Shown: in pieces, positions 1 through 24,289 of the stretch
How the letters are laid out: every line of letters begins with the position of its first letter
How positions within the stretch are numbered: the stretch's first letter is position 1
From: a virus
Direction: 5' to 3' (one strand)
DNA: 24,289 nucleotides
IMG/VR virus record: IMGVR_UViG_3300028602_001425
Span: 1 to 24,289 of that record
Program-made: the position numbers and the translations under genes
Notes under the pieces: generated by a model
What the model was told of the DNA's origin: nothing
The model's database searches: none
The model's input: only the letters and a program-made list of their open reading frames with translations

Positions 1-2
1 TT

Positions 3-173
3 GAATATGAAATATACAAAAATGAACATTTAGCACCATCAGAGTATTATCAAGAGGGGAAAACATGTTTCTGGCATTTGAGAAGACATCTTAAATTCGA
101 GACACCTATCTCTTACAAACCACCAAGAGGCGCGGTTGTGTGGTCGATTTTTGAACTTCCAGAGGATAAATGA
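3..173 (+). CDS. C-terminal fragment of an ASCH/PUA-like domain protein (5' truncated by window)
   Basis: Frame 3 is open from base 3: EYEIYKNEHLAPSEYYQEGKTCFWHLRRHLKFETPISYKPPRGAVVWSIFELPEDK*. The W-x-L...P-I-x-Y-K-x-P-x-G-A-V-V-W tail resembles ASCH C-termini. ATGA overlap with the next gene. Not in the ORF track. Confidence 0.5.
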   Translation, partial: EYEIYKNEHLAPSEYYQEGKTCFWHLRRHLKFETPISYKPPRGAVVWSIFELPEDK

Positions 174-511
174 ACGGTAAACAACACGAAGCCCTTAACT
201 TCTATGCCCTCTTTCCTACTCTCTTTTTATTAGGGTATTACAGAGCGTCTATTATATTCTCAATTCTTTTTGTTTTAAAATGGATCTGGAATACTTACTA
301 TTTCACGCCTGATGTAGACACCCATTCAAGAGCAACAAAAAGGTTGGGCGCGATTGGTTGGATTATAAACAAAATCTTCGGACATCGTAAGACCTTGCAT
401 AATCCATTTTTCTGGATAGTTCTCTTTGGAATTGAATATTATTTCTTAGGTGCTTGGGTGTTGGGTGGAGTGTTCCCAGTGGCTTCACATCTTGTCACAG
501 ATAAGCTTTAA
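170..511 (+). CDS. Membrane metal-binding protein, DUF2227/YdjM-like putative hydrolase
   Basis: Hydrophobic helices with N-terminal His, TPDVD, GHRxxLH and SHLxxD motifs typical of this superfamily. Confidence 0.7.
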   Translation: MNGKQHEALNFYALFPTLFLLGYYRASIIFSILFVLKWIWNTYYFTPDVDTHSRATKRLGAIGWIINKIFGHRKTLHNPFFWIVLFGIEYYFLGAWVLGGVFPVASHLVTDKL

Positions 512-647
512 TTCACACCATCAATGGGATTGCATTAGGCTTGTATAGATCGTTGAATGTCGGGGCTTAGAATTAGTTAGATTTTGTACCGTTATTAACT
601 TTTGATTAATTTCTATTTTTTACATATTCAGAATATTATACAGTTAA

Positions 648-655
648 TTTTATAA
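648..655 (+). promoter_or_regulatory. Probable TATA box of the late head-tail operon (leaderless transcript)
   Basis: TTTTATAA ends 26 nt before ATG 681, which has no Shine-Dalgarno; AT-rich intergenic region. Confidence 0.5.
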
Positions 656-680
656 CAGTTAACAGCGTTAACAATTATAA

Positions 681-1673
681 ATGACTCTTTTTATTGAGGG
701 CAATGTCTACCCCATAAATCAAAAAAACGTTAACAATTGGGGTCTGAAAGACTCAGAAACAGACAACGCTATCAACTCTCTTAAATCGTCTGTTGTTCGT
801 ATATGCTCCCGCGAAAGTCCTCACGGTTGCGATATCACAGAAGACCCAAAAGCGGAAATCGGGCGCGTAATGGATGCCTGGCAGGACGGCAACCACATCA
901 AAGCGAAAGTTGCCATTACTGATTCGATCGCCTCTCAAAAAATTTCAGATGGTACATGGAATAATACTTGGAGCATCTACGGAAAAGCTGCAAGCGTAAC
1001 CGACGGATGGGCTACTAATTTTAATGCACGTTCTTTAACACTCGTTCAGAACCCCGCATGGGCCGACGCTTCCTGGGAAGTTGCAGCTTCAGAGGGAGGA
1101 GAAACAGGACTGAAAACGTTTTCTGAATTTACGATTATAACAGCCTCACAAAATACACAAGGTGGTCATATGACAGCCGAACTAGAAACAAAAATCAAAG
1201 AACTGGAAAAACAGCTTGCCGCGAGTGAAGCGACAATACAGGAACTTACTCCAAAAATTGAACCTCTGGAAACTCAGATAGAAGAACTGACAGCCAGCAA
1301 AGCGACTCTTGAAAAAGAGCTAAGTGAAAAAGTGTCACTCATTGCATCTTTTGAGAAAGAAAAAGCAGGCAGCGTACCGATGGAAACCGTAAAAACATTG
1401 ATTGCCTCCGCAATTGCAGACCACGACGCTGAAAAAGCCAAGGAAACCGAAAGGGAAACAGCATTCAAGGCTTTTGCAAGTGCCCGCGAGAAAGTCGGAC
1501 TTGAGACTAAACCAGAAGACTATAAGAGTCTTGCAGCTTCCGATCTCTCAAAACTCGCTGAAGAGTTTTCAGGTGTGGAGCTTTCCGCAGGGGCTCAGTA
1601 TCCTGCAACACCAACCGGGACAAATACGGCATGTACGGGCGCATATAACGCCAAAACAGGAGCGTGGGAGTAA
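681..1673 (+). CDS. Prohead maturation protease fused to coiled-coil scaffold (330 aa)
   Basis: N-terminal ~135 aa with candidate catalytic His48 (SPHG) and Ser98 (WSIYG), plus LVQNPAWADA resembling HK97/assemblin-fold proteases; C-terminal half is an E/K/A-rich heptad coiled coil; lies upstream of cement and MCP. Confidence 0.85.
   Translation: MTLFIEGNVYPINQKNVNNWGLKDSETDNAINSLKSSVVRICSRESPHGCDITEDPKAEIGRVMDAWQDGNHIKAKVAITDSIASQKISDGTWNNTWSIYGKAASVTDGWATNFNARSLTLVQNPAWADASWEVAASEGGETGLKTFSEFTIITASQNTQGGHMTAELETKIKELEKQLAASEATIQELTPKIEPLETQIEELTASKATLEKELSEKVSLIASFEKEKAGSVPMETVKTLIASAIADHDAEKAKETERETAFKAFASAREKVGLETKPEDYKSLAASDLSKLAEEFSGVELSAGAQYPATPTGTNTACTGAYNAKTGAWE
1170..1673 (+). CDS. 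Probable nested in-frame scaffold protein (167 aa) from internal start Met164
   Basis: AAGGTGGTCAT-ATG: AGGTG Shine-Dalgarno 5 nt before an in-frame ATG at the start of the coiled coil, with spacing like other genes in the operon. Confidence 0.6.
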   Translation: MTAELETKIKELEKQLAASEATIQELTPKIEPLETQIEELTASKATLEKELSEKVSLIASFEKEKAGSVPMETVKTLIASAIADHDAEKAKETERETAFKAFASAREKVGLETKPEDYKSLAASDLSKLAEEFSGVELSAGAQYPATPTGTNTACTGAYNAKTGAWE

Positions 1674-2206
1674 TGTCAAATCTAGGACTCAGGAAACCAA
1701 CAAACAAAATTGTAGCTGCCGGTAAACCCCTTGTCATGGAGCTTAACGTCGAAACAGCTACAAACATGTACCCAGGACGGCTCGTAATCAAGGGCTCAAA
1801 CGATAATGATATCAAAGTTTGTGGAGCAGCCGGGATCTCTGTCGGATGGCTCGGATACGAACAGGTAACAAATGCGGGATTCATGCCGACGGACGTGAAC
1901 ACCATCTATGCAGCAGGGGCACAGGCTCCGGTTTTGTATGGTGGCGGTTTTGTCGTTGTTGCATCACTTGCTGATAGCAATACCATTGTAAAAGGTGACC
2001 GGCTCGTAGCCGCCGCAAACGGGGAAGTATCAAAAGCAGCCGCAGCAGCCACAAAAGCGGGAAATACAGAAGTAAAAAGTTCTGCCACCCCTGCTCCTAT
2101 TTCTGGTACTGTCCCAGAGGGCGGTATTGTCGTAGGTATCGCAATGGAATCAGTGACAACCGGAGCCGGTGTCTCTGCTGACCTGATGGTCCTGAGCCTG
2201 ATCTAA
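1673..2206 (+). CDS. Capsid cement/decoration protein (DUF2190-like), 177 aa
   Basis: Gly/Ala/Val-rich with PGRLV...GWLGYE...KGDRLVAAANGEV pattern; between scaffold and MCP. Start moved to ATG 1673 (TAATG coupling) rather than GTG 1664. Confidence 0.75.
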   Translation: MSNLGLRKPTNKIVAAGKPLVMELNVETATNMYPGRLVIKGSNDNDIKVCGAAGISVGWLGYEQVTNAGFMPTDVNTIYAAGAQAPVLYGGGFVVVASLADSNTIVKGDRLVAAANGEVSKAAAAATKAGNTEVKSSATPAPISGTVPEGGIVVGIAMESVTTGAGVSADLMVLSLI

Positions 2207-2219
2207 GGAGGCTAAAAAC

Positions 2220-3095
2220 ATGACAAATGCACTTGCAACTTTTTCCAAAAAGGTAGAATCACAGCTTGTAGATCCGCTCAGGCAGGTCAATATCGGGCGC
2301 AAACTCGTTTATGTTACTCCTGCGCAGGGATTCGGGATTTCCAGCGTAGACTGGGGAAAAATCACCGAAATGTCCGAAGGGTATGTCTCCTACGGGTTCA
2401 CAGATGGAAACGAGGACATAATTGATGTCACTTTGGCAAATTCCAAAGTCCCCGTCTACTGGAAAGATTACAAAGTCCCCCGTAGGATGTACGAATCTTG
2501 GAAAGTAAACGGTACGGATATAGACTCAGCAGCCGCACTTTCCGCAGGATATAGACAGGTATCCGCAGAAGACCTTGCTATTATACAGGGCGTAAGCAAC
2601 GACGGTTCAAACTACGACATCAACGGATTGTATCAGGGCGCAGGGAACAACTGTGCGACCGCTCTCGATTTCGGCACTTGGGGAAATGCCATAAAAGCCG
2701 TAGCAGGAGGGAAAACCCTAATGGCAGAAGATGGAGTCCCCGCTTACAATATGCCTCTTAACATGGTCCTCCCTGCAACTCAGTACGGGGAACTCGAAGC
2801 AAGTGTCCATCCAGAATCGGGCGCACTCGAAATGCCCATAGTTGAACGGATGCTAAATGGTGGGAAAGTGTACGCTGCCCCTGAAACCGTCCTCCCTGCT
2901 GACGGCGGGCTTCTCCTGCCAACTCCCTCAGCCGGAAGACCATACTTTGATTTTTACCTGACTCAGAATTACACAGTTGAACATGGTTTCAATAGTGAGC
3001 ACCCGGACACAGGAGATCTGACCGGCAGAGTTTATTCAGCCGGAATTCTGAGAATCAAACACAATGTAGCAATTTGCAAACTGAGCGGGATCTAA
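2220..3095 (+). CDS. Major capsid protein, HK97 fold, encapsulin/Linocin-M18 (DUF2184)-like, 291 aa
   Basis: AAGGAGG RBS; N-terminus KKVESQLVDPLRQVNIGRKL, mid-region VPVYWKDYKVPRR and EDLAIIQG typical of encapsulin-like capsids; position in head module. Confidence 0.9.
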   Translation: MTNALATFSKKVESQLVDPLRQVNIGRKLVYVTPAQGFGISSVDWGKITEMSEGYVSYGFTDGNEDIIDVTLANSKVPVYWKDYKVPRRMYESWKVNGTDIDSAAALSAGYRQVSAEDLAIIQGVSNDGSNYDINGLYQGAGNNCATALDFGTWGNAIKAVAGGKTLMAEDGVPAYNMPLNMVLPATQYGELEASVHPESGALEMPIVERMLNGGKVYAAPETVLPADGGLLLPTPSAGRPYFDFYLTQNYTVEHGFNSEHPDTGDLTGRVYSAGILRIKHNVAICKLSGI

Positions 3096-3250
3096 TGACA
3101 AAAGAAGGAACGGTTAAGGTTCAGGTGAAGGTTTCTCACCTTGCTATTGACCTTATCCCAGGAAAGCCGGAAATCTACAAAAAAGGACAGGTTTTTGAAT
3201 GCCCGGAAGAACGGGCTAAGAAACTAGGAAACTCTGTGAAGATAGTTTAA
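3095..3250 (+). CDS. Small head-associated protein (51 aa) downstream of MCP
   Basis: MTKEGTVKVQVKVSHLAIDLIPGKPEIYKKGQVFECPEERAKKLGNSVKIV; TAATG overlap with the MCP stop; fills the gap exactly; Y-x-x-G-x-x-F-E...A-x-x-L pattern seen in small post-capsid proteins. Missed by the ORF track. Confidence 0.7.
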   Translation: MTKEGTVKVQVKVSHLAIDLIPGKPEIYKKGQVFECPEERAKKLGNSVKIV

Positions 3251-3260
3251 GGTGCGTTAA

Positions 3261-3653
3261 ATGGCTCTGTGTTCGGTTGCTGATGTTCGAGCGTTCGCTT
3301 CTCCAGCAAGCGTTTCCGATGCGGATATCACTGCAATTATAGCTCTTGTATCTGATGAGATTGCAGCAAAATCAGGAGGAAGCGCAAGCTCAACAGATAC
3401 TAATCTAAAATTTGCCGGGATACACGCTTCTGTCGCAGCAGTATTAAAAAAGGCGAGAAGTAATGGAGAATTAGCCGCCTCCGTGAGTTCTGGAAACTAT
3501 TCTCAATCAAACACAGGACTGATTAGCGAAATCAAAGAACACGAGGATGCAGCAGACACTTACATACGGAAATATCTGTATGTGTCTATGGCTTCCTTCG
3601 CGATTCCCTACGGACGGGTAGGGCGCGGAACAGTGAACGCGGAGCTTGAATAA
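3261..3653 (+). CDS. Head-tail connector (adaptor) protein
   Basis: N-terminal CSVADVRA motif, helical ~130 aa, first neck position; AAGGTG RBS. Confidence 0.75.
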   Translation: MALCSVADVRAFASPASVSDADITAIIALVSDEIAAKSGGSASSTDTNLKFAGIHASVAAVLKKARSNGELAASVSSGNYSQSNTGLISEIKEHEDAADTYIRKYLYVSMASFAIPYGRVGRGTVNAELE

Positions 3654-3752
3654 TAATGCATGAAGATGAGGGCAGCAATGCCACTACCCCCGGACAACTC
3701 ACCCCGGACACCCCATATATAGAATTCTCAATGTCCGGGGGAATTCCATTTT

Positions 3753-4052
3753 TTGATATTTCCGAAACGGGAAGGTGATGGTACGGCGGTAGGGCAGTCC
3801 CCGGCTTATGTTTTACGGGGAGAATGTGAAAAAAACCGAGAAGTTACTAAATGCGACCTAAAAGAGTTAATAATCCAGGAGCGAGAGGACCGGAAAGAGG
3901 GCGAAAAAGAATTGAAAACCGAAATCAGTAAAGGGCTTGAGGACGTTCAAAATGAATTATGCTCTGTTAGAACTGCTTTGTTAGGGCTTGCAGTATCTAT
4001 TACTATCGCCATCATTGTTGCAATTTTAGAGTTTGTCCTAGGAAAGTTTTAA
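3753..4052 (+). CDS. Coiled-coil protein with C-terminal transmembrane helix (XhlA/holin-like); start uncertain (TTG)
   Basis: Charged heptads followed by ALLGLAVSITIAIIVAILEFVL; GGGGG 12-16 nt upstream of TTG; the frame is open only from 3723. Confidence 0.65.
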   Translation: MIFPKREGDGTAVGQSPAYVLRGECEKNREVTKCDLKELIIQEREDRKEGEKELKTEISKGLEDVQNELCSVRTALLGLAVSITIAIIVAILEFVLGKF

Positions 4053-4054
4053 AA

Positions 4055-4372
4055 ATGTATTTTCCAGCATCAGTAACCATAGCAAGAAACGTATCTAAAA
4101 ATGCTCATCATGTTGTTAGCTATGGGACTCCTGCCACACTTACCTGTAAATATCAGGAAGTCAGCCAGAAAATAATCAATAATAATAATCAAGAAGTTGT
4201 CGCCTCTGCCTGGCTCATGTTCCCGGCTGGTACTTCAATCGGATACGACGATAAAATAACACTTCCGTCCGGGGCTACTCCGTTCATAGCCTCTATAGCA
4301 ACGATTCGGGACCACATGAACCGAGCCGTTTGTGTTGAAGTCTATCTCTCCAAATCAGGAGGGGGATTATAA
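4055..4372 (+). CDS. Head closure (stopper) protein
   Basis: Beta-rich 105 aa with YGTPATLTCKYQ...IGYDDKITLP...VEVYL pattern; second neck position. Confidence 0.75.
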   Translation: MYFPASVTIARNVSKNAHHVVSYGTPATLTCKYQEVSQKIINNNNQEVVASAWLMFPAGTSIGYDDKITLPSGATPFIASIATIRDHMNRAVCVEVYLSKSGGGL

Positions 4373-4725
4373 TGCCGGGGTCTGCCGCTTGTCTTGCGAA
4401 ACTCGCATTAACTCAGGCACACTTTGAAAAATTGGGCAGGCAGGGTATCAAGGACTGGTCGAATGAAGTTCTTAGAGAGTCCCAAATGAAATATTGTCCG
4501 GTCGATACCGGGGCTCTTAGGCGATCAGGGCGCGCCTTTGTGATGAAAAATACAATTACAGAATTTTATATGAGAATTTCCTATGTTATGAACTATGCGG
4601 CTGCCGTTCACGAAATCCCAATGAGTCATAACGTTGGGAGCATGAAATATTTAGCTACTCCTTTTAATCTGATGTCTTACAAACTCATTAAAAAACTAGA
4701 GGCTGAAATGAAGGGAGCATTATGA
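4372..4725 (+). CDS. HK97 gp10-like tail completion/neck protein
   Basis: CPVDTGALRRSG, YAAAVHE and KYLATP motifs. Confidence 0.85.
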   Translation: MPGSAACLAKLALTQAHFEKLGRQGIKDWSNEVLRESQMKYCPVDTGALRRSGRAFVMKNTITEFYMRISYVMNYAAAVHEIPMSHNVGSMKYLATPFNLMSYKLIKKLEAEMKGAL

Positions 4726-5105
4726 GTCTTCCGGCATGGCTTGACGATATCGGGACATATCTGCAAACGTCAGGCATCGGCACTCTAGGAACTGATATTT
4801 TTTATCATGGTTTTGATGCTCTTACACCTAACTGCATAGCTCTGTTCGATCAGGCAGGACAACAGGCAGACGGAGACCTACACAAGCCTATGCTTGGCGT
4901 TCTTGTTCGGAATTCGGCAGATACTACCGCCGAATCGAAAGCAAGAGCAATTTATACTTTACTTAATTTAAAAGTTAATACTGTCATGGGGAGCACACAT
5001 ATAAAACGTATTGAAGCTGTAGCGGCTCCCTTTTTTGTTTCAAACTCTGCTAATAATCTATTCATCTATTCAATTAATTTTGAAGTTCACATAAACGGAG
5101 CCTAA
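4722..5105 (+). CDS. Tail terminator protein
   Basis: DIGTYLQTSGIG...DIF...VLVR...YSINFEV pattern; directly upstream of tail tube; ATGA overlap. Confidence 0.75.
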   Translation: MSLPAWLDDIGTYLQTSGIGTLGTDIFYHGFDALTPNCIALFDQAGQQADGDLHKPMLGVLVRNSADTTAESKARAIYTLLNLKVNTVMGSTHIKRIEAVAAPFFVSNSANNLFIYSINFEVHINGA

Positions 5106-5109
5106 AAAA

Positions 5110-5847
5110 ATGACGGACCATATTGACACACTAGGAACAATTGTAACAATTGATGGGATTACCATACACGGTATCGACATCGACACTATCCCGATCCCTG
5201 ACGGGGACACGGGTGACAAAAACACTTCAACTCTTGATTCAGGGACTACAATGGATAAGGGTCTTGGGATGTTTGACCCCGGAAGCGCTGAAATTACCGG
5301 GATAAAAATATCGGGAGATGCCGGACAGGCTGCATTAGTCGAGGCTTACGGAGACAGGGTTCTGCACACGTTTCAGGTCAATGTAGTCGATGCCGGGGAA
5401 GTATACGAATATCAGGGTTATGTCACAAAATTTAATCCCGGAAGCGCGGATAACACTTACAAATTCTCATCAAAGATTCTTGCATCTGGGGCTTTCAGTC
5501 TTTCGACTACCTACGCGGGCATTGACTCAATAGGGGGAGCCGGGGACGGAATTGCTTACTCTCCTGCAACTGCAAATACAGAACTTCCTTCAACTGCAAA
5601 TGATGTCATTTTCAAAGAGGCAACAGATACAACCACTGATACCGTAAAAGTGACAGCCTCTTTAGCCTCGTATATCGGCATTTCATACAATAATGGATCA
5701 ACCTGGAATACCCTCACTAGTGGGACCGCAACCGACGTGCCTGAAGCAAACTGGCCAGCCACCGGAGAACTTACGAAAGCTCTTATCAAAGTTAAGGAAA
5801 CGGGCAAAGCAACCCGATTTGTGAACCTGTTCATAGCAAGGGCTTAA
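5110..5847 (+). CDS. Major tail tube protein (lambda gpV-like) with C-terminal Ig/cadherin-like domain
   Basis: TSTLDS...GLGMFDPGSAEITG...GDAGQ...YEYQGYVTKF motifs in aa 1-130; aa ~140-245 Thr-rich beta-sandwich. Confidence 0.85.
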   Translation: MTDHIDTLGTIVTIDGITIHGIDIDTIPIPDGDTGDKNTSTLDSGTTMDKGLGMFDPGSAEITGIKISGDAGQAALVEAYGDRVLHTFQVNVVDAGEVYEYQGYVTKFNPGSADNTYKFSSKILASGAFSLSTTYAGIDSIGGAGDGIAYSPATANTELPSTANDVIFKEATDTTTDTVKVTASLASYIGISYNNGSTWNTLTSGTATDVPEANWPATGELTKALIKVKETGKATRFVNLFIARA

Positions 5848-5856
5848 GGTGGTCTT

Positions 5857-6315
5857 GTGGTAGGTCGAGAAGTTGAGATCCTCCCCGGAAAAGAACTTCT
5901 TTTTACGTGGCGGGGAAAAAGGAAACTGTTTGAGCTTGTCGGAGCCAGTACCGAAAATCAGTTTGCCATCAAAATGGGAGAGCTTGCCAAAACGGATAAG
6001 CTAGATGATGAACTTTTTGGAAAAATGTACTGTATAGGTCTGAACTGGAAGAGAGGCGGGCCTGTAATCTCCCAGGAAGAAACCGAGGATATCATAGAAG
6101 AATTCTGCCAGATAAACGGATACGGAAGCAATGAAGTAAGAGATAAGTTAATTGACGCTTTCTGTGAGTCTGGAATTTATGACAAGTCAGTTATCCAGGC
6201 AAGCAGAAAACTCCGTGAACAAATGACAGAAGATAAAGTCATTGAACTTTCAAAAATGGACAAAGGGGGGTCTGATACGGGGGAAGCTGGGCAGACCTCG
6301 ACATTGACCTCTTAA
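5857..6315 (+). CDS. Tail assembly chaperone (gpG-like)
   Basis: GTG start with AAGGTGG RBS; between tail tube and tape measure; acidic helical protein. Confidence 0.8.
   Translation: MVGREVEILPGKELLFTWRGKRKLFELVGASTENQFAIKMGELAKTDKLDDELFGKMYCIGLNWKRGGPVISQEETEDIIEEFCQINGYGSNEVRDKLIDAFCESGIYDKSVIQASRKLREQMTEDKVIELSKMDKGGSDTGEAGQTSTLTS
6279..6285 (+). other. Predicted -1 ribosomal frameshift site G GGG GAA
   Basis: The -1 frame is open from 6276 (after TGA 6273-6275) to 6671; this G5AA run is the only slippery candidate before the 0-frame stop at 6313-6315. Confidence 0.75.
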
Positions 6316-6671
6316 TTGACAGAGTTCAAAGACTACTATATCAACTGTGTAATATTACTCCTAATGATTTTTGGGATTTCACGCAAGCGGAAACGGCACA
6401 GATGATTGAGGTTAAGATTCAAGATCGAGAGGCACAGGACAAAATAGAGTATATCCGGCGGGCAGATTTGAAAAGTACGATAATGAATACATCATTAGGC
6501 CCGTACCTGAAAAAGGGTGAAAAGTTCCCCTACACACTCTATAATTTTATTGACAAAGAATATATCCCTCATCCTCCAAAACATGAATACACCCCCCAAG
6601 AACAAGCAAAACGTGTATCCGAGGCAGGGCGGGCGCTTGCTCAGAAATGTGAACAGCATAAAAGAAGATAA
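6282..6671 (+). CDS. Tail assembly chaperone frameshift extension (gpT-like); fused G-T product ~271 aa
   Basis: The -1 frame reads GSWADLDIDLLIDRVQRLLYQLCNITPNDFWDFTQAETAQMIEV...; the P-x-x-F-W-x-x-T-x-x-E motif lies upstream of the track's ATG 6402, which lacks an RBS. Confidence 0.75.
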   Translation, partial: GSWADLDIDLLIDRVQRLLYQLCNITPNDFWDFTQAETAQMIEVKIQDREAQDKIEYIRRADLKSTIMNTSLGPYLKKGEKFPYTLYNFIDKEYIPHPPKHEYTPQEQAKRVSEAGRALAQKCEQHKRR

Positions 6672-6683
6672 AGGCGGCTAAAA

Positions 6684-8639
6684 ATGGGACTGATAGGAGA
6701 AGTATACGCAGATGCCGGGCTACATGTCGATAAAGCCTCTTTTGCTCAATATGCCTCGATGCTGAAGCAGACAGAGGGGCAAATCGGGGATATGTCCTCT
6801 AGTATGCAGGCTGGGATGGTAACTGCATTTTCTGTTCCTGCCGCCGCCGTTGCCGGAATAGCTGCTTATGGTACGACTATAGCCGCTTCTTATGAGGATG
6901 CAAACCTCACTCTCAAAACCTTATATGGAAGTCAAGAAGCTGCACAGCAAAAATTTCAATGGTTACAGCAATTCGCCGCGACAACTCCTTTTGAATTTCC
7001 TGAACTTCTCGAAGCTGCAACCCGTCTAAAGGCTTACGGAATGGACGTGGAGCAATACGGGAGGACTCTAGGAGATACAGCCGCAGGTATGGGAAAGCCC
7101 ATAATGGCAGTAGTTGAAGCGATAGCAGACGCTCAGCAGGGCGAATTTGAAAGGATGAAAGAGTTTGGTATCAAAGCTGTTGAAATCACAAAAAAGAATT
7201 ATGAACAGTTGGGTGCTTCCGTAGAGGATGCTGGCAGAACTGCACTCACGTTCATGGACAAAAACGGCAAGCAGCAGATTGAAGTCATTGATCGAAATAA
7301 CAAAGAAATGATCACCTCTACTATTTCGGCAATTTGGAACGACAAATATGCCGGAGCAATGGAAGAACGTTCCAGGTCATTTAACGGCATGATCTCAGCT
7401 ATTAAAGACAACCTTAAAGCCGGCCTTGCTGATATGGTCGGTTTCGACATGCAGACCGCAACCATTGAAGGGGGAAGTCTTTTAGGAGTTCTTAAGGATC
7501 TTGCCGGTGTTGCTCTTGTTGTTACGGGTGCGTTTTCTAACATGTCTGAACCCATGCAGACATTTGTTTTAGTCGCTGCTCTCGGTGGTGCTGCTGCTCT
7601 TGCTCTTGGTGCGGGGTTCGTGGCAGCAAGTGCGGCGGGAATAACTACTACTGCTGTAATGGGTGCGTTAGGAATCGCTGTCAACACTGTGTTATGGCCC
7701 GCTACCCTCATAGTAGGAACTCTTGCGTTAGTGGCGGCTGGACTTGTTTATCTCGATGAAAAAACAGGGGCGGTAACGTACTCATGGAATTTGATGAAGG
7801 ACATCTTCACAATTGTTGCGTCTGGAATCATGAACGCTGCCTCGATCCTCTGGAATTACATTGTCCAAGCAATGGATGGTATCAAGACAGCTATAGCTGA
7901 TATGTTCCCGCCTGGATTTCTGGAAGGTGTCGGAAACGTTGTAAACGGGGTAATATCCCAATTCACAAACATGGGTAGCAATATTCATACCCAGGCCGAA
8001 GGAATCCGGCAGGATAATACTAACATTGGAACATCAGCAACTACCGCAGGGAGTCAAGTAACCGGAGCCACCGGAGAGATGATTGCGGGGTATTCAGGGG
8101 CAGGTGCGTCTGTTCTTGGTATGAGTTCCACAACCCACACGGCGACGGGCCAAATGATTTCGGATTTTAATACCACGGGCGGAGCCGCAGATTTAATGGG
8201 TGGAGATATCGCCGGAACGGTTGCACCCGTGAACACTTTATCCGGGACGGTGAAAGGAGCAACCGGGGCAAATCAGACGTATGCAGCATCATTTATAAAT
8301 GTCTCAAATCAGGCGAACGCCGCCGCTTCTGCTGCAATTTCAGCCGCTAATAGGATCGGAGCCGCAATAAAAACTAACATAAATCAGGTTGGAGAACTTG
8401 AAGCACTCGCGGGAAAATGGAACACAAGGGCAGCATTAGGCATTACGTCTTCGGGTGGCTCAGGGACCGGGGAAGGAAATGTTAAAATCAAAACTCCTGC
8501 GAATATGTTAACAGCATCAGAAACGGCAGCACGCAAAGCGAATAACACAGTATATAATAATAACATCACGAATAAAAATACAATAAACAATAACGGGGAC
8601 AAGTTGAGTGCCTCGAGAGCTAAGGCAGCAGGGGTCTAA
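6684..8639 (+). CDS. Tape measure protein (651 aa)
   Basis: LKTLYGSQEAAQQKFQWLQQFAATTPFEFPELLEAATRLKAYG tape-measure N-domain motif, central hydrophobic Ala/Gly stretch; ~0.15 nm/residue suggests a tail of roughly 95 nm. Confidence 0.95.
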   Translation: MGLIGEVYADAGLHVDKASFAQYASMLKQTEGQIGDMSSSMQAGMVTAFSVPAAAVAGIAAYGTTIAASYEDANLTLKTLYGSQEAAQQKFQWLQQFAATTPFEFPELLEAATRLKAYGMDVEQYGRTLGDTAAGMGKPIMAVVEAIADAQQGEFERMKEFGIKAVEITKKNYEQLGASVEDAGRTALTFMDKNGKQQIEVIDRNNKEMITSTISAIWNDKYAGAMEERSRSFNGMISAIKDNLKAGLADMVGFDMQTATIEGGSLLGVLKDLAGVALVVTGAFSNMSEPMQTFVLVAALGGAAALALGAGFVAASAAGITTTAVMGALGIAVNTVLWPATLIVGTLALVAAGLVYLDEKTGAVTYSWNLMKDIFTIVASGIMNAASILWNYIVQAMDGIKTAIADMFPPGFLEGVGNVVNGVISQFTNMGSNIHTQAEGIRQDNTNIGTSATTAGSQVTGATGEMIAGYSGAGASVLGMSSTTHTATGQMISDFNTTGGAADLMGGDIAGTVAPVNTLSGTVKGATGANQTYAASFINVSNQANAAASAAISAANRIGAAIKTNINQVGELEALAGKWNTRAALGITSSGGSGTGEGNVKIKTPANMLTASETAARKANNTVYNNNITNKNTINNNGDKLSASRAKAAGV

Positions 8640-8642
8640 AAA

Positions 8643-11600
8643 ATGGTTACAGTTTATGTTTCCAATCTTGGGACAGATGATTATACAGTTGACGGAGATG
8701 CAGATCAGGTACAAATCAATCAAGCCCTCACTTATGCAAACACAAACGGAACACAAGCCAGTCCGGTAACAGTCTATCTCCGAGGCCCGTACACTTATGA
8801 TCTTACAGACAACCTTTTAGCCGGCTCAAACACCATCTTCACGGGAGATACCACAGCAGTATTGAGATTACATAATAGCGCAGGATGGGCACTCTGGAAG
8901 CCGTTAATAGGTCAAATATCCGGTGTAACTCCTCAAAATTTCACTTTTACAAATATTACTGTCGATGGAAATTACGCGAATCAACCCGAATTTACTGCCG
9001 GAAATTGGGGAGATGGCTATTATCCAGGGCTGTTTTTCCAGGGAACTTTAGCTAATCCAGTAAGAAATATTTCAATTCATGATGCTTTATTTAAGGGCAC
9101 TCTAACTGACGGTGTAAGGCTGTCCTATGCCGATTCTGTGAATTTTTATAATAATAAAACCGTAGAATGTATGCACGAGGGCATCTATGTTTTACGGTCT
9201 AAAAACTGTAACATCTATTCAAATTATTTTACCATCCGGACAAACTCGGGACCGAGAATATATAACTCTCAAAATGTCAAGATTTATAATAATACAATGC
9301 GTCCTTATGCCCTTAATTCGGTTGCAGGAAACTTCGGGATTCAAATAGAGGACAATCCATCAAATAAGGACATAACTCTCTATAATGTCGATGTCTATGG
9401 AAATACCCTGGTCAATTGTTGGGGCGGTGGAATCTGGCTTATTGACCTGCAAGGGACATCTACAAACAAGGCTATAAAAATCCATGATAACACAATAACC
9501 GGCTGCGGGAGAATCACAACTACAAATTATAACGCAGGAATCACGATCCAGGGTTTAAATGGAGTTGAAATTTATAATAATGTTCTGAAAGATAATTATA
9601 ACGCAGGTATTTTAATTGCTAATGCTCCGAGCGGAGGCTCAGGATATACTTATTATTACACAAATAATGTAGTTTCCGGCACGCTCGACACTCTTGCGAC
9701 ATCTTCAACTAATATAAAAACTGGTCATGGTTTTGGAGTAGTTAACAGAGTTCCTGCTTCTGTTTCTGTTATAGCTACAAATAATATAGTGAGTGCAAAC
9801 GCTAACGGAGATTATTATCAGGTTAGTAATCTTAATGATGTCCAGACAACTCCTCCGGTAAAGGTCGTTCCGGCAATCCGTATTAATGAGATTGATGAAA
9901 TTGTAGATTATTATATTCCTGGATATGTTTCGTATGTGAACGGCTACCCGGTATTGATTCGAGGCTTCGAGCCGGACACTGATGAAAGCATCGGCACAGA
10001 CAAACCTCCAGGTTGGGACGGATGGGTACTCGGAGATTTCGGCAGCGACGGAACATCAATTAATTTCAGATGTCACGCAATGGGGAAAGATGATTACAGA
10101 AGAGCAGTCGCTTCTTGGAAAAAGAAAGGGAGGGCTTATGTTGAGATCGGAGAAGACCCAGGCTGGCAGGTATCAGGGATTGTCAGAAATCATAATCATA
10201 GAATAGATAAGGACGCAGGAGACATCATGGGGGATGAATCAGCTTATGATTATAATGTTTCCTTTTATAGTGATTCTCCATTTGAGGAGACTGTAAACAA
10301 GCACGTAAGGGCTAGAAAGTTAACGTTCTCTGGGGAGCAGTGGAGCGCAGATAATACTTATGCCGGAAACATCTTAGCTAATCCTTCGTTTGAGGAATGG
10401 ACTAAGGGGGTCACTCAGACGTGGATACCTCGGACCTCTGCTTCGAGTGTAGATTTTAAGGCTGTCGAACACTCCGAAGATCTTTCACAATATTGTGCGG
10501 TGGCTCAGAATAGTATTCAAATATCCTCAGATGCGGTTTCTTGGAGTGTTCCTGGCACACTTCCTGCAAACATTTCAAACGCTTGGAAAGGGCTTATCTG
10601 GGGAGAAACTACAGGAATTGATACGGCCGCCTCTACTCTGAATTATATTCCAGTGTCGTCTGATGGATATATAATGGTATCCTCTGATAATTATACCCCT
10701 GTTTCGACTGACCTCTCAGAAGATGCAGGCATGGCTGCCGGGAGATGGGTAGCAGTCGGATACACCGCCGGAACTGCCGGAGCCGCATGGTCAATGGACG
10801 GGGATTCATGGACAGCAGGAGTCACCCCCACCGGTAATTTTGAAGGCATTTGTTATATCCGAGATGATAAAAATGGGATCTATAGATATGTTGCGGTTGG
10901 AAATAATTTAGTAATTTACTCAGACGACGGCGGAGAAACGTGGTCTTCGGTTGTTGTTTCAGGCTCATTTAAGGCAGTCTGTTATTCTACGACTCTTAAA
11001 AGATTACTTGCTGTTACCACATCTGGAGAGGTCATATATTCAGATAATTTCGCCGAAAATTGGGAGGCGGTTACTGCTCCTTCTCAGGCTTGGCAGGATG
11101 TAATCTACTCAGATACACAGAGTCTTTTCATAGTAATTTCTTCAGATGGGGGACCTCAGCAGGTCATGACCTCCCCCACAGGATTAAGTGGTTCGTGGAC
11201 CCTGCAAAACACTCCTATAGCCGGATCTATAGTTACCCCAGGCGAGGGGGATATTTCCACAGATACGAGACAGACCGATGCAGGATACGTCTACACATCT
11301 GCTGCAATGGTCTATAGTTCCGCTAATACAAGCCTCGAATGGACTTATGTACTCCCTGCTCTTACAGATGGGAGTTTCTACAGACTCGATAGGGTTTTCG
11401 GAAAATTAAGAACCCTTTTAGCTGGAAAAATAGCATACCTGAAAGTGACTATCCATGCGGCCTCTTTATATTCTGGGGTCGAAACGGATCTCATAGAATG
11501 GACTAATAACACCACAACATATTCCCAGAAGTCTTATGATCTAGCGATAGAATCTGAAACGTCTGAAACTGTAACCATCAGATTCTACATGAAAACGTCT

Positions 11601-13460
11601 GACTCTAATTATAGAGCAGCTGCAACAGATCTAGGATTTACGTTTACAGTCGCTGGAGAAACAGGCGGCGAAGTCTCTTATCTGTATAATGAATGGTCTG
11701 CGATCTCAGAAGCTCCTGACAGCGGAATTATTGTAGCAGTCGCTTCAGCAGGAGAAGATAACCAGATAATGACCTCGATAAACGCGGGAATCTGGAATCT
11801 GCAAGCATGTGATAAAGCACTTGCATCAATTTGTTATTCCGAGAGCGATATTAAGTTTGTTACCTGCGGGGCTTCAGGGGCTATCCTAACATCTAGCGAT
11901 TATGGCAGATATGCCAATCCAGATGGATGGGCAGCAGTCAATCCTGGCACTTCTCGCTCTGAGAATTCCACAACGGGAACTTATGCGCTCTTGATTACAG
12001 GAGACGGTTCTACAGATGAGCCTGGAATGATTACTCAGCCAGTCGCTTTTGAAGGCGGTGTGACTTATGCACTTACTGGAGAAGTAGAAAAAGTTGGCTC
12101 TGATGGAATCGCAGTAATTGACATCTATGCTAATGAAGAGGTTATCGCGTCTCTGGAATGGGCAAACGAGGGCACATACTCAGAAAAACAGGAATATATA
12201 AAATTTGAAGTTTCTCCCGTAGGTGCTGTCCTGAGAATTCACGGCTCGGAAACTCCTTCGGCAGGCACTCTGATGTATTTTGACCATATAGTCCTTCAGA
12301 AACTCTCTGACCTCGATATTGATGAATTCGGTTCTGGAATCCTGACAAGCGGGACAGTTGAAACGGTTCCTGATATTTCAATTGAGTCTATGGGGACGCT
12401 CGCGGGATCTGTGGAAGGAAAAGAAACACCAGGGAACTCAAAAACAAATACCGATTTGACAAATGTTGGTAGTACAGCATTTCTTACATACCAGCTTCAG
12501 GACTTTTTCAATTATACCATTTCAGGAGTAGCTGGAAAGAAATACCGGATTGACAAGGTAGGGATAAAAGGATGTGTCGCGGCTTCTGGTGGTAGATGTG
12601 ACTCAAAAATAGAAGTTTATTTAGGCTCCACGTTGGCGGGAACTTACACATTTAGTTCAACTTCTGTACTTGCTTCTTATACATCCCATTCTGCAACCCC
12701 TAACATAATTTGTGAAGCAGGGCAATCAATCTCTTTCAAGTGGTATCTTAAGTCTTCATCGACTTCGATAAGGGCTTATATTCGTGATGCTACGGTAACT
12801 TATACTGAAATCCTGAGTACACCCACAGTTAACATAGATGCAGGTATTTCAGTCTTTAACATCGAAGATCCTTTAACTGTTATGAGGTTAAGCAACAGGA
12901 TTTTCCCCGGAGTAAAAACAACAATAGCCGCAGACGGGACTGGATCTTACAGGTATCTCGAAAATTTCAAAGATTCGAGCTATCAGAGTGCAGTATTATC
13001 AAGGACGGGCGCCTCGTTTAACGAAAGTTTAAAGCAGGTTCTTTTATCTGGTAATCTGGTCTGGGAATTTGACACGCTATACCCAATAACCGGGATACCC
13101 TGGATGAATATTTATGTTGTTTCAGGAGTCCCTAAACTTGAAATTTCAGTTGATAATGTGACGTGGAGAGCTTGTGATAGTAATAATACGACTTCGATAA
13201 CCGGAGAACAGGTAACTAGGGAATTGGATAACGCAGAAAACCTGAGACTCTACGGAAAGACTAGATTTTATGTCCGGCTGTCCCCGGCTTCTGGAAATCT
13301 TACAATTGGGTCTATCAGCCTGTTTACTTACCTGATTACTATTGATGCAGAACGTCCTGTTATTTCCGCTAACGGAGAGGCTAATACATTCCAGGTCAAT
13401 ATGTCAAATAATGTCCCCTGCATTGTTTCAATGAAATACCCGGATAAACACTGGATCTGA
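8643..13460 (+). CDS. Giant distal tail protein (Dit) with N-terminal disaggregatase-like beta-helix and nested CBM/beta-propeller/jelly-roll insertions (1605 aa)
   Basis: Between tape measure and hub. aa 1-400 parallel beta-helix; aa ~430-570 Dit-like N-domain; NILANPSFEEWT (576-587) resumes at ANPDGW (1091); Asp-box repeats (e.g. SDDGGETW); C-terminus ANGEANTFQV...IVSMKYPDKHW like Dit termini. Confidence 0.85.
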   Translation: MVTVYVSNLGTDDYTVDGDADQVQINQALTYANTNGTQASPVTVYLRGPYTYDLTDNLLAGSNTIFTGDTTAVLRLHNSAGWALWKPLIGQISGVTPQNFTFTNITVDGNYANQPEFTAGNWGDGYYPGLFFQGTLANPVRNISIHDALFKGTLTDGVRLSYADSVNFYNNKTVECMHEGIYVLRSKNCNIYSNYFTIRTNSGPRIYNSQNVKIYNNTMRPYALNSVAGNFGIQIEDNPSNKDITLYNVDVYGNTLVNCWGGGIWLIDLQGTSTNKAIKIHDNTITGCGRITTTNYNAGITIQGLNGVEIYNNVLKDNYNAGILIANAPSGGSGYTYYYTNNVVSGTLDTLATSSTNIKTGHGFGVVNRVPASVSVIATNNIVSANANGDYYQVSNLNDVQTTPPVKVVPAIRINEIDEIVDYYIPGYVSYVNGYPVLIRGFEPDTDESIGTDKPPGWDGWVLGDFGSDGTSINFRCHAMGKDDYRRAVASWKKKGRAYVEIGEDPGWQVSGIVRNHNHRIDKDAGDIMGDESAYDYNVSFYSDSPFEETVNKHVRARKLTFSGEQWSADNTYAGNILANPSFEEWTKGVTQTWIPRTSASSVDFKAVEHSEDLSQYCAVAQNSIQISSDAVSWSVPGTLPANISNAWKGLIWGETTGIDTAASTLNYIPVSSDGYIMVSSDNYTPVSTDLSEDAGMAAGRWVAVGYTAGTAGAAWSMDGDSWTAGVTPTGNFEGICYIRDDKNGIYRYVAVGNNLVIYSDDGGETWSSVVVSGSFKAVCYSTTLKRLLAVTTSGEVIYSDNFAENWEAVTAPSQAWQDVIYSDTQSLFIVISSDGGPQQVMTSPTGLSGSWTLQNTPIAGSIVTPGEGDISTDTRQTDAGYVYTSAAMVYSSANTSLEWTYVLPALTDGSFYRLDRVFGKLRTLLAGKIAYLKVTIHAASLYSGVETDLIEWTNNTTTYSQKSYDLAIESETSETVTIRFYMKTSDSNYRAAATDLGFTFTVAGETGGEVSYLYNEWSAISEAPDSGIIVAVASAGEDNQIMTSINAGIWNLQACDKALASICYSESDIKFVTCGASGAILTSSDYGRYANPDGWAAVNPGTSRSENSTTGTYALLITGDGSTDEPGMITQPVAFEGGVTYALTGEVEKVGSDGIAVIDIYANEEVIASLEWANEGTYSEKQEYIKFEVSPVGAVLRIHGSETPSAGTLMYFDHIVLQKLSDLDIDEFGSGILTSGTVETVPDISIESMGTLAGSVEGKETPGNSKTNTDLTNVGSTAFLTYQLQDFFNYTISGVAGKKYRIDKVGIKGCVAASGGRCDSKIEVYLGSTLAGTYTFSSTSVLASYTSHSATPNIICEAGQSISFKWYLKSSSTSIRAYIRDATVTYTEILSTPTVNIDAGISVFNIEDPLTVMRLSNRIFPGVKTTIAADGTGSYRYLENFKDSSYQSAVLSRTGASFNESLKQVLLSGNLVWEFDTLYPITGIPWMNIYVVSGVPKLEISVDNVTWRACDSNNTTSITGEQVTRELDNAENLRLYGKTRFYVRLSPASGNLTIGSISLFTYLITIDAERPVISANGEANTFQVNMSNNVPCIVSMKYPDKHWI

Positions 13461-13464
13461 TACT

Positions 13465-14652
13465 ATGCTCTGGTATTTCAGACCCCGATTAATAATTCAA
13501 AAACCAACAGGAGAGAGGTATTTTCCAAAAATCGTTTCTGCTTCTGTCACGGAAACAAGGGAATTCTCAAATCCTGAATTCGCAGAAATCGAGATAATCA
13601 CAAACAGAAGTCCTTATACTTCTGAATTTGTTAATGCAATTTCAGAGGATGATATAGTCAGATTACAAGTTTCCTGCCGGATGTCCCCCAAGGAAAAATA
13701 CGTTTTTGTTGACATCTTCGAGGGACTTGTAAGAAGAATTTCAGGAGATTATTCAACTAAAAATAATACTTCTATTTTGTGCAAAGGGCACATAGATGAG
13801 GCTACAAAGCTCTTGATAAGAGAGGCTAAAACGTGGACAGGAACTGTCGAAGCCAGGGAAATATTAACCTATCTTGTAAATCCTGCACATAATGTAACGC
13901 GGCTTACGTGGTTGAATCAGGCTCCTTATGTAGACCAGACCGGCAGTGTTTCTTTTACCGATGCTGAATCGGCGTATGCTACAAAAGCAGATCAAACTTA
14001 TTTATCAACTGTTTTTCAGGATCTAGAAAAGCAAAGTGGTTATAACTGGAAAATAGGCACTAAGTGTCTCTATGCCACAACAGGACTGCTTGATAAGACC
14101 TACTTAACTTGGAAACAAAATTCTGCAATCGCTACGGACAAATACAAAGCAATCGAGGGCACTGCAAGGTATCTAGGAAGCACTTTTGTGTTGTCGATCG
14201 AAGATCAGGCTACCGAATACGTGATAAAGGGAGATACACCCGAGGCCGGAACTCAATATAGTGGATCTGCAATTAATATCAATGCAGTTTCCCGCTACGG
14301 ATATAAGACCGATGTTGATGTTTTTACACAGTTACAAAGTAACGCGACTTGTAAAAGTATAGCTGAAGGTGCTCTACCTGACAAAATTCAAGCCGAAATA
14401 ACAGGCTCAATAAAATTGGTTGGAACCCCGGACGCCAGTGCCGGAGATGTTGTTTATGTTAAAACGCGATCAACAGAGCTTAACGGCGGTGTCATTTCAG
14501 GTAATTTTGACGTTTCAAGAGTCAGGCATGTAATCTCTTCTAATTCTTATCATACTGAAATTCAAGTCGGTGGAATTGTAGAAAATGCTTATGATCTTAT
14601 TGCGAAAATTAAGAAAACTTCTACAGTAACAAAATGTAATCAGGTGAAATAA
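13465..14652 (+). CDS. Baseplate hub / Tal (gp27/GPD-like) protein
   Basis: DIFEGLVRRI...LCKG, and C-terminal GSIKLVGTPDASAGDVVYV...FDVSRVRHVIS...TEIQV typical of hub folds; follows Dit. Confidence 0.8.
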   Translation: MLWYFRPRLIIQKPTGERYFPKIVSASVTETREFSNPEFAEIEIITNRSPYTSEFVNAISEDDIVRLQVSCRMSPKEKYVFVDIFEGLVRRISGDYSTKNNTSILCKGHIDEATKLLIREAKTWTGTVEAREILTYLVNPAHNVTRLTWLNQAPYVDQTGSVSFTDAESAYATKADQTYLSTVFQDLEKQSGYNWKIGTKCLYATTGLLDKTYLTWKQNSAIATDKYKAIEGTARYLGSTFVLSIEDQATEYVIKGDTPEAGTQYSGSAININAVSRYGYKTDVDVFTQLQSNATCKSIAEGALPDKIQAEITGSIKLVGTPDASAGDVVYVKTRSTELNGGVISGNFDVSRVRHVISSNSYHTEIQVGGIVENAYDLIAKIKKTSTVTKCNQVK

Positions 14653-16647
14653 ATGACAGCTCAAGAATATCCAATCTCAGGAATGACAATATCTGAAATC
14701 GTGGATTCTCTAACGAATACTAGAGATCCAAATGCTCACGCGGCTTCCCACAAATCAGGTGCTACAGACGCGCTGAAACTTACGGATTTGGCGGTAGCGG
14801 ATAACGTAACTGCCAATAATGCGACAACTACAAGACCTGGACTGTGCCCTAAACTCTCCGGGACATCTACAGAATACCTTGACGGTTCGGGGGCTTGGTC
14901 AACGCCTGACGGGGGATCCTCAATCACACTCCCAGGATCATCCACAGTTTTTTATAACGGTCTGGGTGGGTGGTCTACTCCTTCAGCATCCGGCTCAACG
15001 TTTAAGCCGTATATAACGATAGGGAGAACAGGATCAGGCGCAGATTACGAATGTGACGGGACCAGTGATAACGTTCAGATTCAGAAAGCTCTTAGTGACG
15101 TGAGTTCTGGAACCCAGATTGTATTTTTGCAAGGGACTTATAATTGTACTTCCCCACTTGCTATAAATTCAAAGAGTTTGTGGTTAAAAGGCATCGGAAA
15201 CGTAACCATTAATTTTGCTCTTTCGGGATATCAGGCGGCTGCAATGCAGTTCCAGGGGTCGTCGGTACTATCCACGACTCTTTCTTCGAATGCATCAAAG
15301 GGAGCTACCTCTGTTGTACTCACGTCAGTTTCAGGAGTCAGTGCGGGACAGTTAATTGTAATTTACAATGATGTCATATGGTCAGACTATCCTGATTACA
15401 ATGATATCTGCACGGGTGAAACATACGAAATAAAATCAGTATCAGGAAGTACAGTATACCTAAGTGATCCACTTGTACGCACTTATAACACTGCTGATAC
15501 TGCCAGTGCTCGCATTTTCTCGCCTGTAGAAATTCATATGGAAAATCTTAATATAGTTGGTGACGGTGCTTCCGGCGACCAGTTGGGACTTATTGTGAGG
15601 TATGGGAGTAAAATAAGTGTCAATAGGTGCTCTTTTAAAGATAATAATCTTTCAGGAATTATTCTATACACATGTTATGATGTTGACATTTATGGTAACA
15701 GTATAAACAATTGTACATTAGACGGACTTGGGTATGGTGTGGCTATTACTACGGCATCTGCAAAAGCTAGGATCACACATAACAATATAAACAATTGCAG
15801 ACATTGCATCTCAGTTACAAGCAATAAAGCTGTTCACGGAATGAATAGGGATGTCATAATAGCAAATAACGTATGTTATGGATCATCAACGATCACTGGA
15901 GCCATCGACGCCCACCCCAACTGTATAAATTGGATGGTCGTAAATAACATTATCCATGCGGTAAACAGGGGCATTATTAACGGCGCACAGCACATGATTT
16001 GTGAGGGTAATGAATTTAGGGACATCTCAGAAGGTGCAATATTTCATAACAAAGTGATAAATTTCCCCAGGTCTGTGAAAATATCAGGTAACAAATGCCA
16101 GATGGGTGGATATTTCTACAGCGACACTTCCACTGATGATTACTCAACAGTATCAATCACAGATAACGAAATTGACGGGGGTTATATTTCTATTTATACT
16201 CCCTCATCAAAATCAAGAAACATAGAAGCAATCAACATCTCCAATAATATAATTAGAAATGTATCAGGAAAAGCGATAAATACTTACCTCGAAAATCAGA
16301 ACGGGCCTTCATATATTAATATCCATGATAACAATATCGTGGACTGTACGCAAGAAGGGATCTATGTAGATCTCGTTGTCGCAGAAAACAGTATAGTAAA
16401 TATATCAAATAATATAATTATAAATCCAAATTCATCCGCAGGAGGTTACGCGGGAATCAAGGCTCATAGAATGACATACAGTACTATTGAGGGTAATACT
16501 GTTTATGACACTGCAAGCCGTGGAGGGGCTGCAATTGCTACCGGGACAAGTTGCGATTATAACGTTGTTGTGGGTAATATTGCAAGAGGGACAACTGGAA
16601 TAAGTTTGACAGGATCAAATAACGTGTCAGAGCATAATTTATCATGA
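14653..16647 (+). CDS. Tail spike/fibre with right-handed beta-helix (putative depolymerase), 664 aa
   Basis: N-terminal fibre motifs (HAASH, GxWSTP repeats), GADYECDGTSDNVQIQKAL helix cap, inserted beta-domain (aa ~205-290), many I-x-x-N-x-I repeats to the C-terminus. Confidence 0.85.
   Translation: MTAQEYPISGMTISEIVDSLTNTRDPNAHAASHKSGATDALKLTDLAVADNVTANNATTTRPGLCPKLSGTSTEYLDGSGAWSTPDGGSSITLPGSSTVFYNGLGGWSTPSASGSTFKPYITIGRTGSGADYECDGTSDNVQIQKALSDVSSGTQIVFLQGTYNCTSPLAINSKSLWLKGIGNVTINFALSGYQAAAMQFQGSSVLSTTLSSNASKGATSVVLTSVSGVSAGQLIVIYNDVIWSDYPDYNDICTGETYEIKSVSGSTVYLSDPLVRTYNTADTASARIFSPVEIHMENLNIVGDGASGDQLGLIVRYGSKISVNRCSFKDNNLSGIILYTCYDVDIYGNSINNCTLDGLGYGVAITTASAKARITHNNINNCRHCISVTSNKAVHGMNRDVIIANNVCYGSSTITGAIDAHPNCINWMVVNNIIHAVNRGIINGAQHMICEGNEFRDISEGAIFHNKVINFPRSVKISGNKCQMGGYFYSDTSTDDYSTVSITDNEIDGGYISIYTPSSKSRNIEAINISNNIIRNVSGKAINTYLENQNGPSYINIHDNNIVDCTQEGIYVDLVVAENSIVNISNNIIINPNSSAGGYAGIKAHRMTYSTIEGNTVYDTASRGGAAIATGTSCDYNVVVGNIARGTTGISLTGSNNVSEHNLS
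14854..14982 (+). repeat. Two tandem 18-aa tail-fibre repeats
   Basis: LSGTSTEYLDGSGAWSTP (aa 68-85) and LPGSSTVFYNGLGGWSTP (aa 93-110). Confidence 0.7.
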
Positions 16648-16655
16648 TTTGTGAG

Positions 16656-16700
16656 CTGAGTAGATTTCCTACTCGGTTATTTATATTTTTAGTTATATTT
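16656..16700 (+). terminator. Probable terminator of the late operon
   Basis: Hairpin CTGAGTAG-ATTTC-CTACTCGG (16656-16676) followed by T-rich tracts; convergent junction. Confidence 0.55.
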
Positions 16701-16713
16701 TAAGGAAGGCAAT

Positions 16714-16833
16714 TTAAAGCCCTCCTTTGACTCTAATATTATCCCCACGTCTAAACATACCAACCATAGCACGAGATGTGCTTGTGTGCCTTCTTATGCG
16801 GTCAATGTCTCGTTTTAGTGTTTTTTTGGACAT
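16714..16833 (-). CDS. Small basic protein (39 aa)
   Basis: MSKKTLKRDIDRIRRHTSTSRAMVGMFRRGDNIRVKGGL; GAGGT RBS upstream. Confidence 0.45.
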   Translation of the reverse strand: MSKKTLKRDIDRIRRHTSTSRAMVGMFRRGDNIRVKGGL

Positions 16834-17051
16834 GATTTAAACCTCGCTTATATTTTCTGCTGCCTTTATCCCTTCGGGATTTGCTAAACATTTTATTCCC
16901 TCATTAATTACTCAGACACCGATTTTTTTATTTTTGTGTGATGGGTGTTCTCTCGCTTGCCGTACTGATTTTAAGTTCATTCCGAAAAGTCAGTATCTAA
17001 AATATTGCAGACTTGACGGGAAGGATGGAGCGAACTTTCAGCAGGTAGATA

Positions 17052-17186
17052 TTAGGGTTGAGAGTTGATTTTTTCATCATTTGCAGCTTCAATAAGCTTT
17101 TCTCCAACGCTCCGAAGCTTGCCTCTAATCATGCCCTCGGTTGCTCCTGCACCATCATAAGCATATGTAGCGAAGCCTGATAACGT
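17052..17186 (-). pseudogene. 44-codon ORF with ACG in the start position (start-mutated or 5'-truncated gene)
   Basis: GGAGGAATAATAA-ACG TTA TCA...: TLSGFATYAYDGAGATEGMIRGKLRSVGEKLIEAANDEKINSQP*. Confidence 0.4.
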
Positions 17187-17210
17187 TTATTATTCCTCCA
17201 AAATACATTT
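17186..17210. repeat. 25-bp gene-junction direct repeat, copy 1
   Basis: TTTATTATTCCTCCAAAATACATTT; 24/25 identical to 17705-17729. Confidence 0.9.
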
Positions 17211-17339
17211 CTTCAACGTCTGAAGATGTTCAATACATATTGAGAAATTAGGTGTCGATTCGAGTCTGAGGATATCATTTATTATCCCGACGGATTCCGC
17301 TCTTGAGAGCGTTATTTTAATTTGTCGTTCGATTTTCAT
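17190..17339 (-). CDS. Hypothetical protein (49 aa)
   Basis: MKIERQIKITLSRAESVGIINDILRLESTPNFSICIEHLQTLKKCILEE; ATGA overlap with the upstream gene. Missed by the ORF track. Confidence 0.65.
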   Translation of the reverse strand: MKIERQIKITLSRAESVGIINDILRLESTPNFSICIEHLQTLKKCILEE

Positions 17340-17704
17340 CCACTCATCCACCTATTAACCTCTTCAGCCCCACGAATATATTTTAACTTACCACATAATT
17401 TAATTTTCACATCTGCTCCTAACGTCATTGTATCCAATAACTTATAATCTATAATTTTGCCTTCATAAATCCATGTGTAAATATCTGCAATTTTTACCGT
17501 ATATTCATGAATTTCATTATCTGAATGTGCTGAGGTGTCTATAATTCGTTGCCCTTCGTCTCCTAAAATTGTATTATATGTCAGTCTTGCGGTTTCAGTG
17601 CGCATATACGGAACAGGTATTCCATCTAAATGAATGCCGGTAATTTCAATCCCGTCCACATACACTTTTATTTTGCCGTAGGGGTCAATTGGATCAACTA
17701 ACAT
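17336..17704 (-). CDS. Tail-tube-protein paralog lacking the long polymerisation loop and Ig domain (122 aa)
   Basis: Aligns by eye to the 5110-5847 product: 16 of 28 identities over TTP aa 3-30, and ARLTYNTILGDEGQ vs AEITGIKISGDAGQ; GGAGGT RBS. Confidence 0.8.
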   Translation of the reverse strand: MLVDPIDPYGKIKVYVDGIEITGIHLDGIPVPYMRTETARLTYNTILGDEGQRIIDTSAHSDNEIHEYTVKIADIYTWIYEGKIIDYKLLDTMTLGADVKIKLCGKLKYIRGAEEVNRWMSG

Positions 17705-17729
17705 TTTATTATACCTCCAAAATACATTT
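17705..17729. repeat. 25-bp gene-junction direct repeat, copy 2
   Basis: TTTATTATACCTCCAAAATACATTT; contains stop codons and the GGAGG RBS on the minus strand. Confidence 0.9.
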
Positions 17730-17927
17730 TAATAAACCTCCTTCGTACTTTATCCTGTTCTCTTTAATAAGTTCCTCTAAACAGTGCACAACGTTTTCTG
17801 ATTTAGAGTTGTTAGGGCAATGAAGTGCTAGTTCGTATATGGAGATTCCACTATCAAACGACTTGATTGTGAAATATATATACATTTTTAAATGAAAATG
17901 TTTAATCTTTTCGATAATGTTTGACAT
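17709..17927 (-). CDS. Small winged-helix DNA-binding protein (72 aa)
   Basis: GISIYELALHC...ENVVHCLEELIKENRIKYEGG helix-turn-helix plus wing pattern. Confidence 0.6.
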   Translation of the reverse strand: MSNIIEKIKHFHLKMYIYFTIKSFDSGISIYELALHCPNNSKSENVVHCLEELIKENRIKYEGGLLKCILEV

Positions 17928-18073
17928 GTGTTAATATCATCCCCGTTTCTACAATTTCCATCTTCCATTACTTTCCCCATAAAATAAAATGATTCGATAT
18001 TCCCACATACCCAGTTTTTTCCTTGCATGAGTCCAGGCTGCCGCCAGTGGATACATGCCCCACATGACCCCAT
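17888..18073 (-). CDS. Cys-rich small protein (61 aa), CxxCxHW...C...C
   Basis: Start reassigned to ATG 18073 (GAGGGG RBS): MGSCGACIHWRQPGLMQGKNWVCGNIES...; overlaps the next gene by 40 nt. Confidence 0.6.
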   Translation of the reverse strand: MGSCGACIHWRQPGLMQGKNWVCGNIESFYFMGKVMEDGNCRNGDDINTCQTLSKRLNIFI

Positions 18074-18081
18074 ACCGCCCC

Positions 18082-18210
18082 TCAGTCGTCTGTTTCTTCG
18101 TCTGGCTCTGTGAATGTTGAATCCTCGCAATCGTACATATGCGGGCAGTCTAGGCAACTGTCCCACAGGCATATACCAGTATATGAGAGGTTATCAGTTT
18201 CGGAGGACAT
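18082..18210 (-). CDS. Cys/His-rich acidic microprotein (42 aa)
   Basis: MSSETDNLSYTGICLWDSCLDCPHMYDCEDSTFTEPDEETDD; GAGG RBS. Missed by the ORF track. Confidence 0.6.
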   Translation of the reverse strand: MSSETDNLSYTGICLWDSCLDCPHMYDCEDSTFTEPDEETDD

Positions 18211-18240
18211 TTTAAGCCTCAAAAATATAATTAGGGAGGA

Positions 18241-18525
18241 TCATGCGATCCTTTCCCCTCCGAGAAGCACAATTTCAGATCTATTCGGGATATACATGGC
18301 ATTTTTCTCGAAAGGCTCCTCATCGTCCCCGCCGTCAACTGTCATTTTATAGACATCCTGCAGGCATCCGAGATCGGTTCTTTGATCTTTTCTGAATATA
18401 TTATCATGCCATCTTCTTACTTTCCCGTAGAAAGTACAGTTTTTTACATCCGCGTTTCTCTTCTGAACCCACGCTTTCGCGATTGGTTCGCTTGGTGCTA
18501 CAACTTGGATTTGTATTTCTGTCAT
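18241..18525 (-). CDS. Hypothetical protein (94 aa)
   Basis: First gene after promoter repeat copy 1; AGGAGCCA leader. Confidence 0.7.
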   Translation of the reverse strand: MTEIQIQVVAPSEPIAKAWVQKRNADVKNCTFYGKVRRWHDNIFRKDQRTDLGCLQDVYKMTVDGGDDEEPFEKNAMYIPNRSEIVLLGGERIA

Positions 18526-18578
18526 GTTTGTGGCTCCTTTGAACTTTAGTTATCTTAACGCAGGACACTATTCTAGCC

Positions 18579-18621
18579 CTGTATATAGTAATAGTACATT
18601 ATACTATTTATAGTTTACTGT
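18579..18621 (-). promoter_or_regulatory. 43-bp promoter repeat, copy 1
   Basis: CTGTATATAGTAATAGTACATTATACTATTTATAGTTTACTGT; the minus strand reads GTAAAC-TATAAATA (BRE-like + TATA); 42/43 identical to 19222-19264. Confidence 0.8.
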
Positions 18622-18631
18622 AGTCGGTTTG

Positions 18632-18638
18632 AAAAAAA
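18632..18638 (-). terminator. Oligo-T7 archaeal-type terminator
   Basis: T7 on the minus strand immediately after the 18639 stop and before the next promoter copy. Confidence 0.4.
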
Positions 18639-18935
18639 TTAATTATGCAAAATATAAGTTATATCCTTATTTTTAAAATCGATCCCAATTGAAGAAGGAT
18701 TCCCTCTGTAATTTATTTTACACGTCCAAACGTGATCTTTAGAAGATATTTTTATTTTGGACTCTGATATAAGGGATACACCTAAAATTACTGTGCATGT
18801 TTTCCATTTAGATTTCGTTAATTTCGGGTATCCGTTTTGATCTGTTTTTGAATATCCGTACTCTTCTTCTGGTTTTATTTCGAGAGTCATATCCGAAGAG
18901 TGAGTCCATTTTTTACTGTCTGAAGGTCTTGCCAT
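18639..18935 (-). CDS. Hypothetical protein (98 aa), possibly tandem AbrB/DUF2080-like swapped-hairpin domains
   Basis: Two similar segments, SKTDQNGYPKLTKSKWKTCTVILGV and CKINYRGNPSSIGIDFKNKDITYIL; family call weak. Confidence 0.55.
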   Translation of the reverse strand: MARPSDSKKWTHSSDMTLEIKPEEEYGYSKTDQNGYPKLTKSKWKTCTVILGVSLISESKIKISSKDHVWTCKINYRGNPSSIGIDFKNKDITYILHN

Positions 18936-18957
18936 TGATGGAACCTCTAAAAATTGG

Positions 18958-19194
18958 TTATGGGTCCTCGGAGTATTCCGTCAGTTCAGCAACCGATTGG
19001 AATTCCTTTATGGCATATTTTACAAAATGCAGTTCGCTTTCTATGTGGATTATTTCCAACACAGCAGGAGAGTAATCTAGTGATACCGCATTTACAGGGA
19101 TTTCTTTTATTTCTGATATCAGTTTGTCAAGCTTCTTCTTTAGTGTGTTCAGCGTATCAATCAGGGTTTCTTGTGATTCATTTGTAAATTCCAT
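18958..19194 (-). CDS. Helical coiled-coil protein (78 aa)
   Basis: AGGTGA RBS; first gene after promoter repeat copy 2. Confidence 0.65.
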   Translation of the reverse strand: MEFTNESQETLIDTLNTLKKKLDKLISEIKEIPVNAVSLDYSPAVLEIIHIESELHFVKYAIKEFQSVAELTEYSEDP

Positions 19195-19221
19195 GTTTGT
19201 TCACCTGTTTAAACCGTTACT

Positions 19222-19264
19222 CTGTATATAGTAATAGTACATTATATTATTTATAGTTTACTGT
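19222..19264 (-). promoter_or_regulatory. 43-bp promoter repeat, copy 2
   Basis: CTGTATATAGTAATAGTACATTATATTATTTATAGTTTACTGT; TATAAATA at 19255-19248. Confidence 0.8.
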
Positions 19265-19321
19265 CATGTAACAAAAACTGCTGCGCAGTTCGCCTGGATA
19301 AATTACTTTCATATGTGAAAA

Positions 19322-19329
19322 TTTATATA
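19322..19329 (+). promoter_or_regulatory. TATA box of the DUF1699 operon
   Basis: GTGAAAA-TTTATATA, ~50 nt before ATG 19378. Confidence 0.55.
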
Positions 19330-19377
19330 CAACTAAAAATAATTAACAGTGATAAAAACATTAAGGAGCCATCCCAA

Positions 19378-19782
19378 ATGCAAATAAAAGTAATATCAGG
19401 ACGGGACGAGATCCCTCTATTATTGCCAAATGAAAAAATAGTCCATATCGGATTTAGACCTTCAAACGCTGATATATATAGTGTCTGTGAATCCTGCCCG
19501 AAAATAGAGGCAATACAAGTACCGCCGTCGTATTTCGTCAGCATTTCAAAATCTATTCAAACATTTCTCAGAATGCAGAAAATACAACTGTTAGAGGGAG
19601 ATGTAGGAGGGCACAGGAAAGACCTGCATCCTTATTATGTTGTTCCCTCTTATATCACTGAAAAAATCAAAGAAATGAAAGAAGACGGAACAAAACCGGA
19701 CGACATTGTTAAATTTGTGTCAAGACTGCATAGAATGAGTGAGCCGTTAGCCGCTTATGTTGTGCAGTCTGTGAAGGTGTGA
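19378..19782 (+). CDS. DUF1699 family protein (134 aa)
   Basis: MQIKVISGRDEI...EKIVHIGFRPSNADI...CPKIEAIQVPPSY...ISKSIQTFLRMQKIQLLEGDVGGHRKDL, recognised as the Methanosarcinales DUF1699 pattern; start moved to ATG 19378 (AAGGAG RBS). Confidence 0.85.
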   Translation: MQIKVISGRDEIPLLLPNEKIVHIGFRPSNADIYSVCESCPKIEAIQVPPSYFVSISKSIQTFLRMQKIQLLEGDVGGHRKDLHPYYVVPSYITEKIKEMKEDGTKPDDIVKFVSRLHRMSEPLAAYVVQSVKV

Positions 19783-19784
19783 AA

Positions 19785-19943
19785 ATGGTACACATGATAC
19801 GATCAGATGAGTTTAATGATAATGAAGATGAACAAAAAATAGTATCATTGGAAGAATATAATAAATTCATGGAGTTAGCTGCTAAAATGGGGATTGCTGC
19901 AATCACATTAAATTATATAATTTTTATAAAATGGGATGTCTAA
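19785..19943 (+). CDS. Small protein (52 aa), acidic N-half and hydrophobic C-terminus
   Basis: MVHMIRSDEFNDNEDEQKIVSLEEYNKFMELAAKMGIAAITLNYIIFIKWDV; AAGGTG RBS. Missed by the ORF track. Confidence 0.55.
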   Translation: MVHMIRSDEFNDNEDEQKIVSLEEYNKFMELAAKMGIAAITLNYIIFIKWDV

Positions 19944-19948
19944 ATTCC

Positions 19949-19982
19949 TTTACTCTTTTAATTCTTTTTTTTTAATTCTTTT
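19949..19982 (+). terminator. Oligo-T terminator
   Basis: Several T-tracts including T9 at 19965-19973 right after the stop. Confidence 0.5.
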
Positions 19983-20039
19983 ACTGATATATTAATTATA
20001 GGATGTTGCACATATCACATAATAACAGGGAGTTATAAT

Positions 20040-21458
20040 ATGGCAACATTAACACTAACACCAGGCACTTTTAAACAGTCAACTTTTGATAAAGTCGGTG
20101 ACGGTTTTCAGTATGACACTATCCACTTAAAACCGGGAGCCTATACCGCATCTCTCCCCTATAAATTAAATTCTGGGACTACAATTACAGCCGATCAGGG
20201 AGCAATAATTACCCTGATTCCGAATGCTTCAGAATCTCTTTTTCCCTCGATGCGGCCAATCTTCGGACAGGTTAAAAATACTATCCAAAATATTGATATT
20301 TCAGGTTTGACAATTGATGGGAACAGTGGCCGGCAGACAGTGCCCTCTGGAAAAGGTTTTCATAATGCGTTTTGGTTTCAACGTTCTGAAAATATTAACA
20401 TTCACGATTTGACAGTCCAAAACTCGCTGGGGGATGGGCTAAGAATCACCGACGGGAAAAACATTACATTCGCAAGAAATAAAGTTCTCCGTTGTGGCCA
20501 TGATGCGGTTTACTGCGACGGAGCGGATACAGTAGACGTTTTTAACAATTATGTTGAACTGAGAGTAAATTCAGGCTGTCGGTTGAGACATACCAAAAAC
20601 GGGCACGTTTATAATAATTACATAATTAATAAAAATGGGGGGGCAGCATCAAGCCCAGGCATGCAGATCGAAGTCTCAACGGCGGGAATGTCCTCCAAAA
20701 ATATCCTGATAGAAAATAATGAAATAAGAGGGACTTGGGGGCCGGGTATTTGGGTTATTGGGCTTGTGAATTCTAATATTTCAGCAGCTACCGGGCTGAC
20801 AATAAGAAATAATCTATTTTACGATTGCGGCAACATGGACGGGTCTTATCACCATATACCAGGAGTGGGCGGCATTGTTGCGGATGGTTGGGATAAGTTA
20901 GATGTCTCTTATAATACTTTTGATAAGTGTCTCGGTTATGGGGTTTCGCTTGGGCCTTATGTCTCGGCTACTCCTGCGGGGAAAGGATATAGTGCGAAGA
21001 TCTACAGAAACATTATAACGAATACTCAGAAGTCGAATGAAGTCGGGACGGCATCAGGGGCGGCCATTGCTAATCTTGTGCAGGATAGATATACATCTGT
21101 TGAAGTCTATGAAAACTGTACTTATGGGAATGTTCGGAATTATTACGGAGTTTCGCCGTCCAAGGAGATCCTCTCAGATCCTCTCTATGCCGGGGATGGA
21201 GATTATCATCTGAAATCTACAGCAGGGCGGTATTCGGGCTCTCAGTGGGTCATGGATGATGTAATGAGCCCGTGTATATTATCTGAATACGAGCTAGGCA
21301 TGTATGGAGGGACTTCTGAAGCATCTCGGTATACTGCTCTACCTGTCGAACCGGAACCCGTACAAACTGTTTATGTTGTGATTCCCTGCGAGAGTGAGGA
21401 AAGCGCGAAACAAACTGCTGACGGGCATGAGGGTGCGTTTATAATCTATCGAAAATGA
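20040..21458 (+). CDS. Free-standing disaggregatase-like parallel beta-helix protein (putative polysaccharide depolymerase), 472 aa
   Basis: PSMRPIFGQ, GKGFHN, GDGLRI, GHD, RVNSGCRL, PGMQIE, GPGIW and DYHLKSTAGRY...SPCI motifs, as recalled for Methanosarcina disaggregatase-related proteins; no signal peptide. Confidence 0.85.
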   Translation: MATLTLTPGTFKQSTFDKVGDGFQYDTIHLKPGAYTASLPYKLNSGTTITADQGAIITLIPNASESLFPSMRPIFGQVKNTIQNIDISGLTIDGNSGRQTVPSGKGFHNAFWFQRSENINIHDLTVQNSLGDGLRITDGKNITFARNKVLRCGHDAVYCDGADTVDVFNNYVELRVNSGCRLRHTKNGHVYNNYIINKNGGAASSPGMQIEVSTAGMSSKNILIENNEIRGTWGPGIWVIGLVNSNISAATGLTIRNNLFYDCGNMDGSYHHIPGVGGIVADGWDKLDVSYNTFDKCLGYGVSLGPYVSATPAGKGYSAKIYRNIITNTQKSNEVGTASGAAIANLVQDRYTSVEVYENCTYGNVRNYYGVSPSKEILSDPLYAGDGDYHLKSTAGRYSGSQWVMDDVMSPCILSEYELGMYGGTSEASRYTALPVEPEPVQTVYVVIPCESEESAKQTADGHEGAFIIYRK

Positions 21459-21467
21459 GGTTTTTCC

Positions 21468-21611
21468 ATGAATCCGGTTTGTGGGGTTTGCGGGCATTTT
21501 AGACCGGATTCAGATTTCCCTTTTTTATTTGGGGAATGTACCGTGAAGGGGCGGTATGTTGCGTTTTATTCAATTTGCGATTTGGGAAAATGGGTTGAAA
21601 AAGATAATTAA
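21468..21611 (+). CDS. Cys-rich microprotein (47 aa), CxxCxHF...C...C
   Basis: MNPVCGVCGHFRPDSDFPFLFGECTVKGRYVAFYSICDLGKWVEKDN; GAGGT RBS. Missed by the ORF track. Confidence 0.65.
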   Translation: MNPVCGVCGHFRPDSDFPFLFGECTVKGRYVAFYSICDLGKWVEKDN

Positions 21612-21636
21612 CGGTTTAAATCTAATTTACCGGTTA

Positions 21637-21894
21637 TCACAACATATTAACCGGCTGTCCTTCTTTCAGTAAAAACCTATTATTCTTCACCTGTTCTTCC
21701 CAATTCCCGACTAAAAAGAAAGTTTTACCACCTCTCAATTTTATTCCCTTGAGTTGGGGGGGGAAATACCTTGCAACGCATCCTGGGAGGCCACCGTCAT
21801 AATCAGGATAACGCGGGTCTAATATTTTTTCGATTCTGCACCACCCATAAGGGCCTTGTTTTCTCCATACTTGCCCTACTTTGATTCCGTCCAT
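21637..21894 (-). CDS. Hypothetical protein (85 aa), SH3-like N-terminus
   Basis: IKVGQVWRK...CRIEKI pattern; directly downstream of the RHH gene. Confidence 0.65.
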   Translation of the reverse strand: MDGIKVGQVWRKQGPYGWCRIEKILDPRYPDYDGGLPGCVARYFPPQLKGIKLRGGKTFFLVGNWEEQVKNNRFLLKEGQPVNML

Positions 21895-21901
21895 GATTTA
21901 T

Positions 21902-22072
21902 TCACTCTTGTTTCCTCTTTTTCTTCATGCTTTCATACTCATCTAAAACCCTATCAAGCGCATCATTAAAGGATTCTCCATACTCGATTTTACCATATTT
22001 TGTGATTCTCCCTTTGTTCCGAATAGTTACCCTTTGTAACGTTATTTCTTCGGGGTCTTTGTTTTTTACCAT
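21902..22072 (-). CDS. Ribbon-helix-helix-like DNA-binding protein (56 aa), candidate repressor
   Basis: MVKNKDPEEITLQRVTIRNKGRITKYGKIEYGESFNDALDRVLDEYESMKKKRKQE; beta-strand plus GESFNDALDRVLDE helix. Missed by the ORF track. Confidence 0.65.
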   Translation of the reverse strand: MVKNKDPEEITLQRVTIRNKGRITKYGKIEYGESFNDALDRVLDEYESMKKKRKQE

Positions 22073-22160
22073 GCGGTATTATACGTTAATGCTGTATATA
22101 TAGTTTATGGCGTTAACGTTATTAATAATGTTTATATAGGTTGAGTGTGTATACTTACTT
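22073..22160. promoter_or_regulatory. Divergent promoter pair with repeated CGTTA boxes
   Basis: Minus-strand TATATATA (22095-22102) 23 nt before ATG 22072; plus-strand TTTATATA (22131-22138); CGTTA at 22084, 22111 and 22117. Confidence 0.65.
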
Positions 22161-22202
22161 GCTAAGATGTGAGAAAAACAGAGAAAAGACAGGAGCCAAA
22201 AC

Positions 22203-22265
22203 ATGAGATTATTCAACAGAACAAAACTAAGATATGTATCAAGACATCATTTTAAGAGACTTTAA
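22203..22265 (+). CDS. Basic micropeptide (20 aa)
   Basis: MRLFNRTKLRYVSRHHFKRL with AGGAGCCA leader; first ORF of the rightward transcript. Confidence 0.4.
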   Translation: MRLFNRTKLRYVSRHHFKRL

Positions 22266-22274
22266 GATAATAAT

Positions 22275-22340
22275 CCAGCCTGCCTCCTCCTCAGGCTGGT
22301 CATAATGTCGTTTTAGCGGGTTCAAGTCCCGTGAACGGCT
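22275..22340 (+). ncRNA. Hairpin + tRNA-like minihelix, unit 1
   Basis: CCAGCCTG/CAGGCTGG stem with CCTCCTCCT loop; 7-nt spacer; GTCGTTT-TA-GCGGG-TTCAAGT-CCCGT-GAACGGC-T. Confidence 0.5.
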
Positions 22341-22419
22341 GAAGGTGATATAAAAAGAAGGAACCACGATAAGAAGAACAGACCGGGAAACACGAAATCA
22401 AATCTATCTTTGAGGAACA

Positions 22420-22498
22420 CCCCTGCTTTTAAGCCGGCAGGGGCCTAAATGTCCATGTAGTATCAGACTAACAACGGGTTAAAATCCCGGCATGGGCT
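22420..22498 (+). ncRNA. Hairpin + tRNA-like element, unit 2
   Basis: CCCCTGC/GCAGGGG stem; 7-nt spacer; GTCCATG-TA-14 nt-ACGGG-TTAAAAT-CCCGG-CATGGGC-T. Confidence 0.5.
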
Positions 22499-22531
22499 TA
22501 TTATTCTTTTTAAACAGTTCGGAGCCACGAT

Positions 22532-22816
22532 ATGAAAAAACCTATCCTAAAAACACTGTCGGGGAATCCAATCGAAAAACAATTAGTCTTTAATTTCCTC
22601 CCCCTTGAAAACGGGGCAAAAGGGGCACTTGACCACATTGAAAAAACTATAAATGTGTCGAAAGTTCCAAATCAAAAAACAGTATTTAACGTTGAAATTA
22701 ACTATGAATGTCCCCCACAAGTTGATTGCATCATTTCAGCTTATTTGATGCTGTGGGATGACGTGAAAAGCCTTACATGGTGCGGGACAAGAATATTCCC
22801 ACGAGAAGAATTTTAA
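22532..22816 (+). CDS. Hypothetical protein (94 aa)
   Basis: ORF track; GGAGCCA leader. Confidence 0.7.
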   Translation: MKKPILKTLSGNPIEKQLVFNFLPLENGAKGALDHIEKTINVSKVPNQKTVFNVEINYECPPQVDCIISAYLMLWDDVKSLTWCGTRIFPREEF

Positions 22817-22838
22817 GAAAGTTCAACGGAGCCAAACA

Positions 22839-23009
22839 ATGTCAGACGAAGAAATGAGTTATGAAGATAGATTATTAGCTGCTTTTGAATCGAATGCAAA
22901 GTATCTTCAGAGTATCGCGGAATCCCTTAAAATTCTGGCAGCTAAGCCAGTCCCAGGAATAACCCTTGAAGTGTCTCCTGAACTCCTCGATCAACAGGAG
23001 GAGGTTTGA
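22839..23009 (+). CDS. Hypothetical acidic helical protein (56 aa)
   Basis: MSDEEMSYEDRLLAAFESNAKYLQSIAESLKILAAKPVPGITLEVSPELLDQQEEV; GGAGCCA leader; TGATG coupling to the next gene. Missed by the ORF track. Confidence 0.65.
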   Translation: MSDEEMSYEDRLLAAFESNAKYLQSIAESLKILAAKPVPGITLEVSPELLDQQEEV

Positions 23010-23155
23010 TGGCAGGATATAATCAAGCAGCTGCGGTAGATGCTCTTATGGCAGCGGACGAGACCGAAAAGAGGTTTTGTGGTTTTTGTGGGAAACCGTT
23101 CGACGTCGAGATTGAGAGCGGGGAAAGTAACTGTCCAGAGTGCAGGGAGGACTAA
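23009..23155 (+). CDS. Zinc-ribbon microprotein (48 aa), CxxC...CPxC
   Basis: ...KRFCGFCGKPFDVEIESGESNCPECRED; AGGAGGAGGT RBS. Missed by the ORF track. Confidence 0.7.
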   Translation: MAGYNQAAAVDALMAADETEKRFCGFCGKPFDVEIESGESNCPECRED

Positions 23156-23157
23156 AT

Positions 23158-23601
23158 ATGACCCCTGAAGAAATCAATACCAGGATGAATATCTTGTTAG
23201 GTCTTCGCGGATTTTCAATTGTGAAATTGACCGACAAAACCGCCATGTGGCGGCTGCTTTCAGATGATGAGTTAATCTTAGATGTCACATTCCCTCCAAA
23301 ATTGTGGGAAGTCAAGCACAAGGGGAAATCATGTGGAATTGAAAGCGGAGAAATTCCCGGCCCTACAAAAAATATGATAGACGCGCTTATAGAGGACTTT
23401 GAGGCGGCATGTAATCAGGATGTTCATCCCTCCGAGAACTCTGAAGAATATCAAATTGAGTCCTTTGAAGAGCCCGAAGAATATCCTGAGGATGAGACGC
23501 CGAGCAGGATAAAACTGAGTGATGAAGATCTTATCAAAAAACTTGATGAGATTATTTTGAACCCCGGACCAGCAGATAAAACTTTGTGGGTGAAATTATG
23601 A
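23158..23601 (+). CDS. Hypothetical protein (147 aa) with acidic linker
   Basis: Start moved to ATG 23158 (GGAGG RBS). Confidence 0.7.
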   Translation: MTPEEINTRMNILLGLRGFSIVKLTDKTAMWRLLSDDELILDVTFPPKLWEVKHKGKSCGIESGEIPGPTKNMIDALIEDFEAACNQDVHPSENSEEYQIESFEEPEEYPEDETPSRIKLSDEDLIKKLDEIILNPGPADKTLWVKL

Positions 23602-23948
23602 CCCCGGTATGCATGATTGAAGTACATGACGGGCTCCTTGTATCAGAGGACAAAGTGATGATGAAAGCCCGGTGCCCTGAACTGTTCCCGGCAAACATAC
23701 AGGCATATTTCCAAGACAAGGAAAAGATAAGCTCAAAAAAAATTGATTTTGGGATTCATAAGGTACGAGTATGCACGGAATCAAGGCGGGCTGTGTATGA
23801 TACAAAATTGATTTTGTATGTAAAGTCATTGGGAAAAATTGAGTATTACCTCTCAAACGTGAAGCTGCCTTGCGAGGAAGGGGAATATTACACACTCTTT
23901 GCGAAATATAAGTATGGGTGGTGTGTGGTTGCGCCGTTGGATGGGTGA
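23598..23948 (+). CDS. Hypothetical protein (116 aa)
   Basis: ATGA overlap at 23598-23601. Confidence 0.65.
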   Translation: MTPVCMIEVHDGLLVSEDKVMMKARCPELFPANIQAYFQDKEKISSKKIDFGIHKVRVCTESRRAVYDTKLILYVKSLGKIEYYLSNVKLPCEEGEYYTLFAKYKYGWCVVAPLDG

Positions 23949-24150
23949 CAAGGTGGCTACAGATAACCAATACAGCACCCCTCTCCTTGCATGTGATCCC
24001 AAAATCAGAGGGACTGCAATTTGTCACACTGATGGAAAATGTTCTCAGTGTGTGTTTGCGCAGAAATATGAAAATCCCGAAGAAGTCCCTTTATTTTTTC
24101 AAGAGTTAATTAAACGTGCAAAGGAGGCTGAAAAACGTGAAACTCACTGA
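23941..24150 (+). CDS. Cys-containing hypothetical protein (69 aa)
   Basis: ATG 23941 overlaps the previous stop; C...CH...CxxC. Confidence 0.6.
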   Translation: MGDKVATDNQYSTPLLACDPKIRGTAICHTDGKCSQCVFAQKYENPEEVPLFFQELIKRAKEAEKRETH

Positions 24151-24265
24151 AAAAGAGCGCGCCCGATGGGAAGCCTTCAAAAAAACATATTCACGAGACA
24201 AAACAAAGATCGAAAGAGTCAAAAAAATAATTGAAAAGTCAGCGGCAGGACAGGGGGCTTATTAA
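24137..24265 (+). CDS. Small basic protein (42 aa)
   Basis: GTG start with AAGGAGG RBS: MKLTEKERARWEAFKKTYSRDKTKIERVKKIIEKSAAGQGAY. Confidence 0.55.
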   Translation: MKLTEKERARWEAFKKTYSRDKTKIERVKKIIEKSAAGQGAY

Positions 24266-24289
24266 GTGGCTAAAAATGATTATTCTCAA

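What the first reader, a model, noticed from the sequence alone, without database searches (positions are those of the whole stretch)
8643..9842. Disaggregatase-like beta-helix fused to the N-terminus of the distal tail protein
Seen: aa 1-400 form a parallel beta-helix with DQVQINQAL, LRGPYTY, GSNTIFTGDTTAVLRL, AGWxxWKPLIGQ, RTNSGPRIYNS, AGNFGIQIE and WGGGIWLI motifs, fused upstream of a Dit-like domain. Known (recalled, not searched): these motifs match Methanosarcina disaggregatase-related proteins (Disaggr_assoc), and disaggregatase degrades the methanochondroitin matrix. Evolved Dits normally carry carbohydrate-binding modules inserted internally, not an N-terminal enzyme. Inference: the virus captured a host matrix hydrolase and displays about six copies on the Dit ring to tunnel into cell aggregates.
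Basis: partly seen in the sequence, partly recalled or inferred. Interest (0 to 1): 0.85.

Follow-up and report, generated by a model that had tools for sequence, protein, structure and literature searches.

The report
Disaggregatase-like enzyme on viral tail ring
A tailed virus of the methane-making archaeon Methanosarcina has, fused to the front of the ring protein at its tail tip, a domain related to the host enzyme family that dissolves the sugar matrix gluing Methanosarcina cells into clumps, so the virion probably cuts its own way to the cell surface.

Summary
ORF 8643-13460 (1605 aa) begins with a roughly 400-aa right-handed beta-helix. It passes Pfam Disaggr_assoc (68 bits against a cut-off of 22.6). 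It aligns end to end (aa 2-404, 32-39% identity) with the beta-helix module of Methanosarcina disaggregatase-type proteins.

After a short linker comes a true distal-tail-protein (Dit) ring domain, aa 424-554. The AF2 model has pLDDT 86.5, and its best PDB matches are Dit-class baseplate proteins, including SPP1 Dit (Z 9.5). The gene lies between the tape measure gene and a hub-like gene.

The host is Methanosarcina. Two spacers of one Methanosarcina CRISPR array match the window, and a collinear provirus in another Methanosarcina genome carries the same fused ORF.

About 30 protein clusters share the fusion. Distant relatives begin directly with the Dit domain. One relative carries an SGNH esterase plus PKD in the same N-terminal position, and another adds a GH16 glucanase. 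The N-terminus therefore behaves as a modular enzyme slot.

The "captured host hydrolase" idea is only partly supported. All fused domains form an old viral clade, separate from every cellular copy sampled. Catalysis and the substrate (methanochondroitin) are inferred, not shown. I class it as a new variant of evolved Dit and virion depolymerase.

The parts
8643..9827 (+). N-terminal right-handed beta-helix (aa 1-395) of the disaggregatase-related family. Candidate active-site residues are D156, H178, E179 and R205.
   Evidence: Pfam Beta_helix and Disaggr_assoc. Domain profile covers aa 1-406. 32-39% identity over aa 2-404 to Methanosarcina paralogs. Conserved residues.
9828..9911 (+). Inter-domain linker (aa 396-423). 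In homolog P0014 it is about 33 aa longer and rich in Pro, Asp and Gly.
   Evidence: Alignments A1 and A2.
9912..10304 (+). Dit ring domain with a tail-tube-like fold (aa 424-554).
   Evidence: AF2 model pLDDT 86.5. VIA-align Z 10.2 Mu baseplate, 10.0 Milano, 9.6 monocin, 9.5 SPP1 Dit, 8.8 TP901-1, 8.7 80alpha, 8.4 p2 ORF15. Foldseek E 2e-6 to 6e-5. Transitive PHROG 33 Dit link.
10368..10403 (+). Opening strand of a CBM4/9-like module (aa 576-587). The module is split by the insertion that follows.
   Evidence: Collinear with uninterrupted CBM-like modules of shorter relatives in alignment A4.
10404..11912 (+). Large insertion of about 500 aa (aa 588-1090) with weak BNR/Asp-box and beta-propeller signals.
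   Evidence: Weak Pfam Sortilin-Vps10 and BNR hits. 28% identity to hypothetical proteins of Synechococcus phages B3 and B23 over aa 594-845.
11913..12302 (+). Remainder of the CBM4/9-like module (aa 1091-1220).
   Evidence: Pfam CBM_4_9 E 9e-4 to 1.5e-3, below the gathering score. Alignment A4.
12303..13460 (+). C-terminal part shared with the 500-700-aa Dit-family relatives (aa 1221-1605).
   Evidence: Collinear conserved blocks with P0064, P0068, P0071, P0077, P0069, P0062, P0052, P0055 and P0056.
6684..8639 (+). Tape measure protein gene, ending 3 nt before the Dit start codon.
   Evidence: Pfam TMP_3 and PHROG tape-measure families.
13465..14652 (+). YQBQ-like hub or Tal-position protein (395 aa).
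   Evidence: Pfam YQBQ E 1.4e-5, just below the cut-off; PHROG 400 tail protein. The same gene order is seen in four of the five related loci; L010 has a 395-aa gene with no Pfam hit there.
14653..16647 (+). Separate beta-helix tailspike (664 aa).
   Evidence: Pfam Beta_helix and PHROG tail spike families.
20040..21458 (+). Second, stand-alone disaggregatase-related protein (472 aa).
   Evidence: Pfam Disaggr_assoc E 3e-33. 27% identity to aa 43-404 of the Dit fusion. It falls in a separate long-branch viral clade next to the cellular clade.
3895..3928 (-). Protospacer matched 32/34 by a full-length spacer of a Methanosarcina CRISPR array.
1643..1677 (-). Second protospacer, matched 31/35 by another spacer of the same array.

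Best explanation
ORF 8643-13460 encodes the distal tail protein (Dit) of a siphovirus-type virus of Methanosarcina. Its ring-forming domain (aa 424-554) is preceded, through a flexible linker, by a 400-aa beta-helix. That beta-helix is homologous over its whole length to the putative catalytic module of the cellular disaggregatase (Dag) family. By analogy with solved Dit hexamers, the tail tip would carry a collar of about six such modules.

The most likely function is a virion-borne glycan depolymerase that cleaves the methanochondroitin matrix around Methanosarcina aggregates. This would let the tail reach the S-layer, where the separate tailspike and the hub act.

The viral module lacks the DNRLRE/CBM96-type repeats of the cellular enzymes. 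Substrate binding may instead come from the CBM4/9-like and propeller-like modules nested in the Dit body.

Shown here: family membership of the beta-helix, the Dit fold and gene position, the Methanosarcina host, and conservation of the fusion. Inferred: catalysis, substrate, copy number, and presence in the mature virion.
For: Beta-helix family:
- Pfam Disaggr_assoc scores 68 bits.
- 32-39% identity over aa 2-404 to 8-12 paralogs per Methanosarcina genome.
- Those paralogs have the Dag-type architecture Beta_helix + Disaggr_assoc (+Ig) + Disaggr_repeat.
- P0001 keeps 58 of the 78 positions that are at least 94% conserved in cellular copies. These include D156, H178, E179 (for D) and R205, spaced one rung apart.
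- The nearest solved relatives by profile are the polyuronate-active AlgE6 and AlgE4 (E 3e-8 and 1e-5). Methanochondroitin contains glucuronic acid.

Dit identity:
- The gene sits between the tape measure gene and a hub-like gene in the window and in four related loci.
- The fold matches are given.
- Distant relatives start directly with this domain, and the base form P0064 sits at the Dit position of an archaeal provirus.

Fusion under selection:
- Present in about 30 clusters at the 50% identity level.
- Present in a provirus of a Methanosarcina genome.

Enzyme slot:
- P0050 has a GDSL/SGNH esterase plus PKD at the same position.
- P0011 adds a GH16 glucanase-like module (E 1.6e-9 to 1BYH).

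Host: two CRISPR spacers, a provirus, and a DUF1699 gene.

Biological rationale: methanochondroitin aggregates shield M. mazei from the virus MetSV (PMC12369344, PMC13437554).
Against: - No activity data exist for any viral member. Only one cellular paralog (M. mazei Dag) has been characterised (PMC12369344).
- The Pfam score is much lower than for cellular copies (68 against about 255 bits).
- Four polar positions conserved in cells are changed in P0001: E to T67, E to Y311, D to K316 and H to V374.
- The family also occurs in Methanococcoides, so the substrate of this subfamily is uncertain.
- Whether the N-terminus of the ring domain points outward was not tested.
Confidence: 0.6

Rival explanations
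1. The beta-helix is a non-catalytic adhesin. It binds the matrix or a surface glycan to hold the virion, as the CBMs of evolved Dits do, but does not cleave it.
For: Known evolved Dits act by binding, not cleavage. Several polar residues conserved in cellular copies are replaced in P0001. The match to Pfam Disaggr_assoc is much weaker than for cellular proteins.
Against: The D156, H178, E179 and R205 line and most family-conserved positions are kept across viral and cellular members. Sister proteins carry bona fide enzyme families at the same position: SGNH esterase and GH16 with its ELDIE motif. The protein already holds CBM-like modules for binding.
Confidence: 0.15
2. The domain is an active glycanase or lyase, but its substrate is another envelope glycan (S-layer N-glycans, another exopolysaccharide) rather than methanochondroitin.
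For: Each Methanosarcina genome holds 8-12 paralogs whose specificity is mostly unknown. Homologs exist in Methanococcoides. Antibody data suggest that M. barkeri and M. acetivorans lack a Dag like that of M. mazei (PMC12369344). The viral clade is distant from every cellular clade.
Against: The only characterised member of the family degrades methanochondroitin. The matrix is the outermost barrier for a tailed virus. The virus also encodes a separate tailspike and a second Dag-like protein that could take other substrates.
Confidence: 0.2
3. The module is a recent capture of a host disaggregatase gene by this virus.
For: It shares a family with host enzymes.
Against: The tree separates all fused domains from all sampled cellular copies at 99% SH-aLRT. 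Maximum cellular identity is 39% in 460 genomes sampled, against 43-48% to viral proteins. The fusion is shared by relatives down to 31% overall identity. GC3 is not unusual.
Confidence: 0.05
4. The protein is not the Dit ring but a fibre or side-decoration protein that only reuses a tube-like domain.
For: Tail tube proteins also match the model at Z about 7. Oligomer prediction gave no verdict.
Against: Dit-class proteins rank above tube proteins. No other candidate Dit lies between the tape measure gene and the hub gene in any of the related loci. A separate tube gene lies upstream at 5110-5847; its homologs hit Phage_TTP_12.
Confidence: 0.05

Closest known systems
Evolved Dit (evoDit) proteins of siphophages of Gram-positive bacteria (Lactobacillus J-1/PL-1, S. 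thermophilus cos/pac phages, Bacillus phage Deep-Purple Gp28)
   Same: A Dit ring protein encoded just after the tape measure gene, enlarged by extra carbohydrate-directed modules that face the host surface. This one also has CBM-like modules nested in the body.
   Different: Known evoDits carry non-catalytic CBMs inserted inside or after the ring domain. Here an enzyme-family beta-helix of 400 aa precedes the ring domain at the N-terminus. The virus infects an archaeon.
Methanosarcina mazei disaggregatase (Dag) and its paralogs (Beta_helix + Disaggr_assoc + DNRLRE/Disaggr_repeat)
   Same: Homologous beta-helix and Disaggr_assoc module over the full 400 aa. Most family-conserved residues are kept.
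   Different: No signal-peptide-type leader was looked for. There are no DNRLRE/CBM96-like repeats. Identity is only 32-39%. The viral domains form a separate clade. The module is attached to a virion protein rather than secreted.
Phage tailspike and tail-fibre depolymerases (for example Klebsiella phage capsule depolymerases, P22 tailspike)
   Same: A right-handed beta-helix on the virion that is expected to digest a surface polysaccharide barrier before irreversible binding.
   Different: Those are separate, usually trimeric, receptor-binding proteins docked on the baseplate. Here the helix is part of the Dit polypeptide itself. The virus also has a conventional tailspike gene.
Mannuronan C5-epimerase A-modules AlgE4 and AlgE6
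   Same: Nearest solved relatives by sequence profile (E 1e-5 and 3e-8). Both are beta-helix enzymes acting on polyuronates.
   Different: The AlgE catalytic YG(F/I)DPH(D/E) motif is not conserved in the alignment. The protein is not a member of that family.

Membership tests
Disaggregatase-related beta-helix family (Pfam PF08480 Disaggr_assoc; Dag-type proteins) | Scores above the curated Pfam threshold. | tested here: met
   68.3 bits against a cut-off of 22.6, aa 248-404; 74 bits in the six-frame search.
Disaggregatase-related beta-helix family (Pfam PF08480 Disaggr_assoc; Dag-type proteins) | Homology over the whole beta-helix module to cellular Methanosarcina members. | tested here: met
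   aa 2-404 aligned at 32-39% identity, E down to 6e-64. The cellular partners have Beta_helix + Disaggr_assoc + Disaggr_repeat.
Disaggregatase-related beta-helix family (Pfam PF08480 Disaggr_assoc; Dag-type proteins) | C-terminal DNRLRE / Disaggr_repeat (CBM96-like) repeats, as in the characterised Dag. | tested here: not met
   No PF06848 or CBM96 hit in P0001. A neighbouring gene in related locus L008 does have one.
Disaggregatase-related beta-helix family (Pfam PF08480 Disaggr_assoc; Dag-type proteins) | Retention of family-invariant polar residues (candidate active site). | tested here: inconclusive
   58 of 78 conserved positions are kept, including D156, H178, R205 and Y391. Four polar positions are changed. 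The catalytic residues of Dag are not known.
Disaggregatase-related beta-helix family (Pfam PF08480 Disaggr_assoc; Dag-type proteins) | Depolymerisation of methanochondroitin and dispersal of aggregates. | not testable with these tools
   Needs a recombinant enzyme assay.
Distal tail protein (Dit) | Gene lies directly downstream of the tape measure gene and upstream of the hub/Tal gene. | tested here: met
   TMP 6684-8639, this ORF 8643-13460, YQBQ-like 13465-14652. Same order in L003, L008, L009, L010 and the G439 provirus.
Distal tail protein (Dit) | Ring domain with the tail-tube-like Dit N-domain fold. | tested here: met
   Model pLDDT 86.5. SPP1 Dit Z 9.5, rmsd 2.9 over 115 residues; TP901-1 8.8; 80alpha 8.7; p2 8.4; Mu and Milano baseplate about 10. 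Tube proteins score about 7.
Distal tail protein (Dit) | Sequence-family link to annotated Dits. | tested here: inconclusive
   No direct Pfam or PHROG hit. The link is transitive only: the profile of aa 405-580 finds P0070 and P0078 (E 2e-5 and 1e-3), which hit PHROG 33 Dit (E 5e-8 and 6e-7).
Distal tail protein (Dit) | C-terminal galectin-like domain. | not tested
That region is collinear with shorter Dit-family relatives.
Distal tail protein (Dit) | Hexameric ring in the virion. | not testable with these tools
   Needs cryo-EM or a reliable multimer model.
Evolved Dit (CBM-bearing) | Carbohydrate-binding module inserted in the Dit body. | tested here: inconclusive
   CBM_4_9 hits at E about 1e-3 are below the gathering score. 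An uninterrupted CBM-like module sits at the same place in relatives.
Mannuronan C5-epimerase (AlgE/AlgG) | Catalytic YG(F/I)DPH(D/E) motif. | tested here: not met
   Profile hits to 5LW3 and 2PYG, but the motif falls in a poorly aligned stretch with no conserved counterpart.

The most novel reading that the evidence does not exclude
In this lineage of Methanosarcina (and related archaeal) siphoviruses, the N-terminus of Dit is a modular enzyme slot. Different members display different carbohydrate-active modules on the tail-tip ring: a Dag-like beta-helix, GH16 plus beta-helix, or SGNH esterase plus PKD. The Dag-like version would be the first viral methanochondroitinase, a direct counter to the aggregate-based protection that Methanosarcina uses against viruses.
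Probability: 0.4. Interest if true: 0.8.

Novelty: new variant of a known kind. Interest (0 to 1): 0.65.

Why it matters
Methanochondroitin aggregates are the only described physical shield of Methanosarcina against viruses (shown for MetSV). No viral means of breaching them has been reported in the literature searched.

A Dit-borne Dag-like enzyme would explain how tailed viruses reach cells inside aggregates. It would also extend the "evolved Dit" concept from binding modules to enzymes, and from bacteria to archaea.

It would supply a compact candidate disaggregating enzyme of about 400 aa without the DNRLRE repeats. Such an enzyme could be used to handle Methanosarcina granules in anaerobic digesters and in genetics. 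The modular N-terminal slot also gives a simple rule for finding surface-glycan enzymes in uncultured archaeal viruses.

Tried and rejected
- Direct Pfam or PHROG assignment of aa 405-580 to Dit: no hit.
- Profile of the Dit family against PDB sequences: no hit.
- First AF2 run with a 7-sequence alignment: pLDDT 38.6, unusable. Replaced by a 56-sequence alignment.
- Complex prediction with three copies of the ring domain: no verdict, score 0.00, and the fold was uncertain in the run. This is not evidence either way.
- Scan of genome contigs with the full-length alignment: no relatives found by the patterns chosen. The alignment A3 was too divergent to seed a scan. Proviruses were later found by a DNA search of the genus.
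- Phage collection tblastn: only a weak hit of the propeller-like insert to Synechococcus phages B3 and B23.
- Papers by Osumi 2008 and Xun 1990 on Dag are not held. Details of Dag architecture beyond the 2025 review rest on my recollection.
- GC and GC3 as a sign of recent acquisition: the beta-helix segment (GC3 0.32) is like the neighbouring tail-tip genes (0.32-0.35), so there is no signal.
- Equating H178 with the catalytic His of AlgE4: the alignment does not support it.

Full report
**What is there.** The window is a 24.3-kb viral metagenome record, estimated to be about 43% complete. Its + strand carries a tailed-virus structural module:
- cement protein and an HK97-like capsid protein;
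- tail terminator;
- a 245-aa tube candidate with two small genes after it;
- tape measure gene (6684-8639);
- a 1605-aa ORF (8643-13460);
- a 395-aa YQBQ-like hub-position protein;
- a 664-aa beta-helix tailspike.

No sheath gene was seen, so the tail is of the siphovirus type.

**The observation.** Pfam places Beta_helix at aa 137-289 and Disaggr_assoc at aa 248-404, with 68.3 bits against a cut-off of 22.6. A profile of the domain covers aa 1-406.

**Is the rest a Dit?** Direct family searches of aa 405-580 gave nothing, and a first AF2 model from seven sequences was useless. A profile search of 1.8 billion representatives found 56 proteins.
- The closer ones have the domain at about residue 400-640, behind a homologous beta-helix.
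- The distant ones (P0052, P0054-P0060, P0062-P0078) have it at their very N-terminus.
- Two of these, P0070 and P0078, hit PHROG 33 "distal tail protein Dit".
- Alignment A4 shows that the later blocks and the C-terminal 200 aa of the 1605-aa protein are collinear with these 500-700-aa proteins.
- One of them, P0064, sits at the Dit position of a provirus in an archaeal chromosome.

With the 56-sequence alignment, checked against HMMER's coordinates, AF2 gave pLDDT 86.5 for aa 420-580. The top structural matches are Dit-class baseplate proteins:

| Match | Z |
|---|---|
| Mu baseplate | 10.2 |
| Milano baseplate | 10.0 |
| monocin tip | 9.6 |
| SPP1 Dit | 9.5 (rmsd 2.9 over 115 residues) |
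| TP901-1 Dit | 8.8 |
| 80alpha Dit | 8.7 |
| p2 ORF15 | 8.4 |
| ordinary tube proteins | about 7 |

Fold, gene position and family links together make the Dit assignment firm.

**Relation to disaggregatase.** Methanosarcina genomes hold 8-12 paralogs that align with aa 2-404 at 32-39% identity. Those examined have the architecture Beta_helix + Disaggr_assoc (+Ig) + one or two Disaggr_repeat (DNRLRE/CBM96-like) domains. This is the Dag type described for M. mazei (review PMC12369344; CBM96 link in PMC9971899).

The viral module lacks those repeats. It keeps 58 of the 78 positions that are nearly invariant in cellular copies. These include the Asn ladder and a line of polar residues one rung apart: D156, H178/E179 and R205. 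Four conserved polar positions differ.

By sequence profile the nearest solved proteins are the polyuronate C5-epimerases AlgE6 and AlgE4. This fits a uronic-acid polymer substrate, but their catalytic motif is not conserved here. Catalysis is therefore plausible but unproven.

**Evolution.** Nine full-length homologs (31-66% identity) and about 30 clusters at the 50% level share the fusion. All examined loci keep the order tape measure, fusion, hub-like gene, and three of them also carry the tailspike. They often add a further Dag-like gene.

A maximum-likelihood tree of 77 beta-helix domains gives two sides of a 99% SH-aLRT branch:
- On one side are all fused domains. Nested among them (98%) are stand-alone 495-546-aa proteins. 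The one whose context I examined (P0017, locus L001) ends the tail module of another tailed virus.
- On the other side are all cellular Methanosarcinaceae copies, plus a long-branch clade of the second viral Dag-like proteins.

The module is therefore an old viral lineage that has moved between fused and free forms. A recent capture from the host is not supported, and the direction of the original transfer is open because the tree is unrooted.

**A modular N-terminal slot.** P0050 has a GDSL/SGNH esterase plus a PKD domain in front of the same Dit domain. P0011 has a GH16 lichenase-like module with an ELDIE motif in front of the beta-helix. P0035 has about 440 extra residues there. Three different carbohydrate-active families at one position argue for an enzymatic rather than a purely adhesive role.

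**Host.**
- In a genome of the same genus as Methanosarcina sp. T3, a CRISPR array with 41 exact 37-nt repeats holds a full-length spacer matching window 3895-3928 at 32/34. Another spacer of the array matches 1643-1677 at 31/35.
- Another genome of the genus carries a collinear provirus. Its 1603-aa ORF has both the beta-helix (E 5e-116) and the Dit domain (E 1e-51), followed by a hub-like gene and a Dag-like gene.
- The window also has a DUF1699 gene (19315-19782). That family is present in many copies in nearly all 59 Methanosarcina genomes searched.

**Mechanism proposed.** By analogy with solved Dit hexamers, about six beta-helices would be tethered by a 25-aa linker around the tail tip. 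The linker is longer and Pro/Asp/Gly-rich in P0014. They would degrade methanochondroitin, the matrix that shields aggregated cells from MetSV. The tailspike, the hub and the tape measure protein would then complete adsorption and DNA delivery. The CBM4/9-like module, split by a roughly 500-aa propeller-like insert, may hold the glycan.

**Comparison and verdict.** Known evolved Dits add CBMs, not enzymes, and none was found with an N-terminal catalytic-family module. Known virion depolymerases are separate spikes. No paper in the library links disaggregatase-like proteins to viruses. I rate this a new variant of a known kind, with interest 0.65.

**Caveats.** There are no activity data. The beta-helix was not modelled. 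Oligomer state is unknown. The tree used the quick search.

Noticed in passing
window 20040-21458: A second, stand-alone Dag-like protein (472 aa; Disaggr_assoc E 3e-33). With its counterparts in L003 and L005 it forms a separate long-branch clade next to the cellular clade. Related viruses place such a gene right after the tailspike. It could be a further tail enzyme or an egress enzyme.
   Followed up: partly
window 19315-19782: A DUF1699 gene (E 6e-46). The family occurs in many copies in nearly every Methanosarcina genome searched, at 66-72% nucleotide identity. This is a host-type multi-copy gene carried by the virus.
   Followed up: partly
window 3895-3928 and 1643-1677; L054 1564-1597: Two spacers of one Methanosarcina CRISPR array (37-nt repeat, 41 exact copies in the stretch read) match the window at 32/34 and 31/35.
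   Followed up: yes
L055 (G439 contig 10, 58000-77000): A collinear provirus in a Methanosarcina-genus genome. Gene order is 925-aa tape measure, 1603-aa beta-helix-Dit fusion, 386-aa hub-like protein, 453-aa Dag-like protein.
   Followed up: partly
L010 10001-10630 (P0011): An extra N-terminal GH16 1,3-1,4-beta-glucanase-like module (E 1.6e-9 to 1BYH, ELDIE motif) lies in front of the beta-helix of the Dit fusion.
   Followed up: partly
L056 557-3844 (P0050): A Dit-family protein whose N-terminal slot holds a GDSL/SGNH esterase plus a PKD domain instead of the beta-helix.
   Followed up: partly
L001 10001-11488 (P0017): A stand-alone 495-aa beta-helix, 43-48% identical to the fused domain and nested inside the fused clade. 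It ends the tail module of a different virus, after a 1236-aa DUF2341 protein. This suggests fission or exchange between fused and free forms.
   Followed up: partly
L020: A contig binned as 'uncultured Clostridia bacterium' carries two Dag-like genes that nest among Methanosarcina sequences in the tree. This is probably a binning error.
   Followed up: no
window 10422-11177 (aa 594-845): The propeller-like insert is 28% identical to hypothetical proteins of Synechococcus phages B3 and B23. These were the only hits in the phage collection.
   Followed up: no
window 170-511: A 113-aa ORF matching DUF2227 (metal-binding protein family, E 3.5e-8), upstream of the structural module.
   Followed up: no

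Follow-up and report, generated by a model that had tools for sequence, protein, structure and literature searches.

An accessory tail-tube-fold family with a truncated loop in methanogen viruses and its possible bearing on tail assembly

Viruses of methanogens encode, besides the regular major tail tube protein (TTP), members of a second, shorter family that constitutes a new loop-truncated accessory branch of the tail-tube fold. The analysis concerns an IMG/VR virus record of 24,289 nt (estimated completeness 43%), the entire stretch of which is hereafter called the window. It carries one gene of each kind:

5110-5847, plus strand: major tail tube protein, 245 aa, lambda-gpV-like, with a tube domain (~1-135) and a C-terminal Ig-like domain
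17336-17704, minus strand: short tail-tube-fold paralog (P0001), 122 aa, with the tube-domain core, a truncated β2-β3 loop and no Ig domain

Gene calls and family matches revealed a siphovirus late operon on the plus strand of the window, which includes the TTP gene and the following features:

to ~3.6 kb, plus strand: capsid-region block
4055-5105, plus strand: connector, tail-completion and neck genes
5857-6671, plus strand: two chaperone-like genes
6684-8639, plus strand: tape measure protein (TMP)
3' of the tape measure, plus strand: 1605-aa protein with a disaggregatase-type β-helix
plus strand: 395-aa tail protein, YqbQ-like
plus strand: 664-aa tail spike with a β-helix
16654-16678, plus strand: hairpin and T-run directly 3' of the last tail gene (stop at 16647)

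The hairpin and T-run likely mark the end of the late operon, at which the antisense unit containing the paralog appears to converge with it. The TTP gene is flanked by the connector/tail-completion genes on one side and by the chaperone-like genes and the tape measure on the other; its product matches phrog_158, 'major tail protein', in PHROGs (E 1e-8), and some of its relatives weakly match Phage_TTP_12, Phage_tail_2 and Phage_TTP_11 in Pfam. Its AlphaFold model (pLDDT 82.7) recovered a full-length Foldseek match to lambda gpV (7t4f_A, E 7.5e-10), inclusive of the C-terminal Ig domain, and the stretch of the model between β2 (E17-19) and β3 (E59-65) is of low confidence (pLDDT 58-68). Because the virus encodes Disaggr_assoc and DUF1699 domains, and a 124-kb contig from a Methanosarcinales MAG carries a relative of its TTP, we infer that its host probably belongs to the Methanosarcinales.

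The short paralog is a true homolog of the TTP tube domain. An initial annotation of this DNA had aligned the 122-aa ORF with the TTP of the same virus, and this alignment is recovered by pairwise BLASTP (31/111 identities, E 1e-6) and, at the level of families, by a profile-profile comparison with hhalign of 13 short sequences against 20 TTPs (97.8% probability, E 6.9e-13, 107 columns); its count of 16 identities in the N-terminal block is also correct. Both methods place a 23-residue gap in the paralog at the same spot, the single gap of the BLASTP alignment, opposite TTP residues ~32-54. This position lies between β2 and β3 of the TTP model, i.e. in the β2-β3 'long loop'. In the paralog this link retains 16 residues, including the conserved IPxP base, as against ~39 in the TTP, and 23 of the ~39 loop residues are missing in all 13 members of the short family. 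The paralog further ends ahead of the Ig domain, which is wholly absent. BLASTP, hhalign and the TTP model hence agree with the earlier claim that ~23 loop residues and the entire Ig domain are missing. The N-terminal arm of the window paralog is present and TTP-like; across the family it is variable, and it is missing in P0046 and P0047. At the family level the identity to the TTP tube domain is only ~30-37%.

The paralog gene has an ATG start with a GGAGG 8 nt upstream, and the plus strand opposite it has no rival ORF longer than 44 aa. As initially annotated, it is on the opposite strand and outside the late operon, 11.5 kb downstream of the TTP gene. It does not occupy the place expected of the gene for a functional major tail tube protein, namely within the late operon between the tail-completion genes and those for the chaperones and the TMP. 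Searches of PHROGs, Pfam and PADLOC with the paralog and its small neighbors gave nothing above noise, and tblastn with the paralog found no match among 50,697 phage records.

The paralog is predicted to adopt the tail-tube fold, as the initial annotation had proposed, in an AlphaFold model (pLDDT 75.8, pTM 0.70) whose input alignment consisted mostly of TTPs, with only two of the five models being confident. The elements of the model (E12-16, E19-21, E38-44, H50-62, E66-72, E76-90, E96-111 and E114-118) follow each other in the same order as in the TTP, and form the antiparallel β-sandwich of about eight strands with one α-helix, in canonical order, which typifies this fold. The top 20 Foldseek matches are all tube proteins or Hcp (E from 3e-4), with the matched structures including lambda gpV, YDC107, RcGTA, monocin, pyocin, PVC/AFP tubes and Hcp. 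Comparisons by VIA gave Z-scores of 12-13 with rmsd 2.4-2.6 against tube proteins, aligning 108 residues between paralog positions 3-114 and lambda gpV positions 7-156, and Z-scores of 10-11 for Hcp proteins of 120-130 aa. The neighbors of the paralog in the ESM Atlas belong to Phage_TTP_11/12 clusters (TM 0.72-0.76). Even the compact solved tubes of 130-136 aa contain ~30 residues without a counterpart in the paralog in the VIA alignments; therefore, the loops of the paralog are predicted to be shorter than those in the smallest solved tubes listed.

An exhaustive HMMER search against 1.84 billion representatives recovered 10 further proteins of 119-142 aa (34-54% identity), all of them with the short loop, and the short family comprises 13 clusters of 118-142 aa. 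Its invariant positions are P32, A39, G51, Q52, I84, Y87, L103 and G105; the motifs LCGKFKY.R and W.Y.GKI..YK are invariant and specific to this family, and the motifs that it has in common with the TTPs (a DG turn, IPxP and GDxGQ) likewise stay invariant. None of the 13 members matches any of the Pfam TTP models (Phage_TTP_12, Phage_TTP_11, Phage_tail_2 and Phage_tail_3) at E <= 1, and searches of the family against Pfam, PHROGs and PADLOC gave no match; it is an unnamed family for which neither Pfam nor PHROGs has a model. Two candidates for further relatives were rejected: a 6164-aa protein (P0048, E 9e-9), which is a D/T-rich cadherin-like repeat protein whose score is an artefact because ~40 repeats of <=7 bits each were summed, and a 159-aa ORF 3' of the family member at locus L011, considered as a second paralog (hhalign probability 2.9%).

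Close copies of the paralog on other contigs are 84-87% identical to it with the reading frame intact in every copy, and comparisons with them yielded dN/dS values of 0.18-0.21 at dS ~0.43; it is a real gene under purifying selection. In a maximum-likelihood tree of tube domains the 13 short proteins form a single clade with 100/100 support, set apart from 35 TTPs by a stem of ~2.9 substitutions per site, and the branches within this clade are longer than those of the TTPs. Therefore, the paralog is not a recent loop deletion of the window TTP; what had been described as a loop-deleted copy of the virus's own TTP belongs, by this tree, to an old sister family of the TTPs. In the genome G004 and in G003, a provirus of a Methanosarcinales MAG, the short-family profile matched the TTP alone. 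Among 284 species genomes from the order to which G003 belongs no member of the family turned up, which is uninformative about its absence in viruses; a profile search of genome contigs with the close-family alignment recovered no relative, and this too says nothing about absence in viruses.

The paralog resides in an antisense unit of small genes, the features of which are, in the direction of the unit:

19222-19264: second copy of the 43-nt promoter-like repeat, 42/43 identical
18579-18621, minus strand: promoter-like repeat of 43 nt, with TATAAATA in this orientation, located ~55 nt upstream of the 94-aa gene
18241-18525, minus strand: 94-aa ORF, which opens the unit
~18082-18210, minus strand: small acidic Cys-rich ORF
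17888-18073, minus strand: CxxC ORF
17709-17927, minus strand: 72-aa ORF directly upstream of the paralog with a 4-nt gap; also called in L001-L005
17705-17729: copy 2 of a 25-nt direct repeat, spanning the last codons of the 72-aa ORF, its stop and the GGAGG ribosome-binding site (RBS) of the paralog
17190-17339, minus strand: 49-aa ORF, whose ATG overlaps the TGA of the paralog (ATGA)
17186-17210: copy 1 of the 25-nt direct repeat, spanning the 3' end of the 49-aa ORF, a GGAGG and the stop

Both copies of the 43-nt repeat are 95% conserved in L001, and the repeat is a putative promoter that would open this unit. The 94-aa, Cys-rich and CxxC ORFs have no family match, and the 72-aa ORF has a weak winged-helix-like match (SelB-wing_2, E 0.007) below the cut-off; Rfam found nothing in positions 16000-24289 of the window. 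The paralog, provided with an RBS and tightly coupled to the neighboring ORFs, is the last full-length gene of the unit, with only the 49-aa ORF located 3' of it.

The initial annotation had placed the paralog inside a repeat-flanked cassette. The 25-nt repeats are indeed there, but they correspond to the shared 3' ends and RBSs of two alternative upstream genes, and are better read as a recombination scar than as the ends of a mobile cassette. In a related complete genome (G002) a 96-aa ORF, composed of a CxxC half and a second half ending in KCILEE, lies directly ahead of the paralog. The window has the CxxC half ahead of the 72-aa ORF and retains the second half 3' of the paralog as the 49-aa ORF, at 97% nucleotide identity to G002 11976-12129; this is followed by the second repeat copy, with ACGTTA in place of ATGTTA, and then by 107 nt without a match. 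The 49-aa ORF is absent from L001 and L005 and is probably a recombination leftover. That the 72-aa and 49-aa ORFs might be full paralogs was rejected, only their last 13 residues being alike.

The island that bears this unit has the tail genes on one flank and the DUF1699/replication side on the other, and is mosaic and variable. A 71-kb complete record (G001, equivalent to L001 and L013), which has its integrase elsewhere in the genome, keeps the antisense gene order of the window (78, 98, 94 and 72 aa, then 123 aa); its structural and replication genes (RecT and MCM) are on one strand, and the small paralog unit is the main block on the opposite one. Positions 17337-19775 of the window are 93% identical to it in DNA, with the homology stopping exactly at the stop codon of the paralog. 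G002 (56,152 nt, with a 99-nt terminal repeat), a complete genome in which no match to an integrase was found, is 90% identical in DNA to the structural genes of the window (1-8640). The TTP of the window is 93% identical to that of G002 and 52% identical to P0023, apparently the TTP of G001, whereas the paralog is 86% and 87% identical to its respective counterparts in these genomes; therefore, the paralog travels with the island and not with the tail. Such a lack of co-variation with the cognate TTP would be easier to reconcile with an accessory factor of broad action than with a fitted part of the virion.

Three other IMG/VR viruses (G289, G290 and G291) possess the same tail set, with a TTP (49-53% identity), the chaperones, the TMP, the ~1600-aa and ~390-aa proteins and a disaggregatase-like protein. 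The short paralog is absent from all three, in each of which 13-36 kb downstream of the TTP are present, and other small genes occur beyond their tail modules, several of them antisense in G290. Because these relatives lack it, the paralog is an accessory rather than a core virion component. A tail of this type can evidently be made without it, which argues against a required structural role; a candidate role as the supplier of a missing distal-tail (Dit) ring was rejected on this ground. At other loci, the family member of L010 again converges on tail genes of ~385 and ~1650 aa, and that of L026 lies upstream of a 501-aa gene, a Mu-F-like head gene, DUF1699 and a disaggregatase. The immediate neighbors otherwise vary among family members (zinc-ribbon, hexapeptide-repeat and Mu-F contexts), and no conserved partner gene was found across the family loci.

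The missing segment offers a clue regarding the potential function of the paralog. In siphovirus tubes the long loop supplies most of the contact between rings, and its deletion prevents tube formation in T5 and ring-to-ring growth in SPP1, with mutants of this loop being dominant negative in both lambda and SPP1 (PMC9022992, PMC8718954); this upholds the literature premise of the initial annotation. A ring-forming core combined with a truncated loop therefore predicts that the paralog does not stack, although it might nonetheless enter a TTP ring or lie against one. The best single reading, which we hold tentatively, is that it interferes with or modulates tube assembly. Lacking the 23 long-loop residues, the paralog would be unable to stack into a tube on its own; it would nevertheless interact with intermediates of tube assembly, whether as part of a TTP ring, next to one, or at the growing end, and polymerisation would thereby be slowed, capped or poisoned. 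The most likely target would be the tail of a related virus that co-infects or superinfects; with lower probability, the paralog might tune the tail assembly of its own virus.

Several observations are consistent with interference: the tube fold and homology together with the missing loop residues, the accessory nature of the gene in a separate predicted antisense unit, its location in a mosaic variable island where the tail module ends, the different small antisense genes that other relatives hold there, and the independence of the paralog from the sequence of the cognate TTP. Precedent also exists in the tail-assembly blockers Tab and Tai, encoded by prophages and satellites (discussed below). 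On the other side, the family is old and has diverged to ~30-37% identity to the TTP, and its own invariant motifs suggest that it has evolved a separate function and is not a simple mimic. Conservation is low in the N-terminal arm, which takes up the next ring's long loop and is missing altogether from P0046 and P0047. If the virus made an assembly poison during its own lytic infection, it would have to control the timing or carry an antidote, and no such safeguard was identified; some of the known tail-assembly blockers have a companion antidote that is produced during the lytic cycle (PMC10884400, PMC11364771). There is no integrase match in the complete, terminally repeated G002, and therefore a role in protecting lysogens is not obvious there, nor does the search of the 284 species genomes give any sign of a resident prophage gene. 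The structural argument draws on a model from a TTP-dominated alignment with two of five models confident. A prediction of the complex between TTP(1-135) and the paralog, each with its own alignment, scored 0.00 in both of two runs without controls, and weighs neither for nor against interference. The narrower proposal, close to the 'capping decoy' of the initial annotation, that the loop-truncated paralog is a structural mimic which caps or poisons the tail-tube polymerisation of competing viruses, is somewhat less probable; the lack of conservation of the N-terminal arm across the family weakens the specific geometry of a cap.

The leading alternative, that the paralog is a neofunctionalised tube-fold protein with a function outside the tail tube, is possible but a little less probable than interference with tube assembly. 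It might form an Hcp-like ring that serves some other protein, of the virus or of the host, as a chaperone or carrier, or be a scaffold for a small neighboring protein. Its long separate evolution with family-specific invariant residues, the structural matches to Hcp of comparable size and the differing neighbors of family members are all compatible with this, as is the finding that loop deletion in the YSD1 TTP yields free hexameric rings (PMC8718954). Against it, no partner gene is conserved across the loci, and the invariance of the motifs shared with TTPs suggests that tube-type contacts have been retained.

The tube fold recurs in Dit, hub and neck proteins, and the paralog could accordingly be imagined as an optional virion or assembly component of the viruses that carry it, forming a non-stacking ring present once per tail as an adaptor, initiator or terminator. 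The L026 member, which is encoded on the same strand as the Mu-F-like head gene downstream of it, would accord with this, and in small ESM Atlas clusters of feature neighbors 11-24% of the members have GpP-like_1st, Sipho_Gp37 or Prophage_tailD1, which is a lead only. We nevertheless consider such a role unlikely, given that relatives with the same tail module lack the paralog, that its gene is antisense to the late operon and lies outside it, in the company of small non-structural ORFs, and that its sequence does not co-vary with the TTP.

Less probable still is a role of the paralog as an anti-defence decoy, in which a TTP mimic produced early would engage host immune sensors of tail tube proteins but not trigger them. 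Its position in an accessory island, in a unit separate from the late genes, and its independence from the cognate TTP sequence would fit a target other than the TTP. Defence systems that sense tail tube proteins, such as DSR2, are described, as cited in one report (PMC11364771), and a preprint on STAND receptors reports the sensing of core phage proteins. However, with 30-37% identity to the TTP the paralog would be a poor mimic of surface epitopes, and it has no match to an anti-defence family, the PADLOC models covering defence only. We know of no TTP-sensing system in Methanosarcina. Finally, the view that the gene is a non-functional TTP relic of module exchange, which might be suggested by the heavily mosaic island with its leftovers (the 49-aa half-ORF and the 107-nt orphan segment), is effectively refuted by the selection and family data, namely a dN/dS of ~0.2, the intact frame of every copy, the similar length and invariant residues of the 13 clusters, and the RBS and tight coupling to the neighboring genes.

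If the paralog does block tube growth, assembly-blocking competition between viruses would extend to archaea, with mimicry by a paralog of the target as a new principle; it would be the first case of interference with virion assembly in archaea, and the first in any domain by paralog mimicry of a tube subunit. Should its function differ, it would still represent a new, compact branch of the tube/Hcp fold. The literature searched contained no account of a truncated TTP paralog that is encoded separately and acts in this way, and the paralog has no match to the PADLOC 2023 models. Parts of its properties are reminiscent of several known systems.

The N-terminal tube domain of lambda gpV (Phage_TTP_12/Phage_TTP_11; 7t2e, 8k36, 8iyk) has the same fold with the order b1-b2-loop-b3-a1-b4-b7, and the paralog model aligns with it at VIA Z 12.1-12.7 and rmsd 2.6 over 108 residues. 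Unlike gpV, the paralog has the loop reduced from ~39 to 16 residues, no Ig domain and no Pfam TTP match, and is encoded by an accessory rather than universal gene outside the late operon. Hcp, which forms the tube or chaperone rings of T6SS, is of similar size (120-160 aa), has the same fold (Z ~10-11) and forms rings without long stacking arms; the paralog, however, has neither a T6SS context nor sequence similarity to Hcp, its closest relatives being siphovirus TTPs. Tab of Pseudomonas prophages and Tai of PICIs, prophages and P4-like satellites are accessory genes of mobile elements that stop the tail assembly of other phages, and their existence in bacteria is as the initial annotation had it: Tab acts on the tape measure protein (PMC10884400) and Tai on the central tail fibre or needle (PMC11364771), and such blockers typically leave the replication of the invading virus running. 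Compared by description, the paralog would resemble them in outcome only; they are bacterial and are not described as homologs of the protein that they block, whereas the paralog is archaeal and paralogous to the subunit that it would affect.

The engineered long-loop mutants of lambda gpV, SPP1 gp17.1, T5 pb6 and YSD1_22 are likewise loop-defective on an intact tube domain (PMC9022992, PMC8718954). These are laboratory changes of the structural gene itself, whereas the paralog is natural, separately encoded and long diverged. Tail-tube proteins are among the best-understood self-assembling parts of viruses, and in methanogen viruses nature appears to keep a form of this loop-defective kind as a separate, selected accessory gene.

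The window shows strong mosaicism at the nucleotide level, different parts of it resembling two different complete relatives. The first of these, G002 (IMGVR_UViG_2667528052_000001, loci L020-L022), is a genome of 56,152 nt with a 99-nt direct terminal repeat, in which a search for a tyrosine-integrase gave no match; the structural genes of the window (1-8640) share 90% DNA identity with it. The accessory island (17337-19775) resembles instead the 71-kb relative G001, with 93% DNA identity, and this homology stops exactly at the stop codon of the paralog, the 122-aa short tail-tube-fold protein. The apparent tail tube protein of G001 (P0023) shares only 52% protein identity with that of the window.

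The 49-aa ORF 3' of the paralog has its counterpart in G002, at 97% nucleotide identity, in a longer ORF of 96 aa: it corresponds to the C-terminal half of this ORF, which in that genome immediately precedes the paralog. In the stretch 17079-17339 the second 25-nt repeat comes after the 49-aa ORF, then ACGTTA, standing where the paralog itself has ATGTTA, and finally a 107-nt segment for which no match was found. This stretch looks like a recombination scar, or else like the remnant of a second unit comprising a small ORF and a paralog. Close by, a 70-nt element (17002-17071), with no match in Rfam, is conserved at 85-94% in G002 and in the loci L001/L002 and L005, and its position is constant, being either just past the last tail-module gene or just past the paralog.

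The operon of the paralog includes two small ORFs that are absent as such from the default ORF list:

17888-18210, minus strand: two small Cys-rich ORFs

The first is acidic, about 42-46 aa long, and has a C-x4-C-x2-C pattern; the second, of about 61 aa, contains a CxxC motif, and its end runs into the beginning of the 72-aa ORF. A single ORF of G002 joins this CxxC part to a part equivalent to the 49-aa ORF of the window.

Further into the island lie two direct repeats (42/43 identical):

18579-18621: 43-nt direct repeat, first copy
19222-19264: 43-nt direct repeat, second copy

Both contain TATAAATA on the minus strand, and each precedes a minus-strand gene; in G001 the two copies are conserved at 95%. 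The 98-aa gene situated between them has an oligo-T run 3' of it. The repeats are likely to be duplicated archaeal promoters, predicted to delimit two short transcription units.

The window further encodes three beta-helix proteins, two of which contain disaggregatase-related Disaggr_assoc domains:

8643-13460: beta-helix protein
14653-16647: beta-helix protein
20040-21458: beta-helix protein

The two with such domains are a 1605-aa tail protein immediately after the tape measure and a free-standing 472-aa protein adjoining DUF1699; the pairing of DUF1699 with a disaggregatase recurs near family members at other loci (L001, L026).

At locus L011 (a 5-kb contig of GCA_028681655.1), a family member has a host-like UbiA/CinA gene about 500 nt away to one side, while to the other side it converges on a tail-type gene encoding 387 aa; the contig may carry the end of a provirus, or may be a chimera of the assembly. 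Among the relatives, G002 would serve as the natural reference genome for the virus group of the window.

Follow-up and report, generated by a model that had tools for sequence, protein, structure and literature searches.

A Stand-Alone Disaggregatase-Family Beta-Helix Protein from a Probable Methanosarcina Virus: A Candidate Soluble Matrix Depolymerase

1. Introduction

What use would a tailed virus, probably infecting Methanosarcina, have for a stand-alone gene of the disaggregatase family, when a related domain is already fused to one of its tail proteins? Methanochondroitin, the presumed target, is an outer matrix located outside the S-layer; it is not a stress-bearing wall and is dispensable for single-cell growth. 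The exit of tailed archaeal viruses is largely unknown outside the pseudomurein-walled methanogens (PMC10791045). Characterisation within the disaggregatase family is limited to the host enzyme of M. mazei, which degrades methanochondroitin; this matrix contains glucuronic acid and N-acetylgalactosamine (PMC12369344). A search of the literature found no paper linking disaggregatase to a virus.

2. Gene Layout of the Window

The window, i.e., the whole stretch of DNA analysed here, is a 24,289-bp IMG/VR virus record with a completeness estimate of 43%. The product of the gene under study is termed P0001. The features relevant to the analysis are the following:

5' part of the window: HK97/encapsulin-like capsid gene, then tail terminator gene
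6684-8639: tape measure gene, preceding the gene of the 1605-aa tail protein
8643-13460: 1605-aa tail protein gene, directly after the tape measure gene
8643..9854, plus strand: disaggregatase-like domain, paralogous to P0001, with which the 1605-aa tail protein begins (PF08480, E 1e-18)
3' of the 1605-aa gene: genes of a 395-aa tail protein and a 664-aa beta-helix protein
16654..16678, plus strand: putative terminator-like hairpin and T-run after the last tail gene (consensus scan)
17336-19194, minus strand: block of small ORFs between the late operon and the P0001 gene
19378..19782, plus strand: DUF1699 gene, 134 aa from the ATG at 19378 (Pfam PF08004, E 6e-46)
19941..20039, plus strand: conserved upstream control region, with a T-run (19968-19976), a TATA-like element GATATATTAATTATAG (19986-20001) and GGAG (20029-20032)
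20040..21458, plus strand: P0001 gene, stand-alone disaggregatase-family beta-helix enzyme (ORF, Pfam, AlphaFold model, dN/dS)
21468..21611, plus strand: 47-aa four-Cys ORF (CxxC...C...C), starting 9 nt past the P0001 stop codon

Past the minus-strand block, the plus strand carries the DUF1699 gene, the P0001 gene and then the start of the early region. The P0001 gene lies 3.4 kb from the last tail gene, with the terminator-like site and the minus-strand block in between, and hence it is not encoded within the tail module of the window, as a tailspike or tail-fibre gene would be. The original prediction had placed it outside the late operon, after a terminator, and the hairpin, the minus-strand block and a conserved promoter-like region of its own (Section 5) agree with this placement. 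A Kyte-Doolittle scan between 16648 and 23000 detected no ORF on a coding strand bearing transmembrane (TM) segments; no holin-like gene adjoins the P0001 gene, and the holin linkage that marks endolysins is absent from this interval. The TM-bearing candidate genes of the window are found only at 170-511 and 3753-4052. Near the P0001 gene, ARAGORN and Rfam reported no RNA elements. Variants devoid of the P0001 gene were suggested by contig joints in two sequencing runs (19969 to 21637/21641, and 19785 to 21331), but they are not trusted because the flanks of the joints measure only 25-31 nt and fall in a T-rich conserved element.

3. Domains, Fold and Putative Groove of P0001

P0001 is a 472-residue protein with an ATG start preceded by GGAG. 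Pfam recognises a Beta_helix domain at residues 84-242 (E 2.7e-15, 56.8 bits) and Disaggr_assoc (PF08480) at residues 221-413 (E 3.2e-33, 115.7 bits against a cut-off of 22.6). P0001 is therefore a member of the disaggregatase-related beta-helix family (PF08480). It harbors no Disaggr_repeat (PF06848) or CBM96 modules and has no Pfam match past residue 413; in its relatives, Disaggr_repeat/CBM96 modules are carried by a separate downstream gene. The AlphaFold model (pLDDT 91.7, pTM 0.87) displays a right-handed beta-helix from residue 2-3 to about residue 420-425, residues 1-30 forming its helix cap, followed by a linker and a beta-alpha-beta element. These parts map to the window as follows:

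20043..21314, plus strand: right-handed parallel beta-helix, putative catalytic body (residues about 2-425; model secondary structure)
21333..21365, plus strand: disordered linker (residues 432-442; pLDDT below 50), Pro/Glu-rich and variable in homologues
21375..21452, plus strand: C-terminal beta-alpha-beta tag (residues 446-471; model)

Since the beta-helix begins at residue 2-3, the model predicts no separate N-terminal anchor or virion-binding domain. Furthermore, a Kyte-Doolittle scan detects no hydrophobic segment, TM helix or signal peptide anywhere in P0001, whereas the host homologues P0034, P0035 and P0040 possess a hydrophobic N-terminal leader. The ORF, the Pfam matches and the model thus confirm the expected stand-alone 472-aa beta-helix, and the absence of a hydrophobic segment and of an N-terminal anchor domain confirms that it was correctly described as lacking a signal peptide or anchor.

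In an alignment of 28 sequences, host enzymes included, D132, R135, H154 and R181 are invariant, and D155 and Q209 nearly so. In the model, these residues recur about once per rung, each at the beginning of an equivalent strand; they are also present in the tail-fused domain. Conserved polar residues on successive rungs are the arrangement expected of a substrate groove.

The solved folds nearest to P0001 are the AlgE4/AlgE6 epimerase modules, GH28 polygalacturonases, PL6 lyases and Vibrio RbmB (Foldseek E 1e-8 to 3e-5), at only 10-16% identity. All of them act on uronate-containing polymers, and RbmB is a biofilm-matrix dispersal enzyme (a lyase). A profile search of solved chains returned weak matches that did not bring the candidate catalytic residues of P0001 into register with a solved active site, so that its chemistry may be that of a hydrolase or of a lyase. 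The fold matches also include the tailspikes of HK620 and CBA120 (TSP3) and the adhesin PfbA. The PHROGs matches are tail spike families, reached weakly through the generic beta-helix.

4. The Tail-Fused Paralogue and the Family Tree

The first ~400 residues of the 1605-aa tail protein combine Beta_helix and Disaggr_assoc domains, as P0001 does. BLASTP aligns P0001 with residues 43-404 of this protein at 27% identity; with 379 aligned residues and an E-value of 2e-31, the resemblance is far beyond chance. The motif pairs on which the relationship had first been proposed (GDGLRI/TDGVRL, RVNSGCRL/RTNSGPRI, PGMQIE/FGIQIE and WGPGIW/WGGGIW) all fall inside this alignment. The PF08480 match and the paralogy together uphold the idea of a second disaggregatase-like enzyme besides the tail-fused one.

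A maximum-likelihood tree of 54 sequences separates the stand-alone proteins from the rest by a branch with an SH-aLRT of 100. The stand-alone side comprises P0001, a chromosomal 422-aa proviral copy, and a truncated 376-aa copy common to eight genomes; the four tail-fused domains are all on the other side, together with the secreted proteins of the hosts. P0001 and the tail domain, which the tree places on opposite sides, are thus old paralogues and not the outcome of a recent duplication. Among 188 family proteins, 70 are short (≤520 aa) and signal-less, with a domain starting at residue ≤30, and 50 have a hydrophobic N-terminus and a domain starting near residue 50-66. The family profile, run against 1.84 billion representatives, matched 742 clusters at E ≤ 1e-3, of which 218 at E ≤ 1e-30. 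The stand-alone proteins form a distinct virus-borne, signal-less branch of the disaggregatase family. The phage-type polysaccharide depolymerase is an already known kind of protein; the occurrence of this branch in archaeal viruses and its architecture are new.

5. Selection, Closest Complete Relative and Control Region

The dN/dS ratio of the P0001 gene is 0.09 against its orthologue in locus L030 (96% identity) and 0.10 against that in L003 (90%), values that indicate strong purifying selection. L030 belongs to a complete 56,152-bp genome (CheckV 100%) with direct terminal repeats, in which no tyrosine integrase was found. This genome is 90% identical at the nucleotide level to positions 1-8640 of the window. 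Between the two, the tape measure protein is 98% identical, the stand-alone enzyme 96% and the DUF1699 protein 95%, whereas the 1605-aa tail protein is only 34-46% identical, the 395-aa protein 67%, and the relative has no counterpart of the 664-aa beta-helix protein. With its 96% identity, P0001 therefore evolves like the backbone and unlike the exchangeable tail-tip proteins.

The ~100 nt preceding the P0001 start are near-invariant in the window, L030 and L003, and the sequence further upstream is unrelated. This conservation delineates a dedicated, constrained control region, presumably a promoter. Nowhere else in the window, late operon included, was a second convincing copy of the promoter motif found, and the timing of expression is therefore not inferable from shared promoters.

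6. Relatives, Distribution and Host

A large protein collection holds 45 relatives of P0001 of similar length, with uninformative names, the closest being 90%, 60% and 42-57% identical. Their contigs are viral, with tape measure, tail, primase, MCM, RecT or thymidylate synthase genes around, and the stand-alone gene is found in at least 22 distinct viral or proviral loci. A metagenome-assembled genome (MAG) of the Methanosarcinales has one relative, located in a provirus and adjoining an integrase and host genes. This MAG also encodes eight host-type PF08480 proteins (E 1e-70 to 1e-90), whereas its two proviral copies score 1e-22 and 1e-18. Another relative belongs to a provirus of the complete genome CP009516.1. 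A tblastn search of the 50,697 GenBank phage and archaeal virus records of INPHARED returned no homologue.

Family members occur in 82 of the 177 Methanosarcinaceae genomes and, among 14 control genomes, PF08480 was found in Methanosarcina acetivorans only. P0001 is 33-39% identical to Methanosarcinaceae chromosomal proteins over residues ~19-427, and truncated 376-aa copies are found in eight Methanosarcinaceae genomes, outside recognisable proviruses. The DUF1699 protein of the window has its closest relatives in other viral loci. Manure, wastewater, digesters and bioreactors are the sources of the sequencing runs with related DNA (15 studies). None of the runs that contain the stretch is recorded as RNA; two runs with a doubtful RNA label are probably DNA and yielded short contigs only. 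The viral and proviral relatives, the spread of PF08480 and the sample sources make Methanosarcina, or a close member of the Methanosarcinaceae, a well-supported predicted host of the window virus.

7. A Mobile Cassette at the End of the Morphogenesis Genes

In the 22 distinct loci, the stand-alone gene is always located at the distal end of the morphogenesis genes and never inside the tail-tip gene set. Most of them have it after a siphovirus-type tail module, frequently preceded by a short block of minus-strand genes. In L034, tail genes and cassette share a strand and follow one another directly; L027 has the gene beside a Mu-F head gene, on the same strand; and in the CP009516.1 provirus it lies between Mu-F and capsid genes, on the opposite strand. 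Across these contexts, the cassette moves between virus backbones. It often consists of a DUF1699 gene upstream, the enzyme gene, and the gene of a small partner downstream.

The DUF1699 gene is directly upstream of the enzyme gene in half of the loci (11/22). The DUF1699 model has a pLDDT of 87, and its best fold matches reach a Z of only ~6-7, below the trustworthy level; they point to a DRTGG-like alpha/beta domain, with a three-helix end resembling DNA-binding modules. A literature search on DUF1699 returned unrelated FAM83 papers only. On the 3' side, the 47-aa four-Cys ORF directly follows the enzyme gene in L031 (91% identity), L030 (85%), L003 (73%), L041 (44%) and L028 (37%), and it is kept even where the enzymes are just 33-60% identical.

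The suggested co-occurrence with a tail-borne family member was recovered: 15 of the 22 distinct loci encode a second member within 10 kb of the stand-alone gene. These include tail proteins of 1425-1617 aa in L004, L006, L030 and L040, and tail-end proteins of ~500-560 aa in L003, L033, L034, L036 and L037.

8. The C-Terminal Tag

The original prediction made no mention of the beta-alpha-beta tag that ends P0001. This tag covers the last ~27-35 residues, is conserved in many stand-alone enzymes and is absent from the host forms. Its pattern is a hydrophobic strand, a Cys, an acidic helix, a second hydrophobic strand and a basic end. In related viruses, the tag also ends proteins encoded directly downstream of the enzyme, which are of two types: Disaggr_repeat/CBM96 proteins of 213-228 aa (L004 and CP009516.1), and proteins of 173-187 aa (L006, L007 and L009) resembling an internal module of the 1605-aa tail protein of the window, encoded at about 11310-11651. 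The window itself has no gene for a tagged partner. Among the loci examined, the matches of a tag HMM are confined to the ends of stand-alone enzymes and downstream partner proteins, apart from an internal copy in P0060, between a beta-helix and a GH46 domain; no cognate element was found in the structural genes of these loci. A protein-atlas look-up of P0001 residues 430-472 gave no usable match.

A tag shared by enzymes and carbohydrate-binding-like partners is a previously undescribed feature. It looks like a docking or assembly module, possibly for self- or hetero-association or for docking to the virion or envelope. A bolder version, which we hold to be rather unlikely, is that the tag joins the enzyme to tagged CBM96/Disaggr_repeat or jelly-roll proteins in a non-covalent, multi-subunit matrix-degrading complex. 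Such a complex, if real, would give archaeal viruses an equivalent of multimeric endolysins or of a mini-cellulosome, and it would be the first dedicated egress or spread machinery described from a tailed archaeal virus infecting a pseudomurein-less host.

9. Proposed Role and Alternatives

The favoured reading, to which we give about even odds, is that P0001 is a soluble methanochondroitin depolymerase made in the cytoplasm and freed at lysis, i.e., an accessory release or spread enzyme and not a true endolysin. The name "endolysin analogue", under which the gene had been introduced, overstates the case, as the matrix is not the stress-bearing layer and no holin-like gene is adjacent. P0001 alone could not cause lysis, because its target would be the outer matrix and not a rigid wall. 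We infer its substrate (methanochondroitin, assumed from family membership), its timing, its solubility and its benefit. Matches to PF08480 are much weaker in the viral clade than among the host genes, and this counts against the assumed substrate.

In the proposed sequence of events, a promoter of its own, at the far end of the morphogenesis genes, would drive transcription of the P0001 gene. The enzyme lacks an export signal and should stay in the cytoplasm until the membrane and S-layer of the infected cell fail. It would then be released as a free enzyme, diffuse, and cut the methanochondroitin around the lysed cell and its neighbours, thereby freeing progeny trapped in the aggregate and exposing the S-layer of adjacent cells. 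The tail-fused paralogue would do the same job locally, per virion, at entry. Matrix removal would pay, since cells inside Methanosarcina aggregates resist MetSV, the only Methanosarcina virus to have been studied well (PMC12369344). It is plausible that P0001 helps progeny to leave cell clumps and to disperse through them. Phages are known to encode a class of soluble depolymerases that lysis sets free (PMC5380687), and the Pei enzymes of methanogen viruses are also signal-less, their export route across the membrane being unknown (PMC10791045).

As the main alternative, P0001 might be an accessory depolymerase attached to the virion, its tag docking it, with the tagged partner in relatives, on a head or tail protein, so that each particle would carry two matrix enzymes; we consider this unlikely. 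The tag is common to otherwise unrelated cassette proteins, and phage spikes typically combine a shared adaptor segment with enzymatic bodies that vary. The likeness of the 173-187-aa partners to a tail-protein module, the constant vicinity of the cassette to morphogenesis genes, and the tail spike families among the PHROGs matches (weak and due to the generic beta-helix) also point in this direction. However, the beta-helix starting at residue 2 leaves P0001 with no N-terminal anchor, and the gene of the window lies outside the late operon, past the minus-strand block, with its own control region. P0001 is, furthermore, 96% conserved where tail-tip proteins are swapped. The cassette sits among different head and tail gene sets, which give no hint of a docking partner shared by all; the tag HMM found no cognate element in structural genes, and P0060 has the tag internally, linking two enzymes.

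A third reading sees a "moron" gene acting in the carrier cell, where the enzyme would change how the host aggregates or makes its matrix while it is lysogenic or chronically carries the virus, e.g., by degrading intracellular precursors or through unconventional release. It is quite improbable, even though the gene has its own promoter-like region, occupies an opposite-strand position inside the head module of the CP009516.1 provirus, has a relative beside an integrase in the Methanosarcinales MAG provirus, and is represented by the truncated 376-aa copies of eight Methanosarcinaceae genomes, outside recognisable proviruses. As long as the cell is intact, a signal-less enzyme has no access to the matrix outside it, and the cassette of L034 runs on from the tail genes on the same strand. 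The effect on host aggregation during lysogeny that had been put forward as an alternative is weakened for this lineage by the missing export signal and by the closest complete relative, which has terminal repeats and no tyrosine integrase.

Last, a non-catalytic beta-helix, i.e., an adhesin or binding protein whose activity was lost, is brought to mind by adhesins such as PfbA among the fold matches, but it is highly improbable, since the six groove residues are invariant or nearly so family-wide, host enzymes included, and strong purifying selection likewise makes a loss of activity unlikely.

10. Comparison with Known Systems

Should P0001 prove active, no matrix depolymerase would have been attributed to an archaeal virus before it. 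The enzyme would then be of practical use to disperse clumps of Methanosarcina in genetic work and in research on digesters, and its family would be a marker of Methanosarcina viruses in digester, manure and wastewater metagenomes.

Among enzymes of solved structure, AlgE4/AlgE6, PL6, GH28 and RbmB remain the best structural matches, at the low identity given above. Tailspike depolymerases, such as those of HK620 and CBA120 (TSP3), share the right-handed beta-helix body, and the tail-fused paralogue fits this class. P0001, in contrast, has no N-terminal particle-binding domain, is encoded outside the tail module and is shorter than all the tailspikes listed.

PeiP, PeiW and PeiR are, like P0001, virus-encoded, signal-less, envelope-degrading enzymes, whose gene follows the structural genes in siphovirus genomes. 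They are unrelated to it in fold and chemistry, and the presumed target of P0001 is the outer matrix instead of the rigid wall. LysB of mycobacteriophages, an accessory lysis enzyme, is comparable alongside the Pei enzymes, and PghP of the Bacillus phage PhiNIT1 is an example of a soluble depolymerase.

The M. mazei disaggregatase and the host disaggregatase-related proteins (PF08480/PF06848) belong to the same beta-helix family, share the groove residues and have the same presumed substrate, methanochondroitin. P0001 differs from them by the absence of a signal peptide and of Disaggr_repeat/CBM96 modules, by its C-terminal tag, its separate clade and its viral origin; the viral-type copy also matches PF08480 more weakly (E 1e-22) than host genes do (E 1e-70 to 1e-90). 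Finally, P0001 resembles the soluble phage depolymerases (PMC5380687) in being stand-alone, devoid of anchor and export signal, and encoded apart from receptor-binding genes, and by analogy it may share their expected role of clearing extracellular polymer for the progeny. It is set apart from them by its archaeal host, a polymer unique to Methanosarcina, a tail-fused paralogue, the C-terminal tag and the DUF1699/partner cassette.

Genes flanking the enzyme

On either side of the stand-alone disaggregatase-family β-helix enzyme (P0001, window 20040-21458) lie two small genes:

19378-19782, + strand: DUF1699 gene, a constant neighbour 5' of the enzyme, likewise in 10 other loci
21468-21611, + strand: 47-aa ORF with four cysteines (CxxC...C...C), starting 9 nt past the enzyme stop codon

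In two related loci (L036 and L037), the DUF1699 protein is 91% identical to the window copy, while the enzyme is only 43% identical. The DUF1699 structure model displays an α/β domain followed by a three-helix end, for which no convincing fold match was found. The four-Cys ORF, which contains a terminator-like hairpin (window 21535-21560), is kept 3' of the enzyme in five further viral loci, with 37-91% identity.

In related viruses, the enzyme is followed on its 3' side by partner proteins, the C-terminus of which is the same ~35-aa β-α-β element (the "tag") that ends the enzyme:

L004, 11409-12050
L026 (CP009516.1 provirus), 11271-11957
L006, 11236-11778
L007 (73-kb groundwater viral contig), 11432-11953
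L009, 1746-2309

These partners are of two types, CBM96/Disaggr_repeat or jelly-roll-like, the latter resembling the tail protein segment encoded at window 11310-11651. A minus-strand block adjoining the enzyme cassette of L007 also harbors type IV CRISPR-Cas-like genes (a faint Csf1, Csf3, and a RAMP) alongside a PAPS reductase gene (4404-7608).

Further downstream, two stretches within window 22275-22500 (GCGGGTTCAAGTCCCGTGAACGGC near 22310 and CGGGTTAAAATCCCGGCATGGGC near 22475) resemble tRNA T-arms with acceptor ends. ARAGORN and Rfam made no call at these stretches, which are possibly remnants of attachment sites or elements resembling tRNA. The window ORF at 23140-23601 matches the N-terminal part of a ~480-aa "Gp3-like" early protein found in L007 and in the related locus L003. 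In the window, several short ORFs that overlap one another divide up the region 23140-24150, a pattern suggestive of frameshifts or of errors in assembly.

Related enzymes and associated domains

A 376-aa copy belonging to the stand-alone clade, devoid of both signal and tag, is nearly identical across eight Methanosarcinaceae genomes (L025 = CP009520.1; L013-L020). It sits in an island with CAT, Cas1, and Mrr gene fragments and an Apyc1-like MBL gene, and could represent a viral gene that has been domesticated or is decaying.

In the 685-aa metagenomic protein P0060, a single chain joins a stand-alone-type β-helix, the tag, and a domain resembling GH46 chitosanases (E 6e-39). Genes for another GH46 protein and for a polysaccharide deacetylase of 656 aa lie in the tail region of the CP009516.1 provirus (L026 3432-6453). 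Together, these domain assignments suggest a deacetylase/GH46 route of attack on the GalNAc-rich matrix.

Tail-tip exchange

Compared with the closest complete virus (L030, 56,152 bp), the tail-tip genes of the window (8643-16647) are swapped or strongly diverged, whereas the backbones are ~90% identical. The 1605-aa tail protein of the window and its 1425-aa counterpart in L030 share 34-46% identity, and the 664-aa β-helix protein of the window is missing from L030. The difference is a typical host-range cassette swap.
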